Shown: one piece after another, positions 1 to 19,234 of the stretch
Numbering within the stretch: position 1 is the stretch's first letter
Layout of the letters: the number at the start of each line of letters is the position of its first letter
UHGV virus genome: UHGV-1599518
Strand: one strand, 5' to 3'
Source: a virus
DNA length: 19,234 nucleotides
Position numbers and translations under genes: made by a program
The notes under the pieces: generated by a model
Databases searched by the model: none
What the model saw: the letters and a program-made list of their open reading frames with translations, nothing else
What the model was told of the DNA's origin: nothing

Positions 1-238
1 TTACCATTCCACGCTCCGTCAGCAGCATGGTGTCTGCGGTAACACATTTCCCCGCGCTTGGTGGCCCGAATACTTCGACGATACGACCACATGGGAAGCC
101 GCCATCGTAACGACCAGAAATAGCTTTGTTTAACGGTGGAAAGCCTGTATCAATCCAATGAGTTACTTTCTGAATTTCGTCGTTGCTACCGATTTTCTTT
201 TTCAGAGCAAGTGCCAGTGCGGATTTTCCTTTTGCCAT
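1..238 (-). CDS. RecA/UvsX-like recombinase, N-terminal 79 codons only (gene runs off the left window edge)
   Basis: Minus-strand translation from ATG 238..236 (SD AAGGAG ~8 nt upstream) gives MAKGKSALALALKKKIGSNDEIQKVTHWIDTGFPPLNKAISGRYDGGFPCGRIVEVFGPPSAGKCVTADTMLLTERGMV. GGFPCGRIVEVFGPPSAGK matches the RecA N-terminal/Walker A block (E. coli RecA [20 protein letters not shown], recalled from memory). Absent from the ORF track only because it has no in-window stop. Confidence 0.8.
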   Translation of the reverse strand, partial: MAKGKSALALALKKKIGSNDEIQKVTHWIDTGFPPLNKAISGRYDGGFPCGRIVEVFGPPSAGKCVTADTMLLTERGMV

Positions 239-240
239 GA

Positions 241-507
241 TCAGGCTCCTTTTGTTTCGTTGATTCGTTTTAAAGCGGCGGATTCATCGAATACAATCGC
301 ATCGTGGTTAAGGAGTCTGGATACACGAGCGAGGATTTTTACGACCTGCTCGCTGACTAATCCAAACTCGCGATCTGTCGCTTTCATTCCGGCAGCGCCT
401 AGAATTGACGGCAGTGCGATGACAGCGTACTCACCGTGATAAAAGACAATCTCTTTTGCCAGTTGGGCAGGGGTGGTTGTAGCGCCATTGATAATCGATT
501 TAAGCAT
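241..507 (-). CDS. hypothetical small protein (~88 aa), translationally coupled between exonuclease and recombinase genes
   Basis: ORF-track ORF 241..513; the in-frame ATG at 507..505 overlaps the upstream gene stop (TAATG), and its TGA stop lies 2 nt before the recombinase ATG. No motif recognised. Confidence 0.45.
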   Translation of the reverse strand: MLKSIINGATTTPAQLAKEIVFYHGEYAVIALPSILGAAGMKATDREFGLVSEQVVKILARVSRLLNHDAIVFDESAALKRINETKGA

Positions 508-1451
508 TAGCAATACCTTTCGAATGGAAGAACAAACACTTCAAGGTCTTCAAGGAACGAACGGAAATTCAGCTCGTAGCACAGTTGCTCGAATGCTTTC
601 ACGTCACGATTGCCTTTGATTGTTTCGATTTCGGTAGGCGGAAACTTCGTCTCAATCAGGTTCATTAGCGTGATGTTTCTCTTGAACGCTTCGAGCATTC
701 GACAGCCTGTTTTCTCGTTGAAGGCATTCTTCGCTAGTTTGTTGAAGGCGGTCTTATGGCGTCCTTTGTCAACCACGATTGAGCCGTCGTTGATGCCGCG
801 TACCATCGTTGCGACACTTCCCCATTCATGCAGCAGCTCTTTCGCACCGCCAGCACCAATGCCACCAACACCGCTAATGTTGTCCGATTTATCGCCTTGT
901 AATGCTTTTGCTTCCAAAAATGCGCGAGGAGTAGCGAATCCTGTCAGCTCCGCAAATTGCTCAAAATTAACCTGCTTGTTTTTGGCGTCTTCGCGCAGGC
1001 TTACCCAGCTTACGTTTTCGCGAACTAACTGAAGCCAGTCGCTATCGCCTGTTAACAGATAGATGTGTTCAACGGTTGGCTGCGGTGCCATGCGGGATAC
1101 CAGCAGCCCGGCCAGATCATCCGCTTCTGCATCTTTTGCAATGAGTTGGGTAACTCCAAGCGCGGTCATCATTTTGAGGATGTATGGCTTCTGGATAGCA
1201 AAGCCTTCCTTCATCTTTTTCATATCAGGATCGTCGTCGCGATTTGCTTTGTAGTCCGGGTAAAAGTCGCGACGCTTGTCACTAAATCCATCCCAAAGAA
1301 TCATAGGTCGGGCATGGAGGATGGAGGCATAACGACGGACGTTCTTAACAAAGCCGAAAGCAGCCTGTACTTCCATTTCGCCGTTGTGCAATTTGTCAGA
1401 TTGTTGGTGGTAATAACCCAGGCTATTGCCATCTACGAAGAGATAATTCAC
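507..1451 (-). CDS. 5'-3' exonuclease / flap endonuclease (Pol I 5'-nuclease family)
   Basis: Translation contains NYLFVDGNSLGYY, EADDLAGLLV, LLTGDSDWLQLV and GDKSDNISGVGGIGAGGAKELL, the conserved blocks of bacterial/phage 5' nucleases. Start placed at GTG 1451..1449 (SD GGAAGG 9 nt upstream) rather than the track's GTG at 1502, because an intrinsic terminator occupies 1466..1496. Confidence 0.8.
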   Translation of the reverse strand: MNYLFVDGNSLGYYHQQSDKLHNGEMEVQAAFGFVKNVRRYASILHARPMILWDGFSDKRRDFYPDYKANRDDDPDMKKMKEGFAIQKPYILKMMTALGVTQLIAKDAEADDLAGLLVSRMAPQPTVEHIYLLTGDSDWLQLVRENVSWVSLREDAKNKQVNFEQFAELTGFATPRAFLEAKALQGDKSDNISGVGGIGAGGAKELLHEWGSVATMVRGINDGSIVVDKGRHKTAFNKLAKNAFNEKTGCRMLEAFKRNITLMNLIETKFPPTEIETIKGNRDVKAFEQLCYELNFRSFLEDLEVFVLPFERYC

Positions 1452-1465
1452 CGGTACATTCCTTC

Positions 1466-1496
1466 CAAAAAGTAAGGCGTCCGTAGACGCCTTACT
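1466..1496 (-). terminator. Rho-independent terminator downstream of the SSB gene
   Basis: On the minus strand, 15 nt after the SSB stop: perfect 11-bp stem AGTAAGGCGTC / GACGCCTTACT with loop TACG, followed by TTTTG. Confidence 0.55.
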
Positions 1497-1511
1497 GGTC
1501 ACGTAATGGGA

Positions 1512-2540
1512 TTACAGAGAGTCCAGCTCTCTCAGTAGGTCATCCAGACCTTCATCTTCCGTCGCAGATGCGGTTGCTACAGATGTCGCTGCGACTGCTT
1601 CAGACTCTTTGACTGATACGGCAACGGCAGCGGAGCTTGCTTCTGGTTTAAATTCAGTTTCAACGGCACGGAGGATTTCTTCATCAACCAGACTGGTTGG
1701 TTCAGAAGCCGGTGTGTGCGCGGTTGCTACAGCCGTCGCACCTTCTGTATGACCAGTGACAGAGCCAAATCCAGGTAGTGCCGCAGCCGATGTTTTCGCG
1801 GTTGAGGAAATTGCTGGTGCAGATGCTGCGGCAGTTGGTGCAGCGATGCCAATCAGACGACCCATAGTGCGAACTGTCGACAGAAGACGAGTTTCATCAG
1901 CCTGATTTGCGTATGCGATCAGATCATGCTGGGTGTTCCAGAATTTATCTTCGATATCGCCTTTGTAGACTTTACGCTTAGGCGAGACGTCATATTTGGT
2001 ATCGCGACCAGAGCCAGTACGTTTAATCAGGAATGCGTAGCCTTCCTCTTTGCTCAGTGGATTGCCGATATCATCAGCGATGTCTTCGGTGATTGCTTTG
2101 CAGATATCATCGAATACAGTAGACGGCAGCTCGATTAACTGGCATTTCTCAGCATCTGCGAAATCCTCACGAGCAGAAAGAATGCCGTTGACCAGGTAGC
2201 GAGGAGTGGCACGCATTTGACCGATGCGTTCTTCCATTGCTTTGTTACCCTTGTGACGAGCGCGACCTTCCATAACCATTTCGCATAGCTGACAAGCGCG
2301 ACCGTGAGTATGTTGCTCACAAATATAAGCGTTGGTTGCTTCTTTACCTTCCTCGTTCTGATACTTAACGTAGTGCATACCGAAAGTCTGGAAGAACTTA
2401 CCGTTTGGGTCGTCTTTATTCGGGAAGATGCGGATATAGTTGACGCCGTCTTTTAAGCGAGTCAGATCAACGTTGTTGCCACGTTTGGCGGCAATGTCTT
2501 CACGAGTTTTGTTAAGCAAATCAAGTAATGTCTTAGACAT
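1512..2540 (-). CDS. ssDNA-binding protein, phage T4 gp32-like
   Basis: ATG at 2540 with SD AAGGAG. N-terminal region IRIFPNKDD...CEQHTHGRACQLC has the gp32-like Cys/His zinc-site pattern, followed by a long Ala/Ser/Thr-rich linker and an acidic tail EDEGLDDLLRELDSL resembling the T4 gp32 C-terminus (from memory). Confidence 0.8.
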   Translation of the reverse strand: MSKTLLDLLNKTREDIAAKRGNNVDLTRLKDGVNYIRIFPNKDDPNGKFFQTFGMHYVKYQNEEGKEATNAYICEQHTHGRACQLCEMVMEGRARHKGNKAMEERIGQMRATPRYLVNGILSAREDFADAEKCQLIELPSTVFDDICKAITEDIADDIGNPLSKEEGYAFLIKRTGSGRDTKYDVSPKRKVYKGDIEDKFWNTQHDLIAYANQADETRLLSTVRTMGRLIGIAAPTAAASAPAISSTAKTSAAALPGFGSVTGHTEGATAVATAHTPASEPTSLVDEEILRAVETEFKPEASSAAVAVSVKESEAVAATSVATASATEDEGLDDLLRELDSL

Positions 2541-2657
2541 GTGTTTCTCCTTGTTGTGATTTGGCCGATGGCGCTATGCGCGTTGGGCTTTCGTTCATTC
2601 GTGGCTCTTTCGAGCTGTTAAATGATAGATCAGTACTTACTTATTATCTATCAAAAA

Positions 2658-3089
2658 TCAACGGGGAGTAATAAAGCGTTCAGAGCCTAATCGCTCTAAT
2701 TCAACGATGGCCATCTTTGACGCCTGAACGATCATGTCTCGGCGATGCGAAAAGGCGGCGACAGCATGTTTGTATATGTCTGCGATGTGCCGTGCTTCAT
2801 CCAACTTCTGCCGTTTAGACAGATACTGTGGGTTTGTTTTAACCTTAGCGTCCAGTACAGACTCGTTGAACTTAATGCCGTTCATACTCAAGTTCTTACG
2901 CTCTGTGTCGTATAGCTTTGCTTCAACAGCTTCAAGGTTAAGTTTTGCCTCTGCGACATCTCGATCTGCCTGCGCTAGTTTTGACCCATACTCCATTAAA
3001 AGCCGTGGCTGTTTACGCCATACTTCCTCAAGGTTGTCGCGGTCGAACTCCAGATCGGCCATGATTTTAGAAAAAATATCAGTGTTCAC
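2658..3089 (-). CDS. hypothetical coiled-coil protein, possible UvsY-like recombination mediator
   Basis: 143-aa ORF at the head of the minus-strand operon (GTG 3089, SD AGGAA upstream). Size, charge pattern and context (with UvsX-like and gp32-like genes) are reminiscent of T4 UvsY; the similarity is weak and recalled from memory. Confidence 0.5.
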   Translation of the reverse strand: MNTDIFSKIMADLEFDRDNLEEVWRKQPRLLMEYGSKLAQADRDVAEAKLNLEAVEAKLYDTERKNLSMNGIKFNESVLDAKVKTNPQYLSKRQKLDEARHIADIYKHAVAAFSHRRDMIVQASKMAIVELERLGSERFITPR

Positions 3090-3122
3090 TCTAATAGGTT
3101 CCTACTTATAAAATCTGTATCA

Positions 3123-3131
3123 ATTATATCA
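3123..3131 (-). promoter_or_regulatory. candidate extended -10 promoter (TGATATAAT) for the minus-strand replication operon
   Basis: Minus-strand TGATATAAT matches TGnTATAAT exactly, ~35 nt upstream of the 2658..3089 start codon. No good -35. Confidence 0.3.
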
Positions 3132-3297
3132 AACAGAGAATGGGTTTATGGCGTCATGTCAACTTTGTTCAGGGGAAAATATTGAGATCACCGAAGATAA
3201 TTAGTTGTCTTATTTTGGTAAGCTGTGCTGACCATCTTTAGGTCACATACATGAGATGGATGGGGGTGTGGCATGAACGGATGAAATTCAGTCGCCG

Positions 3298-3326
3298 TTG
3301 ACAGATGTCAACACTGTGAATAGAAT
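3298..3326 (+). promoter_or_regulatory. sigma70-like promoter with palindromic -35
   Basis: TTGACA (3298..3303), 17-bp spacer, TAGAAT (3321..3326), then GGAGG and ATG at 3344. The -35 lies in the palindrome TTGACAgaTGTCAA, a possible operator. Confidence 0.5.
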
Positions 3327-3343
3327 ACTATTATCGGAGGCGA

Positions 3344-3568
3344 ATGAAGCAACATCCGAATAAGCATATTCAAGCAGCCATTGACTATGCATTAAGTAAA
3401 GGCTGGATCTGGGTAGCAGCTGGTGGTGCTGCACATTGTTTTTGCAGACTGCGATGCGGTAATCCAGAAGGTGAACACAAAACTCACCAAATGAGCGTAT
3501 GGTCGACTCCGGGTAATCCCGAAAACCATGCCAAACAGATCAAACGAATGGTTGATCGTTGTAAATGA
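3344..3568 (+). CDS. small Cys/His-rich protein (74 aa), possible HicA-like fold
   Basis: ATG 3344 after GGAGG. The pattern GW-x7-GxxHxF ... P ... IKRMV loosely matches the HicA/YcfA toxin family layout (from memory); four Cys and several His could equally mean a zinc-binding protein. Confidence 0.6.
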   Translation: MKQHPNKHIQAAIDYALSKGWIWVAAGGAAHCFCRLRCGNPEGEHKTHQMSVWSTPGNPENHAKQIKRMVDRCK

Positions 3569-3572
3569 TTTC

Positions 3573-3594
3573 AAGGCGGCATTAGCCGCCTTTT
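3573..3594 (+). terminator. attenuator-like hairpin between the two genes of the module
   Basis: 8-bp GC-rich stem AAGGCGGC / GCCGCCTT with loop ATTA, followed by TT-GCAG; the U-tract is short, so at most partial termination. Confidence 0.3.
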
Positions 3595-3628
3595 GCAGAA
3601 ACTGTCCAACTATCTTCAAAGGAAAACT

Positions 3629-4192
3629 ATGGCGCTTTATAACTTCACTCTGACGCTCTCAGGCGTATCGTATGAGACGGAAGGACTGGAAGACGCGCTG
3701 TACCAAAACGGCTGTGACGATGCGCTAATTTGCGCATATGGAAACTCCGTCTATGTAGAATTTGACCGCGAAGCACAATCACTTGATGCAGCTATCGCAT
3801 CTGCGGTCGACAATATTGAATCAGCCGGTATCGGTGCAATTGTTGAATCCGTCGACTCGGCTCTTGTGGGCTTAAGCGATATCGCGGAACTGACAGACCT
3901 GTCTCGCCAGGCAGTGGCGTTGCTCAAAGACGGTAAGCGCGGAAGCGGCGACTTCCCTTGCCCTGTACAACGCATAAAAGGCCAGTCTCCTCTCTGGGAT
4001 TGGGCTGATGTGGCTGAATGGCTCATGAATAACGGACGACTTAAAGAGGGCGATCAAATTGTCCAAAATGCCCGAACTTTGAGTAAATGGAATCTGGCGC
4101 TTCGAAACAGCGTCTCGAAAGATTTCAACGAAATAGAGCAAATTGCGGAGAAACTGATTAAACGCCGCAAAGATATTGCGAAATGCGCATAA
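3629..4192 (+). CDS. DNA-binding protein with central helix-turn-helix (candidate antitoxin/regulator)
   Basis: ATG 3629 with SD AAGGA 5 nt upstream (the track start at 3593 is TTG and overlaps the hairpin). N-terminal ~90-aa domain, HTH-like segment IAELTDLSRQAVALLKDGKRG, then a basic C-terminal extension. Confidence 0.65.
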   Translation: MALYNFTLTLSGVSYETEGLEDALYQNGCDDALICAYGNSVYVEFDREAQSLDAAIASAVDNIESAGIGAIVESVDSALVGLSDIAELTDLSRQAVALLKDGKRGSGDFPCPVQRIKGQSPLWDWADVAEWLMNNGRLKEGDQIVQNARTLSKWNLALRNSVSKDFNEIEQIAEKLIKRRKDIAKCA

Positions 4193-4193
4193 T

Positions 4194-4226
4194 GATGCCC
4201 GCCAATTGGCGGGCATCTGTTCTCTG
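4194..4226 (+). terminator. Rho-independent terminator (perfect 24-bp palindrome)
   Basis: GATGCCCGCCAA|TTGGCGGGCATC immediately after the stop codon, followed by TGTTCTCTG. Confidence 0.5.
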
Positions 4227-4308
4227 TAAAGGTGTCTGGCATCGTCTGGTTCGTTAACGTTTACTAAACCAATGGTGACAAAAATTAGTTATCTTTGAAA
4301 AATAAAGG

Positions 4309-4521
4309 TTGCATGAAAAGAAGGGGTATGCGTTAATAGCATCGTTGGTTTGCAAGACAGACCTTATGTAAGCAGTTTTAGTAAAGCAGTCTCAGTTCAG
4401 TGTTATCTTCTGATTTCCCTTCTTCGTGAGTCTCCTCCTTAAGTGCCTAAGTAAGTCCCAATCTATACAGATCAAATTCTCGCCGCACTATGTGGCTCAC
4501 AAAATTAAGAAGGTAATATCT
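4309..4521 (+). promoter_or_regulatory. cspA-type promoter (TTGCAT-17-GTTAAT with upstream AT-rich UP-like element) and long 5' UTR
   Basis: TTGCAT at 4309..4314 and GTTAAT at 4332..4337; ~180-nt leader with segments resembling the E. coli cspA leader (cold-box-like TTGCAAGACAGACC, AAGTAAGTCCCAATC; from memory). Confidence 0.55.
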
Positions 4522-4737
4522 ATGTCTAATAAAATGACTGGTTTAGTAAAATGGTTTAACTCTGATAAAGGCTTTGGCTTTATTTCTCCTGCTGATGGCA
4601 GTAAAGATGTTTTTGTACATTTTTCGGCAATTCAGAGTAATAATTTCCGCACTTTGGAAGAAGGCCAGCAGGTCGAATTCTCTATCGAGAATGGGGCTAA
4701 AGGCCCAGCAGCAGCAAATGTCGTTGCTCTAAGCTGA
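4522..4737 (+). CDS. cold-shock protein, CspA family
   Basis: [38 protein letters not shown]...[10 protein letters not shown] contains the RNP1/RNP2 motifs of CspA-family proteins. The ORF-track ORF starts upstream at 4426; the conserved start is the ATG at 4522. Confidence 0.95.
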
Positions 4738-5012
4738 TTCAACGCTGATGATCCTCATTTCTACAATAACGAAGACGGTGTAAGCCTGAGTGGATAGATT
4801 TGTAGGATTGTACAAGTTGAATAAATTAGCATGGTAAGGCCATGCTAATTAAATCGACACAACGGCCAGTTTATTCCATAAAAGTGAATTGCCCATTGTG
4901 GCGAAATGCGGGGTTGCCGCATGAATAGTCAAAGGCAGAAGCTAACTGCCGGCATGGCAAAACAAAGTGCGTAAGAGGAGTGACTTCCTCAACAAGCGCC
5001 ATAATTCTTTAT

Positions 5013-5035
5013 AAACCCGCCAACAGGCGGGTTTT
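5013..5035. terminator. bidirectional Rho-independent terminator between the convergent csp and dnaE-like genes
   Basis: Stem AAACCCGCC / GGCGGGTTT with loop AACA, flanked by T-runs on both strands. Confidence 0.6.
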
Positions 5036-5040
5036 CTTTA

Positions 5041-8000
5041 TTACTTATTTATTGTCTCCGCGATATCAGCCAGAATGGCCTCCAGTCGCTCTCCTTCTTC
5101 CGGTCGGAAGTACAGGATATTCGGGTTAAATCCGTAGAAGACGGTTGCATCAAGCTCTGGGAAGTACTCCTTACAACCAATCAGATCTGATGGTTTACTC
5201 TTATTGTTAAATAGTGCGGTTGAACGACTACCACACGTCAAAATGTAGGTTGGTCGTACAAGATTAATTTCTTCCCGCATAAAGTCTGTGAACTGGCCTA
5301 TCTCGTCTTTGGTATAGTCTTTCTCTTTGTCCTTAACCTTCTTACAAACACCCGTGACATAAAGATCGCCCATGCGCAGATCTCCAACTGTCAGTAGTTT
5401 TGCCTTAAAGTCGTCGTATCCGTTCTCCATGAAGTAGCCGGTACGAGCGTCATTGCCGTTCGCATTGTCCAGAATGATCATGATTTTGGGTTTAATACCA
5501 ATAGTCGGGCGTATCAACTCCTCACCCAAGCCCATTTCAGCCGCCATACGTGTCATGAGTACGTTGATTTCGGCAGAACGCTTAGGATTCATTTCGAACG
5601 GACGTGATGCTTTAACAGCGTCAATGATGAGATTGCCCATCAGCTCAGCCTGGTCGCGCAGTCGTTCAGGATCAGTTGCTGGCAGACTGCCTGGCTCAAT
5701 TGACGCAAAAGCCCCTACTTTATGAAGCGACTCGCGTACACGACTGTTACATGCACGCTTCTCGACCGCTTCATCGAATTGTGCCACTGACTCGAATTTG
5801 CCACCAACTTTCTCACGCGCACGCATAATTGCCTGACAACCATTTTCAGAACAGCCTTTCACAGCAGAGAATGGCGCATACAGTGCCTGACTGCCGTCTT
5901 CGAGTGTGCGGATCTCAATTCGGTTAGATGACACATTAACGTCTGGTGGCAATACGCGAATGCCATAGGTCAGCGCATCCTTCACCAGCCCCTGATGCTT
6001 ATCCTCGCCCAGAATGGTGAGCGCAGCTGCGAAGAACTCAGCAGGGTAGTGCGTCTTTAGCCACATAGACTGATAACTGATTAAAGAATAAGCAACGGAG
6101 TGTGATTTATTGAACTGATAGGCTCCGTTTTTCTCAAATGCAGTCCATATCTCTTTTGCCTTCGTCTCAGACAGACCTGGATGTGACGTTGTAACGCGCA
6201 CAACTGGCATTGGCAGCTTCACTCCATGCTCCAACGCCTCTTCAACTGTCCTCAGAGTACCGTCCTCGCATTTAAAATGTTCTGCGCGATGAATCCGTTG
6301 TATTGCGCCATTTTCAAGCTCTACGTCGATCCACCCAGCTTGAGCCTGAATGACAAATTTCTCACCCATGCTCCTCATCTTTTCCATGTTCTTCTTACCG
6401 ATTGCTGAACGCACACCATCCGCCTCGGCCATTGTGAAACCAGCAAGAAGCCTTGTTGCGTTCATCGTTTGTTCCTGATAGAGAATCACTCCATTTGTTT
6501 CAGAGGTCAGTTCATCCAAGACAGGATGTAGTGATGTAGGCGTCATAAATCCTTTCGCAACGGAAACATAGTCATCCAACATGCCGGATTGAATCGGTCC
6601 CGGTCGGAAGAGGGCGGTAGTTGCGACAACGGTTTTGAAACTCATTGGCTCGATGCCACCGCCCAGATCTTTAAGCAGCTTACGCATGGGGCCGGACTCC
6701 AGCTGGAATACGCCCTGCGTGTACCCTGCAGCGAACCCATCCAGAACCTTGCGATCGTCCAGTGGGATAGCGTCGAGATTGATGTCTTCACCGGTACTCT
6801 CTTTGATGTAGCGTTTCGCGCTATCCAGAAGATCGAGTGTTGCCAGACCGAGAACGTCCAACTTAATCAGCCCCATCGCCTCGCAGTAACGTTTATCGAA
6901 CGCAATACATCGAGCATTGCCACGCAGCTCGACGGGCGTGCGCTCTACTAATGGAACGCCAGCGACGATCATCCCCGCAGCGTGACGACCAAAACCACGC
7001 ATCAGGCTTTGCAGCTTACACGCCGCTTTGAACGCTTCCGGGTTTTTCGTGGCGTATTTGTCCAGGCTGGCCAGTTGCTCGCGCAGCTCTTCCAGAGACA
7101 GGCTGTCGTCCTCCATATTCTTGAACTCTTTGGATACCGCCATATCCGCAGCATCGACACCGTAAATACGTGCAGTGTCACGCAGCGCAGATGCCGCGCC
7201 CAGATAGGTGAAGTTCGGAATGCCTGCAACGTAATCTTCGCCGTAGCGTTCATTCAGATACTCGATCACCTCATGGCGACGTGCCTGGCTGAAGTCCAAG
7301 TCCGCATCCGGCAAGTCGAGACGCTCAGGGTTGATGAAACGCTCAAACAGAAGACCGTGACGGATTGGGTCGACGTTGGTTATGCCTATGCACCACGCCA
7401 CCAGAGAACCGGCAGAGGAACCACGACCAGGCCCGACAGGAATGCCAGTTTCACGGCTGTGATTCATCAGATCGCGTACCATCAGGAAGTAACCACAGAA
7501 TCCCAGGCGAGTCAGCGTGTCCATTTCGTACTTTAGCCGCTCAACATAAACCCTGTTCTCAGAAGCAGGTGGTGTGTATCCAAACTCTTTTGTGGTAAGA
7601 CGTTTACGCAGCCCTGCAACAGCCAGTTTCATCAGCGTTGCAGGTTCGTCGTCTGCCATCTTGGGCAGTGCTGGTGGCAATTCATGCCAGCGCCATGTGC
7701 AGGCATCGATAATGGTATCCTGCGTTGTTGAGGCCATTGCAGCTGTTACCGGCACATCCATGCGAACGGAGAAGGCTTTAAGCGCCTCAAGGAGATGGCG
7801 GCGACCATTGACGGCGTTATCTCGCTGGTGGGGGATACGCAGACGATGCGGCTGGTCGATTTTGATGTTGTTCGTAACCATGTGCGCAATGTCTTTAATG
7901 TCTGCATCGTCGATCGATTCGTAATAAGCGGGATAGAACGCCACTGGCTCTATTTTCAATGCGCTGGCGACTTTCATCGCCCGGACGTTAATCTGGTCGT

Positions 8001-8559
8001 AGAATGGGGTAGGGTGCGGATAAACCACACTATAGAAGTTGTCTTTTCCACCCGCTGTAATCAGTGTGCTTATGATTTTTGCAAAATCGTTGCGTTGGAA
8101 CACGCTACCGATGTCGGAAGTAAGCAGGATGATGTTGCCTTTGGCATATGTAGAAACCAACTGTTCGAGCGAGAGACGCGGTACAAAGTAGAACTGTTCT
8201 CGTGTGTTGGCCGCCGTCATTAGTTCGCAGATGTCGCGATATCCTTGCTCATTTTTAATTAGAGCGGTAAACGAGTAGTTACGTCCCCGCTCTAATGATT
8301 CCATACATCTCATAGATTCTTTAGCAAGTTTAGCCCGGTGCTCGTATGTGGGATCATCAACAATGTTTAGTTTCACACCACAAATAACCGCCATGTCGTC
8401 ACCAGCGGCACGTTGTAGTGGAATAACGCTCGCAATATTCATGCTATCTGCTGAAATTACAGCGGTGTAGCCAGCTTCTCTGGCAATCTTCACCGCGTTT
8501 TCTGCTTTTAGAGCCGACTCCCCAAGTGAGAAGTCAGTTCGAACCATCAGTGCCTTCAT
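5041..8559 (-). CDS. dnaE: DNA polymerase III alpha subunit-like (DnaE-type C-family polymerase) with a C-terminal UDG-like domain
   Basis: 1172 aa. Contains [59 protein letters not shown] and [29 protein letters not shown], the DnaE palm/fingers signatures. ATG 8559 with SD AAAGG. Confidence 0.9.
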   Translation of the reverse strand: [1172 protein letters not shown]

Positions 8560-8737
8560 GTGTTTTTACCTTTCTGGTTTTTTTGATTTTGTCATTGGGG
8601 AAGCCTACGAACTTCCCATGCATCGAAATCGCAACTTCTTTTGCTGATTGGTGACAATCGGGCTTGTCTGGACACACCAGACAAGCCTTACCAGTTTCAG
8701 AAGCAGCGATAAGAGAGCCGAAACATCCTTTACGCAC
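8534..8737 (-). CDS. questionable small Cys-rich ORF (67 aa) in the dnaE leader
   Basis: GTG start 2 nt after the upstream stop, no SD, overlaps the dnaE start by 26 nt. Encodes C-x13-CxxC-x5-C, but the CxxC region coincides with a perfect 11-bp palindrome, so this may be structured leader RNA rather than coding. Confidence 0.2.
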   Translation of the reverse strand: MRKGCFGSLIAASETGKACLVCPDKPDCHQSAKEVAISMHGKFVGFPNDKIKKTRKVKTHEGTDGSN

Positions 8738-8739
8738 GA

Positions 8740-9975
8740 TTAACCAAATATTTTTTGAACAACTTCACGAGCCGCTTGTGCAGAAGCTGAAGGGAGTTTG
8801 TTAATGAAAGAACGCTCAATACCTGTCACAAAGTCGCCTCGCATCATTCCAATCTTGGCCGACAACAAAAGTTCACGAGGGCCAATTGGCTGACTGATAA
8901 GGTGTTCTTCGTATCCATCGCGAACGATACCGGCAAACTTAACCATCTTTTCTGCGTATTCATCCACGATACCGGCATTTATCAACATGTTGATCTCTGC
9001 CTCTTTGCTCATGTATTTCACATTCGAAACGATGCCAAAACGCGAAAAGTTCGCGGCGTTCTGGATGTTTGTACCCTGGTACAAGCCGGTTTCATCACCA
9101 GATCCGTTCGTGTTGCCAGTGCCAATGAAAGCAAACCGTTCATGCGGAGTAATGCGACGCCATTCTGGAGTCGCCTCTTTGATGACCAACGCTTCACCTT
9201 CCAGCACTGGCTGATACACGCCAAGAATCTGTGGAAACGCAAAGTCGTATTCATCCGCGAGGTAAACCCAGCCATGCTTCATTGCGAGCGCAAGCAAGCC
9301 AGGCTCGAAATACGTAGAGCCATCACGCGCCAGAATTTGTCCCGTAACATGAGCCTCTTCCATTGATGCTGTATGTTGGGCACGGATTAACGGACGATTG
9401 AGCAAAGCACATAGTTGTGTAGGCAATGAAGATTTGCCTGTTCCTGCATGACCCCACAAATAGCCAGGTATGCCAAGTTCAAGCATCATGAAAATGTCTT
9501 TGATCAGTTCGAAGTCGCCATATACGTATCCCTTCTTCACTTCTGGAACGAACTCTGGAAACGGCGTATTGACGTTGACGCTAACCATGAGCGGCGTCCC
9601 ACGTTTTGTTCCGAGTTCTTTCACCGTTACATTTAGCAGTTCGTGAGCTGCGACCAGATCTGTCTTGTACTCAACTGTGCCTGTGTAGCCTGGGCTACTG
9701 GTCACGCCAGATGATTTGGCCATTTCGCTTTTTTGCTCGGCACGTTTAGCTTGAATTGCATCAAGTGCCTTTTTCGATAGCGTTGGCTCATCTGGAAACT
9801 GTGTTGTGTACATTTTCAGTACGGTGTCAGGATCGGCATCTTTTACTGACTCAGGAATGCCCTCGCAATTACCATTGGCTACATGGGACTTAAAATAGTG
9901 AAATGATTTTCCGCACCACTTGCAAACAAGGTAATCAGAAGGATTTTTTTCATTTTGCAGTGCAGTAGTAGTCAT
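8740..9975 (-). CDS. cobS: AAA+ ATPase, CobS/MoxR-like (AAA_5 type)
   Basis: Walker A GHAGTGKS, Walker B WVYLADEYD. N-terminal CKWCGKSFHYFKSHVANGNC looks like a zinc-finger. ATG 9975 with SD AGGA. Confidence 0.8.
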   Translation of the reverse strand: MTTTALQNEKNPSDYLVCKWCGKSFHYFKSHVANGNCEGIPESVKDADPDTVLKMYTTQFPDEPTLSKKALDAIQAKRAEQKSEMAKSSGVTSSPGYTGTVEYKTDLVAAHELLNVTVKELGTKRGTPLMVSVNVNTPFPEFVPEVKKGYVYGDFELIKDIFMMLELGIPGYLWGHAGTGKSSLPTQLCALLNRPLIRAQHTASMEEAHVTGQILARDGSTYFEPGLLALAMKHGWVYLADEYDFAFPQILGVYQPVLEGEALVIKEATPEWRRITPHERFAFIGTGNTNGSGDETGLYQGTNIQNAANFSRFGIVSNVKYMSKEAEINMLINAGIVDEYAEKMVKFAGIVRDGYEEHLISQPIGPRELLLSAKIGMMRGDFVTGIERSFINKLPSASAQAAREVVQKIFG

Positions 9976-10070
9976 GCGTTTTTCCTTTGTTTTCTAATGA
10001 GCGTTCAACTTCTTATATAAATATATCATTATCTATCGTAAGTGGTTACTTATCGTTAAGGCTGTTTTGT

Positions 10071-12179
10071 TCACTTTAAAATGATACGAGATAGTTCAGT
10101 AACTACAGATGAACCAAGACTATCAACGCTCGTTACCAGGGCATGATTTGAGTAAAATCTCTCCGGTGCGTCAGTCATGATGCCAATTGCCATCAAATCA
10201 ATATCAGTCTGCGTTTCAATTTGCTTCGCAACTGAACGCAAATGAGCGTCAAAACCTCTCCCAACAGCCCACGGCGCGCCATCACTCAGAACAAGCATGA
10301 TCTTCCTGTCCTCCATGCGACCGGAAAATAACGATGCAAGGCTGGCTATGCTTTCACCATCCACGTTATTAAGAAGTGGGAATGTGTAGCCTACGCACCC
10401 CATACGTGAGCGAACTTCGCGAGAATTTACCTTTTCATTCCAATTTTTGATGATAGGTAGCATTAAAGATTCAAAGCGAGAGAACTCATACTTGACAGCC
10501 TTAAGTTCTCCTGCCGCCATATGACTACCAAATGTAGTGAAGCCGGTGATAATGTTGGGAACATTTATTCGATCAAGTGCATCGGCGATGGTATATGCAC
10601 TTGCAAGAGCTAGTTTTATCGTTTCGCCACTCATTGAACCCGATAAATCAATCACTTGTTGAACACAGGCGTTAACGGCTTTAGATTCTTCTTTTTTACG
10701 AAACACGCGATCATCATTCATTGTTAATCTGTAGATACTTGAACCATGAATGCGCCCCCGACGCTGGCCAGGTATAAACTGAACTCTGTTTCTGCTTGCT
10801 ATTGCACGTTCCAGGTCTTTTGCCAGCGTCGACGAAACACCTGACGAAAGGTGCTTTTCAATATATTTGTCGAAGAGTTGGTTGCCTTCAGGAACGATGC
10901 GATAACGGCTGATTGGATATCCACCTAAATCAATATCGGAGAATGTTTTAATAAGCCGTTTGATATGGGCTTCTGCCTGATCAATCGAGCCGATGAAGTC
11001 GTATGAGCGATTGTATGGCCTGTATTCGCTTTTCGAGCTTTCTGTTAACTCGCTTTTAATCGTTTCGGATAGCGCATCTTCTGTCATGCCTCCGACTTCA
11101 TCTTCCATGCTATCCAACTCCTCTAAAGCCTCTTCCAGACTCATTTTTGACGGAGTTGGAATGTCTGAAGAGCCGTCTTCTGTCGATTTTCTTTTTTCGT
11201 GGTCAGTGGTAAATGATTCTGACGCCGCGTTATCAGAAGCACCAGAATCTGATACCTCTTTATCATTTTCTGTATCATCGAATATTGTTTCTGATGATTC
11301 AGAATTATCTGAATCATCACTGTCGTTATTATCATGTTTGTGCTTACTGTGTGATTCTGATTTGATAGATTTGTGATTATCTAACGCTGAGGGTGTCTCA
11401 TGATCTTCGTTGTCTTCATTGTTTTCTCCAGAGGCATCCGTCTGGTCAGCGTCTGAAGGATCGGAAGTTTTTCCCGGAGCTGACTCCTTACCTTTGCTTT
11501 CACTTTCAGTGTCTTTGAGGATCTTAGCTATGGTCGCAGCCACCTTTACACAATCCTCGGTGCAAGACATGTTACGCACGGCCACATCGATACCATGTTC
11601 TTTTAATAATGAAATTGGTTTCTCAATGACAGGCCAATATTCATCCATGAAATCTACGAACGGTGCTTGGCCATCCCAGGCTCTTACAACCGGACAGAGA
11701 AAGAAGTTTAGAAAAAGCGCGCGCTGATCTTTGCCACAATAAGCAATAGCCTCTGAAGCCTTTGGTTTAAAGACTTTTTCGATTATAAGGCGCTGAGTTG
11801 CCATCAGATTACGTCTTGTTCCGTTAAAGACCTGACCCATTTTTCGCTCGATGAACACGTCTTCTAAGGCATTCCATAGCGACCAGGAAGGAACGCGTCC
11901 TTTTTCTCTCATTTTGTTGGACACACGAATATCGGTAAACAAAATGTGAGCAACCTCATGATCGAGAAATCCGCGCACAGCATTCATCAATGCCGGTGTT
12001 GCGTTATCCGGGATTGATGGGATGTTTACGAGAATTGGCTCTCCATCATCGTTATAGCGTACATAAGCGTCGTCCCCTCGTTCTGCAACAGGGATGTTTT
12101 TACCTGAAAGGAGAGCGACTACTCGTTTTACACTGTCACGGAAGTCCTGAACCTCTTTGATGGAACGTTTTTTAGACAT
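10071..12179 (-). CDS. cobT: CobT-like protein with C-terminal von Willebrand factor A domain
   Basis: 702 aa. C-terminal MIDAS motif VIDLSGSMSG and a downstream DG motif; a long central Asp/Ser/Glu-rich low-complexity region (roughly residues 220-380). ATG 12179 with SD AGGA. Confidence 0.8.
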   Translation of the reverse strand: MSKKRSIKEVQDFRDSVKRVVALLSGKNIPVAERGDDAYVRYNDDGEPILVNIPSIPDNATPALMNAVRGFLDHEVAHILFTDIRVSNKMREKGRVPSWSLWNALEDVFIERKMGQVFNGTRRNLMATQRLIIEKVFKPKASEAIAYCGKDQRALFLNFFLCPVVRAWDGQAPFVDFMDEYWPVIEKPISLLKEHGIDVAVRNMSCTEDCVKVAATIAKILKDTESESKGKESAPGKTSDPSDADQTDASGENNEDNEDHETPSALDNHKSIKSESHSKHKHDNNDSDDSDNSESSETIFDDTENDKEVSDSGASDNAASESFTTDHEKRKSTEDGSSDIPTPSKMSLEEALEELDSMEDEVGGMTEDALSETIKSELTESSKSEYRPYNRSYDFIGSIDQAEAHIKRLIKTFSDIDLGGYPISRYRIVPEGNQLFDKYIEKHLSSGVSSTLAKDLERAIASRNRVQFIPGQRRGRIHGSSIYRLTMNDDRVFRKKEESKAVNACVQQVIDLSGSMSGETIKLALASAYTIADALDRINVPNIITGFTTFGSHMAAGELKAVKYEFSRFESLMLPIIKNWNEKVNSREVRSRMGCVGYTFPLLNNVDGESIASLASLFSGRMEDRKIMLVLSDGAPWAVGRGFDAHLRSVAKQIETQTDIDLMAIGIMTDAPERFYSNHALVTSVDSLGSSVVTELSRIILK

Positions 12180-12277
12180 GGCTAATCCTTTGTTATGAAA
12201 ACAAATTATTTACTAGTGTGTTTAATGTAGCACTGCGCGAACAGGGAACTAAGCCATTCGCGCAGGGAGAAGAGGGG

Positions 12278-12490
12278 TTAACAGATTCTGACGGCTAAAG
12301 ACCAGGAGCCGGTATTGAGAAGCGTGAAGCGTTTGTTGTTAAGTTCGAATATAAAGCCAGTTGTGTCATTCACACCAACCTGAATCTGCTCATTCGGTAG
12401 ATCGGTGAGGATGTCAGCTACACACTCATCAGCTAATTTCTGTACGTGTCCGATCTCAAGAGCGATTAGGCTGGAAATAGTGGTGTTCAT
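12278..12490 (-). CDS. hypothetical protein (70 aa)
   Basis: ATG start with weak SD, immediately upstream of the cobT-like gene. No motif recognised. Confidence 0.35.
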   Translation of the reverse strand: MNTTISSLIALEIGHVQKLADECVADILTDLPNEQIQVGVNDTTGFIFELNNKRFTLLNTGSWSLAVRIC

Positions 12491-12667
12491 TCAATCAATC
12501 CATTCTAACTTATACTATGGTAAGGAATACTACTAAAATTTGTATCAATACTGAATACATTCATATCATATGCAAGTTGATTTTCTTACCTGTTTTGGGC
12601 TAATTTTTCTCCGTGCAATGGCCTTTAACCGGTCTTTTAAGTGCCTATCGAAAAAAATGATAATAGC

Positions 12668-12710
12668 TTTACAACCCTAACCTTTGATGTAATATCGGTA
12701 AGCACTTACC
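12668..12710 (+). promoter_or_regulatory. candidate promoter with palindromic operator at +1
   Basis: TTTACA (12668..12673), 16-bp spacer, TAATAT (12690..12695), followed by the 14-bp palindrome GGTAAGCACTTACC (12697..12710), about 30 nt upstream of the HTH gene ATG. Confidence 0.4.
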
Positions 12711-12741
12711 AGAGAGAATTGAACGCGCAAAGGTTGTAACC

Positions 12742-13128
12742 ATGTCTGATAACAAGATTGAATTTATAGAAAGTCGCTACGCTGCTTTTATCGCAGGGTT
12801 GATTGAATCCTCACCTATGAGCCAGGCCCAGATAGCCAAAACAATTGGGTATAAAAACGCCAACAACCTTTCTTTAATTAAAAGCGGCAAAATTCCTTTG
12901 CCTATCGATAAGGTTCGTCCGCTGGCGCTGGCACTGGGCATTGAGCCAAGTCGTCTTATGATGATGGTGCTGGAAGAACGCCAACCCGAACTCGCAGCAT
13001 TTTTATACAAAGAAGGCACTGCTCCTCTTAACGAGGACGAAAAACAGGTTCTTGCTGCATATAACGAGCGATTCGGTAAAGAGAAAGGCGCATCACAAAA
13101 GGTTGTTGAGGCCATAAAGTCTCTATGA
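12742..13128 (+). CDS. XRE-family helix-turn-helix transcriptional regulator
   Basis: HTH segment MSQAQIAKTIGYKNANNLSLIKSGKIPLPIDKVRPLALALGIEP. ATG 12742 with SD AAAGG. The 3' end overlaps the convergent integrase gene by 6 nt. Confidence 0.75.
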   Translation: MSDNKIEFIESRYAAFIAGLIESSPMSQAQIAKTIGYKNANNLSLIKSGKIPLPIDKVRPLALALGIEPSRLMMMVLEERQPELAAFLYKEGTAPLNEDEKQVLAAYNERFGKEKGASQKVVEAIKSL

Positions 13129-14226
13129 AAAATTTACACGAATAAGCTCTGTTGATAGACGATCTCCCTTAAATTTGTGGTCAATTTCGTCTAAATCCGG
13201 TTGCTCTACGATTGATGCGATGTACGTCGAGAAACTTTCTAAGGCGTCTCGCATCTCGTCCATATAATCGTGCCGGTCGTAGACCCGATCTATCCCCTCA
13301 AGACTGTGGTTCATGATTTTACGTGATACCTCCTGGCTTATGCCTAATGCTGGGAAGTAACTACGCGCAGTACGGCGCAAATCTCGGGGTGTAAATGGCT
13401 CAAGCTCCATCAGTTCTGGTCGTTCCAGAATACGACGTAATGCCTGGGCTATTGCCACTTTAGACATAGGAAGGTCTTTCCCGATTTTTTTATTCGAAGG
13501 CACGAGCCACTGGCTGTCTTTACCATATTCGAACAACTCTTCAATACAAGTGCGCATTAATGAGCTTAAAGGCAGAGAATGCTCACGGGCAGATTTGTTC
13601 CTCTTGCCTTGATTCCAAACCCCACGCTTAAGATTGAACTCACTTTTTTTAGCCCGCAGTACTTCGTCAGGTCGTCTTGCGGATACAAGACATAGCCTGG
13701 CCGCCCATTTTGTACCAGCACACACATTGAAGTAGTCCCATATATTCCAGAACACCCATACCTCTGCGTCGGTCAGCTTCCGCTCGCGAGGTGTGGGCTT
13801 TGCGCCACCGGCAACTTTGTTAAGTGACATATCGTTTAACGGTGACACGTCTATCATCCCCTGGAAGGCGCACCAGCTAAGGAACTGCTTCATCAGAGAG
13901 AAAACGCGGCGGCCCATAACAATTTTGCCATCCAGTATTAGTGGGTTGACCAGTTGGTTCACCATGAACCTATTAATGTCACTTACTTTTACATCGGCAA
14001 TGTGCGGCAAAACATGTATCAAAATACAATGAACAGCGATCTCTGGCCGACGTCTGGTTATCAGCAGAGATAAGCGAGTGAATAACATGAATGCGTCCGA
14101 GAATCTCATGTCATTGCTGACCTGGGAGATCATAACGGCCTGCATTTGAGATGCTCTTTCGAGATACTCTATCGCCTCTTTTGAGGTGTTCTCCGCAGCG
14201 CGTGCGCTGTCAAAGCTATTTTTCAT
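13123..14226 (-). CDS. int: tyrosine recombinase / phage-type integrase
   Basis: Catalytic-domain blocks LVSARRPDEV (Arg), HSLPL, FTPRDLRRTARSY and NHSLEGIDRVYDRHDY (His...Tyr) match the tyrosine recombinase R-H-R-Y active-site layout. Confidence 0.85.
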   Translation of the reverse strand: MKNSFDSARAAENTSKEAIEYLERASQMQAVMISQVSNDMRFSDAFMLFTRLSLLITRRRPEIAVHCILIHVLPHIADVKVSDINRFMVNQLVNPLILDGKIVMGRRVFSLMKQFLSWCAFQGMIDVSPLNDMSLNKVAGGAKPTPRERKLTDAEVWVFWNIWDYFNVCAGTKWAARLCLVSARRPDEVLRAKKSEFNLKRGVWNQGKRNKSAREHSLPLSSLMRTCIEELFEYGKDSQWLVPSNKKIGKDLPMSKVAIAQALRRILERPELMELEPFTPRDLRRTARSYFPALGISQEVSRKIMNHSLEGIDRVYDRHDYMDEMRDALESFSTYIASIVEQPDLDEIDHKFKGDRLSTELIRVNFS

Positions 14227-14404
14227 ATGACAATCACCGAGTTACGCCGATGCACTGTATAAGTAAACAGTATATTAGGCATAGATTCTTATAGGATCAA
14301 GAGTAAAAGTAACTCATTTTCAGCAATGATTCCATACATAGTAGGTATGGAATCATTTTGACGTTGTTTTTTGAATTTTAAGGGAAATGGGAGTGAGTTT
14401 GGTG

Positions 14405-14432
14405 GGAATAAAAACGGCTCCTGTGAGCCGTT
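14405..14432 (-). terminator. Rho-independent terminator for the glutaredoxin gene
   Basis: Minus strand: stop TGA, then stem AACGGCTC / GAGCCGTT with loop ACAG, followed by TTTATTCCC. Confidence 0.55.
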
Positions 14433-14436
14433 AAAA

Positions 14437-14682
14437 TCAGAGGGTGCTGACGTATGCAGCCAGTTCTGTGTATCCGCCAATCGGCTGGCCATCGATCAGC
14501 ACCTGGGGGATAGTCTCTACCGGTTTACCAACAATTTCACTTAGTTTTTCCTTGTCGATACCGGCAGTGGTGATGTCGATGTACTCATAATCACCGTTGC
14601 CATGTCCCTTTAGTTGCTTCGCCAGCTCGACCGCACGTTTGCAGTATGAGCAGTTATCTCGTCCGTAGATAGTGATCGTCAT
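14437..14682 (-). CDS. glutaredoxin (GrxA/NrdC-like), active site CSYC
   Basis: MTITIYGRDNCSYCKRAVELAK...GKPVETIPQVLIDGQPIGGYTELAAYV closely parallels E. coli glutaredoxin 1 (GKPVETVPQIFIDQQHIGGYTDFAAWV, from memory). CxxC motif is CSYC. Confidence 0.9.
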   Translation of the reverse strand: MTITIYGRDNCSYCKRAVELAKQLKGHGNGDYEYIDITTAGIDKEKLSEIVGKPVETIPQVLIDGQPIGGYTELAAYVSTL

Positions 14683-14855
14683 AACTTAACAAATACCTTT
14701 ATAAATATTGATTCGAACATATCAGACTATACTACAAACAGATTTTTTTGATAAGTATGTAGTAACTTATTGATTGACTAGTAAACAATTGAAGTGATTA
14801 CGACAATAGATTACAGTAAGGATTGCCTTGAAATGTACATTTTATAGAGGTTTTA

Positions 14856-15764
14856 ATGATTGGTAAGTTGTCTGATTCTTTGATTGAAAATAAATACAAC
14901 GAATTTAGAGAAGAAATATCTTTACTTTTTGATTATTTAAATCAGATAAATGATACAACAAAGAAAAATATAAAACGTCTTCTTAAAGAAGTGGAGTATG
15001 CACAGAATCCAGATACTATTATTAATATTAATGAAACTATTAAGATTAAGTGTGGCACAACGTTAGCTCGCCATTTATGTTCAAACCCATATACAGGTTC
15101 AACATTAGAGATAGGTAACAGCGCCATTGATTTAGAAGAAAAGATAAGATTGTGTAATACTTTGAAAAATAAACAATATCAGTGGGTTATTACTGAAGCC
15201 TATGAGTTACTGGAAGACTATATTGAGGCAATATATGTCTATACTGTATGTGTTCGAAATGATTTATGGTCCTCAAGTGATTTTGGTAAGGTTGAAGATG
15301 ATGAAATTGGGAAAAGGGAAGTTTATTACAGATTATTAAAAGCAAAAAGTAACCCATCGAAAAAAATAACTAAAATTTTCAGAAATAAAATACCTGGCTT
15401 CAAAGAGATAGAAACAAACAACAAGATTGGCAAAAACTATCGCTTTAACATCAAGCTAATTGAACTACTAAGACATACAATAGTACACAATAGTGGACGA
15501 TTCAATGATACAGAAAAATTTATAAATAAGGTTTTAGATGAATCTGAAATAAACGGTAAGAAAAGAGTTATTGGAGAAAGAGCTGTTAGAAGTTACATTA
15601 CTAAAGTGCAAGAAGATGATATTGTGATGCTCTTAGAAAGACCATCTGAAATTTTAGGTTCTTTTGGTGGGTATTTTAACAGAGCAAAATTTTTACTAAG
15701 TGATATTTTAGAATACTCACTAATCATTAAAGAAGAACTAAAATCATATCTAGGCAATCATTAA
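14856..15764 (+). CDS. AT-rich hypothetical protein (302 aa) with HEPN-like Rx4H motif; candidate Abi-like RNase
   Basis: ATG 14856 with SD AGAGG 5 nt upstream and its own terminator. By eye ~25-30% G+C against ~50% for neighbours. Lys/Asn/Ile-rich; motif ELLRHTIVHNSG fits the HEPN R-[NHQ]-x3-H signature. Opposite strand to both neighbours. Confidence 0.7.
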   Translation: MIGKLSDSLIENKYNEFREEISLLFDYLNQINDTTKKNIKRLLKEVEYAQNPDTIININETIKIKCGTTLARHLCSNPYTGSTLEIGNSAIDLEEKIRLCNTLKNKQYQWVITEAYELLEDYIEAIYVYTVCVRNDLWSSSDFGKVEDDEIGKREVYYRLLKAKSNPSKKITKIFRNKIPGFKEIETNNKIGKNYRFNIKLIELLRHTIVHNSGRFNDTEKFINKVLDESEINGKKRVIGERAVRSYITKVQEDDIVMLLERPSEILGSFGGYFNRAKFLLSDILEYSLIIKEELKSYLGNH

Positions 15765-15765
15765 C

Positions 15766-15795
15766 AAAAAAGGGGCCGAAGCCCCTTTGGATTTT
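15766..15795. terminator. bidirectional Rho-independent terminator
   Basis: AAAAAA-AGGGGC-CGAA-GCCCCT-TTGGATTTT, with A-run and T-run flanks; serves the AT-rich gene (plus) and the tRNA operon trailer (minus). Confidence 0.65.
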
Positions 15796-15864
15796 GCGCT
15801 TAAAAAAGTGTTGCTAGGATGTTAGCAAGCTATATGGTTAAGAACGTCTGCCGTAATTGTCTAT

Positions 15865-15942
15865 CACAGCGTTGAGCGGTCTGGTTTATGTTAGCGGAGT
15901 CTTAATCGAGTTGATTAAAAGGCCAAACCGCTCAACGCTGTG
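15865..15942. other. long stem-loop element (20-bp stem, one mismatch, 38-nt loop) 2 nt beyond the tRNA-Ser 3' end
   Basis: 5' arm CACAGCGTTGAGCGGTCTGG (15865..15884) pairs with CCAAACCGCTCAACGCTGTG (15923..15942). Strand of any RNA product not determined; the tRNA operon is minus. Confidence 0.4.
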
Positions 15943-15944
15943 TC

Positions 15945-16031
15945 TGGCGGAGAGTAATGGAATCGAACCATCATCGTTTGCACAATGGGACGGTTTTCAA
16001 GACCGCTTGAGCACCATGCTCCCTACTCTCC
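15945..16031 (-). tRNA. tRNA-Ser (anticodon UGA), class II with long variable arm
   Basis: Minus-strand sequence GGAGAGT...ACTCTCC-G-CCA: 7-bp acceptor stem, anticodon stem GCGGT/ACCGT with loop CTTGAAA, 17-nt variable arm, T-arm GATGG-TTCGATT-CCATT, encoded CCA. Manual fold, no tRNAscan run. Confidence 0.85.
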
Positions 16032-16131
16032 AGCTATTGTGATGGTCGGTACTGAACTCCGACACAGGGTTGTAGCAAGCCCCGCAAAGCGCGCACTACT
16101 GTAGTTGCGGCACATCAGCCTGTGCATTCAT

Positions 16132-16216
16132 CACAACGGTAAGATCACTACCTTTCGACCAGTCATTGTGCACATGAACGACGATTAACCGTAATGATAT
16201 TATCGTTGTGTTGTGA
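16132..16216. other. long imperfect inverted-repeat element A (paralogue of element B)
   Basis: 5' arm CACAACGGTAAGATCACTAC versus 3' arm GTAATGATATTATCGTTGTG (3 mismatches/wobbles). Shares the 5' 14-mer TCACAACGGTAAGA with element B. Confidence 0.3.
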
Positions 16217-16261
16217 AGCCAGATGCTTATCTTCTGGTTGCTTCAAAGAGCTGCACTTCCT

Positions 16262-16350
16262 CACAACGGTAAGAGCACTGGTCTGACTCTATCGATTTAC
16301 GGCCTTGTGGGTCAGTATCGCCGATTCGCCCAATGCTCTTACCTGTTGTG
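16262..16350. other. long inverted-repeat element B, abutting the tRNA-Thr 3' end
   Basis: 5' arm CACAACGGTAAGAGCA pairs with 3' arm TGCTCTTACCTGTTGTG (16 bp with one bulged A), enclosing ~56 nt. Ends 1 nt from the tRNA-Thr 3' end. Confidence 0.35.
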
Positions 16351-16351
16351 T

Positions 16352-16427
16352 TGGTGCCGGTTAACGGACTTGAACCGCTGGCCATTCGCTTACAAAGCGA
16401 CTGCTCTACCAACTGAGCTAAACCGGC
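16352..16427 (-). tRNA. tRNA-Thr (anticodon UGU)
   Basis: Minus-strand GCCGGTTTAGCTCAGTTGGTAGAGCAGTCGCTTTGTAAGCGAATGGCCAGCGGTTCAAGTCCGTTAACCGGCACCA: canonical 76-nt cloverleaf, anticodon loop TTTGTAA, T-loop TTCAAGT, encoded CCA. Anticodon stem has one G-A mismatch (27-43). Confidence 0.85.
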
Positions 16428-16431
16428 AATT

Positions 16432-16518
16432 TGGTGGGGAGTGATGGAGTCGAACCACCCGAGTCGCCATGACAGTAGATTTACAGTCTACACCGCTACC
16501 TCTACGGACTAACTCCCC
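16432..16518 (-). tRNA. tRNA-Tyr (anticodon GUA), class II with long variable arm
   Basis: Minus-strand GGGGAGT...ACTCCCC-A-CCA: anticodon arm GTAGA-CTGTAAA-TCTAC, T-arm GGTGG-TTCGACT-CCATC, long variable arm. Separated from tRNA-Thr by 4 nt. Confidence 0.85.
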
Positions 16519-16523
16519 TAAAT

Positions 16524-16561
16524 GGGGTTTGAGGGCCAATGGAACGAAAACGTACGCTAAG
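16524..16561. repeat. 38-bp terminal inverted repeat of a Tn3-family transposon (Tn1000/gamma-delta-like)
   Basis: GGGGTTTGAGGGCCAATGGAACGAAAACGTACGCTAAG has the GGGG outer end and TGGAACGAAAAC core typical of Tn3-family IRs (from memory). The tnpA stop codon lies inside it. Confidence 0.85.
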
Positions 16562-19234
16562 AAGTTAATTCATTGTTTAAATTGAAATTTAGTTCTCTCA
16601 GTTCCCCCTTCAAAATATCCTCCGGTAGCGTAAACGTATAATGCCCCAGCATATTGATATGCCCGTGCATCAGTGGGGACAACCGGGCGATATCTTCAAC
16701 CCCGATTTCTTCTCCATTACTGCGTATCCAGCTCAGGGCTTCCTGCATATAAAGTGTGTTCCACAGTACCACTGCGTTAGTGACCAGGCCCAGTGCCCCC
16801 AGCTGATCTTCCTGACCTTCACGATAGCGCTTTCTGATCTCACCGCGCTGCCCGTAGCAGATCGCCCTCGCCACAGCATGGCGGCCTTCCCCCCGGTTTA
16901 GCTGCGTCAGGATCCGCCGACGATAATCCTCATCATCAATATAATTAAGAAGGTACAGCGTCTTGTTGACGCGCCCCACTTCCATGATCGCCTGTGCCAG
17001 CCCTGATGGGCGCGAGCTTTTCAGCAAAGAGCGAATGAGTTCTGAAGCATGAATGGTGCCCAGTTTCAGCGAACCGGCGGTTCGCATCATCTCATCCCAC
17101 TGATCCTCGGCTTTCGACAGATCGGCACAACCACGTGCCAGTTCGTCCAGTGCACCGTAATTTGCCGATTTATCCACTCGCCAGAATACCGCTTCACCGG
17201 CATCGGCAAGCCGGGGGGAAAACTGGTATCCCAGCAGCCAGAAGAGGCCAAAAATAATGTCGCTGGTACCGGCTGTGTCTGTCATGATCTCAACCGGATT
17301 CAGCCCTGTCTGCTGCTCCAGAAGGCCTTCCAGCACAAAAATGGAATCTCGTAATGTGCCGGGGACAACGATGCCGTGGAATCCAGAGTACTGATCAGAG
17401 ACGAAGTTGTACCAGGTGATGCCACGTCCGGAACCAAAATATTTTCTGTTAGGTCCTGAATTGACGGTTTTCACCGGCGTGACAAAGCGCATGCCATCAG
17501 CTGAAGCCACTTCGCCACCACCCCAGCGGCCAGCAAGCTCCAGTGTGGACTGAAAATCAACCAGGCGGGCATTGGCGCTGACCAGCGTTTCTGCCCGGAG
17601 GTAATTCTGTTTTACCCAGCTAAGCCGGTGGCGCGTCAGCGCCGGTATATTGTGCTTTATCAGCGGTTCCAGCCCGATATTGCAGGCCTCTGCCATCAGG
17701 ACCGCGCACAGGCTGATGTGCAGATCCTGTGCCCGGGCCCCGGATTCACTGACATGCGTAAACTCACGTGTAAATCCCGTTCTGGCATCTATTTCAAGCA
17801 ACAGTTCCGTCAAATCTACTGGCGGGAGTAGCAGCCTTACCCGACTGTTGAGACGATGCAACGATGGTGGCTCCTCCAGTTTCTCCAGGCTGCTGATAGT
17901 CAGGGAAGGATGTTTACCGTCATGGCAAATATGAACCTCCGCATTTCCTTCAAAGCGGGATGCGACGGTTTTCCAGGTTTCATCTAGCTGGACCGCCAAC
18001 TGTTGCACGCCTTTATGTCCATCAGTGGGATGTCCCAGCGCCCGGCAAACGGGGACCCGCTGAGCCTGCCATTCTTCCCCCTGCAACAGCTTCTCGCGGG
18101 GATTTCCCCAGCGATCGCTGTTTTCGAGCCAGATGTCCCTTCGACGTAGTGCATCCTGAAGGCGCTCCAGCAGACAAAGCGAGTAACCGGCACGCTGTAT
18201 CCGGCCCTCCGCATCGTATACCAGGCGTTTCCAGGGGCCGGTAATAATATGTTCAGGCGCATTGTCCAGGATGCGCTTTTTCGAGCCGTTCAGTTCGGTC
18301 AGATAATGAATGGCGGACAACGTATGTTCTCCGGCTGGCGCTGCCTGGAAATGCAGGTCGCGCAATACCGCCGGAAGAAAGCGCTTTACCCGCCCGTACT
18401 GCTCCACCATTTCGTCATGGAAATTGTTGTTCTGAGGCCGGGCCAGCTCATTTACCTTGCTGACGGATTCTGCCAGCCTGCTTTTCGGTATGCTGTTGAA
18501 TATGGTCTCCCTCAGTTCAGCATCGTCAGCCTGTTCATCCAGCAACAATGAACATGCCCGCGCCAATATTAGCGCAGCACGATCAAGATCTTTAAGCGTC
18601 CTGAGCCGTTTTTTCTGCCCCGTTTTCTTCGCCGCACGAGTGATATCCAGTATCAGCATATCGAGCACATCAACGGCCTCATCCAGCGCCGCAGTCTCCT
18701 GCGCTTTAACGAATGCTGTGAGTACGGCCAGTTTTCTCTGCTGTGGCATTCGCGCGATATATTTTACCGACGCCATGCCTGCGTAACGGGCCAAATTACG
18801 CAGTTGTATAGCAGGCAGACCGGTAAAATTCAGTCGGGAAAATTCCAGGTTTCGCAGCCGGATATATCGCTCCAGCGCTTCGGTAAATGCCGGGCCGCTG
18901 ACGGTGACCGGTCCCTTTTTCAGTTGCTCCAGCGGTGAAGTACGCTGCCCCTCAGGAATGTCCAGAAGCTCCGTCACGCGGGCGGTCTGCCAGCTGTCCG
19001 GCAACGCGGCCAGTTTCTTCCACAGCCGCTGATTTGCCCGTTCGCGTATTTCACTGACGAGACGTACAAGTGTGGTTGCTCCGGGCAGCAGGACCTTATT
19101 CTGAAGCAGCCACGCGGTGGCAAAATCAAACATAAGGCCGGGTCGCTCATTACTGAGCCATGCGCGGGTGTACAGCAGGCGCTTCAGGCGGAAAGACCAG
19201 GGGAAATCGCCAAATTCATGGTAACCGTAATATT
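16557..19234 (-). CDS. tnpA: Tn3-family transposase TnpA (C-terminal ~890 aa; N-terminus beyond the right window edge)
   Basis: ORF-track 858-aa ORF 16557..19133, and the frame stays open upstream to the window edge (…YHEFGDFPWSFRLKRLLYTRAWLSNERPGL before the track's Met). Blocks such as GGGEVASADGMRFVTPV, GITWYNFVSDQYSGFHGIVVPGTLRDSIFVLEGLLEQ and LYLLNYIDDEDYRRRILTQLNRGE are characteristic of Tn3-family TnpA. Confidence 0.95.
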   Translation of the reverse strand, partial: YYGYHEFGDFPWSFRLKRLLYTRAWLSNERPGLMFDFATAWLLQNKVLLPGATTLVRLVSEIRERANQRLWKKLAALPDSWQTARVTELLDIPEGQRTSPLEQLKKGPVTVSGPAFTEALERYIRLRNLEFSRLNFTGLPAIQLRNLARYAGMASVKYIARMPQQRKLAVLTAFVKAQETAALDEAVDVLDMLILDITRAAKKTGQKKRLRTLKDLDRAALILARACSLLLDEQADDAELRETIFNSIPKSRLAESVSKVNELARPQNNNFHDEMVEQYGRVKRFLPAVLRDLHFQAAPAGEHTLSAIHYLTELNGSKKRILDNAPEHIITGPWKRLVYDAEGRIQRAGYSLCLLERLQDALRRRDIWLENSDRWGNPREKLLQGEEWQAQRVPVCRALGHPTDGHKGVQQLAVQLDETWKTVASRFEGNAEVHICHDGKHPSLTISSLEKLEEPPSLHRLNSRVRLLLPPVDLTELLLEIDARTGFTREFTHVSESGARAQDLHISLCAVLMAEACNIGLEPLIKHNIPALTRHRLSWVKQNYLRAETLVSANARLVDFQSTLELAGRWGGGEVASADGMRFVTPVKTVNSGPNRKYFGSGRGITWYNFVSDQYSGFHGIVVPGTLRDSIFVLEGLLEQQTGLNPVEIMTDTAGTSDIIFGLFWLLGYQFSPRLADAGEAVFWRVDKSANYGALDELARGCADLSKAEDQWDEMMRTAGSLKLGTIHASELIRSLLKSSRPSGLAQAIMEVGRVNKTLYLLNYIDDEDYRRRILTQLNRGEGRHAVARAICYGQRGEIRKRYREGQEDQLGALGLVTNAVVLWNTLYMQEALSWIRSNGEEIGVEDIARLSPLMHGHINMLGHYTFTLPEDILKGELRELNFNLNNELTS

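What the first reader, a model, noticed from the sequence alone, without database searches (positions are those of the whole stretch)
1..238. Intein-like N-terminal splicing block inserted at the Walker A lysine of the RecA/UvsX-like recombinase
The translation reads …GRIVEVFGPPSAGK then CVTADTMLLTERGMV. RecA-family proteins have Thr/Ser after the P-loop lysine, followed by a hydrophobic helix. Here the next residue is Cys, and C-V-T-A-D-T-M-L-L…G matches the intein block-A pattern (Cys nucleophile, hydrophobic, x, x, D/G, T/S, x, hydrophobic … Gly). The P-loop K|T junction is a recurrent intein insertion site in ATPases. Only ~15 residues of the putative intein are inside the window, so this stays a hypothesis.
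Basis: partly seen in the sequence, partly recalled or inferred. Interest (0 to 1): 0.6.

Follow-up and report, generated by a model that had tools for sequence, protein, structure and literature searches.

The report
Mobile intein splitting phage-plasmid RecA P-loop
The window's left edge is the start of a real, full-size, self-splicing and self-spreading intein. It sits between the Lys and Thr of the ATP-binding loop of the RecA/UvsX-like recombinase of an SSU5-type E. coli phage-plasmid, and it is a textbook kind of element at a textbook site, though this one has apparently never been studied.

Summary
Window 238..1 (minus strand) encodes MAKGK…GPPSAGK|CVTADTMLLTERGMV, which is 64 residues of a RecA/UvsX-like recombinase followed by 15 residues that do not belong to RecA.

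- **Size of the gene.** In Escherichia phage Cyrano (pLF82; 99.3% identical over 2.6 kb) the gene runs to 779 aa. The Salmonella phage SSU5 and E. coli pRHB36-C16_2 alleles are colinear at 358 and 357 aa.
- **The insert.** They lack exactly 422 residues, C65…SHN486, followed by Thr. Removing them restores the Walker A motif GPPSAGKT.
- **Motifs.** The insert has all class-1 splicing residues (Cys1, T76xxH79, D404, H410, His421-Asn422, Thr+1) and two LAGLIDADG motifs. It passes the Pfam and TIGRFAM intein cut-offs.
- **Fold.** A modelled homologue folds like the TliVMA, PI-PfuI and PI-SceI inteins.

The element is mobile:
- It is present in 248 of about 831 plasmid alleles, across Escherichia, Klebsiella and Enterobacter.
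- Intein dS is 0–0.08, against extein dS of 1.1–2.3.
- The window's own N-extein is a mosaic, with a co-conversion boundary between window positions 65 and 77.

Intein dN/dS is about 0.15.

Verdict: a new member of a known kind, already flagged by annotation pipelines. I found no paper on it. Splicing and homing are inferred, not demonstrated. Interest is modest.

The parts
47..238 (-). N-extein: codons 1-64 of the RecA/UvsX-like recombinase, ending in the Walker A stretch GPPSAGK (Gly58-Lys64 = window 67-47)
   Evidence: Translation. Pfam RecA residues 26-68. PHROG 97 'UvsX-like recombinase', E = 8.5e-21. All 64 residues are invariant across the Cyrano and window copies, and SSU5 differs from them at T26S and T31S only.
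1..46 (-). First 15 codons (+1 base) of the intein: block A, with Cys1 (TGT, window 46-44) then VTADTMLLTERGMV. The remaining ~1220 nt lie beyond the window's left edge.
   Evidence: 46/46 nt identical to the Cyrano intein. TIGR01445 intein_Nterm aligns from model position 1 at this Cys in the full-length relative. PHROG 9666 positions 1-79.
53..65 (-). Co-converted flank of the homing site. Four synonymous positions (window 65, 62, 56, 53 = CDS 174, 177, 183, 186) carry the intein-donor variant. Further upstream (window 77, 98, 116, 137, 149) the window carries the variants of intein-less E. coli alleles L003 and L010.
   Evidence: Alignment of the window N-extein with the intein-plus Cyrano allele and the intein-less L003, L009 and L010 alleles. 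Junction alignment.
241..513 (-). Conserved 90-aa hypothetical gene directly upstream of the recombinase (context)
   Evidence: ORF list. PHROG 2207, unknown function. Annotated in SSU5 as SSU5_059.
507..1502 (-). 5'-3' exonuclease (FEN-type). Part of the same recombination/replication module and plausibly the resection activity used in double-strand-break repair during homing (inference).
   Evidence: Pfam 5_3_exonuc_N 2.2e-24 and 5_3_exonuc 5e-12.
1512..2540 (-). T4 gp32-like single-strand DNA-binding protein (context: T4-style UvsX/gp32 module)
   Evidence: Pfam gp32 1.7e-66.
2658..3089 (-). Gene annotated by the Cyrano depositors as the UvsY recombination mediator (context; not verified here)
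   Evidence: Cyrano CDS CYRAN_52. No Pfam hit. PHROG 2058, unknown function.

Best explanation
The recombinase gene of this SSU5-like E. coli phage-plasmid is interrupted by a 422-residue class-1 intein that carries a LAGLIDADG homing endonuclease. The intein sits exactly between Lys64 and Thr of the Walker A motif (GPPSAGK|T).

Protein level (inferred from motifs). The 86.6-kDa precursor cannot bind ATP, because its P-loop is split. The intein is expected to excise itself in four steps:
1. N-S acyl shift at Cys1.
2. Trans-esterification to the Thr+1 hydroxyl.
3. Cyclisation of Asn422, assisted by His421.
4. O-N shift.
This releases a 47.5-kDa intein and a 39.1-kDa recombinase with an intact GPPSAGKT loop.

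DNA level (inferred from population patterns). The free intein's endonuclease cuts intein-less alleles at the GGGAAA|ACG site when two related phage-plasmids share a cell. Recombinational repair from the intein-plus copy then copies in the intein together with about 3-30 nt of flanking sequence (homing).

Shown here:
- precise in-frame presence/absence polymorphism;
- intact catalytic motifs;
- family and fold membership;
- horizontal spread;
- co-conversion tracts;
- purifying selection.

Not shown: actual splicing, actual cleavage, and the full insert in the window's own source molecule.
For: - **Precise insertion.** Cyrano RecA is 779 aa, against 358 aa in SSU5 and 357 aa in pRHB36-C16_2. 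The alleles are colinear, and the gap is residues 65-486.
- **Motifs, in intein numbering.** C1; T76-F-R-H79; LMGYLIADG 125-133; FLRGYFELE 219-227; FDVAMPETHSF 403-413; SHN 420-422; then Thr.
- **Curated models passed.** Intein_splicing, LAGLIDADG_3 and TIGR01445.
- **PDB sequence hits.** TliVMA, PI-PkoII and PI-PfuI inteins.
- **Fold.** An AF2 model of a 43%-identical homologue at the same site has pTM 0.83. Foldseek matches it to TliVMA intein 7qss at 1.9e-19, and to PI-PfuI, PI-PkoII and PI-SceI.
- **Distribution.** The intein is in 248 plasmids, all at least 90% identical. The C-extein is in 831 plasmids, mostly 80-90% identical. 533 plasmids carry a contiguous empty site. The intein is in 120 of 5426 complete E. 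coli genomes, always on plasmids.
- **Horizontal transfer.** Intein identity is 97.2-97.4% where the flanks are 77-86% identical. Intein dS is 0.079 against extein dS of 2.34 for Cyrano versus Klebsiella p4727. Intein dS is 0 against extein dS of 1.36 for p4727 versus pBL12EC-1.
- **Co-conversion.** All intein-plus alleles share the 8 nt immediately 3' of the intein. Three of the four compared also share about 24 nt on the 5' side, while the Klebsiella allele L004 differs at two positions there; intein-less alleles differ in these flanks. The window's N-extein switches haplotype between CDS positions 162 and 174.
- **Selection.** Intein dN/dS is 0.15-0.16, and none of the amino-acid differences touches a catalytic residue.
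- **Same site elsewhere.** Relatives at 27-44% identity in other RecA proteins all sit at the same GK|C…HN|T site.
Against: - Only 15 intein residues are inside the window. The rest is inferred from relatives, and at least one plasmid carries an IS-truncated remnant.
- No experiment on splicing or cleavage of this intein was found in the searchable literature.
- The second LAGLIDADG motif ends E-C rather than D-G. Endonuclease activity is therefore plausible (Glu is used by I-DmoI and PI-PfuI, from my own knowledge) but not assured.
- The low divergence of the intein limits the power of the dN/dS estimate (11-13 non-synonymous and 22-23 synonymous differences).
Confidence: 0.9

Rival explanations
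1. The insert is a dead or decaying intein. It no longer splices or no longer homes, so the recombinase of intein-plus plasmids is in effect a pseudogene carried along by the plasmid.
For: - The recombinase may be dispensable, since the host has its own RecA (my inference).
- One IS-truncated remnant exists.
- More distant members of the intein family have degenerate endonuclease domains: P0007, P0012 and P0013 lack the LAGLIDADG motifs.
- The second LAGLIDADG motif is non-canonical.
Against: - All splicing residues are intact in four independent copies, and none has an internal stop.
- Intein dN/dS is about 0.15.
- About 240 of 248 plasmid copies are full length, and the listed ones carry a protein accession, so they are not annotated as pseudogenes.
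- Near-identical inteins sit in alleles whose exteins have dS above 1, which requires very recent transfers and therefore a working endonuclease.
Confidence: 0.06
2. The element is not purely selfish. It has been co-opted as a conditional switch: splicing, and hence recombinase ATPase activity, is gated by redox state, temperature or the lysogeny-to-lysis transition of the phage-plasmid.
For: - The insertion splits the P-loop, so the precursor must be inactive until it splices.
- Conditional splicing is documented for the archaeal RadA intein at the homologous P-loop site (PMC5790916; PMC4760082).
- The nucleophile is a Cys, and a second Cys lies at position -15 of the N-extein (Cys50).
Against: - Nothing here tests regulation.
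- About two thirds of alleles lack the intein, and closely related plasmids differ only by its presence. That fits a parasitic homing cycle better than a required regulator.
- The retained endonuclease domain and the recent horizontal spread are hallmarks of an actively selfish phase.
Confidence: 0.1
3. Chance resemblance, or a different event: the Cys after GK is a substitution, a frameshift, an assembly artefact or a non-splicing domain fusion, not an intein.
For: With only 15 residues in the window, the block-A pattern alone is weak evidence.
Against: - The fragment matches the first 79 positions of the 779-position intein-containing family at E = 2.3e-51.
- The same sequence occurs in hundreds of independently assembled plasmids.
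- The insertion is exactly in frame, and its removal restores Walker A.
- C-terminal HN|T and blocks B and F are present.
Confidence: 0.01

Closest known systems
'Classic' P-loop inteins inserted between the Walker A Lys and Thr/Ser (for example the mycobacteriophage TerL1-a inteins; Kelley et al. 2016, PMC5050341)
   Same: Identical insertion logic. The intein sits between the invariant Lys and the nucleophilic Thr of GxxxxGK|T in a phage-encoded ATPase. It has Thr as the +1 nucleophile and is sporadically distributed among related phages.
   Different: The host protein is a RecA/UvsX-type recombinase, not a terminase. The hosts are enterobacterial phage-plasmids rather than actinobacteriophages. 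The only PHROG cross-hit to a terminase intein is weak (5.2e-09).
Pyrococcus horikoshii / Thermococcus sibericus RadA inteins (P-loop of the archaeal RecA homologue)
   Same: [quoted passage not shown] The splicing domain has the Hint fold.
   Different: The RadA inteins are mini-inteins without an endonuclease, whereas this one keeps a LAGLIDADG domain. Sequence similarity is insignificant (E = 0.1). Conditional splicing is shown for RadA and untested here.
Mycobacterium tuberculosis RecA intein (PI-MtuI; NCBIfam NF007072 'intein-containing recombinase RecA')
   Same: A LAGLIDADG-type intein inside a RecA, with Cys1. PGAP gives some enterobacterial alleles the same product name.
   Different: The insertion site is different. 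In the NF007072 model the extein of the present protein aligns contiguously across model positions 71-253, which are downstream of its own insertion point. The intein matches the model's intein part only weakly (positions 305-514, E = 7e-6), and the total score of 100.8 bits is far below the 1024-bit cut-off. It is therefore not an allele of the mycobacterial RecA inteins.
Archaeal VMA / PI-PfuI / PI-PkoII / PI-SceI bifunctional inteins (solved structures)
   Same: They are the best sequence and fold matches. The LAGLIDADG domain aligns with TliVMA (E = 6.7e-08). The homologue model matches 7qss, 1dq3, 2cw7 and 1dfa. The architecture is the same: Hint-N, endonuclease, Hint-C.
   Different: Only 12-21% identity, with different exteins and insertion sites. 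The DNA target is unrelated.
Uncharacterised RecA P-loop inteins in metagenomic and bacterial RecA proteins (P0004-P0009, P0012, P0013)
   Same: The insertion site is homologous (GK|C…SHN|T), identity is 27-44%, and blocks B, F and G are conserved (…PTFDVxMPETHSFWSNGxISHN|T). These are the true allelic relatives.
   Different: Most sit in bacterial-type RecA proteins with a RecA_C domain. Several have lost the LAGLIDADG motifs (P0007, P0012, P0013). None is named or studied.

Membership tests
Intein (Hint-domain protein-splicing element, class 1) | In-frame insertion in a host protein, absent from orthologous alleles, whose removal restores a colinear host sequence | tested here: met
   779 aa against 358 and 357 aa. 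The gap is exactly residues 65-486, and removing it restores GPPSAGK|TFLATAAM. 533 plasmids have the contiguous empty site.
Intein (Hint-domain protein-splicing element, class 1) | N-terminal nucleophile Cys/Ser (block A) and block B TxxH | tested here: met
   Cys1 and T76-F-R-H79. TIGR01445 scores 36.6 bits against a 24.5 cut-off, aligned from Cys65 of the precursor. Both are conserved in homologues. Cys1 and block A are directly visible in the window.
Intein (Hint-domain protein-splicing element, class 1) | C-terminal blocks F and G ending His-Asn, followed by a Cys/Ser/Thr +1 nucleophile | tested here: met
   FDVAMPETHSFWSNGIISHN|T. Pfam Intein_splicing scores 44.2 bits against 35.8 and spans residues 73-486. 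This was seen in relatives only, because it lies outside the window.
Intein (Hint-domain protein-splicing element, class 1) | Hint (horseshoe beta) fold | tested here: met
   The AF2 model of homologue P0005 (43% identical, same site) has pTM 0.83. Foldseek matches it to inteins 7qss, 1dq3, 2cw7, 1dfa, 4oz6 and 1am2.
Intein (Hint-domain protein-splicing element, class 1) | Autocatalytic excision with ligation of the exteins | not testable with these tools
   Needs expression with a western blot or mass spectrometry. Predicted products are 86.6 kDa going to 39.1 + 47.5 kDa.
LAGLIDADG homing endonuclease (intein-borne, two-motif type) | Two LAGLIDADG motifs, each with a catalytic acidic residue, in an alpha-beta-beta-alpha-beta-beta-alpha pseudo-dimer | tested here: met
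   LMGYLIADG (Asp132) and FLRGYFELE (Glu226). Pfam LAGLIDADG_3 scores 63.3 bits against 22.5. Fold matches include I-DmoI and the endonuclease domains of PI-PfuI and PI-SceI.
LAGLIDADG homing endonuclease (intein-borne, two-motif type) | Site-specific cleavage of the intein-less allele, and gene conversion (homing) | tested here: inconclusive
   The evidence is indirect but strong. Intein dS is 0-0.08 against extein dS of 1.1-2.3. Co-conversion tracts are visible, and the window's N-extein is a mosaic. Cleavage itself was not tested.
Mycobacterial-type 'intein-containing recombinase RecA' (NCBIfam NF007072 / PRK09519) | Score above the curated cut-off, and an intein at the mycobacterial RecA-a or RecA-b site | tested here: not met
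   100.8 bits against a cut-off of 1024. The extein aligns across model positions 71-253 without interruption, so the insertion site differs.
RecA/UvsX-family recombinase (the extein) | RecA ATPase core with Walker A restored after intein removal | tested here: met
   Pfam RecA 3.2e-36, in two stretches flanking the intein. PHROG 97 'UvsX-like recombinase' 1.1e-91 for the intein-less allele. It scores below the TIGR02012 bacterial RecA equivalog cut-off (153.7 against 325.3), so it is a phage-type relative and not a bona fide bacterial RecA.

The most novel reading that the evidence does not exclude
The intein is more than a parasite of the recombinase gene. There are two ways this could hold.

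1. It acts as a conditional post-translational switch. Splicing would be gated by redox state or stress, for example through Cys1 and the N-extein Cys50, so that the phage-plasmid's own UvsX-like recombinase is switched on only in certain states such as induction or oxidative stress.
2. Its endonuclease serves as a weapon in competition between co-infecting SSU5-like phage-plasmids. It would cut the rival's recombinase gene and drive gene conversion of linked markers.

Either would make it a tractable E. coli-native model for intein function, in a species usually treated as intein-free.
Probability: 0.1. Interest if true: 0.6.

Novelty: new member of a known kind. Interest (0 to 1): 0.3.

Why it matters
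In kind it is ordinary: a class-1 LAGLIDADG intein at the classic Lys|Thr P-loop site of an ATPase.

It has some practical value:
1. It shows that natural E. coli, Klebsiella and Enterobacter isolates carry an apparently active intein on SSU5-like phage-plasmids. That is 120 of 5426 complete E. coli genomes and 248 PLSDB plasmids. I found no paper that mentions it, and a review of inteins in human pathogens contains no mention of Klebsiella, Enterobacter or Salmonella in its text.
2. The gene is inconsistently annotated as 'LAGLIDADG family homing endonuclease', 'recombinase RecA', 'hypothetical protein', or 'unknown function' in PHROG 9666. This hides a functional recombinase and could be corrected.
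3. The many near-isogenic intein-plus and intein-less plasmid pairs, with visible co-conversion tracts, give a ready natural system for measuring intein homing and its fitness cost in a genetically tractable host.

Tried and rejected
- **Structure of the exact intein.** I modelled the 43%-identical homologue P0005 instead.
- **Full-length protein cluster.** The search for homologous proteins with the intein returned only partial E. coli entries (P0001-P0003, P0010) and not the full-length 779-aa cluster. I ran no further search on it.
- **The window's exact source molecule.** No PLSDB plasmid covers more than 86% of the window. No complete E. coli genome holds the backbone/Tn3 junction. The full insert in the source therefore stays inferred.
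- **Literature.** Six searches found nothing on this intein: intein+SSU5, intein+phage-plasmid+RecA, intein+UvsX, intein+LF82, intein+RecA+Klebsiella+plasmid+homing endonuclease, and intein+Enterobacteriaceae+RecA+LAGLIDADG. The supplementary tables of Novikova et al. 2015, which might list proteobacterial RecA inteins, are not held.
- **Allele of the M. tuberculosis RecA intein.** Considered and rejected: different site, negligible similarity.
- **Base composition as a sign of foreign origin.** Uninformative: the intein is 48.3% GC against 46.9-49.1% for the exteins.
- **The partial intein in pSTK39-3-E-B.** I checked it as a possible natural mini-intein. It is an IS-flanked truncation remnant.

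Full report
**1. What is in the window**

On the minus strand an ORF starts at ATG 238-236, preceded by AGGAG, and runs off the left edge. Its 79 codons read MAKGKSALALALKKKIGSNDEIQKVTHWIDTGFPPLNKAISGRYDGGFPCGRIVEVFGPPSAGK | CVTADTMLLTERGMV. Lys64 is window 49-47 and Cys65 is window 46-44.

The Pfam RecA model aligns only to residues 26-68, so RecA homology stops at the Walker A lysine. The gene sits in a T4-style recombination/replication module on the same strand:
- a 90-aa hypothetical gene (241-513);
- a 5'-3' exonuclease (507-1502);
- a gp32-like SSB (1512-2540);
- a gene the Cyrano depositors call UvsY (2658-3089).

**2. Where the window comes from**

Window 1-2600 is 99.3% identical to Escherichia phage Cyrano (OV696614, the same 108,379-bp molecule as plasmid pLF82, NC_011917). 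It is about 80% identical to Salmonella phage SSU5 and to Klebsiella phage-plasmids. The window is therefore part of an SSU5-like phage-plasmid of E. coli. No plasmid in PLSDB covers more than 86% of it, because its right end carries a Tn3-family element that relatives lack.

**3. What lies beyond the edge**

In Cyrano the same ORF is 779 aa (L001:7363-9702, annotated 'RecA'). In SSU5 the orthologue is 358 aa. The alignment is colinear, with one gap: Cyrano residues 65-486. The insert begins CVTADTML… and ends …WSNGIISHN, and the next residue is Thr. Deleting it gives GPPSAGK-TFLATAAM, a canonical Walker A.

An E. coli plasmid (pRHB36-C16_2, CP057127.1; L003) whose backbone is 99.4% identical to the window over the 80% of it that aligns has the uninterrupted 357-aa gene. 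So presence/absence is polymorphic among near-isogenic molecules.

Records that match the window right up to position 1 continue into the full insert. In NZ_CP017847.1, for example, the backbone match ends at 93812 and the intein occupies 92592-93857.

**4. Is the insert an intein?**

Sequence models say yes:
- Pfam Intein_splicing scores 44.2 bits (cut-off 35.8) over residues 73-486.
- LAGLIDADG_3 scores 63.3 bits (cut-off 22.5) over residues 279-356.
- TIGR01445 intein_Nterm scores 36.6 bits (cut-off 24.5) and starts exactly at Cys65.

In intein numbering:

| Block | Residues |
|---|---|
| A | Cys1 |
| B | T76-F-R-H79 |
| LAGLIDADG 1 | LMGYLIADG 125-133 |
| LAGLIDADG 2 | FLRGYFELE 219-227 |
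| F | FDVAMPETHSF 403-413 |
| G | S-H421-N422, then Thr+1 |

The closest solved sequences are the Thermococcus litoralis VMA intein (E = 6.7e-08), PI-PkoII and PI-PfuI.

An AlphaFold model of a 43%-identical homologue at the same site (P0005; pTM 0.83) matches TliVMA (1.9e-19), PI-PfuI, PI-PkoII and PI-SceI, and through its endonuclease domain I-DmoI.

All defining sequence and fold features of a class-1, endonuclease-bearing intein are therefore met. Only the chemistry itself is untested.

**5. Is it mobile?**

Distribution:
- The intein DNA occurs in 248 PLSDB plasmids (Escherichia 123, Klebsiella 71, Enterobacter 41, Citrobacter 6, and others), all at least 90% identical and nearly all at least 95%.
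- The C-extein occurs in 831 plasmids, mostly at 80-90% identity.
- 533 plasmids carry a contiguous empty site.
- Among complete E. coli genomes, 120 of 5426 have the intein, always on plasmids.

Identity to Cyrano, segment by segment:

| Allele | Flanks | Intein |
|---|---|---|
| Klebsiella phage p4727 (L004) | 77-81% | 97.3% |
| Enterobacter pFJMB80067_1 (L005) | 80-86% | 97.2% |
| E. coli pBL12EC-1 (L006) | 80-86% | 97.4% |

By Nei-Gojobori, extein dS is 1.06-2.34 for these pairs, while intein dS is 0.079-0.083. Between p4727 and pBL12EC-1 the extein dS is 1.36, but the inteins differ at 1 of 1266 nt. The intein has therefore moved between long-diverged alleles, and very recently.

**6. Footprints of homing, including in the window itself**

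- In the four intein-plus alleles compared (L001, L004, L005, L006), the first 8 nt after the intein are identical. The last ~24 nt before it are identical in the window and in three of the four alleles, while the Klebsiella allele L004 differs at two positions. The window itself ends inside the intein, so it shows only the 5' flank. Intein-less alleles differ in these flanks at synonymous sites.
- The intein-less allele of p500465_152 (L009) is identical to Cyrano over the whole N-extein. Near the site it differs only at the third base of the +1 Thr codon (ACG against ACA in every intein-plus allele).
- The window's N-extein is a mosaic. At CDS positions 90, 102, 123, 141 and 162 (window 149, 137, 116, 98, 77) it carries the variants of the intein-less E. 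coli alleles L003 and L010. At 174, 177, 183 and 186 (window 65, 62, 56, 53) it carries the intein-donor variants.
- The simplest reading is that an L003-like allele was invaded, with co-conversion of 19-30 nt of 5' flank. The tract boundary lies between window 65 and 77.

**7. Selection**

Between the two intein variants dN/dS is 0.15-0.16 (11-13 non-synonymous and 22-23 synonymous differences). None of the replacements touches a catalytic residue, and there are no stops in four copies. The exteins are under very strong constraint (dN/dS 0.01-0.05). This fits an intein that must still splice, and an endonuclease still under selection, although the counts are small.

**8. Mechanism (inferred)**

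The precursor (86.6 kDa) has its P-loop split and should be unable to bind ATP. Standard class-1 splicing (Cys1 thioester, transfer to Thr+1, Asn422 cyclisation, O-N shift) would give a 39.1-kDa recombinase and a 47.5-kDa intein/endonuclease.

The endonuclease would recognise the uninterrupted Walker A coding sequence of a co-resident intein-less phage-plasmid. The break would then be repaired from the intein-plus copy, possibly by the element's own UvsX/gp32/exonuclease module (my inference).

**9. Comparison with known systems**

- The Lys|Thr position is described as the 'classic' P-loop intein insertion (PMC5050341).
- Archaeal RadA carries mini-inteins in its P-loop, with conditional splicing (PMC5790916).
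- A 2015 survey counted 56 RecA inteins, including some in Proteobacteria (PMC4760082).
- The present intein is not an allele of the M. tuberculosis RecA intein. It scores far below NF007072's cut-off, and the extein aligns uninterrupted across the region where it is itself inserted.
- Its real relatives (27-44% identity) are unnamed inteins at the same GK|C…HN|T site of other phage-type and bacterial-type RecA proteins from metagenomes and one bacterial genome. A more distant one sits in a RuvB P-loop.

**10. Novelty**

RefSeq already labels some alleles 'intein-containing recombinase RecA' and others 'LAGLIDADG family homing endonuclease'. PHROGs lists the family (phrog_9666) as of unknown function. 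Six literature searches found no paper on it.

I rate it a new, uncharacterised member of a well-known kind. It lies mainly in a natural, tractable E. coli homing system and in cleaning up the annotation.

Noticed in passing
window 16524-19234: A Tn3-family transposon end. The 38-bp terminal inverted repeat GGGGTTTGAGGGCCAATGGAACGAAAACGTACGCTAAG starts at about 16524. The TnpA gene is on the minus strand, with its stop at 16557 and its frame open through the right edge of the window. Most related phage-plasmids lack it, and no complete E. coli genome has this backbone/transposon junction.
   Followed up: partly
window 15945-16518 (- strand): Three tRNA genes on the phage-plasmid: tRNA-Ser(tga) 15945-16031, tRNA-Thr(tgt) 16352-16427 and tRNA-Tyr(gta) 16432-16518. 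The Tn3-family end lies about 5 nt beyond tRNA-Tyr.
   Followed up: no
window 4344-4762 (+ strand): A complete cspA thermoregulator RNA (Rfam RF01766, 185.7 bits) with a CspA-like cold-shock protein CDS (4426-4737; Pfam CSD 4e-33) is carried by the phage-plasmid.
   Followed up: no
window 3344-4192 (+ strand): A pair of small genes annotated in Cyrano as HicA toxin and HicB antitoxin (74 and 199 aa). Neither reaches any Pfam model at E <= 0.001.
   Followed up: no
window 5041-14682 (- strand): The rest of the backbone comprises a 1172-aa DnaE-type DNA polymerase III alpha with no intein (5041-8559), an AAA_5 ATPase (8740-9975), a CobT/VWA protein (10071-12179), a tyrosine integrase (13123-14226) and a glutaredoxin-like protein (14437-14682).
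   Followed up: no
L008 (NZ_CP162200.1 86333-87597): One E. coli plasmid keeps only the last ~383 nt of the intein fused to the C-extein, next to IS3/IS30/IS110 debris. It is annotated simply 'recombinase'. This is an IS-mediated truncation, not a mini-intein.
   Followed up: yes
L004 vs L006 (intein 1266 nt): The inteins of a Klebsiella lake phage (p4727, China) and an E. coli duck plasmid (pBL12EC-1, China) differ at 1 nt, while their exteins have dS 1.36. This is an extremely recent transfer between plasmid lineages resident in different genera.
   Followed up: partly
public annotation of the same gene: The product names for one and the same intein-containing gene are inconsistent: 'LAGLIDADG family homing endonuclease', 'recombinase RecA', 'intein-containing recombinase RecA', 'hypothetical protein', and PHROG 9666 'unknown function'. 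In CP057127.1 the intact intein-less recombinase is missing from the PLSDB gene table.
   Followed up: no
L007 (GCA_027484465.1, contig JAIXSX010000122.1, gene 3001-5166): A bacterial-type RecA (721 aa, with a RecA_C domain) on a 550-kb contig carries a related intein (37% identity over its N-terminal part) at the same P-loop site. Its endonuclease region is degenerate. The organism was not identified.
   Followed up: partly

What the first reader, a model, noticed from the sequence alone, without database searches (positions are those of the whole stretch)
3298..4226. Self-contained two-gene module: small Cys/His-rich protein plus HTH protein, candidate toxin-antitoxin or regulatory switch
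A near-consensus sigma70 promoter, whose -35 sits in the palindrome TTGACAgaTGTCAA, drives a 74-aa protein, then a hairpin, then a 187-aa HTH protein, closed by a strong terminator. The small protein has a GW-x7-G-x2-H-x-F … P … I-K-R pattern loosely reminiscent of HicA-family mRNA interferases, and toxin-first order matches hicAB and higBA. The HTH protein has an extra N-terminal domain and a basic tail. Alternatively the small protein is a zinc-binding regulator. Either way this plus-strand cassette inside the minus-strand replication operon looks like an independent functional unit.
Basis: inference. Interest (0 to 1): 0.5.

Follow-up and report, generated by a model that had tools for sequence, protein, structure and literature searches.

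The report
Autoregulated HicA-like toxin–antitoxin candidate cassette
A self-contained two-gene cassette carried by an E. coli phage-plasmid most likely encodes a small basic toxin-like protein and its acidic, DNA-binding partner that shuts off their shared promoter; the pair is widespread, is already listed as an untested anti-phage defence candidate, and has never been studied experimentally.

Summary
The window is an SSU5/pHCM2-type E. coli phage-plasmid, 99.7% identical to phage Cyrano. The cassette is a promoter, a 74-aa gene (A), a hairpin, a 187-aa gene (B) and a terminator. It lies on the + strand, between minus-strand replication and recombination genes.

A and B are a conserved, mobile pair. 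B follows A in 60/60 viral loci and 75/76 metagenomic loci. Among 80 species genomes, 14 keep an intact B while A is broken or deleted; the reverse never occurs.

The palindrome GTTGAC-N4-GTCAAC, which contains the -35 hexamer, is exact in 73/80 species loci. It is absent from 634 kb of their flanks and occurs once in the 108-kb phage genome. B therefore looks like a dedicated autorepressor.

Both proteins match PADLOC's untested candidate PDC-M06. The best reading is a type II toxin-antitoxin / abortive-infection module. Toxicity and defence have not been tested.

The parts
3297..3312 (.). Operator: 16-bp palindrome GTTGAC-AGAT-GTCAAC, whose left arm contains the -35 hexamer
   Evidence: Exact in 73/80 species loci, with 40 different spacer variants. 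0 hits in 634 kb of flanks. One copy in the 108-kb Cyrano genome. Absent from loci where B lacks the HTH.
3298..3326 (+). Sigma-70 promoter: TTGACA, 17-nt spacer, TAGAAT
   Evidence: Matches 11 of 12 consensus positions. A -10-like hexamer lies at a conserved distance from the palindrome in homologous loci. Both genes are transcribed in the LF82 lysogen (PMC9928086).
3344..3568 (+). Gene A: 74-aa basic (pI 9.5) Cys/His-rich protein, the putative HicA-fold toxin. Matches PADLOC PDC-M06A and phrog_5923.
3573..3592 (+). Intergenic GC-rich hairpin followed by TTTTG: possible attenuator or mRNA stabiliser between A and B
   Evidence: -14.8 kcal/mol, z = -3.7. Hairpins with different sequences occur in most loci whose A-B spacer is at least 48 nt, and are absent where the spacer is short or the genes overlap.
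3629..4192 (+). Gene B: 187-aa acidic protein, the putative antitoxin and autorepressor. aa 1-78: ferredoxin-like domain (pI 4.05). aa 79-140: AlpA/excisionase-like HTH. aa 141-187: basic helical hairpin. Matches PADLOC PDC-M06B and phrog_2620.
4194..4227 (+). Intrinsic terminator closing the operon: a perfect 12-bp inverted repeat that folds as a 10-bp stem with a 4-nt loop, then a T-rich tail
   Evidence: -21.8 kcal/mol, z = -6.1. The next unit downstream is an independent csp gene with its cspA thermoregulator.

Best explanation
The cassette is most likely a type II toxin-antitoxin module, probably also serving abortive-infection defence or plasmid addiction. It is carried as accessory cargo by an SSU5-type phage-plasmid.

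Shown by the data:
- One sigma-70 promoter drives A, then B.
- The promoter's -35 hexamer lies inside a conserved 16-bp palindrome that is unique in the phage genome.
- A is never found without a B-type partner, whereas B often outlives A.
- The only part of B that always accompanies A is its very acidic N-terminal ferredoxin-like domain.

Inferred mechanism:
- B dimers bind the palindrome through the AlpA-like HTH and repress the operon.
- B's acidic N-domain binds and masks the basic protein A.
- A has a HicA-like alpha-beta-beta-beta-alpha fold, braced by a probable Cys/His metal site (C38, C/H48, C73).
- A's conserved H4, K7, H31 and H62 cluster where HicA places its catalytic histidine. 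Free A would therefore act as a ribonuclease that arrests translation.
- A would be released when B is lost or titrated, for example on phage infection, on loss of the phage-plasmid, or on transcription shut-off. That would kill or arrest the cell, which aborts infection or stabilises the plasmid.
For: Identity and expression:
- The window is 99.7% identical to phage Cyrano and 100% identical to E. coli plasmids; 110 of 5,426 complete E. coli genomes carry the cassette, always on a plasmid.
- Both genes are expressed in the lysogen, at 30x and 14x the prophage background (PMC9928086).

Pairing:
- B lies directly downstream of A in 60/60 viral loci.
- The same holds in 74/76 metagenomic loci by HMM, plus one divergent case recognised by eye.
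- A high-GC relative of A overlaps the start of a B N-domain gene.

Asymmetry across 80 species loci:
- 64 have both genes intact.
- 9 have a frameshifted or nonsense A with an intact B.
- 5 have A deleted with an intact B.
- None has an intact A with a broken B.

Operator:
- Exact in 73/80 loci, 0 hits in 634 kb of flanks, and a single copy in the 108-kb Cyrano genome.
- A co-varying form, GTTGTCA-NN-TGACAAC, occurs in one B subclade. The operator is absent where B lacks the HTH.

Charge: A has pI 9.5 (+6); the B N-domain has pI 4.05 (-13.5).

Fold of A:
- AF2 model with pLDDT 85.7.
- hhalign against a seed of five PDB HicA sequences aligns A12-34 with BpHicA 6-28 in register. The score is 23.7, against a maximum of 12.1 in 30 column-shuffled controls.

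Context and catalogue:
- The pair sits in accessory regions of a P4-like island, beside a RelE-type TA, and of a P2-like prophage, beside Phd/YoeB; by my reading these are the known defence hotspot slots of P4 and P2.
- Other contexts are small chromosomal islets. The genes that follow B are unrelated between loci.
- Both proteins match PADLOC's defence candidate PDC-M06, parts A and B. That candidate was derived from genes embedded in BREX, DISARM and type I RM systems (10.1101/2024.01.29.577857).
Against: - No experiment shows toxicity, neutralisation, RNase activity or phage defence. PDC-M06 is explicitly untested.
- HicA homology is not confirmed by Pfam, by a profile search of PDB sequences or by Foldseek.
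- In the hhalign alignment H31 falls one residue after the HicA catalytic histidine.
- A is upstream of B, has the stronger Shine-Dalgarno, and is separated from B by a terminator-like hairpin. Its mRNA is about twice as abundant as B's in LF82. That is unusual if B must be in excess.
- No second promoter for B was found.
- The metal site and the active-site cluster are inferred from conservation and topology, not from measured distances.
Confidence: 0.6

Rival explanations
1. A non-toxic regulatory pair. A would be a small metal- or redox-sensing co-regulator (co-repressor or anti-repressor) of the DNA-binding protein B. The cassette would then be a sensory switch rather than a poison-antidote system.
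For: - A has conserved Cys/His residues with a Cys-to-His swap at position 48, which is typical of metal ligands.
- B's N-domain has a ferredoxin/ACT/RAM-like fold, common in ligand-sensing regulators, and a conserved GCDDAL(I/V)C motif.
- A is expressed at a higher level than B.
- Sequence methods do not confirm the HicA relationship.
Against: - The operator occurs only at the cassette's own promoter in the 108-kb genome, so the switch would have no target other than itself.
- In about 11 of 80 environmental loci, A's partner is the N-domain alone or with an unrelated tail. These partners have no HTH and no operator, so DNA regulation cannot be the core function.
- The repeated loss of A with retention of B is not expected for a harmless co-regulator.
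Confidence: 0.15
2. A moron that benefits the phage-plasmid in another way. A would be a small inhibitor of a host or competitor-phage protein, acting in superinfection exclusion or anti-defence. B would only control its expression.
For: - The cassette is expressed in the lysogen as a moron.
- The cassette sits in mobile-element cargo regions.
Against: - The pair also occurs on chromosomes outside prophages, for example next to ssb/uvrA in Sodalis, and widely in soil, lake and marine metagenomes.
- The obligatory coupling of A to an acidic protein-binding domain and the decay pattern point to self-neutralisation rather than simple regulation.
Confidence: 0.1
3. A canonical hicAB system, as annotated in the phage Cyrano record: A is a HicA family member and B is HicB.
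For: - The Cyrano annotation calls them 'HicA toxin protein' and 'putative antitoxin HicB'.
- The gene order is toxin-first.
Against: - No PF07927 hit for any of 27 family members, even at E<=10.
- B's DNA-binding domain is AlpA/excisionase-like. As far as I know, HicB proteins use RHH or Xre domains instead.
Confidence: 0.1

Closest known systems
HicA-HicB type II toxin-antitoxin systems (for example E. coli HicAB 6hpb, B. pseudomallei 6g26, Y. pestis HicA3B3 4p78)
   Same: - Toxin-first operon.
- A small basic toxin of roughly 60-75 aa with an alpha-beta-beta-beta-alpha fold.
- A conserved His right after a Gly-containing beta1-beta2 loop.
- An antitoxin built from an N-terminal neutralising alpha/beta domain plus a C-terminal DNA-binding domain.
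- A palindromic operator at the promoter.
   Different: - No sequence-level membership in PF07927.
- A carries extra invariant residues: an N-terminal H-P-N-K motif, a C38, C/H48, C73 cluster, and H62.
- B's N-domain is ferredoxin-like, not the HicB fold.
- B's DNA-binding domain is AlpA/excisionase-like, with an added helical hairpin.
PADLOC 'phage defence candidate' PDC-M06 (Payne et al. 2024 preprint, 10.1101/2024.01.29.577857)
   Same: Both proteins match the PDC-M06A and PDC-M06B models, in the same gene order (E = 1e-19 and 1e-32). This cassette belongs to that candidate family.
   Different: PDC-M06 is only a catalogue entry from a guilt-by-embedding screen. No phenotype, mechanism, fold assignment or operator has been reported. 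The term 'PDC-M06' appears in no paper of the searched library.
MqsR-MqsA and HigB-HigA (other toxin-first type II systems)
   Same: Toxin-first order. The antitoxin is larger than the toxin, has an HTH and autoregulates through a palindrome.
   Different: To my knowledge MqsR and HigB have RelE-type folds; A does not. In MqsRA the zinc site is in the antitoxin; here the Cys/His cluster is in the putative toxin. B has no His, and its HTH is not of the Xre type.
AlpA / excisionase (HTH_17-like) regulators of prophages
   Same: B's central segment carries the characteristic pattern LSD-IAE-LT-LSRQ, then FP-P, then W-W, then V-WL. It gives weak hits to PHROG excisionase/regulator families (E = 2e-4) and to Phage_AlpA (E = 0.04). 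PGAP names it as AlpA family in some RefSeq records.
   Different: B is flanked by two additional domains. It is not linked to an integrase, and its only operator is at its own promoter.

Membership tests
HicA toxin family (Pfam PF07927) | Significant match to the family HMM | tested here: not met
   No PF07927 hit for the window protein at E<=1, nor for any of 27 family members at E<=10. A profile search of PDB sequences finds no HicA. Caveat: an E. coli HicA profile also fails to find the other PDB HicA chains, so this test is not sensitive.
HicA toxin family (Pfam PF07927) | dsRBD-like alpha1-beta1-beta2-beta3-alpha2 fold | tested here: met
HicA toxin family (Pfam PF07927) | Catalytic His following the Gly-Ser of the beta1-beta2 loop (H24 in B. 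pseudomallei HicA, mutated to Ala in 4c26 and 6g26) | tested here: inconclusive
   H31 is conserved in 143/148 representatives and sits at the start of beta2, after a Gly-containing loop. hhalign aligns A12-34 with BpHicA 6-28: G28 pairs with G22, but H31 pairs with H25, one residue after H24. The loop length varies within the family.
HicA toxin family (Pfam PF07927) | Cognate HicB antitoxin (HicB N-terminal fold plus an RHH or Xre domain) | tested here: not met
HicA toxin family (Pfam PF07927) | Translation-independent mRNA cleavage, with growth arrest relieved by the antitoxin | not testable with these tools
   Needs expression and RNA cleavage assays.
Type II toxin-antitoxin module (generic) | Two small co-directional genes in one operon, tightly spaced or overlapping, with conserved pairing | tested here: met
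   Among the 80 species-level genome loci the A-B spacer ranges from -4 to 148 nt, and a high-GC relative shows a start/stop overlap. Pairing holds in 60/60 viral loci and 75/76 metagenomic loci.
Type II toxin-antitoxin module (generic) | Antitoxin with a DNA-binding domain and a palindromic operator overlapping the promoter | tested here: met
   The HTH is in B. The operator is exact in 73/80 loci and unique in the phage genome. Actual binding has not been tested.
Type II toxin-antitoxin module (generic) | Asymmetric dependence: the toxin gene is not maintained without the antitoxin, and orphan antitoxins occur | tested here: met
   14 of 80 species loci have an intact B with A disrupted or deleted, and none shows the reverse. 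There is 1 lone A among 136 loci ascertained through A.
Type II toxin-antitoxin module (generic) | Toxicity of one protein, and neutralisation by direct binding of the other | not testable with these tools
   Only indirect support: pI 9.5 for A against 4.05 for the B N-domain.
PADLOC PDC-M06 (phage defence candidate) | Both component HMMs matched by adjacent genes | tested here: met
   PDC-M06A at E = 1.2e-19; PDC-M06B at E = 1.3e-32.
PADLOC PDC-M06 (phage defence candidate) | Protection against phage infection | not testable with these tools
   The source preprint lists the 145 PDC systems as untested.
AlpA / HTH_17 regulators (for B's central domain) | Match to Phage_AlpA or HTH_17 models | tested here: inconclusive
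   Pfam Phage_AlpA is hit in only 4 of 22 members, best E = 0.04. PHROG excisionase/regulator families are hit at E = 2e-4 to 1e-3. The sequence pattern is consistent with the family.
MqsR-MqsA / HigB-HigA | RelE-type toxin fold, and an Xre-HTH antitoxin (zinc-binding in MqsA) | tested here: not met

The most novel reading that the evidence does not exclude
A and B would found a distinct, widespread toxin-antitoxin / anti-phage family, the untested PDC-M06.

- The toxin would be a metal-braced derivative of the HicA fold, with a new His/Lys active site: an N-terminal H-P-N-K motif plus H31 and H62.
- The antitoxin's neutralising module would be a previously unrecognised acidic ferredoxin-like domain. 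This domain works alone or fused to interchangeable DNA-binding domains.
- In phage-plasmids the module would protect lysogens from competing phages by abortive infection.
Probability: 0.35. Interest if true: 0.6.

Novelty: new variant of a known kind. Interest (0 to 1): 0.45.

Why it matters
SSU5-type phage-plasmids are common in clinical Enterobacteriaceae. 110 of 5,426 complete E. coli genomes carry this exact cassette, and it is expressed in lysogens.

If it is a working toxin-antitoxin or defence module, it would contribute to plasmid stability and to phage resistance of the host. It would add a new antitoxin domain and a new HicA-fold variant to the known repertoire.

The family is large: at least 720 clusters at 50% identity, from Enterobacterales to soil and marine metagenomes. 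It has no Pfam or NCBIfam model. A simple set of experiments would therefore annotate thousands of 'hypothetical protein / HTH regulator' pairs, and would validate or retire one PADLOC candidate.

The strictly conserved 16-bp operator also offers a ready, specific repressor-operator pair.

Tried and rejected
- Pfam and NCBIfam scans of both proteins found nothing significant. Sub-threshold RuBisCO_small hits for A (22/27 members) and CagE_TrbE_VirB hits for B were judged spurious.
- Profile searches of PDB sequences with the A and B families found nothing.
- Foldseek of the A model against PDB gave no significant hit. The afdb50 library was unavailable.
- hhalign of the A family against a narrow E. 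coli HicA alignment gave only an out-of-register 17-column match: A's N-terminal HPNK helix against HicA's PRHP helix 2. A seed of five PDB HicA sequences gave the in-register match instead. A merged seed returned to the out-of-register match. All real scores exceed the reversed and shuffled controls, but none is conclusive.
- A conserved third gene was looked for and rejected. The genes downstream of B in four contexts are unrelated.
- B as a global phage regulator was rejected, because there is a single operator copy in Cyrano.
- B as an excisionase was rejected. The SSU5-type element is maintained as a plasmid, and the pair occurs at loci without an integrase.
- An Rfam scan of the cassette found no known RNA element inside it.
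- Literature: 'PDC-M06' appears in no searchable paper. A preprint validating an E. coli defence system that contains a HicA domain could not be linked to this cassette, because no supplementary tables are held.
It was rerun with a tighter subfamily alignment.

Full report
**What the window is.** Bases 3200..4300 are 99.7% identical to Escherichia phage Cyrano (OV696614), the SSU5-type phage-plasmid of E. coli LF82. They are 100% identical to many ~108-114 kb E. coli plasmids. 110 of 5,426 complete E. coli genomes carry the segment, always on a plasmid. In those records the flanking genes on the opposite strand are a UvsY-like mediator, a gp32-like SSB, a 5'-3' exonuclease and RecA on one side, and DnaE on the other. 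The Cyrano record calls the two genes 'HicA toxin protein' and 'putative antitoxin HicB'. RefSeq calls them 'hypothetical protein' and 'helix-turn-helix / AlpA family transcriptional regulator'.

**Observation check.** All the described elements exist.
- Promoter TTGACA-17-TAGAAT at 3298..3326, matching 11 of 12 positions.
- Palindrome GTTGACAGATGTCAAC at 3297..3312.
- ORF A at 3344..3568, 74 aa.
- A GC-rich hairpin at 3573..3592, -14.8 kcal/mol, z = -3.7.
- ORF B at 3629..4192, 187 aa.
- A terminator at 4194..4217: a perfect 12-bp inverted repeat that folds as a 10-bp stem with a 4-nt loop, -21.8 kcal/mol, z = -6.1.

Rfam finds no known RNA inside the cassette. The next feature downstream is an independent cspA thermoregulator with its csp gene.

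**Both genes are real and expressed.** A matches phrog_5923 (unknown function). B matches phrog_2620, 'excisionase and transcriptional regulator'. Neither has a Pfam or NCBIfam family. An exhaustive HMMER search with the A profile finds 720 clusters (50% identity) at E<=1e-3. B has 273 hits in the word-indexed search. In LF82 RNA-seq, CYRAN_51 (A) and CYRAN_50 (B) are 30-fold and 14-fold above the prophage background, and the authors list them as morons expressed in lysogeny (PMC9928086). That paper reports no functional test.

**Pairing and asymmetry.**
- Ascertained through B: in one genome per species, 80 loci were recovered. 64 have both genes intact. 9 have a frameshifted, nonsense or truncated A with an intact B. 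5 have no A but an intact B. 2 have both genes decayed. None has an intact A with a broken B.
- Examples of decay: an in-frame fusion of A's first 10 codons to B (L042), and SSU5-type phage-plasmids in which a deletion removes A and the first ~21 codons of B (L137-L141).
- Ascertained through A: 60/60 viral contigs have B directly downstream.
- In a distant 'HAWG' subfamily from soil, peat, lake and marine metagenomes, 74 of 76 loci with enough downstream sequence have a B-type gene by HMM. One more is recognisable by eye, and one A stands alone.
- A high-GC relative of A overlaps the start of a B N-domain gene.
- Genes beyond B are unrelated between contexts, so the unit consists of two genes.
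- Contexts include accessory regions of a P4-like island, beside a RelE-type TA, and of a P2-like prophage, beside Phd/YoeB; by my reading these are the defence hotspot slots of P4 and P2. Other contexts are an integrase/IS110 islet, and a chromosomal site next to ssb/uvrA.

**The operator.** The 16-bp palindrome GTTGAC-N4-GTCAAC is exact upstream of the cassette in 73 of 80 species loci, with 40 different 4-nt spacers. It has no occurrence in 634 kb of their flanking DNA, and exactly one copy in the 108,379-bp Cyrano genome. Its left arm supplies the -35 hexamer. Pasteurellaceae carry GTTTACA-NN-TGTAAAC, and one environmental B subclade carries GTTGTCA-NN-TGACAAC. Loci in which B consists only of the N-terminal domain have no such palindrome. 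This is the signature of a dimeric repressor's dedicated operator. It argues that B autoregulates and does not control other phage genes.

**Protein A.**
- Across 150 representatives the conserved positions are H4, K7, A16, G20, W21, H31, C38, C or H at 48, T55, P56, H62, A63 and C73.
- The Cys-to-His alternation at position 48, together with C38 and C73, suggests a metal site. This is an inference; I could not measure distances.
- AlphaFold2 with the family alignment gives pLDDT 85.7 and the topology alpha(7-18), beta(21-25), beta(32-38), beta(49-53), alpha(59-72).
- Foldseek returns nothing significant, and sequence profiles do not reach HicA.
- That negative result is weak, because an E. 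coli HicA profile also fails to find the other PDB HicA chains.
- With a seed of five PDB-verified HicA sequences, hhalign aligns A12-34 with B. pseudomallei HicA 6-28 in register (probability 48%, score 23.7). With a relaxed threshold the alignment extends over 55 columns. Thirty column-shuffled controls reach at most 12.1, and reversed profiles reach 8.6-9.5.
- In that alignment G28 pairs with G22, and H31 falls one residue after the catalytic H24, in a loop whose length varies within the family.
- Conclusion: a HicA-like fold is moderately supported. Family membership is not established.

**Protein B.**
- The AlphaFold2 model (pLDDT 90.7) shows three parts: a beta-alpha-beta-beta-alpha-beta domain (aa 1-78), an HTH with a wing (aa ~79-140), and a long helical hairpin (aa 143-186).
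- The HTH segment has the AlpA/excisionase pattern and gives weak hits to such families.
- The N-domain is strongly acidic (pI 4.05, charge -13.5), whereas A is basic (pI 9.5, +6).
- In Pasteurellaceae B lacks the C-terminal hairpin.
- In about 11 environmental loci B is reduced to the N-domain alone (76-97 aa) or to the N-domain with an unrelated tail.
- The invariant partner of A is therefore the acidic N-domain. That fits a protein-protein neutralisation role better than a transcriptional one.

**Catalogue status.** Both proteins match PADLOC-DB's PDC-M06A and PDC-M06B (E = 1.2e-19 and 1.3e-32). PDC systems are 145 untested 'phage defence candidates'. They were derived from genes embedded in BREX, DISARM and type I RM loci (10.1101/2024.01.29.577857). 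'PDC-M06' itself appears in no searchable paper. A 2025 preprint reports that an E. coli system containing a HicA domain protects against phage (10.1101/2025.01.08.631726). I could not determine whether it is this family.

**Most likely mechanism.** The cassette is a type II toxin-antitoxin / abortive-infection module.
- B represses the single promoter through the palindrome, and its acidic N-domain sequesters A.
- Free A, a metal-braced HicA-fold protein with a His/Lys cluster, would cleave RNA and arrest the cell when B is depleted.
- Steps shown: operon anatomy, expression, conserved pairing, asymmetric decay, operator conservation and uniqueness, charge complementarity, and the predicted folds.
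- Steps inferred: B-operator binding, A-B binding, toxicity and RNase activity of A, metal binding, and the trigger.

**Points against this reading.**
- There is no experimental evidence.
- The HicA link is weak at the sequence level.
- The arrangement favours A over B in expression. A comes first, has a stronger Shine-Dalgarno, is followed by a terminator-like hairpin, and has about twice as much mRNA. No separate promoter for B was found.
- The hairpin is lineage-variable. It is present, with different sequences, in most loci with a spacer of at least 48 nt, and absent where the genes abut or overlap.

**Rivals.**
- A purely regulatory metal-sensing pair is disfavoured by the single operator and by partners of A that lack an HTH.
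- A host- or phage-directed inhibitor under B's control is disfavoured by the chromosomal and environmental distribution and by the decay asymmetry.
- A canonical hicAB system is excluded for B and unproven for A.

**Verdict.** The cassette belongs to an already catalogued but uncharacterised candidate family. It is best described as a new variant of a known kind, and its interest is moderate.

Noticed in passing
window 4344..4762 (+): A full-length cspA thermoregulator (Rfam RF01766, 185.7 bits against a gathering score of 78) with a cold-shock protein ORF (about 4522..4737; RefSeq names it cspG). It lies directly after the cassette's terminator, so this phage-plasmid carries a cold-shock gene with its 5'UTR thermosensor. 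The Cyrano record does not annotate it.
   Followed up: partly
window 15945..16518 (-): Three tRNA genes: Ser(tga), Thr(tgt) and Tyr(gta). The near-identical phage Cyrano is annotated with Asn, Thr and Ser at the corresponding place, so the tRNA array seems to differ between close relatives, or between annotations.
   Followed up: no
A-family proteins, e.g. P0039 (Shewanella); window 3344..3568: 22 of 27 A-family members give sub-threshold Pfam RuBisCO_small hits (best E = 1.2e-4, below the gathering score). NCBI names one homolog 'ribulose bisphosphate carboxylase small subunit'. This is probably a propagating mis-annotation.
   Followed up: partly
L137-L141 (SSU5-type viral contigs), locus coordinates about 3900..4516: In a subgroup of SSU5-type phage-plasmids, a deletion removes gene A, the promoter region and the first ~21 codons of B, at the same slot between the uvsY-like gene and dnaE. 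The cassette is therefore dispensable for the phage-plasmid.
   Followed up: partly
L206-L208 (Enterobacter SSU5-type plasmids): Next to the cassette, dnaE is interrupted by an HNH/NUMOD4 homing-endonuclease gene, and recA carries an intein with a LAGLIDADG domain. In the Cyrano record RecA is likewise annotated as a 780-aa product.
   Followed up: no
window 3344..3394 (A residues 1-17), compared with HicA residues 35-53: hhalign repeatedly finds an out-of-register local match between A's N-terminal H-P-N-K-x-I helix and HicA's P-R-H-P-x-x-E-I helix 2. Scores are 21-30, against at most 12 in shuffled controls. The cause is unexplained: it could be a shared helix-capping motif, or a trace of domain rearrangement.
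   Followed up: partly
B residues 28-35 (window 3710..3733): The motif G-C-D-D-A-L-(I/V)-C, and the following Y-(L/V)-E-F-D-R, are the most conserved parts of B's N-domain across phyla, including the stand-alone N-domain proteins. The two Cys could form a metal or redox site shared with A's Cys/His cluster.
   Followed up: no

What the first reader, a model, noticed from the sequence alone, without database searches (positions are those of the whole stretch)
8740..12179. CobS-like AAA+ ATPase and CobT-like vWA protein co-transcribed upstream of the polymerase gene
These two minus-strand genes with AGGA ribosome-binding sites lie directly upstream of the dnaE-like gene. The ATPase carries an N-terminal zinc-finger-like CKWC…H…H…C. 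The vWA protein has an intact MIDAS motif (DLSGSMSG) and a long Asp/Ser/Glu-rich disordered segment. CobS/CobT-like pairs recur in large phages, but to my knowledge their role there is not established. Chelatase-like AAA+/vWA machines typically remodel a protein substrate, and the placement next to the replisome genes points to a replication-linked or host-takeover role rather than cobalamin synthesis.
Basis: partly seen in the sequence, partly recalled or inferred. Interest (0 to 1): 0.5.

Follow-up and report, generated by a model that had tools for sequence, protein, structure and literature searches.

The report
Phage CobS/CobT-like AAA+ and peptidase-vWA pair
These two genes of an E. coli phage-plasmid resemble the cobalt-chelatase subunits CobS and CobT, but they most likely form an ATP-driven machine that remodels or cuts a protein during phage replication; the pair is already widely annotated in phages and its target is unknown.

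Summary
Window 12179..10071 (-) encodes a 702-aa CobT-like vWA protein and 9975..8740 (-) a 411-aa CobS-like AAA+ ATPase. They lie in an SSU5/Cyrano-type E. coli phage-plasmid (99.9% identical to many plasmids).

Neither protein is a cobaltochelatase subunit. Both score far below the NCBIfam equivalog cut-offs. The element carries no cob genes, and its ribonucleotide reductase is the B12-independent NrdAB.

This domain is homologous to CobT_N, described as M48-peptidase-like in a 2026 CobSTN structure preprint. All 118 bona fide CobTs examined lack the HExxH.

It is specific to the DnaE-siphovirus lineage and is acidic here.

The pair sits inside replication or recombination gene clusters in three polymerase contexts: DnaE siphoviruses, T4-like cyanophages (gp46–pair–gp45) and ICP2-like podoviruses.

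Best reading: an early lytic MoxR-type motor with a vWA-peptidase adaptor acting on an unknown protein client. The replication link rests on gene neighbourhood only.

The pair, including its metallopeptidase-vWA fusion, is already described computationally in the literature. It is a new member of a known kind, of moderate interest.

The parts
10071..12179 (-). CobT-like vWA protein, 702 aa. Layout: M48-like N-domain (aa 1-224), acidic disordered linker (aa 225-345), then a helical/'shaft' segment plus vWA domain (aa 346-702).
   Evidence: Pfam CobT covers aa 9-294 (E 1.9e-27) and CobT_C covers aa 492-701 (E 1.7e-82). PHROG 1576 E 1e-300. The AlphaFold2 model has pLDDT 84.9 and pTM 0.78. PDB CobT 9uka_G aligns over aa 440-697.
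11946..11960 (-). HEVAH motif (H74-E75-V-A-H78), the predicted zinc-binding and catalytic motif on helix 62-81 of the N-domain.
   Evidence: H74, E75 and H78 are invariant in 80 homologues of 27-61% identity. HExxH is present in 126 of 127 full-length representatives and in 0 of 118 bona fide CobTs.
11847..11864 (-). E106-D107…E111 (N-A-L-E-D-V-F-I-E), the downstream acidic motif that provides the candidate third zinc ligand.
   Evidence: E106, D107 and E111 are invariant. They align to DAVEQARVE of Brucella CobT.
11145..11507 (-). Asp/Glu/Ser-rich disordered linker (aa 225-345).
   Evidence: D+E+S make up 50% and pI is 4.25. pLDDT is below 50 for aa 238-244 and 252-337. CobT has an equivalent unobserved linker of about 90 residues.
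10635..10649 (-). MIDAS motif D511-L-S513-G-S515. With T548/T549 and D633 it forms the metal-ion-dependent adhesion site.
   Evidence: D511, S513, S515 and D633 are invariant. The vWA domain matches the NorD and Midasin MIDAS domains by Foldseek (E 6e-9 to 2e-8).
8740..9975 (-). CobS-like MoxR-class AAA+ ATPase, 411 aa. Layout: Zn finger (about aa 15-70), linker (aa 71-140), AAA+ large and small subdomains (aa 141-411).
   Evidence: AAA_5 E 2.1e-15. PHROG 249 E 2e-106. PDB CobS 9ujv E 1.8e-25 over aa 141-411. Invariant motifs: Walker A G175-x2-G-x-G-K181, Walker B D241-E242, and R312, R352, R367.
9766..9933 (-). Ros/MucR-like zinc-finger domain of the ATPase. Ligand candidates are C18, C21, H31 and C37; most relatives have H36 instead of C37.
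   Evidence: Family consensus is KIxCxICGxxxHxIxxHLxxxHP…Y…FPDAPxLS. PF05443 ROS_MUCR matches 16 of 66 relatives; the best, P0328, scores 28.8 bits against the gathering cut-off of 25.4, with residues 3-60 on profile positions 64-120 of 123. The window protein itself gives no hit.
8534..8737 (-). 67-aa Cys-rich ORF between the ATPase gene and dnaE, overlapping the dnaE start.
   Evidence: phrog_6337 E 3e-45. Translation. In related phages this position holds a sigma-70 region-2-like gene plus a small gene.
5041..8559 (-). DnaE-type DNA polymerase III alpha subunit, the downstream gene of the same apparent operon.
   Evidence: Pfam PHP, DNA_pol3_alpha, finger and HHH_6 domains.
12278..12490 (-). 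70-aa ORF, the first gene of the apparent operon, followed by a 9-bp perfect inverted repeat at 12233-12265.
   Evidence: phrog_2627 E 1e-39. Inverted repeat.
12742..13128 (+). Divergently transcribed HTH regulator, the counterpart of Cyrano CYRAN_45 'putative repressor'.
   Evidence: HTH_19 E 8e-4. Cyrano annotation. CYRAN_45 is listed as expressed in the LF82 lysogen, whereas CYRAN_46-49 (small ORF, vWA, ATPase, DnaE) are not on that list (PMC9928086).

Best explanation
The two genes encode a MoxR/CobS-class AAA+ motor and its vWA adaptor. They are built like the CobS-CobT core of the aerobic cobaltochelatase but are not used for cobalt insertion.

**Mechanism inferred by analogy with the CobSTN structures**
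- The ATPase forms a hexameric ring.
- The adaptor's N-domain docks on the small AAA+ subdomain.
- A conserved 'shaft' segment just upstream of the vWA fold (about aa 464-503) enters the ring pore on ATP binding.
- The MIDAS face of the vWA domain holds a protein client.

**How it differs from CobT**
- The adaptor's M48-like N-domain keeps HExxH plus downstream Glu/Asp residues.
- The captured or remodelled client is therefore probably also cleaved.

**Likely timing and role**
- The genes are the first large genes of the operon that runs into dnaE, and they are divergent from the putative lysogeny repressor.
- I therefore infer an early lytic function serving phage DNA replication or recombination, or takeover of the host machinery for it.
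- The ATPase's Ros/MucR-type zinc finger is a lineage-specific targeting module for DNA or a protein partner.

**What is shown and what is inferred**
- Shown: domain architecture, motif conservation, homology, synteny.
- Inferred: assembly mode, proteolysis, timing, and a link to replication.
- The client is unknown.
For: **Homology to both chelatase motor subunits**
- Homology extends over the full AAA+ module and, for CobT, over both domains.
- All AAA+ catalytic motifs and all MIDAS residues are invariant in 66 and 80 homologues respectively.
- The shaft-equivalent segment is conserved: G475 is invariant and G471, L482, R491 and F493 are nearly so. CobT 373-413 aligns here.

**Structural precedent**
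- The CobSTN preprint shows CobT_N (M48C-like) bound to the CobS small subdomain, the shaft in the ring, and CobN on the MIDAS side.

**Zincin signature**
- HExxH/ED/E is invariant among the close representatives: 126 of 127.
- It is also kept in distant lineages: RHEph10, ICP2, CRP-810, Gordonia Minos, Tsukamurella TIN3, Rhodococcus Reynauld and the cyanophage P-RSM4 'peptidase'.
- It is absent from 118 of 118 true CobTs.
- The N-domain model (pLDDT 93) has the helix, three-strand sheet and HExxH-helix topology.

**Not a chelatase**
- E. coli and Salmonella lack CobN and the aerobic late-insertion pathway (established knowledge: Lawrence & Roth; Rodionov 2003).

**Replication-module synteny in three polymerase contexts**
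-.
- Structural genes lie about 20-45 kb away in the plasmid.
- The operon is divergent from the repressor and is not listed as expressed in the lysogen.

**General precedent**
- The MoxR-vWA principle of peptide capture followed by ATP-driven remodelling is set out in PMC7159879.
Against: - There is no experimental datum for any viral CobST-like pair.
- Pseudomonas phage nickie (DSEISK) and Stenotrophomonas phage BUCTxx99 (DREVST) have lost both His ligands while keeping the pair in the same position. Proteolysis is therefore dispensable at least there.
- The zinc-finger region is acidic in this protein (pI 5.5; family median 6.3). This does not fit a classical basic Ros/MucR DNA-binding domain.
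- Clustering with replication genes could simply reflect shared early timing. In actinophages and Roseobacter phage CRP-810 no replisome genes are adjacent.
- Co-transcription with dnaE and early expression were not measured.
Confidence: 0.55

Rival explanations
1. Virion-assembly chaperone/protease. The MoxR-vWA pair with its fused metallopeptidase helps fold, assemble and proteolytically process structural proteins. This was proposed for T4-like jumbo phages, by analogy with the Acidianus two-tailed virus MoxR-vWA pair needed for tail development.
For: - The proposal is published (Iyer et al. 2021, PMC7824862; the ATV precedent is cited).
- The architecture is the same as the cyanophage 'peptidase'+CobS pair.
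Against: - In the DnaE-siphovirus, T4-like and ICP2-like lineages the pair lies inside replication or recombination clusters, not structural modules.
- In the reference plasmid the tail-to-terminase module is at 36-62 kb, whereas the pair is at 14-17 kb.
- None of the 60 IMG/VR loci has an SSU5-type terminase, portal or capsid gene within 10 kb. This is weak evidence, because those queries are lineage-specific.
Confidence: 0.15
2. Host-takeover or counter-defence protease with no direct link to replication. An early-expressed AAA+-driven peptidase captures and destroys a host protein, such as a defence factor, nucleoid protein or regulator, or the element's own repressor.
For: - It occupies the first position of the operon divergent from the putative repressor.
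- The zincin site and the peptide-capturing MIDAS are conserved.
- The N-terminal extensions of the ATPase vary between lineages, as expected for host-specific targeting.
- The pair lies in early regions without replisome genes in actinophages and CRP-810.
Against: - There is no PADLOC or anti-defence family match, apart from one weak DrmE hit (E 6.6e-4) that runs from the end of the low-complexity linker into the shaft and vWA region.
- The peptidase ligands have been lost in two lineages.
- The strong, repeated embedding between replisome genes is not explained.
Confidence: 0.15
3. Metal-cofactor insertion chaperone for a phage enzyme. Like CobST, NorQD, CoxDE or CbbQO, the pair would open a client so that a metal centre can be loaded. 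Candidate clients are the PHP domain of the adjacent DnaE and the di-iron NrdB encoded elsewhere on the element.
For: - The closest relatives with known function are metal-insertion machines: CobS/CobT and NorQ/NorD.
- The pair is adjacent to a PHP-domain DnaE in many phages.
- The element also encodes NrdAB, ApbC and a glutaredoxin.
Against: - The pair also occurs next to PolA (ICP2) and in T4-like phages (family-B gp43 polymerase, from knowledge of T4). These polymerase families have no PHP domain.
- It does not explain the near-universal retention of a peptidase active site that true CobT has lost.
Confidence: 0.12
4. Auxiliary metabolic gene. Viral CobS/CobT would combine with a host CobN to boost cobalt insertion and vitamin B12 supply.
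For: - This is proposed in the literature (Liu et al. 2021, PMC8651126; Seed et al. 2011, PMC3037004).
- Homology to CobS and CobT is genuine.
Against: - The scores are 6- to 10-fold below the equivalog cut-offs.
- The ATPase lacks CobS_N (PF12556), which Brucella CobS has.
- The adaptor has an intact HExxH, unlike 118 of 118 CobTs.
- The hosts (Escherichia, Salmonella, Klebsiella, Yersinia) have no CobN and no aerobic pathway (established knowledge).
- The element has no cob genes and uses B12-independent NrdAB.
Confidence: 0.03

Closest known systems
Aerobic cobaltochelatase motor CobS-CobT (EC 6.6.1.2; Brucella CobSTN structures 9ujv/9uka)
   Same: - A MoxR-class AAA+ ATPase is paired with an adaptor of identical layout: M48-like N-domain, acidic disordered linker, shaft, then a vWA domain with MIDAS.
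- Both are detectably homologous over all ordered parts.
   Different: - The window adaptor keeps HExxH/ED/E, whereas CobT has S-M-x-x-R/EQ/E.
- The ATPase lacks CobS_N and instead has about 100 extra N-terminal residues, including a Ros/MucR-type zinc finger.
- Gene order is T then S, versus S then T in Brucella.
- There is no CobN partner or cob pathway.
- Scores are far below the equivalog cut-offs.
Phage MoxR-vWA pair with an N-terminal metallopeptidase on the vWA protein (Iyer, Anantharaman, Krishnan, Burroughs & Aravind 2021, Viruses 13:63); the 'cobST cluster' of tailed viruses (Liu et al. 2021, PLoS Biol)
   Same: - The two-gene architecture is the same.
- The T4-like cyanophage P-RSM4 'peptidase' has HEVGH, NVLEDARIE and the MIDAS motif DWSGS.
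- Its N-domain aligns to the window protein (E 5e-4), and the ATPases match at hhalign probability 99.8%.
   Different: - This instance is in a temperate DnaE-encoding phage-plasmid of enterobacteria.
- Its ATPase has a zinc-finger N-terminus that cyanophage, ICP2 and actinophage versions lack.
- The published functional proposals (virion assembly; hijack of host CobN) fit this context poorly.
NorQ-NorD, CbbQ-CbbO, RavA-ViaA and Rea1/Midasin (MoxR-class AAA+ with a vWA/MIDAS adaptor)
   Same: - An AAA_5 ATPase with a CbbQ_C-type small subdomain in relatives.
- The vWA domain is structurally closest to the NorD and Midasin MIDAS domains.
- The logic is the same: capture a client peptide through MIDAS, then remodel it with ATP.
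   Different: Those adaptors carry no zincin domain, their clients are respiratory or ribosomal complexes, and sequence similarity is only at domain level.
M48/M56 gluzincin metallopeptidases (Ste24/HtpX, BlaR1; 'minigluzincins')
   Same: - An HExxH helix preceded by a small beta-sheet and followed by a helix carrying conserved Glu.
- CobT_N is described as M48C-like.
   Different: - No significant sequence match to any peptidase family in Pfam or the PDB.
- The domain is soluble and fused to vWA.
- Activity is untested.

Membership tests
Cobaltochelatase subunit CobS (TIGR01650 equivalog) | Whole-protein score above the curated equivalog cut-off. | tested here: not met
   84.8 bits against a cut-off of 558.55, and the match covers only aa 141-411.
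Cobaltochelatase subunit CobS (TIGR01650 equivalog) | N-terminal CobS_N domain (PF12556). | tested here: not met
   No PF12556 hit, even at E up to 10 for aa 1-142. Brucella CobS has it.
Cobaltochelatase subunit CobT (TIGR01651 equivalog) | Whole-protein score above the curated equivalog cut-off. | tested here: not met
   74.6 bits against a cut-off of 759.05, and only the C-terminal aa 442-697 match.
Cobaltochelatase subunit CobT (TIGR01651 equivalog) | Domain layout of CobT_N (M48-like), disordered acidic linker, shaft, then vWA with MIDAS. | tested here: met
   Pfam CobT plus CobT_C. AlphaFold2 model. hhalign of the N-domains gives E 7.5e-5. Layout of CobT.
Cobaltochelatase CobNST holoenzyme | A CobN partner and an aerobic cobalamin pathway in the element or host. 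| tested here: not met
   No cob gene appears among the annotated features of plasmid CP099286 positions 4748-110387. Absence of CobN from enterobacterial hosts rests on established knowledge and was not searched here.
MoxR-class AAA+ ATPase with vWA co-chaperone | AAA_5-type ATPase with intact Walker A, Walker B, sensor and arginine residues. | tested here: met
   G175, G178, G180, K181, D241, E242, N288, R312, R352 and R367 are invariant in 66 homologues. AAA_5 E 2.1e-15.
MoxR-class AAA+ ATPase with vWA co-chaperone | Adjacent gene for a vWA protein with a complete MIDAS (DxSxS…T…D). | tested here: met
   D511, S513, S515 and D633 are invariant, and T548/T549 nearly so. An ATPase partner was found in 45 of 60 IMG/VR loci; several of the 15 loci lacking one end at or soon after the match, and the others are short or N-domain-only matches.
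Phage MoxR + metallopeptidase-vWA pair (Iyer et al. 2021) | Metallopeptidase domain fused N-terminally to the vWA co-chaperone, encoded next to the MoxR ATPase in a phage genome. | tested here: met
   HEVAH at aa 74-78 plus E106/D107/E111. The same motifs occur in the P-RSM4 'peptidase'. The element is a phage-plasmid.
Zincin (gluzincin, M48/M56-like) metallopeptidase | HExxH plus a downstream Glu ligand, conserved across the family. | tested here: met
   Present in 126 of 127 representatives and invariant in alignment A2. Exceptions are nickie and BUCTxx99.
Zincin (gluzincin, M48/M56-like) metallopeptidase | Zincin fold. | tested here: inconclusive
Zincin (gluzincin, M48/M56-like) metallopeptidase | Zinc binding and peptide-bond hydrolysis. 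| not testable with these tools
   This needs metal analysis and a protease assay.
Ros/MucR zinc-finger domain (PF05443) | Match to the family profile above the gathering score. | tested here: inconclusive
   The window protein gives no hit. Its homologue P0328 scores 28.8 bits against the cut-off of 25.4, and 16 of 66 relatives match at E up to 0.01. The window residues C18, C21 and H31 sit in the conserved ligand columns.
Ros/MucR zinc-finger domain (PF05443) | Basic DNA-binding surface. | tested here: not met
   Region aa 12-75 has pI 5.5. The family median pI is 6.3 over the corresponding region (window aa 15-75), and only 15 of 66 members are basic.

The most novel reading that the evidence does not exclude
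Viral 'CobST' is an ATP-driven, MIDAS-targeted protease or unfoldase of the phage replication programme. A CobS-like ring powers a catalytically active M48-type zincin-vWA adaptor. This adaptor strips and cleaves a specific DNA-associated host or phage protein, for example a replisome, clamp, nucleoid or repressor component, so that the phage polymerase can take over. On this reading the cellular cobaltochelatase adaptor CobT is the pseudo-peptidase sibling of this much more widespread viral machine.
Probability: 0.25. Interest if true: 0.7.

Novelty: new member of a known kind. Interest (0 to 1): 0.4.

Why it matters
CobS/CobT-like pairs are core genes of marine T4-like cyanophages. They also occur in pelagiphages, vibriophages, actinophages, haloarchaeal viruses and hundreds of enterobacterial phage-plasmids, including relatives of Salmonella Typhi pHCM2 and Yersinia pestis pMT1. 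They are routinely counted as 'vitamin B12 auxiliary metabolic genes' in virome studies.

If they are in fact a protease or remodelling machine of the replication programme, three things follow:
- That ecological bookkeeping is wrong.
- A new class of phage early function becomes testable in a tractable E. coli K-12 system (phage PhiR41_1 or Cyrano).
- The evolutionary origin of the chelatase adaptor CobT as a dead peptidase becomes clear.

As it stands, the instance itself is ordinary and already annotated. The value lies in a sharper, testable hypothesis.

Tried and rejected
**Searches that added nothing**
- phmmer of the N-domain alone against the PDB gave only spurious MHC and SOD hits.
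- Pfam at E up to 10 gave nothing beyond PF06213 for the N-domain. For the ATPase N-terminus it gave only a chance FtrD-like hit.
- PADLOC gave no defence-system membership. The single DrmE hit (E 6.6e-4) runs from the end of the low-complexity linker into the shaft and vWA region, and I discount it.
- Foldseek of the full-length model returned only vWA/MIDAS domains.
- Foldseek of the N-domain returned nothing significant.
- The afdb50 library was unavailable.

**Calls that failed or needed a workaround**
- The first homologue search for the vWA protein listed only close SSU5-type relatives. Diversity came from the representative search instead.

**Results I discarded**
- The Xanthomonas phage JGB6 'hit' falls in a record with fragmented genes and was ignored.

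**Hypotheses I rejected or demoted**
- I considered that the adjacency to DnaE reflects loading of the PHP-domain metal site. I demoted this because the pair also accompanies PolA- and PolB-type replisomes.
- I considered a role in plasmid maintenance. I rejected it because the same pair in the same module is also present in phage isolates from Pseudomonas, Stenotrophomonas and cyanobacteria, and T4-like cyanophages are strictly lytic.
- Literature searches found no experimental work on any viral CobST pair.

Full report
**What the window is.** The 4-kb region is 99.9% identical to about 110-kb non-mobilizable E. coli plasmids. It is 97-99% identical to Escherichia phages Cyrano, CMS-2020a and PhiR41_1, and about 75% identical to Salmonella phage SSU5. 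The window therefore comes from an SSU5-type phage-plasmid.

On the minus strand the gene order is as follows:
- glutaredoxin
- integrase
- a divergent HTH regulator on the plus strand
- a 70-aa ORF
- the vWA protein (12179..10071)
- the AAA+ ATPase (9975..8740)
- a 67-aa Cys-rich ORF (8737..8534)
- DnaE (8559..5041)
- a short plus-strand insert
- a 143-aa ORF (3089..2658)
- gp32-like SSB
- 5'-3' exonuclease

**Observation check.**
- the ORF boundaries
- the AGGA ribosome-binding sites
- C18KWC21…H26…H31…C37
- MIDAS DLSGSMSG at aa 511-518
- an acidic Ser-rich linker (aa 225-345; 50% D+E+S; pLDDT below 50 over 238-244 and 252-337)

Two corrections apply. The vWA gene comes first, and a conserved small ORF separates the ATPase from dnaE. 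No minus-strand terminator-like site lies between the vWA start and the start of dnaE within the scanned interval 8400-13200. Co-transcription is therefore plausible but unproven.

**What the proteins are.** The ATPase is a MoxR-class AAA+ protein. Its closest solved relative is Brucella CobS (E 1.8e-25 over aa 141-411), followed by Midasin, CbbQ and NorQ. The Walker A, Walker B, sensor and arginine residues are invariant in 66 homologues.

The vWA protein matches both Pfam CobT halves and PDB CobT in its C-terminal half. Its vWA domain is structurally closest to the NorD and Midasin MIDAS domains. The MIDAS residues are invariant.

Both proteins fail the NCBIfam equivalog thresholds by a wide margin: 84.8 bits against 558.6, and 74.6 against 759.

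**The N-domain of the vWA protein.** It carries HEVAH (aa 74-78) and N-A-L-E-D-V-F-I-E (aa 103-111).

- An exhaustive search with aa 1-230 found 1138 cluster representatives. Of the 127 full-length proteins among the top 150, 126 keep HExxH.
- In an 80-sequence alignment (27-61% identity) G70, D73, H74, E75, H78, E106, D107, E111, G120, N124 and R166 are invariant.
- I rebuilt most of the Brucella CobT sequence from the HMMER alignments and retrieved 118 full-length bona fide CobTs. None has HExxH anywhere.
- Profile-profile alignment of the two N-domain families (E 7.5e-5) places RGFLDHEVAH opposite RGLGDSMALR, and NALEDVFIE opposite DAVEQARVE.
- A 2026 preprint with the CobSTN structures reports that CobT_N is a three-stranded sheet plus helices "resembling the peptidase M48 subfamily C domain".
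- Foldseek found nothing significant, so the fold assignment rests mainly on homology to CobT_N and on the motif.

The simplest reading is that the viral proteins are the catalytically competent form of a domain that is a pseudo-peptidase in cellular CobT. This reconciles two published statements. One holds that cyanophage cobT is "mistakenly annotated as a peptidase" (PMC8651126). The other holds that T4-like jumbo phages have a MoxR-vWA pair whose vWA protein carries an N-terminal metallopeptidase (PMC7824862).

There is a caveat. Pseudomonas phage nickie and Stenotrophomonas phage BUCTxx99 have replaced both histidines while keeping the pair in place.

**The zinc finger of the ATPase.** Relatives show the consensus K-I-x-C-x-I-C-G-x3-H-x-I-x2-H-L-x3-H-P…Y…F-P-D-A-P-x-L-S.

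- Pfam ROS_MUCR matches 16 of 66 relatives. One of them, P0328, scores above the gathering threshold, matching the zinc-finger half of the profile.
- The window protein has diverged: its fourth ligand is C37 after a short insertion. It does not match the profile on its own.
- The domain is found in the DnaE-siphovirus lineage (SSU5-like, nickie, BUCTxx99, and degenerate in RHEph10). It is replaced by unrelated N-terminal extensions in cyanophage, ICP2, CRP-810 and actinophage ATPases.
- It is acidic here (pI 5.5), so DNA binding is not a safe inference.
- I treat it as a lineage-specific targeting module.

**Context.** The arrangement helicase-primase-ligase-CobT-CobS-(sigma-like or small gene)-DnaE-SSB-exonuclease-RecA is conserved at 30-45% protein identity. 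It is seen in Rhizobium, Pseudomonas and Stenotrophomonas phages and in many metagenomic contigs, some of them integrated prophages.

- In the unrelated T4-like cyanophage P-RSM4 the pair is inserted between gp46 and gp45 of the replication/recombination cluster.
- In the podovirus ICP2 it lies just upstream of primase, helicase and PolA.
- Of 60 IMG/VR loci found with the adaptor profile, 45 show the ATPase partner. Several of the 15 without one end at or soon after the match; the others are short or N-domain-only matches.
- Of the same 60 loci, 48 have a replication or recombination gene within 10 kb: 23 DnaE-type, 15 T4-like, 2 PolA-type and 8 with another replication gene only.
- In Gordonia, Tsukamurella and Rhodococcus phages and in Roseobacter phage CRP-810 the neighbours are uncharacterised early genes.
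- In the reference plasmid the structural module is 20-45 kb away. No cob gene is annotated, and the RNR is NrdAB.
- In Cyrano the operon (CYRAN_46-49) is divergent from the putative master repressor CYRAN_45. That repressor is listed as expressed in the lysogen, whereas CYRAN_46-49 are not on the list.

**Mechanism.** By analogy with CobSTN and with the general MoxR-vWA principle, I propose the following:
1. The ATPase forms a hexameric ring.
2. The adaptor's N-domain docks on the small AAA+ subdomain.
3. The conserved shaft segment enters the pore on ATP binding.
4. The MIDAS face captures a client.

Unlike CobT, the adaptor can probably cleave what it holds. Placement and regulation point to an early lytic role tied to DNA replication or recombination, or to takeover of host factors for it. 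The client is unknown. The steps from 'architecture' to 'proteolysis' and to 'replication' are inferences.

**Comparison and novelty.** The pair belongs to the known class of phage MoxR/CobS-like plus vWA/CobT-like gene pairs. It has been annotated in SSU5-type elements for years as 'porphyrin biosynthesis protein' or 'cobalamin biosynthesis protein CobT'. The metallopeptidase fusion has been noted for T4-like phages.

This analysis adds the following points. I did not find them stated in the papers searched:
- an explicit contrast between active-site-bearing viral adaptors and 118 of 118 degenerate cellular CobTs
- the Ros/MucR-type finger on the ATPase of the DnaE-siphovirus lineage
- a count of how consistently the pair sits in replication modules across three polymerase contexts

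No experiment on any viral pair was found.

**Verdict.** It is a new member of a known kind, with interest 0.4.

Noticed in passing
Escherichia phage Cyrano OV696614.1, CYRAN_47/48 (L079 4741-8180); corresponds to window 8740-12179: The deposited annotation calls the vWA protein 'dimethylbenzimidazole phosphoribosyltransferase' and the ATPase 'cobalamin synthetase'. These are the functions of the unrelated Salmonella CobT and CobS enzymes, so this is a gene-name collision error.
   Followed up: yes
L002 8974-11058 (Pseudomonas phage nickie); L014 6992-8977 (Stenotrophomonas phage BUCTxx99): In these two phages the adaptor has lost both zinc-binding histidines (DSEISK and DREVST instead of DHEVAH). 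It keeps the ED…E motif, the MIDAS and the position between ligase and DnaE. This looks like an independent pseudo-peptidase conversion like that of cellular CobT.
   Followed up: partly
window 8534-8737 (-): A 67-aa Cys-rich ORF (C5, C19, C22, C28; phrog_6337) overlaps the dnaE start by 26 nt. In related phages (L001, L007, L009) the same position holds a sigma-70 region-2-like gene plus a small gene.
   Followed up: partly
window 3593-4192 (+): A 199-aa ORF on the opposite strand, between dnaE and the SSB gene, matches the PADLOC candidate defence family PDC-M06B (E 1.6e-32). It is annotated only as 'DNA-binding protein' in the reference plasmid.
   Followed up: partly
window 14856-15764 (+): A 302-aa ORF lies in a low-GC island (GC about 0.32-0.34, versus about 0.45 around it). 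It matches phrog_35492 (E 3e-211) but has no Pfam or PADLOC match. The reference plasmid CP099286 carries a different gene at the equivalent place, so this is a variable cargo slot.
   Followed up: partly
window 16557-19133 (-): A Tn3-family transposase ORF of 858 aa retains only the last about 28 residues of the N-terminal DUF4158 domain. It lies in a high-GC block (0.51-0.56). It is not present at this position in the reference plasmid, so it is probably a truncated transposon insertion.
   Followed up: partly
window 12233-12265 and 12679-12735: A 9-bp perfect inverted repeat (CTGCGCGAA/TTCGCGCAG, 15-nt loop) lies between the 70-aa ORF and the vWA gene, with no T-run. An 8-bp inverted repeat lies in the divergent region between the operon and the HTH regulator. 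These are possible operator or RNA hairpin elements.
   Followed up: no
L007 11387-14809, L009 11390-14812 versus window 5041-8559: In the metagenomic relatives the DnaE polymerase carries a fused uracil-DNA glycosylase domain (PF03167). The window's DnaE shows no such domain.
   Followed up: no

What the first reader, a model, noticed from the sequence alone, without database searches (positions are those of the whole stretch)
14683..15800. AT-rich stand-alone gene encoding a HEPN-motif protein, wedged between the glutaredoxin gene and the tRNA cluster
The 302-aa ORF at 14856..15764 is compositionally foreign (by eye ~25-30% G+C against ~50% around it), has its own SD and terminator, and runs opposite to both neighbours: the signature of a recently acquired cargo gene. 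Its only recognisable motif is ELLRHTIVHNSG, which fits the HEPN R-[NHQ]-x3-H ribonuclease signature found in Abi, anticodon-nuclease and toxin families. No partner gene is evident, so it may be a single-gene abortive-infection or exclusion factor. Its position beside an element-encoded tRNA set suggests a tRNA-directed nuclease whose damage the element's own tRNAs could bypass. That last link is speculation.
Basis: partly seen in the sequence, partly recalled or inferred. Interest (0 to 1): 0.75.

Follow-up and report, generated by a model that had tools for sequence, protein, structure and literature searches.

The report
Unannotated solo HEPN nuclease-like gene
This is a real, AT-rich, stand-alone gene in a swappable slot of an E. 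coli phage-plasmid; it encodes a member of a widespread, unnamed protein family with the fold and catalytic motif of HEPN RNA-cutting enzymes, most likely a one-gene anti-phage or exclusion factor, though nothing ties it to the neighbouring tRNA genes.

Summary
ORF 14856..15764 (+, 302 aa) has 29% G+C against 48% for the rest of the window, and it runs against both neighbours. The window is an SSU5-like E. coli phage-plasmid, 99% identical to pECOH89 in the 1.7 kb compared.

No neighbouring gene is conserved across 38 loci. Neighbours often include defence genes, and some copies are integron cassettes. In phage-plasmids the gene sits in an accessory hotspot as discrete alleles inside 98-100% identical flanks.

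The tRNA link is not supported. The tRNA cluster is backbone, and tRNA-Tyr occurs in 244 plasmids against 58 that carry the gene family.

Verdict: a new member of a known kind, probably a solo HEPN RNase acting in abortive infection or exclusion. No activity has been tested.

The parts
14699..15765 (+). Exchangeable, compositionally distinct module: the upstream intergenic region plus the gene.
   Evidence: This stretch is only 59-76% identical in nucleotides to E. marmotae plasmid CP072690 (rising to 84% in the last 100-nt block, 15697-15795), while the flanks 13100-14698 and 15796-16494 are 92-100% identical, mostly 98-100%. The module has 28.8% G+C. E. coli complete genomes hold two discrete allele classes, >=99% (19 genomes) and about 69% nucleotide identity (11 genomes), with none in between.
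14683..14855 (+). AT-rich intergenic region (26% G+C) between the divergent grxA gene and the ORF, with Shine-Dalgarno AGAGG at 14846-14850.
   Evidence: Read from the sequence; G+C. The scan detected no consensus sigma-70 promoter on the + strand. No tandem repeats or Rfam RNA were found that could act as an RNA antitoxin.
14856..15764 (+). Coding sequence of a 302-aa protein, predicted to be a single expanded HEPN-type helical domain.
15204..15206 (+). Codon for E117, the invariant acidic residue in the long helix 93-133, inferred to be HEPN helix 2.
   Evidence: E117 is invariant in 88 members. HEPN domains typically have a conserved acidic residue in helix 2, close to the Rx4-6H motif (PMC3710099).
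15471..15488 (+). Codons for R206-H207-T-I-V-H211, the Rx4H motif and predicted RNase active site.
   Evidence: R206 and H211 are invariant; H207, V210 and G214 are at least 90% conserved. The motif lies at the C-terminal end of helix 195-212, just before a loop. That is the position given for HEPN helix 3.
15769..15788 (.). GC-rich hairpin (AAAGGGGC-CGAA-GCCCCTTT), a terminator-like backbone element lying between the converging ORF and the tRNA operon.
   Evidence: The scan calls it terminator-like on the - strand. It is identical in pECOH89 and in CP072690, which carries the divergent allele.
14437..14682 (-). Left backbone flank: grxA, a GrxA-family glutaredoxin gene.
   Evidence: ORF; RefSeq annotation of pECOH89.
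15945..16518 (-). Right backbone flank: the phage-plasmid tRNA cluster (Ser-UGA, Thr-UGU, Tyr-GUA).
   Evidence: ARAGORN and Rfam. The cluster is present in relatives with and without the gene.

Best explanation
The gene encodes a member of a widespread, so far unnamed family of stand-alone HEPN-superfamily proteins of about 300 aa. The whole protein is inferred to be one expanded HEPN four-helix bundle:
- helix 1: residues 2-50;
- a beta-hairpin insert: 69-91;
- helix 2: 93-133, carrying the invariant E117;
- a helical insert;
- helix 3: 195-212, ending in R206-H207-x3-H211;
- a small alpha/beta insert;
- helix 4: 276-301.

By analogy with characterised HEPN enzymes, two protomers would pair their Rx4H motifs into a metal-independent RNase site. 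That site would be kept inactive until a cue from an infecting phage or another invading element switches it on. RNA cleavage (tRNA, mRNA or rRNA; the target is unknown) would then arrest the cell. This protects the clonal host population and the resident phage-plasmid, i.e. single-gene abortive infection or superinfection exclusion.

In the phage-plasmid the gene is accessory cargo in the hotspot between the integrase/grxA genes and the tRNA cluster, where very divergent alleles and unrelated cargo replace one another.

Shown here: the gene is real; the family and its invariant residues; the predicted fold and the motif position; the lack of a conserved partner; the neighbourhoods; the allele replacement.

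Inferred only: RNase activity, oligomerisation, the trigger, and the defence phenotype.
For: Family and catalytic-type conservation:
- 453 clusters at E<=1e-3 and 142 at E<=1e-30; nearly all of the 150 best listed are full-length, 280-320 aa.
- E117, R206 and H211 are invariant. N105, Q107, W110, Y116, Y127, W138, E186, H207, V210 and G214 are at least 90% conserved in 88 members with 17-60% identity.

Fold:
- AlphaFold2 on that alignment gives pLDDT 94.8 and pTM 0.90.
- The motif position, the polar residue after R, the acidic residue in helix 2 and the insert between helices 2 and 3 all match the published HEPN definition.

Stand-alone:
- All-against-all BLAST of 353 neighbouring ORFs from 38 loci finds no neighbour shared beyond near-identical strains.
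- In E. coli chromosomes a 32%-identical paralogue sits alone between tam and uxaB.

Conflict-type context:
- Immediate neighbours include PDC-S15/FRG, GajA, a type IIG restriction-modification enzyme whose stop overlaps the gene's start (L031), a type IV restriction enzyme, PD-Lambda-1, PD-T7-5, PDC-S13, PDC-S65/caspase and ToxN.
- attC-like sites flank the gene in L020 (both sides, heuristic) and L017 (upstream by heuristic, downstream by eye).
- The gene is AT-richer than its flanks in 37 of 38 loci.

Hotspot in phage-plasmids:
- Alleles of 100, 56, 43 and 38% identity occupy the same position.
- Alternative cargo at or near the slot includes Gp49, PhoH, a CBASS-effector/SduA-like nuclease-domain protein, DUF6645/SASA, colicin M, a microcin and YafO.

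Precedent: HepS of prophage Gifsy-1 is a solo HEPN abortive-infection anticodon nuclease with no partner gene (PMC13043305).
Against: - No sequence-level link to any described HEPN family. The best is DUF3644 at E=2.9 for this protein and 0.0065 in 4 of 88 members, no better than noise families such as ApoC-I.
- PADLOC and NCBIfam give nothing. PDB sequence searches with the single protein and with the profile give no HEPN hit. Foldseek against PDB gives no significant hit.
- I could not inspect the superpositions or the model coordinates, so overlay of R206/H211 on known catalytic residues, and their proximity to E117, are not verified.
- E203, H207 and H211 fall on one helix face (i, i+4, i+8). 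That pattern would also suit a metal site.
- The acidic residue is not in the usual Ex3[K/R] form.
- The enrichment of defence genes among neighbours was not tested against a matched background.
- Only 9 related loci were found in 2.9 million viral contigs, so it is not a typical phage gene.
- There are no experimental data of any kind.
Confidence: 0.55

Rival explanations
1. It is an addiction (post-segregational killing) toxin that stabilises the phage-plasmid. A HEPN RNase would be held in check by an antitoxin that was not recognised here, such as a small RNA, a tiny ORF or a host factor. Plasmid loss would release it.
For: - The top structural matches include HEPN toxins of HEPN/MNT toxin-antitoxin pairs (5yep, 7ae2, 8xdj).
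- The element is a low-copy plasmid prophage, and the same region in relatives carries a YafO toxin.
Against: - There is no MNT gene or any other conserved neighbour in 38 loci.
- There are no repeats or Rfam RNA in the flanks.
- Chromosomal copies sit alone in core-genome context, where addiction makes little sense.
- Only about one in ten related E. coli phage-plasmids carries the gene.
- Truncated copies exist (P0005, P0006, CP012114). The gene is therefore dispensable for maintenance.
Confidence: 0.1
2. It is a helical-bundle protein that is not an RNase. It could be a metal-binding or regulatory protein using E203/H207/H211 on one helix face, or a catalytically inert HEPN-like nucleic-acid binder in the manner of MtlR.
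For: - No sequence profile links it to a nuclease family.
- MtlR, a regulatory HEPN relative, is among the hits.
- The i/i+4/i+8 spacing of E203, H207 and H211 suits metal ligation (read from the sequence).
Against: - The strictly invariant residues are R206, H211 and E117, the HEPN catalytic set. E203 is not among the residues conserved at 90% or more across the wide family.
- The motif sits at the helix end, as in active HEPNs.
- HEPN domains that have lost catalysis usually lose the motif (PMC3710099).
- The genomic contexts are those of conflict systems, not of metabolism.
Confidence: 0.15
3. It is a life-cycle or counter-defence function of the phage-plasmid itself. For example, it might shut off the host, process RNA during lytic growth, or act as a nuclease functionally paired with the adjacent element-encoded tRNAs.
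For: - In every phage-plasmid lineage examined, the gene lies directly beside the tRNA cluster and converges on it.
[quoted passage not shown] The cluster here encodes Ser and Thr tRNAs.
Against: - Most family members are chromosomal with no tRNA gene nearby: 35 of 38 loci have none within 8 kb.
- The tRNA cluster exists without the gene in phage Cyrano and in CP075723.
- tRNA-Tyr is in 244 plasmids, the gene family in 58.
- The tRNA sets next to the different alleles differ: Ser/Thr/Tyr/Asn, Ser/Asn, or Asn only.
- The gene is optional in the phage-plasmid backbone, so it is not a core life-cycle function.
Confidence: 0.1
4. It acts as a barrier against plasmids or other mobile elements rather than against phages, as reported for the HEPN-containing Ishtar proteins.
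For: - Ishtar1 and Ishtar2 are single proteins with an N-terminal HEPN domain (DUF4145 or DUF3644) that block RP4 conjugation (bioRxiv 10.64898/2026.07.06.735840).
- DUF3644 is the only Pfam family that this protein touches, and only weakly.
- The gene is carried by a plasmid-like element that competes with other plasmids.
Against: - The architecture differs. The Ishtar C-terminal beta-rich domain is absent, and the HEPN fold spans the whole protein.
- The DUF3644 match is far below threshold (7.9 bits against a cut-off of 27.6).
- No comparison with Ishtar sequences was possible.
Confidence: 0.1

Closest known systems
HepS, the solo HEPN abortive-infection protein of Salmonella prophage Gifsy-1 (PMC13043305)
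   Same: - A single HEPN-type protein with a canonical Rx4H motif.
- Encoded by a temperate element in an accessory-gene position.
- No partner or immunity gene.
- Found sporadically across distant bacteria.
   Different: - The motif is at residues 100-105 in HepS, against 206-211 in this 302-aa protein.
- The tetramer, the tail-tip trigger and the tRNA-Thr/Ile/Ser targets of HepS are experimental facts. Nothing equivalent is known here.
HEPN toxins of HEPN/MNT toxin-antitoxin pairs and minimal HEPN proteins (HI0074 1jog, SO_3166 5yep, AF0298 2hsb, 7ae2)
   Same: - They share the four-helix core, with Rx4H at the end of helix 3.
   Different: - They are 125-140 aa and are encoded next to a nucleotidyltransferase (MNT) antitoxin.
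- This protein is 302 aa, with helices roughly twice as long, a beta-hairpin insert and an alpha/beta insert.
- No MNT gene lies beside it in any of 38 loci.
DUF3644 / EC042_2821-type HEPN domains (HEC-08, Ishtar2)
   Same: - This is the only Pfam family touched. The weak match covers residues 182-223, around the RHxxxH motif.
- DUF3644 is classed as HEPN (PMC3710099) and occurs in single-protein defence genes.
   Different: - The match is far below the gathering score (7.9 against 27.6 bits). Only 4 of 88 members touch the family at all.
[quoted passage not shown] Neither is present here.
Lactococcal single-gene HEPN Abi proteins (AbiD/AbiF Abi_2, AbiJ, AbiU2, AbiV). That these are plasmid-borne is from my own knowledge, not tested here.
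   Same: - Stand-alone, AT-rich genes carried on mobile elements.
- They encode helical proteins of 200-350 aa.
- They are predicted to be HEPN RNases that act by abortive infection (classification in PMC3710099).
   Different: No match to Abi_2, HEPN_AbiU2, HEPN_AbiV or Abi_C models in Pfam or PADLOC.
PrrC/RloC anticodon nucleases
   Same: They have a HEPN-type catalytic motif and are established tRNA-cleaving defence enzymes.
   Different: They carry an N-terminal ABC-ATPase domain and are embedded in restriction-modification operons (PMC3710099). This protein has no ATPase domain.
Esos, a HEPN-only anti-phage cassette of the Vibrio cholerae chromosomal integron (bioRxiv 10.1101/2024.07.02.601686)
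   Same: - A single gene with only a HEPN-like domain.
- Carried as an integron cassette, as some members of this family appear to be (L017, L020).

Membership tests
HEPN superfamily (as defined in Anantharaman et al. 2013, PMC3710099) | Four-helix up-and-down bundle made of two alpha-hairpins | tested here: met
   [not shown]
HEPN superfamily | [quoted passage not shown] | tested here: met
   R206 and H211 are invariant in 88 members. They lie at the C-terminal end of helix 195-212 and are followed by the conserved G214 and a loop.
HEPN superfamily | Polar residue (N, D or H) immediately after the conserved arginine | tested here: met
   H207 is at least 90% conserved.
HEPN superfamily | Second conserved acidic residue in helix 2, typically in an Ex3[K/R] motif, lying close to the Rx4-6H motif | tested here: inconclusive
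   E117 is invariant and lies in helix 93-133.
HEPN superfamily | [quoted passage not shown] | tested here: met
   Residues 134-194 form several short helices between the two core helices.
HEPN superfamily | Metal-independent endoribonuclease activity through a composite dimeric active site | not testable with these tools
   This needs biochemistry or a multimer model.
Any Pfam HEPN family (DUF3644, HEPN_Apea, HEPN_RnaseLS, Abi_2, AbiU2, AbiV, RiboL-PSP and others) | Score at or above the family's gathering threshold | tested here: not met
   The best match is DUF3644 at 7.9 bits against a cut-off of 27.6. Among 88 members, DUF3644 is touched by 4 (best E 0.0065), HEPN_Apea by 1 (0.022) and HEPN_RnaseLS by 1 (0.033). 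The family consensus sequence hits nothing.
Known or candidate defence systems in PADLOC-DB v2 (2023) | Match to a system protein model | tested here: not met
   0 families at E<=10. Later catalogues (DefenseFinder updates, HEC, Ishtar, HepS, Tha) could not be searched.
HEPN/MNT type II toxin-antitoxin | Adjacent minimal nucleotidyltransferase (MNT) antitoxin gene | tested here: not met
   The neighbours here are grxA and tRNA genes. No neighbour is conserved across 38 loci.
PrrC/RloC anticodon nucleases | N-terminal ABC-ATPase domain fused to the HEPN nuclease domain | tested here: not met
   No ATPase domain is found in Pfam or NCBIfam. The model is a single helical domain.
HepS family | Detectable homology to HepS (STM14_3211) | tested here: inconclusive
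   [not shown]
Integron gene cassette | A single promoterless ORF bounded by attC recombination sites | tested here: not met
   The attC heuristic was not run on the window copy. The general repeat scan of 14400-16100 shows no attC-like imperfect palindrome at the module ends, and the only downstream hairpin is a 20-nt terminator-like stem.

For distant homologues the feature is met. In L020, attC-like sites of 69 and 72 nt flank the gene. L017 lies in an array of repeated attC-like sites. These were detected with a home-made heuristic, not with IntegronFinder.

The most novel reading that the evidence does not exclude
The nuclease and the phage-plasmid's own tRNA cluster form a functional pair. 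The HEPN protein would be an anticodon nuclease that depletes host tRNAs when a competitor infects, or during the element's own lytic growth. The adjacent element-encoded tRNAs (Ser-UGA, Thr-UGU, Tyr-GUA, Asn-GUU) would be cleavage-resistant replacements, letting only the phage-plasmid keep translating. That would be a nuclease-plus-immune-tRNA exclusion system.

The evidence does not exclude this. In every phage-plasmid lineage examined the gene lies directly beside the cluster and converges on it. HepS shows that a solo HEPN can target Thr and Ser tRNAs.

The comparative data argue against an obligate coupling. The tRNA cluster is common without the gene, and the family is common without tRNA genes nearby.
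Probability: 0.06. Interest if true: 0.75.

Novelty: new member of a known kind. Interest (0 to 1): 0.42.

Why it matters
If it is confirmed as an RNase defence gene, three things follow.

- It would add a widespread family (453 clusters at 50% identity, in Proteobacteria, Bacteroidota, spirochaetes and Nitrospira) to the set of one-protein HEPN immune effectors. Current Pfam, NCBIfam and PADLOC models miss this family entirely.
- It marks the interval between the integrase and the tRNA cluster of SSU5-like phage-plasmids as a hotspot for defence and competition cargo. These elements spread CTX-M-15 and CMY-2 in E. coli and Klebsiella. Cargo that excludes phages or rival plasmids could influence which lineages persist and whether phage therapy works against their hosts.
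- The discrete, deeply divergent alleles inside nearly identical backbones give a natural series for mapping what such a sensor-effector recognises.

It would not change how HEPN systems are understood in principle.

Tried and rejected
Searches of the protein that gave nothing useful:
- Single-sequence scans of Pfam, PADLOC and NCBIfam found nothing usable. PHROGs gave only the protein's own family, of unknown function, plus a weak N-terminal coiled-coil hit to 'anti-restriction nuclease' (E 0.0027), which I treat as noise.
- PDB sequence searches with the protein and with the 88-member profile found no HEPN. The best hit was CmlS at E 0.008 over an unrelated stretch, judged spurious.
- Foldseek against PDB gave only helical-bundle noise.
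- The afdb50 fold library was not available.
- Scanning all 88 members, and then the family consensus, against Pfam to find a transitive link to a HEPN family failed. DUF3644 was touched by 4 of 88, the same count as ApoC-I.
- The word-indexed homologue search returned only 8-9 close relatives, even with the broad profile, because of its candidate cap. The exhaustive profile search was what revealed the family.

Searches for a partner or an antitoxin:
- All-against-all BLAST of 353 neighbouring ORFs found none shared.
- Rfam and Tandem Repeats Finder on 14200-16700 found only the tRNAs.
- Short antisense ORFs inside the gene (54-61 aa) are expected in AT-rich DNA and were not pursued.

Mobile-element boundaries:
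- No attC-like site or convincing terminal repeat was found around the window copy. One 19-nt, 84% inverted repeat (14817-14835 / 15745-15763) is probably chance in AT-rich sequence.

tRNA coupling:
- Checked through tRNA scans of 44 loci and through plasmid counts. Not supported.

Literature:
- No paper discusses this gene. The pECOH89 papers do not treat it, and the one SSU5/HEPN hit was a false match to an author's name. The Esos sequence was not retrievable.
Full report
**1. The observation**

- The ORF at 14856..15764 (+, 302 aa, ATG) exists as described.
- It has 29.2% G+C (GC3 22%) and its upstream intergenic region has 26%. The rest of the window has 47.8%; grxA has 50% and the integrase gene 47%.
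- With this base composition a stop codon is expected about every 11 codons. An open frame of 302 codons has probability about 1.6e-13, and the other five frames carry 12-44 stops.
- grxA (14437-14682) and the tRNA genes Ser-UGA, Thr-UGU and Tyr-GUA (15945-16518) are all on the - strand, so the ORF opposes both neighbours.
- AGAGG lies 5 nt before the ATG.
- The downstream hairpin 15769-15788 is real, but it belongs to the conserved backbone rather than to the gene.
- The scan found no consensus promoter on the + strand.

**2. What the window is**

- The 1.7-kb region around the gene (14400-16100) is 99% identical to pECOH89 and to many other non-mobilizable E. coli plasmids of about 110 kb, and to 'Escherichia phage CMS-2020a'. 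These are SSU5-like phage-plasmids.
- The backbone order is dnaE, AAA ATPase, CobT-like gene, HTH regulator, integrase, grxA, [slot], tRNA cluster, DNA ligase.
- In this window a Tn3-family transposon end sits where pECOH89 has tRNA-Asn.

**3. The slot is a hotspot and the gene is a replaceable module**

- Against E. marmotae plasmid CP072690, the flanks 13100-14698 and 15796-16494 are 92-100% identical (mostly 98-100%). The stretch 14699-15765 drops to 59-76%, rising to 84% in the last 100-nt block. The protein encoded there is 56% identical.
- E. coli complete genomes show two discrete allele classes, >=99% (19 genomes) and about 69% nucleotide identity (11 genomes). None is intermediate, all are on plasmids, and 30 of 5426 genomes carry the gene.
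- Klebsiella and Citrobacter phage-plasmids carry alleles of 38-43% identity at the same position and in the same orientation.
- Other relatives carry different cargo in the slot or in the wider integrase-tRNA interval:
  - Gp49;
  - PhoH plus Gp49;
  - a 261-aa protein with a CBASS-effector/SduA-like endonuclease domain;
  - a DUF6645/SASA protein;
  - colicin M, a microcin and a YafO toxin in the same interval.
- tRNA-Tyr marks 244 plasmids, while the gene family is found in 58. Roughly one related E. coli phage-plasmid in ten carries it.
- Truncated copies exist.

**4. The protein family**

- Pfam, NCBIfam, PADLOC and PDB sequence searches are negative. All source names are 'hypothetical protein'.
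- The word-indexed search saw only nine clusters.
- An exhaustive profile search of 1.84 billion representatives found 453 clusters at E<=1e-3 and 142 at E<=1e-30. Nearly all of the 150 best listed are full-length proteins of 280-320 aa.
- In an alignment of 88 members (17-60% identity to the query), E117, R206 and H211 are invariant. N105, Q107, W110, Y116, Y127, W138, E186, H207, V210 and G214 are at least 90% conserved.

**5. Fold**

- With 8 sequences AlphaFold2 gave pLDDT 78. With the 88-sequence alignment it gave pLDDT 94.8 and pTM 0.90.
- The elements are helix 2-50, beta-hairpin 69-91, helix 93-133, short helices 140-187, helix 195-212, helices 219-245, a small sheet 248-257 and helix 276-301.
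- Foldseek found nothing significant.
- The published HEPN definition (PMC3710099) has four elements:
  - Rx4-6H at the end of helix 3, running into the following loop;
  - a polar residue after R;
  - a conserved acidic residue in helix 2;
  - an insert between helices 2 and 3.
- All four map onto this model: R206-H211 at the end of helix 195-212, H207, E117 in helix 93-133, and residues 134-194. The acidic residue is not in the usual Ex3[K/R] form.
- I conclude that the whole protein is one expanded HEPN domain. My confidence is about 0.8. It rests on the motif, the topology and the recurrence of HEPN hits, not on any sequence-profile link. I could not inspect the superpositions.

**6. Context of homologues**

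- Thirty-nine loci from one-per-species genomes come from Lonsdalea, Undibacterium, Oceanospirillum, Variovorax, Collimonas, Sulfurimonas, Desulfobacterales, Geobacter, Bacteroidales, Treponema, Nitrospira and others.
- The gene is AT-richer than its flanks in 37 of 38 loci, with a mean difference of 11 points.
- No neighbour is conserved.
- Immediate neighbours include many defence proteins:
  - PDC-S15/FRG;
  - GajA;
  - a type IIG restriction-modification enzyme whose stop overlaps the gene's start;
  - a type IV restriction enzyme;
  - PD-Lambda-1, PD-T7-5 and PDC-S13;
  - PDC-S65/caspase;
  - ToxN.
  Integrases and prophage genes are also among the neighbours. I did not compare this with a matched background.
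- In L020, attC-like sites of 69 and 72 nt flank the gene. L017 lies in an array of repeated attC-like sites. Some members are therefore integron cassettes.
- A 32%-identical paralogue sits alone between tam and uxaB in some E. coli chromosomes.
- Only 9 loci were found in IMG/VR, three of them SSU5-like.

**7. The tRNA idea**

- tRNA genes lie within 8 kb only in the phage-plasmids and in 3 of 38 chromosomal loci. In those three they look like island insertion sites.
- The cluster is present without the gene in phage Cyrano and in CP075723.
- The tRNA sets beside the different alleles differ.
- The adjacency is therefore explained by shared synteny of a hotspot. A functional link is not excluded, but nothing found here supports it.

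**8. Mechanism and classification**

- The best reading is a single-protein HEPN RNase that is held inactive until an invader-derived cue activates it, so that it works by abortive infection or exclusion.
- The closest functional precedent is HepS (PMC13043305). The closest structural matches are the minimal HEPN proteins and HEPN/MNT toxins. The only Pfam family touched is DUF3644, far below threshold.
- It fails the membership tests for every named HEPN family, for HEPN/MNT pairs and for PrrC/RloC. It meets the superfamily-level structural and motif criteria.
- I therefore file it as a new, undescribed family within a known kind.
- RNase activity, oligomeric state, trigger, target and phenotype are all inferred.

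**9. Scores**

- Interest is 0.42. It is a solid, testable candidate defence gene in a clinically relevant mobile element, and it belongs to a large family that current models do not cover. A further solo HEPN effector would not surprise a specialist.

Noticed in passing
window 16524-16561 and 16557-19133: A Tn3-family terminal inverted repeat (GGGGTTTGAGGGCCAATGGAACGAAAACGTACGCTAAG) starts 5 nt after tRNA-Tyr. An 858-aa transposase ORF on the - strand ends inside it. In pECOH89 and CP072690 this position holds tRNA-Asn(GUU). The transposon has therefore displaced or destroyed that tRNA gene in this element.
   Followed up: partly
window 16032-16351: There is a 320-nt spacer between tRNA-Ser and tRNA-Thr. 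It contains two copies of a CACAACGGTAAGA(T/G)CACT motif. It is conserved in pECOH89 and CP072690 and also present in CP075723 (321 nt), but absent from phage Cyrano, where Ser and Thr are 8 nt apart. No tRNA or Rfam family was detected in it.
   Followed up: no
window 15865-15942: A strong hairpin (20-nt arms, 95% complementary, 38-nt loop) lies just beyond the 3' end of tRNA-Ser on the - strand. It is conserved in relatives and may be a processing or termination structure of the tRNA operon.
   Followed up: no
L010/L012 1-5000; L053 1-4000; L055 1475-3388; L056 1942-3343: The interval between the integrase and the tRNA cluster of SSU5-like phage-plasmids holds very different accessory cargo in different elements:
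- colicin M, a microcin-like gene and a YafO toxin;
- PhoH plus Gp49;
- a TolA-like gene and an ars operon;
- a DUF6645/SASA esterase protein that replaces grxA;
- a 261-aa protein with a CBASS-effector/SduA-like endonuclease domain.

   Followed up: partly
L020 4483-5482; L017 667-2331 and the array up to 5254: Distant family members in a Gallionellaceae MAG and a Granulosicoccus genome are flanked by attC-like imperfect palindromes. They sit in arrays of small co-oriented ORFs, so they look like integron cassettes.
   Followed up: partly
L066-L069 10001-10927: Some E. coli chromosomes carry a 308-aa paralogue (about 32% identical) as a solitary insertion between tam (with yneE partly lost) and uxaB, next to the lsr operon. 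There are no mobility genes nearby.
   Followed up: no
P0005, P0006; plasmid CP012114.1 42849-43752: Truncated (172-173 aa) or frameshifted copies of the gene occur in some E. coli phage-plasmids. The gene can therefore decay and is dispensable.
   Followed up: no
L005-L007 1114-3046: In a Thermodesulfobacteriota MAG, the 30%-identical homologue P0008 lies at a recurrent contig end and converges on a 562-aa protein. That protein has no Pfam domain and only a weak PADLOC PDC-M28C match.
   Followed up: partly

What the first reader, a model, noticed from the sequence alone, without database searches (positions are those of the whole stretch)
15865..16350. Long stem-loop elements immediately abutting the 3' ends of tRNA genes, two of them paralogous
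Three large inverted-repeat structures sit in the tRNA cluster: 15865..15942 (20-bp stem, 2 nt from the tRNA-Ser 3' end), 16262..16350 (16-bp stem, 1 nt from the tRNA-Thr 3' end) and 16132..16216. Elements A and B share the identical 5' 14-mer TCACAACGGTAAGA, yet differ inside, as expected for structure-conserved RNAs. None folds as a canonical tRNA (no T-loop found in 16032..16351). They are too long and GC-poor to be ordinary terminators. Phage T4's tRNA region is known to contain stable small RNAs of unknown function, so these could be processed stable RNAs, 3'-trailer processing signals or protein-binding sites.
Basis: seen in the sequence. Interest (0 to 1): 0.55.

Follow-up and report, generated by a model that had tools for sequence, protein, structure and literature searches.

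The report
Conserved phage RNA clamp hairpins
The three stem-loops beside the tRNA genes are real and belong to a widespread, undescribed family of phage RNA hairpins, also present in phages lambda and P1, that most likely mark where a long non-coding transcript is cut into separate tRNAs and small RNAs.

Summary
The three hairpins exist and are transcribed-strand (minus) structures. A (15865-15942) and B (16262-16350) start 2 and 1 nt after tRNA-Ser and tRNA-Thr. C (16132-16210) follows a spacer, not a tRNA.

All three are copies of one "clamp": 5'-CACAAC(A)GGUAAGAGCAUUG...CAGUGCUCUUACCGUUGUG-3', about 20 bp, enclosing a variable interior. The same clamp occurs in over 100 IMG/VR phage contigs, in the phage P1 ban operon, and in lambda directly after the tR' terminator.

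Evidence that the clamp is the selected unit:
- 11 of 18 pairs show compensatory changes.
- G-U outnumbers A-C 41 to 5 on the tRNA strand.
- 27 unrelated interiors sit between nearly invariant arms.

Rfam has no model for it, and none is a tRNA or a terminator.

Best explanation (confidence about 0.5): double-stranded processing stems, most probably RNase III sites, that separate tRNAs and small RNAs in a polycistronic transcript. An 1988 paper title reports RNase III sites in the lambda late transcript. I could not read it, so the link is unverified.

Between C and tRNA-Ser lies a second conserved pseudoknotted module (16039-16134) that resembles the prophage sRNA STnc100.

Verdict: observation confirmed, interpretation partly supported, a new variant of a known kind, moderate interest.

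The parts
16432..16518 (-). tRNA-Tyr(GUA), first gene of the array that remains in this plasmid
   Evidence: ARAGORN; Rfam tRNA 41.6 bits
16352..16427 (-). tRNA-Thr(UGU). Its CCA end is 1 nt from clamp B.
   Evidence: ARAGORN; Rfam tRNA 69 bits
16262..16350 (-). Clamp hairpin B. RNA 5' arm 16350-16330 (CACAACAGGUAAGAGCAUUGG), 3' arm 16281-16262 (CCAGUGCUCUUACCGUUGUG). About 20 bp with a bulged A and one U-G wobble. Interior of about 48 nt.
   Evidence: -38 kcal/mol, z = -5.6; I4; type-1 arms shared with lambda and P1; covariation
16217..16261 (-). Spacer S1 (GGAAGUGCAGCUCUUUGAAGCAACCAGAAGAUAAGCAUCUGGCUU). Identical to P1 and D6 apart from one base next to clamp B's 3' arm (G in the window, U in P1/D6), although the adjacent tRNA-Thr differs. 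Not unusually stable alone.
   Evidence: Alignment A1; fold z = +0.95
16132..16216 (-). Clamp hairpin C. Arms 16210-16191 and 16151-16132, preceded by an extra CACAA box at 16216-16211. Degenerate copy with two mismatches. Its 3' arm is the paralogue of B's 3' arm.
   Evidence: -24.3 kcal/mol, z = -2.35; D2, I2; variants
16039..16134 (-). Module M2. Closing helix GUGAUG/CAUCAC, then AAU, a 5' hairpin GCACA-GGCUGA-UGUGC, a variable interior, and a 3' hairpin GUCGG-AGUUCAGUA-CCGAC. The two hairpin loops are complementary (kissing loop or pseudoknot). It overlaps clamp C's 3' arm by 3 nt.
   Evidence: 33 distinct frames, 98.1% of cells paired, 9 of 21 pairs compensatory, 0/500 shuffles. Not detected by Rfam.
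15945..16031 (-). tRNA-Ser(UGA). Its CCA end is 2 nt from clamp A.
   Evidence: ARAGORN; Rfam tRNA-Sec model 44.8 bits, below threshold
15865..15942 (-). Clamp hairpin A. A 20-bp stem (CACAGCGUUGAGCGGUUUGG / CCAGACCGCUCAACGCUGUG) of a covarying arm subtype. The interior holds the conserved motif GACUCCGCUAAC.
   Evidence: -40.6 kcal/mol, z = -10.3; I1; variants with a compensatory A-U to G-C change and a conserved loop motif
15802..15864 (-). Conserved 3' tail after clamp A (UGAUAGACAAUUACGGCAGACGUUCUUAACCAUA...), ending in a weak hairpin (15828-15810) and a U6 tract (15807-15802). It could be the 3' external spacer of the array or an sRNA body.
   Evidence: Conserved across A-type variants; read from the sequence. 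The hairpin plus U6 is not called by the terminator scan.
15769..15788 (-). Strong intrinsic terminator (AAAGGGGCUUCGGCCCCUUU plus a U run) that closes the array.
16524..16561 (.). Terminal inverted repeat of a Tn3-family transposon, inserted 5 nt upstream of tRNA-Tyr. It cuts off the tRNA-Asn, an upstream clamp and the native promoter that relatives keep. The transposase gene (16557-19133, minus strand) reads toward the array.
   Evidence: Homology to relatives stops at window 16523-16526; alignment with pGMI17; Pfam DDE_Tnp_Tn3, E = 6.9e-151; repeat read from the sequence

Best explanation
The three stem-loops are copies of a conserved phage RNA 'clamp'. It is a duplex of about 20 bp, formed in the transcript of the tRNA strand, that brackets a short variable insert. 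It sits at the borders between functional RNAs in a long untranslated transcript.

Proposed mechanism:
1. The array tRNA-Tyr, tRNA-Thr, B, spacer, C, M2, tRNA-Ser, A, terminator is made as one transcript. This step is inferred.
2. RNase P separates closely spaced tRNAs at their 5' ends. This is established knowledge for tRNA operons, not tested here.
3. The last tRNA of each run has no downstream tRNA. The duplex that starts 0-4 nt after its CCA is cut by a double-strand-specific endonuclease, most probably host RNase III. This step is inferred.
4. That cut leaves a short 3' trailer for exonucleolytic trimming. It frees the downstream RNA with a defined 5' end, and releases the capped upper hairpin as a by-product or small RNA.

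In lambdoid phages the same clamp sits directly after the tR' terminator. There it would detach the 6S-type leader from the late transcript.

Shown here: the structure, its strand, its covariation, its fixed positions, and its presence in lambda and P1.
Inferred: transcription in this plasmid, and cleavage by RNase III.
For: 1. Stability well beyond shuffles for A and B, and modest for C.
2. One family: the same arms occur in P1 and D6, in lambda at 44,789-44,863 directly after tR', and in over 100 IMG/VR contigs per arm pattern.
3. Covariation across 29 distinct arm pairs: 93.3% of cells paired against 78.9% in shuffles, 11 of 18 pairs compensatory, score 0.465 against 0.183, 0/500 shuffles; slid controls 34-61%.
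4. Strand: 41 G-U against 5 A-C cells in tRNA-sense orientation. The array ends at a minus-strand terminator. In P1 the homologous stretch lies inside the annotated C1-controlled ban operon, on the tRNA strand.
5. The stem is the selected part: 43 distinct type-1 elements carry 27 unrelated interiors of 29-129 nt, while 32 of 43 share an identical 5' arm. Identity between otherwise unrelated late regions resumes exactly at CACAACAGGTAAGAGCATTG.
6. Boundary positions: 0-4 nt after tRNA 3' ends, just after tR'-type U-tracts, or after M2.
7. Duplex length of about 18-22 bp matches what E. coli RNase III cuts as a double cleavage in intramolecular stems (PMC6212723).
8. [quoted passage not shown] Apart from tR', the clamp has the longest combined paired stem in that leader, about 20 bp. 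One search reports it as two pieces (I4 15 nt at 80%, I5 13 nt at 85%) and also lists shorter repeats I2, I3 and I6.
9. Not a tRNA, not any Rfam family, not a terminator. The opposite-strand P1 ORFs plp and upl are broken in relatives.
Against: - No transcript, end-mapping or rnc-mutant data for any copy were available.
- I could not read the 1988 lambda paper, so the mapped RNase III sites may lie elsewhere in the leader.
- RNase III needs no particular sequence for a 20-bp duplex. The near-invariance of the arms, including a conserved bulged A and a conserved U-G wobble, is therefore more than this explanation requires. It hints at a more specific partner, or at recombination between arms.
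- P22 and 933W manage without the clamp.
- Element C is imperfect in this window.
- In this plasmid a Tn3-family insertion has removed the native upstream region, so expression depends on read-through or an unseen promoter. No sigma-70 site lies in 15700-16650.
- The published RNase III position matrix could not be obtained to score the stems.
Confidence: 0.5

Rival explanations
1. The hairpins are small stable RNAs in their own right. The clamp would be a protective or protein-binding handle, and the variable interior would be the working part, for example a decoy, sponge or base-pairing RNA. They would resemble the T4 species 1 and 2 RNAs that follow tRNA-Arg.
For: - The T4 layout is the same: rnaD starts 1 nt after tRNA-Arg, and rnaC has paired ends and a T-arm.
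- A conserved bulge and a conserved U-G wobble in the clamp suggest specific recognition.
- Element A has a conserved loop motif GACUCCGCUAAC and a conserved tail ending in a hairpin plus U6.
- T-loop-like motifs are enriched in interiors: 5 of 27 clusters against 0.34 expected.
- One interior resembles a hammerhead core (24.7 bits).
Against: - The interiors are unrelated to each other and vary from 29 to 129 nt, so no common function can reside there.
- There is no covariation data for the window's own interiors, which differ among relatives by only a few substitutions.
- No common phage protein partner is encoded near the P1, lambda and phage-plasmid copies.
- A perfect duplex of about 20 bp is unlikely to survive RNase III in vivo. 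This rests on established knowledge (PMC6212723).
Confidence: 0.2
2. The conserved arms matter mainly at the DNA level. They would be short homology 'linkers' at which phages swap modules, and the RNA hairpin would be incidental.
For: - Mosaic junctions fall exactly at the arms. Lambda, L268 and L208 are nearly identical upstream and in both arms but have unrelated interiors.
- The same interiors turn up in different arrays.
- The arms are conserved in sequence beyond what pairing needs.
Against: - Arm subtypes differ by compensatory changes that keep pairing: 11 of 18 pairs. Homology linkers do not need that.
- The strong G-U over A-C bias (41 to 5) points to one transcribed strand.
- Arms of 17-20 bp are very short for homologous exchange.
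- The positions are tied to RNA ends rather than to gene borders in general.
Confidence: 0.1
3. The processing hairpin is recognised by a different nuclease, such as RNase P (as with the long-hairpin 4.5S RNA precursor or the P1 C4 RNA precursor) or RNase E/G. Cutting at the base of the stem would make the tRNA 3' end directly.
For: - The stem starts 0-4 nt after the CCA with striking regularity.
- Several homologues stack a T-arm on the clamp's 3' strand, like an acceptor/T minihelix (P1 B', L198).
- That RNase P cuts hairpin substrates in E. coli and P1 rests on my own knowledge and was not checked here.
Against: - The window's own elements have no T-arm.
- No RCCA follows the 3' arm; the sequence after it is AU, AG or GU.
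- A fully paired 5' leader is a poor RNase P substrate. This is general knowledge.
Confidence: 0.1
4. The elements are decaying remains of tRNA genes with no present function.
For: - T-arm-like hairpins occur in homologous interiors.
- Remnants of the tRNA-Thr 3' end (AACCGGCAC-A) precede some clamps.
- In P1 the tRNA-Ser position is occupied by an unrelated stretch.
Against: - The tRNA model does not hit any element, even at E <= 1.
- The clamp arms are under purifying selection with covariation. They are found in lambdoid leaders that have no tRNA genes at all.
Confidence: 0.05
5. The hairpins are single-stranded-DNA recombination sites of the integron attC type, so the tRNAs and small RNAs would be mobile cassettes.
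For: - The elements begin with ...AAC and end with GTT..., and they are imperfect palindromes of 65-130 nt with variable centres.
- A tyrosine recombinase gene lies 1.6 kb away.
Against: - CACAAC and GTTGTG do not fit RYYYAAC and GTTRRRY.
- The stems are fully paired, with no unpaired central spacer.
- The recombinase matches generic phage integrase models only, not an integron integrase.
- The P1 and lambda copies have no integrase nearby.
Confidence: 0.02

Closest known systems
RNase III processing sites in the phage lambda late transcript (Daniels, Subbarao, Blattner, Lozeron 1988, Virology 167:568; seen only as reference 49 of PMC7547250)
   Same: Lambda carries a type-1 clamp at 44,789-44,863, directly after tR' and before gene S. 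Its arms are nearly identical to window element B. If the mapped sites lie in it, the window elements are paralogues of a known RNase III site.
   Different: I could not read the paper, so the coordinates are unverified. The window copies follow tRNA 3' ends rather than a terminator. The family-wide pattern of invariant arms and unrelated interiors, and its spread to P1 and phage-plasmids, is not described in anything I could search.
RNase III processing stems of rRNA operons and of T7 early mRNAs
   Same: A long duplex at the border between functional RNAs of one polycistronic transcript. Double cleavage releases neighbours with defined ends (general knowledge; PMC6212723).
   Different: There is no sequence relation. 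rRNA stems enclose a large functional RNA, whereas these enclose 29-129 nt of unrelated sequence. T7 sites carry internal loops, whereas these are almost perfectly paired, with one bulge and one wobble.
Phage T4 small stable RNAs, species 1 (rnaC) and species 2 (rnaD)
   Same: They lie directly 3' of a tRNA in a phage tRNA cluster, with gaps of 1 nt and 6 nt. rnaC has paired termini and a T-arm beside its 3' strand, as do the P1 homologue of element B and L198. Their function is also unknown.
   Different: The clamp motif is absent from the T4 tRNA region. The window's A, B and C have no T-arm. rnaD is not unusually stable (z = -0.83).
STnc100 (Rfam RF02076) and PasD prophage sRNAs
   Same: This comparison applies to module M2 (16039-16134), not to the clamps. 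The architecture is the same: closing helix UGGUG/CACCA, then AAU, a 5' hairpin, a variable middle and a 3' hairpin CCGG..CCGG. The sRNAs sit in the same setting near Q antiterminator genes (PMC13192938).
   Different: The STnc100 model does not hit the window at E <= 10. It reaches only 33-40 bits, against a gathering score of 47, on the P1 and D6 terminal module. M2 has a loop-loop helix that is not in the STnc100 consensus line.
tRNA 3' external-spacer sRNAs such as 3'ETS-leuZ of E. coli (my own knowledge, not checked here)
   Same: Clamp A, its conserved tail and the hairpin plus U6 form the 3' external spacer of the tRNA array. They could persist as an RNA after tRNA-Ser is released.
   Different: There is no evidence of Hfq binding, of targets or of accumulation. 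The element begins with a 20-bp duplex, which 3'ETS-leuZ lacks.

Membership tests
E. coli RNase III intramolecular substrates | Intramolecular duplex of about two helical turns (about 20 bp) | tested here: met
   A has 20 bp. B has 6 + 14 bp around a bulged A. C has about 20 positions with two mismatches. Family stems have 17-22 pairs.
E. coli RNase III intramolecular substrates | The duplex forms in a transcribed RNA, on the strand in question | tested here: inconclusive
   G-U against A-C is 41 to 5 on the tRNA strand. A minus-strand terminator follows. The P1 homologue lies inside the annotated ban operon. No expression data exist for the window, and the native promoter was removed by a Tn3-family insertion.
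E. coli RNase III intramolecular substrates | rnc-dependent staggered double cleavage (2-nt 3' overhang) in vivo or in vitro | not testable with these tools
   Needs RNA end-mapping in rnc+ and rnc- hosts, or enzyme assays. Only the title of the 1988 lambda study was seen.
E. coli RNase III intramolecular substrates | Base-pair preferences around the cleavage site (proximal, middle and distal boxes) | not tested
   The position-specific table of PMC6212723 is not held.
tRNA (RF00005) | Cloverleaf with D, anticodon and T arms that scores above the model threshold | tested here: not met
   ARAGORN and Rfam find only the three annotated tRNAs. No sub-threshold tRNA hit falls on A, B, C or M2, nor on the P1, D6 or L198 homologues at E <= 1.
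Intrinsic (Rho-independent) terminators | G+C-rich short hairpin followed directly by a U run | tested here: not met
   The scan finds only 15788-15769. A, B and C are followed by AU, AG or GA, not by U runs.
T4 species 1 / species 2 type tRNA-cluster stable RNAs | Located directly 3' of a tRNA in a phage tRNA cluster | tested here: met
   A is 2 nt and B is 1 nt after a tRNA. T4 rnaD is 1 nt after tRNA-Arg.
T4 species 1 / species 2 type tRNA-cluster stable RNAs | Sequence or structural homology to rnaC or rnaD (terminal helix plus T-arm for rnaC) | tested here: not met
   The clamp and M2 motifs are absent from the T4 region. The window elements lack a T-arm. Only the P1 and L198 homologues share the T-arm layout.
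Integron attC sites | R''/R' cores RYYYAAC and GTTRRRY, an unpaired central spacer, extrahelical bases, and a nearby integron integrase | tested here: not met
   The cores are CACAAC and GTTGTG. The stems are 93% paired. The local tyrosine recombinase matches generic integrase models only.
STnc100 (RF02076), considered for module M2 only | Score at or above the Rfam gathering threshold of 47 bits | tested here: not met
   No hit in window 15700-16600 at E <= 10. The P1 and D6 terminal module scores 33.4 and 39.6 bits.
Bacterial Y RNA (YrlA, RF02553) | Ro-binding terminal stem plus a tRNA-like domain; model score of at least 69 bits | tested here: not met
   The only hits are 15-26 bits and overlap true tRNAs.
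Hammerhead ribozyme (RF00163), for one homologous interior (L102), not in the window | Score at or above the gathering threshold of 34 bits; CUGAUGA and GAAA core | tested here: inconclusive
   L102 2138-2184 scores 24.7 bits, E = 0.12. The core motifs are visible in the sequence.

The most novel reading that the evidence does not exclude
The clamp is a dedicated 'cassette holder'. An invariant, specifically recognised duplex (bulged A, fixed U-G wobble) presents interchangeable small RNA cargos. These cargos include tRNA-like T-arm modules, a hammerhead-like core and unrelated hairpins. The cargos would be excised by RNase III and would act in trans, for instance as decoys or sponges against host tRNA-targeting or RNA-targeting defences. 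The identical arms would also let phages swap cargos by short-homology recombination. Together with the pseudoknotted M2 modules, temperate enterobacterial phages would then carry a modular, fast-evolving non-coding RNA arsenal in their late leaders and tRNA arrays.
Probability: 0.15. Interest if true: 0.8.

Novelty: new variant of a known kind. Interest (0 to 1): 0.5.

Why it matters
If the explanation is right, one short RNA element ties together three things:
- the untranslated late leader of lambda
- the ban-operon tRNA cluster of P1
- the tRNA arrays of SSU5/pHCM2-type phage-plasmids

It would explain how phage tRNAs that lack a downstream tRNA get their 3' ends. It would also explain where prophage small RNAs of the STnc100/PasD kind get their 5' ends.

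The family is absent from Rfam. In P1 it is masked by two probably spurious ORF annotations, upl and plp. Defining it would therefore improve phage and plasmid annotation.

The pattern of invariant arms and unrelated interiors is unusual for a processing site. It can be tested directly in lambda and P1, the two best-studied temperate phages.

Tried and rejected
- Rfam at gathering and E-value thresholds on the window and on 40 related loci found only tRNAs, int-alpA, and sub-threshold STnc100, Hammerhead and YrlA hits.
- Literature searches for the motif, for P1 ban-operon tRNAs, for lambdoid structured RNAs and for T4 species 1 with RNase III found nothing on this element.
- The Pas sRNA preprint concerns Hfq-type sRNAs with terminators, not these hairpins.
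- The 1988 lambda RNase III paper is not held. The lambda GenBank records carry no processing-site feature.
- E. coli K-12 cryptic prophages DLP12 and Qin lack the clamp, so published K-12 RNase III maps cannot help.
- A two-arm pattern scan of GTDB species representatives gave one Escherichia hit plus three chance-like hits, so taxonomic breadth remains unresolved.
- P22, 933W and the T4 tRNA region lack both the clamp and M2.
- The first 14-mer scan of viral contigs returned mostly chance matches.
- My first hairpin catalogues were too permissive and had to be filtered by arm motif.
- The RNase III base-pair table needed for scoring is not held.
- A 9-bp complementarity between C's loop and the tRNA-Ser variable arm (I6) is no more than chance would give in 900 nt, by my own estimate.
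- Rejected readings: tRNA, terminator, attC site, Y RNA, and coding sequence on the opposite strand (P1 plp and upl are broken in relatives).
Full report
**Observation**

ARAGORN finds three tRNA genes, all on the minus strand: Tyr 16432-16518, Thr 16352-16427 and Ser 15945-16031. Rfam confirms Thr and Tyr above threshold.

Folded as minus-strand RNA they give:
- A (15865-15942): -40.6 kcal/mol, z = -10.3.
- B (16262-16350): -38.0 kcal/mol, z = -5.6.
- C (16132-16216): -24.3 kcal/mol, z = -2.35.

A begins 2 nt after the CCA of tRNA-Ser, and B begins 1 nt after the CCA of tRNA-Thr. C follows a 45-nt spacer, not a tRNA.

The shared 14-mer belongs to the elements at 16131 and 16261 (D2), not to the one at 15865. 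On the transcribed strand it is the 3' arm. None of the elements is followed by a U run. The only terminator-like site is 15788-15769 on the minus strand. No Rfam family other than tRNA reaches even E = 0.01 in 15700-16600.

**Where the window comes from**

The stretch is 100% identical to a 113-kb E. coli plasmid. It is 96-99% identical to about 50 plasmids of 107-120 kb.

The neighbouring genes encode:
- a DnaE-type polymerase
- CobS/CobT-like proteins
- a gp32-like protein
- a 5'-3' exonuclease
- a tyrosine recombinase
- a cold-shock protein with a cspA thermosensor leader

This is an SSU5/pHCM2-type phage-plasmid.

Homology to relatives stops at window 16523-16526. There the terminal repeat of a Tn3-family transposon begins, 5 nt upstream of tRNA-Tyr. 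Relatives without the transposon carry a tRNA-Asn and one more hairpin of the same family upstream.

**The hairpins are one family found in many phages**

Part of the region aligns with phage P1, P7 and D6. In P1 the region is the stretch of the C1-controlled ban operon between trnT and tciA. Two ORFs, upl and plp, are annotated there on the opposite strand.

In the alignment the outer stems are conserved while the interiors are unrelated. Scans of IMG/VR with either arm returned more than 100 contigs each. Many are lambdoid prophage contigs of about 40 kb without any tRNA gene.

In those contigs the element lies between a Q-type antiterminator gene with its terminator and the lysis genes. Phage lambda itself has a copy at 44,789-44,863, starting 9 nt after the U-tract of tR'.

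P22, 933W, the T4 tRNA region and the K-12 cryptic prophages lack it.

**What is conserved**

I took 29 distinct arm pairs and replaced the unalignable interiors with a GAAA linker. The 18-pair helix then shows:
- 93.3% standard pairs, against 78.9% in shuffles (0/500)
- 11 pairs with compensatory changes
- a covariation score of 0.465 against 0.183
- 34-61% pairing when the 3' partners are slid

The window's A and C are covarying arm subtypes of the same helix. A U-G wobble at one position is kept in 16 of 29 sequences.

In tRNA-sense orientation there are 41 G-U cells and 5 A-C cells. The structure is therefore read on the tRNA strand. The sequences are related, so these counts are not independent events.

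Among 43 distinct elements with GGTAAGRG arms there are 27 unrelated interior clusters, 29-129 nt long. Yet 32 of the 43 share an identical 5' arm.

In an alignment of lambda with four prophages, identity between otherwise unrelated late regions resumes exactly at CACAACAGGTAAGAGCATTG. Near-identical phages differ only in the interior.

Clamps start in one of four contexts:
- 0-4 nt after a tRNA 3' end
- just after a tR'-type U-tract
- after the M2 module
- after a remnant of the tRNA-Thr 3' end

**Interiors**

Several homologous interiors contain T-arm-like hairpins: P1 B', L198, L007 and L019. A T-loop-like motif occurs in 5 of 27 interior clusters against 0.34 expected.

One interior (L102) has a hammerhead-like core that scores 24.7 bits, below the threshold of 34.

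The window's own interiors have no such motif, and they vary too little among relatives for a covariation test. Element A is an exception in one respect. Its loop motif GACUCCGCUAAC and its 3' tail are conserved across two arm subtypes.

**A second module**

Between C and tRNA-Ser lies M2 (16134 to 16039, minus strand). It has a closing helix, two hairpins with complementary loops, and a variable middle.

Across 33 distinct frames, 98.1% of cells pair and 9 of 21 pairs show compensatory change (0/500 shuffles). The loop-loop helix is supported by one doubly compensated sequence.

MFE folding does not flag M2 (z = +0.54), as expected for a pseudoknot.

Rfam does not detect it in the window. The terminal module of the P1 and D6 arrays has the same architecture and hits STnc100 at 33-40 bits, against a threshold of 47. 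STnc100 and PasD are prophage sRNAs found near Q genes (PMC13192938).

**Mechanism**

The conserved, covarying unit is a duplex of about 20 bp, placed at RNA borders in an untranslated polycistronic transcript. That is the anatomy of a double-strand-specific processing site.

E. coli RNase III makes staggered double cuts in intramolecular stems of this size (PMC6212723).

[quoted passage not shown] Apart from tR', the clamp has the longest combined stem in that leader. One search splits it into two shorter pieces and lists three other short inverted repeats. I could not read the paper, so this link is a lead, not a result.

I therefore propose that the clamps are RNase III-type processing stems. 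They would release the last tRNA of a run with a short trailer, and give the downstream RNA (M2, the next module, or the late mRNA) a defined 5' end.

Steps shown: structure, strand, covariation, position, family membership.
Steps inferred: transcription in this plasmid, and the identity of the nuclease.

The arms are more invariant than RNase III requires. That leaves room for a more specific partner, or for arm-to-arm recombination that exchanges interiors.

**Rivals**

| Rival | Main evidence against it | Confidence |
|---|---|---|
| Stable RNAs in their own right (T4-like) | Interiors are unrelated; a perfect duplex should be labile | 0.2 |
| DNA-level recombination linkers | Compensatory changes and the G-U strand bias | 0.1 |
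| Another nuclease, such as RNase P | No T-arm or RCCA in the window copies | 0.1 |
| Decayed tRNA genes | Purifying selection on the arms; presence in tRNA-free leaders | 0.05 |
| attC-like sites | Cores, pairing and recombinase type do not fit | 0.02 |

An opposite-strand coding reading is also rejected. P1 Plp and Upl have no intact counterparts in close relatives: stops, frameshifts and fragments in different frames interrupt them.

**Comparison with what is known, and novelty**

The closest known items are:
- the lambda late-leader RNase III sites (same sequence family if the coordinates agree)
- RNase III stems of rRNA operons and T7 early RNAs (same logic, no homology)
- the T4 rnaC and rnaD RNAs (same position, and a shared T-arm layout with the P1 homologue, but no shared motif)
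- STnc100/PasD, for M2

No Rfam model or searchable paper describes the clamp family, its hypervariable interiors, or its occurrence next to tRNAs in P1 and phage-plasmids. I rate it a new variant of a known kind, of moderate interest. It is testable at once in lambda and P1.

Noticed in passing
window 16039-16134 (minus strand): Module M2 is a conserved structured RNA. It has a closing helix, two hairpins with complementary loops and a variable middle. It is found in at least 45 distinct versions across phage contigs and is not in Rfam. Its architecture resembles the prophage sRNA STnc100 (RF02076).
   Followed up: yes
window 16524-16561 and 16557-19133: A Tn3-family transposon (terminal repeat plus DDE transposase) is inserted 5 nt upstream of tRNA-Tyr. 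It separates the array from the tRNA-Asn, an upstream clamp hairpin and the native promoter seen in relatives such as pGMI17-003_2. The transposase gene reads toward the tRNAs.
   Followed up: partly
L001 (phage P1 NC_005856) 1376-1945, plus strand of the locus: The annotated P1 genes upl and plp lie antisense to the clamp and M2 array. Plp is cysteine-rich and has no intact counterpart in close relatives, where stops and frameshifts break it. These annotations are probably spurious.
   Followed up: partly
window 4344-4762 (plus strand); ORF 4426-4737: A plasmid-borne cold-shock protein gene has a full-length cspA thermoregulator 5' leader (Rfam RF01766, 185.7 bits). The ORF has a CSD domain (E = 4e-33).
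   Followed up: no
window 16217-16261 (minus strand): The spacer between clamps B and C is identical to P1 and D6 apart from one base at its edge next to clamp B (G in the window, U in P1/D6), although the adjacent tRNA-Thr differs at many positions. It is not unusually stable when folded alone (z = +0.95). The reason for its conservation is unknown.
   Followed up: no
window 15802-15864 and the loop of element A (about 15886-15922), minus strand: The loop motif GACUCCGCUAAC and the 3' tail after clamp A are conserved across two arm subtypes. The tail ends in a weak hairpin plus U6, upstream of the strong terminator. This could be a tRNA 3'-spacer-derived small RNA.
   Followed up: partly
L102 2138-2184: One clamp interior in a prophage contig contains CUGAUGAG...CGAAAC. 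It scores 24.7 bits on the type I hammerhead model, below the threshold of 34.
   Followed up: partly
L035, L088 and L002, immediately 5' of clamps: Short hairpins ending in AACCGGCAC(U)A precede some clamps. They look like remnants of the tRNA-Thr T-arm and acceptor 3' end. This suggests that 'tRNA-Thr end plus clamp' units have been copied and have decayed.
   Followed up: no
L298 (lambda) 1053-1147: In lambda the clamp's 3' arm GUUGUGCUG can alternatively pair with CAGCACAAC 67 nt downstream. In the arrays, CACAAC and GUUGUG boxes alternate. Neighbouring helices may therefore compete or stack.
   Followed up: no
window 13123-14226 (minus strand): A tyrosine recombinase gene lies 1.6 kb from the array. 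It matches generic phage integrase models, not an integron integrase.
   Followed up: partly

What the first reader, a model, noticed from the sequence alone, without database searches (positions are those of the whole stretch)
15945..16518. Compact element-encoded tRNA set (Ser-UGA, Thr-UGU, Tyr-GUA), possibly a countermeasure to tRNA-targeting defences
Three complete tRNAs with encoded CCA ends sit on the minus strand with 4-nt spacing between Thr and Tyr, in the style of phage tRNA clusters. They are clearly divergent from E. coli housekeeping tRNAs as I recall them; for example tRNA-Thr has a G-A mismatch closing its anticodon stem. Beyond codon-usage compensation, phage tRNAs have been reported to replace host tRNAs cleaved by anticodon nucleases. 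The adjacent HEPN-like gene makes that angle worth testing.
Basis: partly seen in the sequence, partly recalled or inferred. Interest (0 to 1): 0.45.

Follow-up and report, generated by a model that had tools for sequence, protein, structure and literature searches.

The report
Phage-plasmid tRNA cassette split by transposon
Three genuine, host-divergent tRNA genes (Tyr, Thr, Ser) are the remaining part of a four-tRNA operon of an E. coli phage-plasmid that a transposon has cut in two, and the Thr tRNA carries the sequence changes recently shown to make phage tRNAs resistant to bacterial tRNA-cutting defences.

Summary
tRNA-Ser(UGA), Thr(UGU) and Tyr(GUA) lie on the minus strand with encoded CCA ends and are 62-74% identical to the E. 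coli isoacceptors. The window is an SSU5/pECOH89-type phage-plasmid. In intact relatives the operon is Asn-Tyr-Thr-hairpin-hairpin-Ser-hairpin-terminator. Here a Tn3-family transposon sits in the 5-nt Asn|ATTTA|Tyr spacer.

The anti-defence reading is supported in silico, mainly for Thr. Its G27·A43 mismatch plus U28-A42 match the two determinants published for resistance to P2-OLD, and positions 39 and 41 of the PARIS AriB cleavage motif are changed. In 120 viral contigs this tRNA-Thr lineage carries at least four anticodon-arm types on a conserved body. Tyr is the retron-Eco7 target, and Asn is a PARIS and colicin E5 target.

Codon supply also fits Ser and Thr (UCA 2.1x, ACA 1.8x) but not Tyr or Asn. 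Ser is a non-canonical "(8/4)" phage tRNA-Ser.

The parts
16432..16518 (-). tRNA-Tyr(GUA), type II (long variable arm), encoded CCA, 2 extra nt between positions 9 and 10. In this window it is the first gene after the transposon.
   Evidence: ARAGORN. Rfam tRNA 41.6 bits. 68% identity to tyrU, anticodon loop identical to the host, U28-A42 where the host has C28-G42.
16352..16427 (-). tRNA-Thr(UGU), encoded CCA. Anticodon arm is GUCGC/UUUGUAA/GCGAA, with a G27·A43 mismatch and U28-A42.
   Evidence: ARAGORN. Rfam 69 bits. Arm scored against the published nuclease determinants. Divergence from the P1 allele is concentrated in positions 26-44.
15945..16031 (-). tRNA-Ser(UGA) of the non-canonical '(8/4)' allo-tRNA type: A8 can pair with U65, short D-loop on a 4-5 bp D-stem, long variable arm, G73, encoded CCA.
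   Evidence: ARAGORN. Not reported by RF00005 at gathering threshold; best match is the tRNA-Sec model at 44.8 bits. Covariation in 11 phage homologues. Described by Mukai et al. 2017.
16262..16349 (-). Hairpin Hb, beginning right after the Thr CCA. Conserved bulged outer stem CACAAC-A-GGUAAG.../...CUUACCGUUGUG with a variable apex.
   Evidence: Inverted repeat I3. MFE -35.6, z -5.5. Stem covariation and variable apex in 21 natural variants.
16123..16219 (-). Hairpin Hc, a paralogue of Hb.
   Evidence: Inverted repeat I2 and direct repeat D2, 91%. z -3.1. 94.6% identical to P1 and Ro157 DNA while the annotated opposite-strand ORF is not conserved.
15865..15942 (-). Hairpin Hd, beginning 2 nt after the Ser CCA, with a 20-bp stem.
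   Evidence: Inverted repeat I1, 95%. MFE -41.2, z -9.1.
15769..15788 (-). Intrinsic terminator that ends the tRNA operon. The same GC hairpin faces the convergent 302-aa gene.
   Evidence: Terminator scan. The same site is found in relative L002.
16519..16523 (.). ATTTA (minus-strand reading). This is the original 5-nt Asn-Tyr spacer and the presumed 5-bp target-site duplication of the transposon.
   Evidence: Window sequence compared with the intact relative, which reads ...GCCA|ATTTA|GGGGAG. Homology to relatives stops at 16523.
16524..16561 (.). 38-bp terminal inverted repeat of a Tn3-family transposon (GGGGTTTGAGGGCCAATGGAACGAAAACGTACGCTAAG).
   Evidence: Read from the sequence. Copies 99.7-100% identical occur on many unrelated plasmids starting at this point.
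16557..19234 (-). tnpA (Tn3-family DDE transposase), same orientation as the tRNAs. The reading frame runs off the window end.
   Evidence: Pfam DDE_Tnp_Tn3, E 6.9e-151. Frame open to 19232. The full-length copy is 1002 aa with a divergent resolvase in pYE854.
14856..15764 (+). 302-aa HEPN-like protein (phrog_35492), convergent with the tRNA operon, in a variable accessory slot.

Best explanation
The three tRNAs are the downstream part of a modular phage tRNA cassette of an SSU5/pECOH89-type E. coli phage-plasmid. In intact relatives the cassette is Asn(GUU)-Tyr(GUA)-Thr(UGU)-hairpin-hairpin-Ser(UGA)-hairpin-terminator. It is transcribed on the minus strand, probably by read-through from the upstream ligase-side genes (inferred). 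In this copy a Tn3-family transposon inserted into the 5-nt Asn-Tyr spacer, so Tyr-Thr-Ser now lie directly downstream of tnpA. The cassette most likely has two roles during lytic growth. (a) It supplies decoding capacity for codons that the element over-uses and for which the host has a single tRNA gene: UCA and UCU through Ser-UGA, and ACA through Thr-UGU. (b) It keeps translation going when host tRNAs are destroyed by anti-phage tRNases. Host thrU is the preferred target of P2-OLD and a prime target of PARIS AriB. Host tRNA-Tyr is the target of retron-Eco7 PtuAB. Host tRNA-Asn is a secondary PARIS target. The element's Thr allele has the shortened anticodon stem (G27·A43) and the altered CNG motif (U28-A42), which together made phage tRNA-Thr resistant to P2-OLD, and it has changed positions 39 and 41 of the AriB motif. 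Shown here: gene identity, operon architecture, the insertion, the sequence determinants, the codon statistics and the allelic diversity. Inferred: expression, aminoacylation, nuclease resistance and any benefit to the element.
For: The tRNAs are real and diverge from the host's. The element type and the four-tRNA operon are seen in relatives. The insertion point and transposon identity are established. Codon usage of about 27,000 element codons against about 36,000 K-12 codons gives UCA 2.09x (rank 5 of 61), UCU 1.87x and ACA 1.81x. P2-OLD cleaves thrU at C28-N-G30/C40-N-G42, and phage Thr(UGU) rescues; resistance needs both an altered CNG motif and loss of the 27:43 pair. The window's Thr has UCG/CGA and G27·A43. 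AriB cuts at 40|41 within U36AAUC|A, and U39 and A41 mutations block or reduce cleavage; its targets are Lys, Thr(UGU) and Asn. The window's Thr reads UAAGC|G and the relatives' Asn reads UAACC|A. Retron-Eco7 depletes tRNA-Tyr and phage Tyr tRNAs rescue. Of 13 differences between the window-type and P1-type Thr, 9 lie in positions 26-44 (Fisher p = 2.6e-4). In 120 IMG/VR contigs the same tRNA body carries at least four arm types, and two of them independently combine a 27·43 mismatch with a broken CNG motif; one of these has the G30C/C40G and 43A changes described for the resistant tRNA-Thr6. The cassette is shared between P1-like and SSU5-like phage-plasmids and gains or loses Tyr, Ser, Arg and Met slots.
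Against: There are no experimental data for these tRNAs. The anticodon loops of Ser, Tyr and Asn are identical to the host's, and Thr differs only at position 32, so nucleases that cut in the loop or anticodon (PrrC-like, colicin E5, HepS, DARNA) should cut them too. No tRNA-Lys(UUU) is present, and the Lys variant is required to bypass the studied PARIS system. Rescue from retron-Eco7 depended on strong expression, but no sigma-70 promoter was detected in or about 850 nt upstream of the operon, and in this copy the transposon separates the tRNAs from upstream transcription. Codon supply alone explains Ser and Thr, and the alternative cassette slots Arg(UCU) and Met/Ile(CAU) read AGA and AUA, which are the element's most enriched rare codons. 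The abundant P1-type Thr allele keeps CUG/CAG and a full stem. No known E. coli defence was found that targets tRNA-Ser(UGA).
Confidence: 0.55

Rival explanations
1. Pure codon supply. The tRNAs only top up decoding of codons that the AT-richer element uses more than the host, and the anticodon-arm differences are neutral drift in a phage tRNA lineage.
For: UCA, UCU and ACA are 1.8-2.1x enriched, and the host has single genes for the cognate tRNAs (thrU is the only UGU tRNA). The alternative cassette slots Arg(UCU) and Met/Ile(CAU) read AGA (3.3x, rank 1) and AUA (2.06x, rank 6). Anticodon loops are host-like.
Against: Tyr and Asn codons are not enriched (0.94-1.20x), and the host has 3 tRNA-Tyr and 4 tRNA-Asn genes. 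Differences between Thr alleles are concentrated in the anticodon arm (p = 2.6e-4) and hit the experimentally defined determinants, and two arm types do so independently. In an uncurated library of 245 coliphage tRNAs, most tRNAs with the right anticodon suppressed nuclease toxicity.
Confidence: 0.28
2. Self-immunity module. The adjacent 302-aa HEPN-like protein is a tRNA-cleaving exclusion or defence nuclease of the phage-plasmid, and the neighbouring tRNAs are its resistant substitutes, so that only the element can translate when the nuclease fires.
Against: Relatives with 99% identical tRNAs carry a different 420-aa gene or none in that slot. Five contigs carrying two distant homologues have no tRNA nearby. 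The same tRNA cassette occurs in P1-like phages in another context. There is no Pfam, PADLOC, PDB-HMM or Foldseek support for a known defence family. The anticodon loops are host-like.
Confidence: 0.05
3. In this particular copy the set is a silenced remnant. The transposon has cut Tyr-Thr-Ser off from the operon's transcription, so they no longer contribute, whatever the ancestral function was.
For: The insertion lies exactly between Asn and Tyr. No promoter-like site was found in 15700-16700. The transposon is at least 4 kb.
Against: tnpA is co-oriented and ends 38 nt upstream of Tyr with no terminator predicted in between, so read-through is possible. The three genes are 100% identical to those of an intact relative, so there is no decay. 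The consensus promoter scan also found nothing upstream of the intact operon, so it is uninformative.
Confidence: 0.12

Closest known systems
Nuclease-resistant phage 'rescue' tRNA-Thr(UGU), such as tRNA-Thr6 and phage 21 tRNA-Thr, which counter P2-OLD (Govande et al., NAR 2025, PMC12445682)
   Same: UGU anticodon. C28U/G42A-type alteration of the CNG pseudo-palindrome. Loss of the 27:43 pair, which shortens the anticodon stem. Encoded by a temperate coliphage-like element.
   Different: The sequence differs from thrU at 21 positions, whereas Thr6 differs at 12. Resistance has not been tested. The tRNA sits in a phage-plasmid operon with Asn, Tyr and Ser. I could not establish whether this allele was in their 245-tRNA library.
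T5 tRNA-Lys/Thr/Asn variants that neutralise PARIS AriB (Burman et al. 2024, PMC11464382; Belukhina et al. 2025, PMC12409363)
   Same: Thr(UGU) and Asn(GUU) are two of the three relevant AriB targets. Substitutions fall at or next to the 40|41 cleavage site (position 39 in both tRNAs, and also position 41 in Thr).
   Different: The cassette has no tRNA-Lys(UUU), which was required in that system. The substitutions are different bases (U39G and U39C, against U39A in T5 Lys). Untested.
T5-family tRNA-Tyr that counters retron-Eco7 PtuAB (Azam et al. 2024, PMC11555353)
   Same: A phage-encoded tRNA-Tyr(GUA) divergent from host tyrT/U/V. The variable region, where the cut maps (near U47), differs from the host's.
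   Different: In T5 the rescue depended on a very strong promoter, and none is evident here. No resistance determinants are known, so none can be scored.
P1/P7/D6 tRNA genes of the C1-controlled ban operon (trnA Asn, trnT Thr, trnI)
   Same: Homologous DNA (78-95% identity), the same order Asn-(Tyr)-Thr-hairpins-(Ser), and the same strand logic.
   Different: P1 lacks Tyr, and P1 proper lacks Ser. P1's Thr keeps the CUG/CAG motif and a full 5-bp stem. The cassette sits in an unrelated siphovirus-type phage-plasmid backbone.
(8/4) tRNA-Ser of the allo-tRNA group (Mukai et al., NAR 2017, PMC5389517)
   Same: A8 can pair with U65 (8-bp acceptor plus 4-bp T-stem). tRNA-Sec-like D-stem with a short loop. 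Long variable arm, G73, a serine anticodon, and occurrence in phages.
   Different: This allele's D-loop is one nt shorter than in the rV5-type homologue. The 8/4 pairing could not be proven by covariation because A8, G9, U64 and U65 are invariant.

Membership tests
tRNA (functional elongator tRNA genes) | Cloverleaf recognised by independent predictors | tested here: met
   ARAGORN finds all three. Rfam RF00005 gives Thr 69 bits and Tyr 41.6 bits. Ser matches only the clan member tRNA-Sec at 44.8 bits, below its gathering score of 47, but PGAP annotates it as tRNA-Ser in relatives.
tRNA (functional elongator tRNA genes) | 7-nt anticodon loop with U33 and a purine at 37; synthetase identity elements (Thr: G1-C72, C2-G71, G35, U36; Tyr: A73, G34, U35, long arm; Ser: G73, long arm). 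The identity rules come from established knowledge. | tested here: met
   Read from the sequences.
tRNA (functional elongator tRNA genes) | Expressed, processed and aminoacylated | not testable with these tools
   Needs northern blots, tRNA-seq or acid-urea gels.
P2-OLD-resistant phage tRNA-Thr | UGU anticodon | tested here: met
P2-OLD-resistant phage tRNA-Thr | Altered CNG pseudo-palindrome at 28-30/40-42 | tested here: met
   UCG/CGA, against the host's CUG/CAG. Rule.
P2-OLD-resistant phage tRNA-Thr | Shortened anticodon stem (27:43 unpaired) | tested here: met
   G27·A43.
P2-OLD-resistant phage tRNA-Thr | Resists cleavage and rescues ACA decoding | not testable with these tools
   Needs a biochemical or genetic assay.
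PARIS-evading viral tRNA set | Substitutions at positions 39 or 41 flanking the AriB cut | tested here: met
   Thr reads UAAGC|G. Asn in relatives reads UAACC|A. Rule.
PARIS-evading viral tRNA set | Includes a resistant tRNA-Lys(UUU) | tested here: not met
   No Lys tRNA in the window, in relatives, or in any cassette variant among 120 viral contigs.
(8/4) tRNA-Ser / allo-tRNA | tRNA-Sec-like long D-stem with a short (about 4-nt) loop | tested here: met
   4-5 bp stem with about 8 different stem sequences, all paired except one mismatch in D6. Loops are NUGG-type. The window's loop is AUGGU, or UGG if A15-U19 pairs.
(8/4) tRNA-Ser / allo-tRNA | 8-bp acceptor stem plus 4-bp T-stem | tested here: inconclusive
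   A8-U65 and the C-G closing pair of the variable arm are possible in all 11 sequences, but the positions are invariant, so the 7/5 alternative with G49·U65 cannot be excluded.
(8/4) tRNA-Ser / allo-tRNA | Long variable arm, G73 or U73, serine anticodon | tested here: met
HEPN RNase (302-aa neighbour) | Conserved Rx4-6H motif | tested here: met
   R206 and H211 are invariant in 36 members at 17-60% identity.
HEPN RNase (302-aa neighbour) | HEPN four-helix fold | tested here: inconclusive
HEPN RNase (302-aa neighbour) | Match to a curated HEPN or defence family profile | tested here: not met
   Pfam, PADLOC and PDB-HMM are negative. One of 36 members gives HEPN_Apea at E 0.022 and one gives HepT-like at E 0.084.
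Tn3-family transposon | 38-bp GGGG-terminal inverted repeat with a DDE_Tnp_Tn3 transposase ending inside it | tested here: met
Tn3-family transposon | 5-bp target-site duplication | tested here: inconclusive
   Only one end lies in the window. ATTTA abuts the inverted repeat and equals the ancestral spacer. No record with this junction was found.

The most novel reading that the evidence does not exclude
The Asn/Arg-Tyr-Thr-Ser block is a mobile anti-tRNase cassette exchanged between unrelated phage-plasmid families. Its tRNA alleles diversify in the anticodon arm under selection by Toprim nucleases (OLD, PARIS). The conserved bulged CACAAC...GUUGUG hairpins that follow the Thr and Ser tRNAs, some with T-arm and D-arm-like apical modules, would be a new class of tRNA-mimicking RNAs that act as decoys or processing modules in the same conflict.
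Probability: 0.12. Interest if true: 0.75.

Novelty: new member of a known kind. Interest (0 to 1): 0.45.

Why it matters
Phage-plasmids of the SSU5 and P1 groups are common in clinical Enterobacteriaceae and carry resistance genes. Whether they establish in or spread through a strain depends partly on resident defences such as P2 prophages (old), PARIS and retrons. If their tRNA cassette is a counter-defence, then its alleles would predict which hosts an element can exploit: the window-type Thr arm is predicted OLD-resistant and the P1-type arm OLD-sensitive. It would also extend tRNA-based counter-defence from large virulent phages such as T5 to temperate plasmid-like elements. The natural allelic series found here gives a ready-made mutational panel for testing the specificity rules of Toprim tRNases.

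Tried and rejected
1. Rfam family for the spacer hairpins or the leader. No family was found at E <= 1 in the window, in L002 or in the P1-family loci. A YrlA (Y-RNA-like) idea, prompted by the T-arm-like apices, was not supported: the only YrlA hit (25.6 bits against a gathering score of 69) overlaps the tRNAs themselves. No DicF match was found.

2. The spacer as a protein-coding upl/plp homologue. Rejected: the Plp frame is broken in Ro157 and fragmented across frames here, although the DNA is 78-95% identical.

3. Functional linkage between the HEPN-like gene and the tRNAs. Rejected on distribution.

4. Finding the source record to see the far end of the transposon and tRNA-Asn. No record in PLSDB or in RefSeq complete E. 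coli genomes spans the junction.

5. Promoter scan. No sigma-70 consensus was found in the operon or its leader, so the promoter remains unknown.

6. The afdb50 fold library was unavailable. Foldseek against PDB was uninformative.

7. Evasion by anticodon-loop mutation (the model of van den Berg et al. 2023). It does not apply: the loops are identical to the host's except at position 32 of Thr.

8. An integron attC-like reading of the AAC...GTT-ended hairpins. Considered only by eye. The ends do not fit RYYYAAC/GTTRRRY, and I did not pursue it.

9. A defence known to target tRNA-Ser(UGA) in E. coli. None was found. By its stated anticodon preference, HepS's Ser target should be an isoacceptor whose anticodon ends in U, which UGA does not.
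Full report
**Observation.** ARAGORN finds exactly three tRNA genes in the 19,234-bp window. Rfam's tRNA covariance model scores Thr at 69 bits and Tyr at 41.6 bits. All three have an encoded CCA, and Tyr and Thr are 4 nt apart. I aligned them to E. coli K-12 isoacceptors taken from NC_000913.3. They are 62% (serT), 74% (thrU) and 68% (tyrU) identical, so they are not copies of host genes. The G-A mismatch in Thr is real but is pair 27:43, at the top of the anticodon stem.

**What the element is.** The region is 99-100% identical to E. coli plasmids of about 110 kb, such as pECOH89 (NC_023916.1) and pEcoFMU073332c. The latter's annotation shows a complete siphovirus structural module together with repA/parB, dnaE, nrdAB and ligase genes, which makes it an SSU5-type phage-plasmid. 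The window carries the matching dnaE, AAA/CobT-like, integrase and glutaredoxin genes. RefSeq annotation of intact relatives shows four tRNAs: Asn(GUU), 5 nt, Tyr, 4 nt, Thr, about 320 nt, Ser.

**The transposon.** In this window, homology to the relatives stops at 16523. What follows is a 38-bp Tn3-family inverted repeat (16524-16561) and a co-oriented tnpA (Pfam DDE_Tnp_Tn3, E 6.9e-151) whose frame runs off the window. The intact sequence reads Asn-CCA|ATTTA|Tyr, and here the inverted repeat abuts ATTTA-Tyr. The transposon therefore inserted exactly into the 5-nt spacer, and ATTTA is the expected 5-bp duplication. I could not verify the far end, because no record in PLSDB or RefSeq E. coli spans this junction. 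A 100%-identical transposon copy in pYE854 has a 1002-aa TnpA and a divergent resolvase. A 2025 survey reports Tn3-like insertions near tRNA loci in SSU5-group phage-plasmids.

**The Ser tRNA is non-canonical.** The general tRNA model does not report it at gathering threshold. It aligns end to end with the tRNA-Sec model (44.8 bits, gathering score 47). It has A8 rather than U8 and a compact D-arm. Homologues occur in rV5-like, T5-like and T4-like Klebsiella phages, and in Acinetobacter, Pseudomonas and Streptomyces phages; they are often unannotated or called tRNA-OTHER. In a hand-curated parse of 11 homologues, the D-stem takes about eight different sequences, all paired except for one mismatch in D6, with NUGG-type short loops. 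The anticodon, variable and acceptor stems also covary. A8-U65 is possible in every sequence but the positions are invariant. This matches the "(8/4) tRNA-Ser" of the allo-tRNA group, described in bacteriophages by Mukai et al. 2017. Its anticodon is UGA (codon UCA), the discriminator is G73 and the variable arm is long, so charging with serine is expected from established SerRS rules. That was not tested here.

**Codon supply.** I used annotated CDS of the intact relative plus the window (26,952 codons) and three K-12 regions (35,883 codons). UCA is 2.09x enriched (rank 5 of 61), UCU 1.87x and ACA 1.81x. Tyr and Asn codons are 0.94-1.20x. The host has one gene for Thr-UGU and, from general knowledge, one for Ser-UGA. 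It has three tRNA-Tyr genes (tyrT, tyrV and tyrU; one search shows tyrU, the others from general knowledge) and four tRNA-Asn genes. Codon supply therefore fits Ser and Thr but not Tyr and Asn.

**Defence evasion.** Recent experiments bear on these same anticodons.
- P2-OLD preferentially destroys thrU by cutting after C28 and C40 of a paired CNG motif. Phage Thr(UGU) tRNAs rescue, and their resistance needs both an altered CNG motif (G30C/C40G or C28U/G42A) and loss of the 27:43 pair.
- PARIS AriB cuts Lys(UUU), Thr(UGU) and Asn(GUU) between positions 40 and 41 in U36AAUC|A. A U39 mutation abolishes cleavage and an A41 mutation reduces it.
- Retron-Eco7 PtuAB depletes tRNA-Tyr, and phage Tyr tRNAs rescue.
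- Colicin E5 targets Tyr, His, Asn and Asp.

Scoring the element's tRNAs against these rules:
- **Thr:** 27-31/39-43 is GUCGC/GCGAA, against the host's ACUGA/UCAGU. It therefore has U28-A42, G27·A43 and UAAGC|G, so both OLD determinants are present and both AriB positions are changed.
- **Asn (relatives):** UUG/CAA and UAACC|A.
- **Tyr:** U28-A42.
- **Ser:** keeps CGG/CCG.

The loops are identical to the host's except for U32 in Thr, so evasion of nucleases that cut in the loop is not expected.

**Evidence that the anticodon arm is under selection.** P1 and D6 carry the same Thr lineage but with CCUGC/GCAGG, which keeps the CNG motif and a full stem. Nine of the 13 differences between the window-type and P1-type alleles lie in positions 26-44 (Fisher p = 2.6e-4). 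The arm types were P1-type (86), window-type (18, plus 4 close variants), GCUCA/UGAGA (4), host-like (about 5), and a few single-base variants of the P1 type. The GCUCA/UGAGA type has the G30C/C40G and 43A changes that conferred resistance in tRNA-Thr6. Two arm types thus independently combine a 27·43 mismatch with a broken CNG motif.

**The cassette is modular.** Its layout is [Asn or Arg(UCU)]-[±Tyr]-Thr-[±Ser]-[±Met/Ile(CAU)], and the window-type arm almost always travels with Tyr. The same cassette occurs in P1-like myoviruses such as Ro157c2YLVW and in SSU5-like siphovirus phage-plasmids, which implies horizontal exchange.

It is not linked to the tRNAs. Relatives with 99% identical tRNAs carry a different 420-aa gene in that slot. 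Contigs carrying two distant homologues have no tRNAs nearby. Solo-HEPN prophage anticodon nucleases do exist (HepS, DARNA), so a nuclease with matching immune tRNAs is conceivable, but I rate it unlikely.

**Operon anatomy and an unexplained feature.** The operon ends at an intrinsic terminator (15788-15769). No sigma-70 promoter was detected in the operon or within about 850 nt upstream in the intact relative. The operon is probably transcribed with the upstream same-strand genes. In P1 the homologous tRNAs lie in the C1-controlled ban operon.

Long hairpins with CACA(A/G)C...GUUGUG bases occur in four places: upstream of Asn (in relatives), twice between Thr and Ser, and directly after Ser. 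Their folding z-scores are -6.3, -5.5, -3.1 and -9.1. P1 annotates upl and plp on the opposite strand of this DNA. The Plp frame is broken in Ro157 and fragmented here, although the DNA is 78-95% identical, so the conservation is not protein-coding.

Across 21 natural variants of the hairpin after Thr, the bulged 19-bp outer stem is conserved, with double compensatory changes at four pairs. The apex is swapped between unrelated sequences. The commonest (P1-type) apex contains a T-arm-like AGGG-UUCGAAU-CCCU and a D-arm-like stem. No Rfam family matches, YrlA included. I leave their function open. Possibilities are RNase III processing sites, tRNA-mimic RNAs or DNA-level recombination sites.

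**Verdict.** The general idea that viral tRNAs act as counter-defence has been published since 2023. What this analysis adds:
- the set is a transposon-severed part of a four-tRNA modular cassette shared by two phage-plasmid families;
- its Thr allele matches the experimentally defined resistance rules for two Toprim tRNases, within a natural series of arm alleles;
- Ser is an (8/4)-type tRNA;
- the HEPN-like neighbour is probably coincidental.

My best explanation is a dual-purpose cassette providing both codon supply and nuclease-proof replacement tRNAs (confidence 0.55).

Noticed in passing
window 16262-16349, 16123-16219, 15865-15942 (minus strand); L002 about 4167-4287: There is a family of long bulged hairpins (CACAAC-A-GGUAAG.../...CUUACCGUUGUG), with copies directly after the Thr and Ser tRNAs. 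The outer stem is conserved with compensatory changes. The apex is hypervariable, and some variants carry T-arm-like and D-arm-like modules. No Rfam family matches.
   Followed up: partly
L005 (phage P1) 1376-1945; window 16032-16351: P1's annotated upl and plp ORFs lie antisense to these hairpins. The Plp frame has an internal stop in Ro157 and is fragmented here although the DNA is conserved, so plp is probably not a real gene.
   Followed up: partly
window 16519-19234: A Tn3-family transposon (gamma-delta-like inverted repeat by my recollection; 1002-aa TnpA and a divergent resolvase in an identical copy on pYE854) is inserted exactly in the 5-nt Asn-Tyr spacer. The junction is absent from PLSDB and from RefSeq complete E. 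coli genomes.
   Followed up: partly
window 16432-16518: tRNA-Tyr has two extra nucleotides (GU) between position 9 and the D-stem, and a variable arm 2 nt longer than the host's. The same feature is seen in the P1-like phage Ro157c2YLVW.
   Followed up: no
window 4344-4762 (+): There is a full-length match to the cspA thermoregulator RNA (185.7 bits) upstream of a cold-shock protein gene (annotated cspG in the relative) on the phage-plasmid.
   Followed up: no
window 14289-15764; L002 614-3065; L004 1726-2988: The slot between the integrase/glutaredoxin genes and the tRNA operon is variable among near-identical relatives. It holds the HEPN-like 302-aa gene here, a YafO toxin plus a 202-aa ORF in addition in pEcoFMU073332c, and an unrelated 420-aa ORF with no Pfam hit in pGMI17-003_2. 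It looks like an accessory or defence hotspot.
   Followed up: partly
L011 10247-11045 (relative pEcoFMU073332c): The relative carries a DUF1778/GNAT toxin-antitoxin pair. Known members of that family acetylate aminoacyl-tRNAs (from memory), so this would be another tRNA-directed function on the same element type. The relative also carries a captured metG and a type I restriction-modification system.
   Followed up: no
L005 1218-1337, L006 1294-1414, L007 1231-1350 (minus strand): There are sub-threshold matches to the Salmonella sRNA family STnc100 (33-40 bits, gathering score 47) downstream of the tRNAs in P1-family phages. No such match was found in the window.
   Followed up: no
IMG/VR loci L028-L147 (for example L028, L039, L080, L096): In some cassette variants the first slot holds Arg(UCU) instead of Asn(GUU), and a Met/Ile(CAU) tRNA can follow Ser. 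AGA and AUA are among the codons most enriched in the element (3.3x and 2.06x).
   Followed up: partly

Follow-up and report, generated by a model that had tools for sequence, protein, structure and literature searches.

The transposase gene tnpA of Tn3 and gamma-delta is transcribed from a promoter within res, which is repressed by the resolvase, and module exchange via recombination at the res site is expected within the Tn3 family. Two members of this family are the nearest counterparts of the element described here, whose end is found in the window (the whole stretch of 19,234 nucleotides of the virus genome UHGV-1599518 that was analysed). Tn1000 (gamma-delta) of plasmid F shares with it the terminal inverted repeat (IR), the first 33 nt of which are the same in both repeats of Tn1000, the position of the tnpA stop codon at the inner edge of the repeat and the 1002-aa length class of the transposase. 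Over the 890 residues that lie in the window the two TnpA proteins are 91.6% identical and the genes 84.4% identical at the nucleotide level. Due to the nucleotide divergence of 15.6% the inserted element is not Tn1000 itself, and it is also unlike Tn1000 in its probable far end, which has a pEC22-type repeat and the remnant of a DUF87/HerA-like gene. The second counterpart is the 7.5-kb Tn1000-like transposon of pEC22 (NC_025058.1). Its two repeats belong to the ATGATGCAAAAAACCACG type, to which the repeat in the window does not belong, and its tnpA is only 77.7% identical to ours at the nucleotide level.

Tn1000 of F (L026, 4191-10171, 5,981 bp) lacks direct repeats of 5 bp at its flanks, as CTTAT is found on the left and ATATA on the right. 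It was rejected as positive control for a 5-bp target duplication because its flanks differ, and the pEC22 transposon, which has a clean duplication with TATAA on both sides, was used instead.

For SSU5-type phage-plasmids, insertions of Tn3-like elements close to tRNA loci have already been published, and as an instance of them the present case is real, tidy and ordinary. In 10.1101/2025.09.12.675607 the blaTEM-carrying Tn3-like transposons of SSU5-group phage-plasmids are described as 'all inserted near tRNA loci'. According to Pfeifer et al. 2022 (PMC9600943), SSU5-like elements have their insertions concentrated at a single locus, which has the DNA ligase gene among its neighbours. The insertion in the window resembles those of both sources in the type of backbone, the transposon family and the neighbourhood of tRNA and DNA ligase genes. 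Judged by the wording of these sources, it differs in that it lies within the tRNA array, in an inter-tRNA spacer of 5 nt, and not beside the array. Three facts are added here, namely that the spacer of tRNA-Asn and tRNA-Tyr is split, that the second junction was recovered and that the element on the SSU5-like host is gamma-delta-like.

The phage-plasmid backbone and the transposon end

Judged by its sequence, the host of the transposon is assigned to the SSU5/pHCM2-like phage-plasmids of E. coli. Two aligned blocks of the backbone are 97.8-100% identical to E. coli plasmids of ~110 kb, and positions 15700-16523 match such plasmids, including pECOH89 and records named 'Escherichia phage CMS-2020a', with 99-100% identity. 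The order of the genes is also that of SSU5/pHCM2-like elements, with DnaE, AAA ATPase, CobT, integrase, glutaredoxin and the tRNAs following each other, and DNA ligase and DnaB further on.

Several other features of this backbone were observed. A full-length cspA thermoregulator (RF01766, 185.7 bits with a gathering score of 78) is located on the plus strand at 4344-4762 and precedes the cold-shock protein gene of the phage-plasmid, which is annotated as cspG in pEcoFMU073332c (L001). The dnaE gene is intact in the window (5041-8559, 1172 aa). In some relatives (dnaE region of L007, L008 and L010) it is split, giving a 787-aa product and an adjacent gene for an HNH_3/NUMOD3 endonuclease, and the RecA-like gene beside the split dnaE bears an intein with a LAGLIDADG domain. 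At 14358-14456 the window is devoid of the YafO-family toxin module which pEcoFMU073332c carries between integrase and glutaredoxin (L001, 17573-18756); other relatives have different small genes in that gap.

The terminal IR comprises 38 bp (16524-16561), and its plus strand reads GGGGTTTGAGGGCCAATGGAACGAAAACGTACGCTAAG. The length of ~38 bp, the start with GGGG and the finish with TAAG are those of the Tn1000/gamma-delta subgroup. The outer 18 nt occur once in the window, while 0.02 occurrences are expected by chance. From the outer end of the IR to the edge of the window (16524-19234, 2,711 bp) the sequence agrees at 100% of its positions with Tn3-family tnpA genes that many enterobacterial plasmids carry, pYE854 among them. 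The match to a transposon end is far beyond chance.

The 3' portion of tnpA is encoded on the minus strand (16557-19234, 892 codons including the stop) and continues past the window edge, beyond which ~110 N-terminal residues fall. Its stop codon TAG at 16557-16559 corresponds to positions 34-36 of the IR, and the frame, which reads toward the tRNA genes, is open from there to the window edge at 19234. The product matches the Pfam domain DDE_Tnp_Tn3 (PF01526, E = 7.5e-151) and reaches 1033 bits with the NCBIfam equivalog transpos_Tn3 (NF033527), for which the cut-off is 500. The allele is of the pYE854 type, with 100% nucleotide identity over the stretch in the window, and its product is WP_012291341.1 (1002 aa). 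The gene thus encodes a Tn3-type DDE transposase of ~1000 aa that ends within the IR. Because of the identity of the 33 nt of the IR and the 91.6% amino acid identity of TnpA to Tn1000 of F, we assign the inserted element to the Tn1000-like members of the Tn3 family. The first-pass annotation had placed the outer GGGG at 16524, 5 nt from tRNA-Tyr, and had tnpA on the strand of the tRNAs with its end inside the IR. ARAGORN and the reading of the sequence confirm these coordinates exactly to the base; that structural description of the feature is correct and the interpretation is supported.

In other plasmids 100% identical copies of this tnpA module are joined past tnpR to varying cargo, in line with the module exchange expected for the family. 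The identical allele is linked to blaTEM-1 in L018, to a restriction-modification module in L019 and to an ArsA-like gene in L004, and in copies elsewhere which are 100% identical over the 2,711 bp a divergent recombinase gene is located directly upstream of tnpA. We also looked for a complete copy of the inserted element in L003, L004, L018 and L019, and no matching inverted partner repeat was present within the stretches fetched. L004 and L018 are both SSU5-like plasmids in which the 100% identical allele (L004, 8001-11042; L018, 12001-15042) occupies another site, beside a 5'-3' exonuclease gene. The copy in L018 is also joined to a multi-resistance region.

The tRNA array and the two junctions

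On the minus strand tnpA is followed by its stop codon, 38 nt, the three genes for tRNA-Tyr, tRNA-Thr and tRNA-Ser, and a terminator. The gene for tRNA-Tyr (gta; 87 nt, 16432-16518), which is now the first tRNA gene past the transposon, was found by ARAGORN and by Rfam (tRNA, 41.6 bits with a gathering score of 29); its variable arm is long and its CCA end is encoded, and it is located 4 nt upstream of tRNA-Thr (tgt; 16352-16427, ARAGORN; Rfam tRNA, 69 bits). The last gene of the array, tRNA-Ser (tga; 15945-16031), was identified by ARAGORN, and in Rfam it only appears below the threshold, as tRNA-Sec with 44.8 bits vs 47. Between Thr and Ser lies a minus-strand spacer of 320 nt (16032-16351), the length of which varies in relatives (224 nt in L005, 8 nt in L013). 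No convincing reading frame or RNA family was found in this spacer by small-ORF scans and Rfam. Positions 16038-16279 are ~96% identical to a segment of the P1-like phages RCS47 and JL22 which is annotated as plp/upl. Downstream of tRNA-Ser an intrinsic-terminator-like hairpin, AAAGGGGCTTCGGCCCCTTT followed by a T run, is located on the minus strand at 15769-15788. It is the probable end of the tRNA transcription unit, and the site is also present in the transposon-free relative L001.

The five nucleotides TAAAT (16519-16523) adjoin the 5' end of tRNA-Tyr. Wherever a relative is uninterrupted and has tRNA-Tyr, TAAAT runs directly into a same-strand gene for tRNA-Asn (gtt), as in L001 with tRNA-Tyr at 20733-20819, TAAAT at 20820-20824 and tRNA-Asn at 20825-20899. 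The sequence CTCCCCTAAATTGGCGATGG is found in 8 of the 16 loci compared and additionally in L022 and L024, and the empty site reads CTCCCC-TAAAT-TGGCGATGG in L001, L002, L005, L007 to L010, L014, L022 and L024. The alignment of L021 to the window stops at 16526, where it has passed the spacer and runs 3 bases into tRNA-Asn. TAAAT is therefore the complete spacer between tRNA-Asn and tRNA-Tyr. The native array has the order Asn-5nt-Tyr-4nt-Thr-(8 to 320 nt)-Ser and a single terminator-like hairpin after it, all on one strand and with spacers too short for a promoter or terminator, as in a polycistronic array. In L006, L011, L012 and L013 tRNA-Tyr is absent and tRNA-Asn lies 2 nt from tRNA-Thr, so the tRNA content of the array varies between relatives.

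Since TAAAT is the whole Asn/Tyr spacer in the empty-site relatives, the transposon did not displace a promoter next to tRNA-Tyr but split the array Asn-Tyr-Thr-Ser, with all four tRNA genes left whole. The first-pass annotation had assumed that the native tRNA promoter was displaced or now sits inside the transposon, and had suggested to reconstruct it from uninterrupted homologues. This assumption does not hold, as that comparison recovered tRNA-Asn as the neighbour of tRNA-Tyr and no promoter next to it. The promoter of the array would so lie upstream of tRNA-Asn, past the far side of the transposon and not within it.

The insertion appears to be recent, because relatives with an empty site hardly differ from the window. 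L024 (SRR28172335) differs by 1 mismatch in 11,996 nt, L021 (GCA_012856835.1) by 4 mismatches and L022 (SRR10271466) by 5 mismatches, both in 16,526 nt. The exact junction of the window is absent from PLSDB, the complete RefSeq E. coli genomes, IMG/VR, the GTDB species representatives and the metagenome collection. A look-up with the neighbouring protein of 302 aa returned only relatives that have the empty site or are differently interrupted. Only through protein look-up was the junction reached in a second contig, L023 (Ga0168709_100286 of the JGI metagenome 3300029219), which is 100.000% identical to window positions 1-16608, includes the junction and breaks off 85 nt into the transposon. 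Because L023 reproduces the junction, it is not a one-off artefact.

For the second junction a query was predicted from the assumption of a 5-bp duplication, consisting of the IR end, TAAAT and the 3' end of tRNA-Asn. A single match was obtained in the metagenome collection (ERZ772884 NODE-1031, here L015), whereas the predicted junction is absent from IMG/VR and the genome collection, and none of the collections searched contained a contig that spans the whole inserted element. L015 reads ...TTGGCCCTCAAACCCC-TAAAT-TGGCGATGG..., with TAAAT at 931-935 and tRNA-Asn at 936-1010, and the IR end before TAAAT reads ...CCCTCAAACCCC, finishing with CCCC. Over 2,045 nt past the junction the backbone of L015 shows 100% identity with L024 and 99.95% with L021, and exactly these two are the closest relatives of the window itself; of the more distant ones, L013 is the nearest to the window as well as to L015. 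TAAAT is thus present in a single copy at the empty site and in two copies at the insertion, i.e. at 16519-16523 of the window and at 931-935 of L015, on separate contigs. Because the backbone of L015 matches the closest relatives of the window, it is a strong inference that the window (together with L023) and L015 show both ends of a single insertion that duplicated TAAAT. That TAAAT is a target duplication had been proposed in the first-pass annotation, to be refuted by the lack of a matching repeat at the other end. By proxy this test was passed, for L015, which is of the same plasmid lineage, carries TAAAT at that end.

Short-read assemblies tend to break at repeats, and it could be argued that the junction is an assembly chimera of a repeated transposon end and the tRNA region, all the more as the window ends within tnpA and both L023 and L015 break within the transposon. 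The break is, however, located exactly at the terminal GGGG of the IR and at the edge of an intact 5-nt spacer, L023, which has 0 mismatches to the window over 16,608 nt, contains the junction too, and the complementary junction with the same 5 nt is found in a different assembly. A precise target duplication would not arise from a chimera, and we regard this explanation as so improbable that it is nearly negligible.

The IR of L015 (GGGGTTTGAGGGCCAATGATGCAAAAAACCACGCTAAG) is in inverted orientation and has the same outer 18 nt as the IR of the window, with 30 of 38 positions shared overall, and it belongs to the pEC22 subtype. The 880 bp inside the repeat (L015 51-931 including the IR) are 100% identical to the DUF87-gene end of the pEC22 transposon. 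As the IR of L015 is of the pEC22 type and the tnpA of pEC22 is only 77.7% identical to that of the window at the nucleotide level, the two ends point to a hybrid element or to a remodelling after the insertion or, with lower probability, to two separate events. In the other PLSDB records listed, the DUF87-end fragment breaks at the same point, and in pA18-1 it is located beside an ISKpn26 transposase gene. For these reasons the interior of the element may hold insertion sequences. Resistance genes were found neither in the window portion of the element nor in L015.

If there were two events, a gamma-delta-type and a pEC22-type element would have inserted independently at the same TAAAT. In that case TAAAT would be a genuine hot spot, and a duplication in the window would not be proved by L015. 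The IRs of the window and L015 do differ at 8 of 38 positions, each fits both ends of its own subtype (Tn1000 of F and pEC22, respectively), and three other mobile-element insertions are known within ~190 nt. But the window and L015 share their backbone lineage to within 0-4 mismatches and their junctions are exactly complementary in orientation. Hybrid elements are, moreover, routine, as seen from the differing cargo to which the tnpA module of the window is joined past tnpR elsewhere. Two independent insertions are therefore considered very unlikely, and the reading of the window and L015 as the ends of a single insertion is preferred.

Predicted transcription of the separated tRNA genes

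Between 17500 and 15789 no terminator-like site was found on the minus strand; the first one is the hairpin at 15788-15769, after tRNA-Ser. For this reason a tnpA transcript should run through all three tRNA genes. In minimum-energy folds with a transposon-derived leader of 20-100 nt tRNA-Tyr retains both its acceptor stem and its T stem, from which processing by RNase P is predicted to be possible. A misfolding of tRNA-Tyr with the transposon-derived leader by CCCC-ATTTA-GGGG pairing was considered and rejected, since the minimum-energy folds retain the acceptor stem.

A scan for sigma-70-like promoters revealed 0 sites at 15700-17500 vs 2.0 expected in shuffled sequence. With permissive settings the best candidates, both at the transposon end and in the native region, have 8/12 consensus matches. 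Upstream of tRNA-Asn in L001 (20000-22000) no sigma-70-like site passed the scanner either, and a permissive scan of L024 gave only 8/12 matches, which are located at least 515 nt upstream of tRNA-Asn. Natively the array may be served by a phage-specific promoter or by one further upstream in the same-strand gene block. As the genes upstream are all on this strand, a long phage operon may end with the array.

Given the repression of the tnpA promoter in res by the resolvase in Tn3 and gamma-delta, expression at a low level by read-through is the likeliest outcome, and weak read-through from tnpA is most likely the remaining source of transcription for Tyr-Thr-Ser. A promoter that faces outward in the last ~100 bp of the transposon, i.e. 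in the 3' end of tnpA and the IR, could alternatively drive these tRNA genes at a useful or higher level, which would mean a rewiring of the array and not a damping. Two weak minus-strand candidates just inside the IR, TTGAAG-16-TAAATT with the -10 element ending at 16586 and CTGAGA-18-AACAAT with the -10 element ending at 16572, could serve as such a promoter, and no terminator separates them from the tRNA genes. Both have, however, only the 8/12 matches mentioned and fail the standard scanner, which found no site at 15700-17500, and a full-text search for 'outward-facing promoter' with Tn3-family terms gave no match. In the literature on outward promoters or polarity of Tn1000/Tn3 ends nothing relevant was found. 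We consider such a promoter unlikely and prefer weak read-through from tnpA.

The course of events was very probably as follows. A Tn1000 (gamma-delta)-like element would recently have entered an SSU5/pHCM2-like phage-plasmid at the AT-only spacer of 5 nt between tRNA-Asn and tRNA-Tyr, duplicating TAAAT and leaving the four tRNA genes intact. Tyr-Thr-Ser would thereby have been severed from tRNA-Asn and from any promoter of the array upstream of it, and their transcription would now depend solely on weak internal promoters or on weak read-through that starts at the tnpA promoter under resolvase repression, after which RNase P and the 3'-end enzymes of the host would process the tRNAs normally. 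E. coli encodes its own tRNAs for these anticodons. A lower expression of the phage tRNAs, which duplicate those of the host, would probably be tolerated, because the host has its own and because tRNA-Tyr is missing altogether in L006 and L011 to L013. Taken together, a recent insertion in the spacer with target duplication, a split array and a presumed weak read-through expression of Tyr-Thr-Ser is the explanation in which we place high confidence.

Mobile elements at the tRNA locus

Elements of the Tn3 family prefer AT-rich targets. The Thr-Tyr-Asn block (247 bp) has a G+C content of 53% and contains four pentamers that consist of A and T only, two of which overlap the Asn/Tyr spacer and one of which is found at the Tyr/Thr spacer. 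The insertion at TAAAT fits the preference of the family, since all-A/T pentamers are few in the block and two of them are at this spacer. An insertion in a spacer is also the sole kind that destroys nothing in the array.

Other mobile elements were observed nearby. L007 (GCA_019584725.1), in which a related phage-plasmid backbone is part of a 4.9-Mb contig, contains a different Tn3-family element with the Tn1721/Tn21-type repeat GGGGAGCCCGCAGAATTCGGAAAAAATCGTACGCTAAG (11923-11960), which starts 181 nt upstream of tRNA-Asn and has a tetracycline-resistance-like cargo of the MFS/TetR type. L022 (Logan SRR10271466_78) begins with an IS3 end (1-27) which is the same as in the IS3 copies of plasmid F and lies a few tens of nucleotides upstream of tRNA-Asn. 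The plasmid of L022 is 99.97% identical to the window, and its Asn-TAAAT-Tyr site is intact.

Altogether four mobile-element events, namely the insertion of the window, the end in L015, Tn1721 in L007 and IS3 in L022, are located within ~190 nt. The insertion site belongs to a plastic locus where mobile elements gather, in agreement with the published surveys. It is tempting to generalize that AT-only spacers in the tRNA array of SSU5-like phage-plasmids are a preferred, gene-sparing landing site of Tn3 elements, and that an insertion with the tnpA end next to the tRNAs would couple the tRNA supply of the phage to a resolvase-repressed transposase promoter; we regard this generalization as very unlikely.

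The locus is a case, at base-pair resolution, of a phage-plasmid that would have gained a transposon without the loss of a gene, which has little weight beyond bookkeeping. For annotation it means that tRNA-Asn should be looked for beyond the transposon and that Tyr-Thr-Ser should not be taken as a unit with a promoter of its own. It is one more example of how, as already reported, mobile elements cluster at the tRNA/DNA-ligase locus in SSU5-like phage-plasmids; the latter serve as vehicles for resistance genes. If the cargo of the transposon beyond the window includes resistance or defence genes, the phage-plasmid could spread them by infection.
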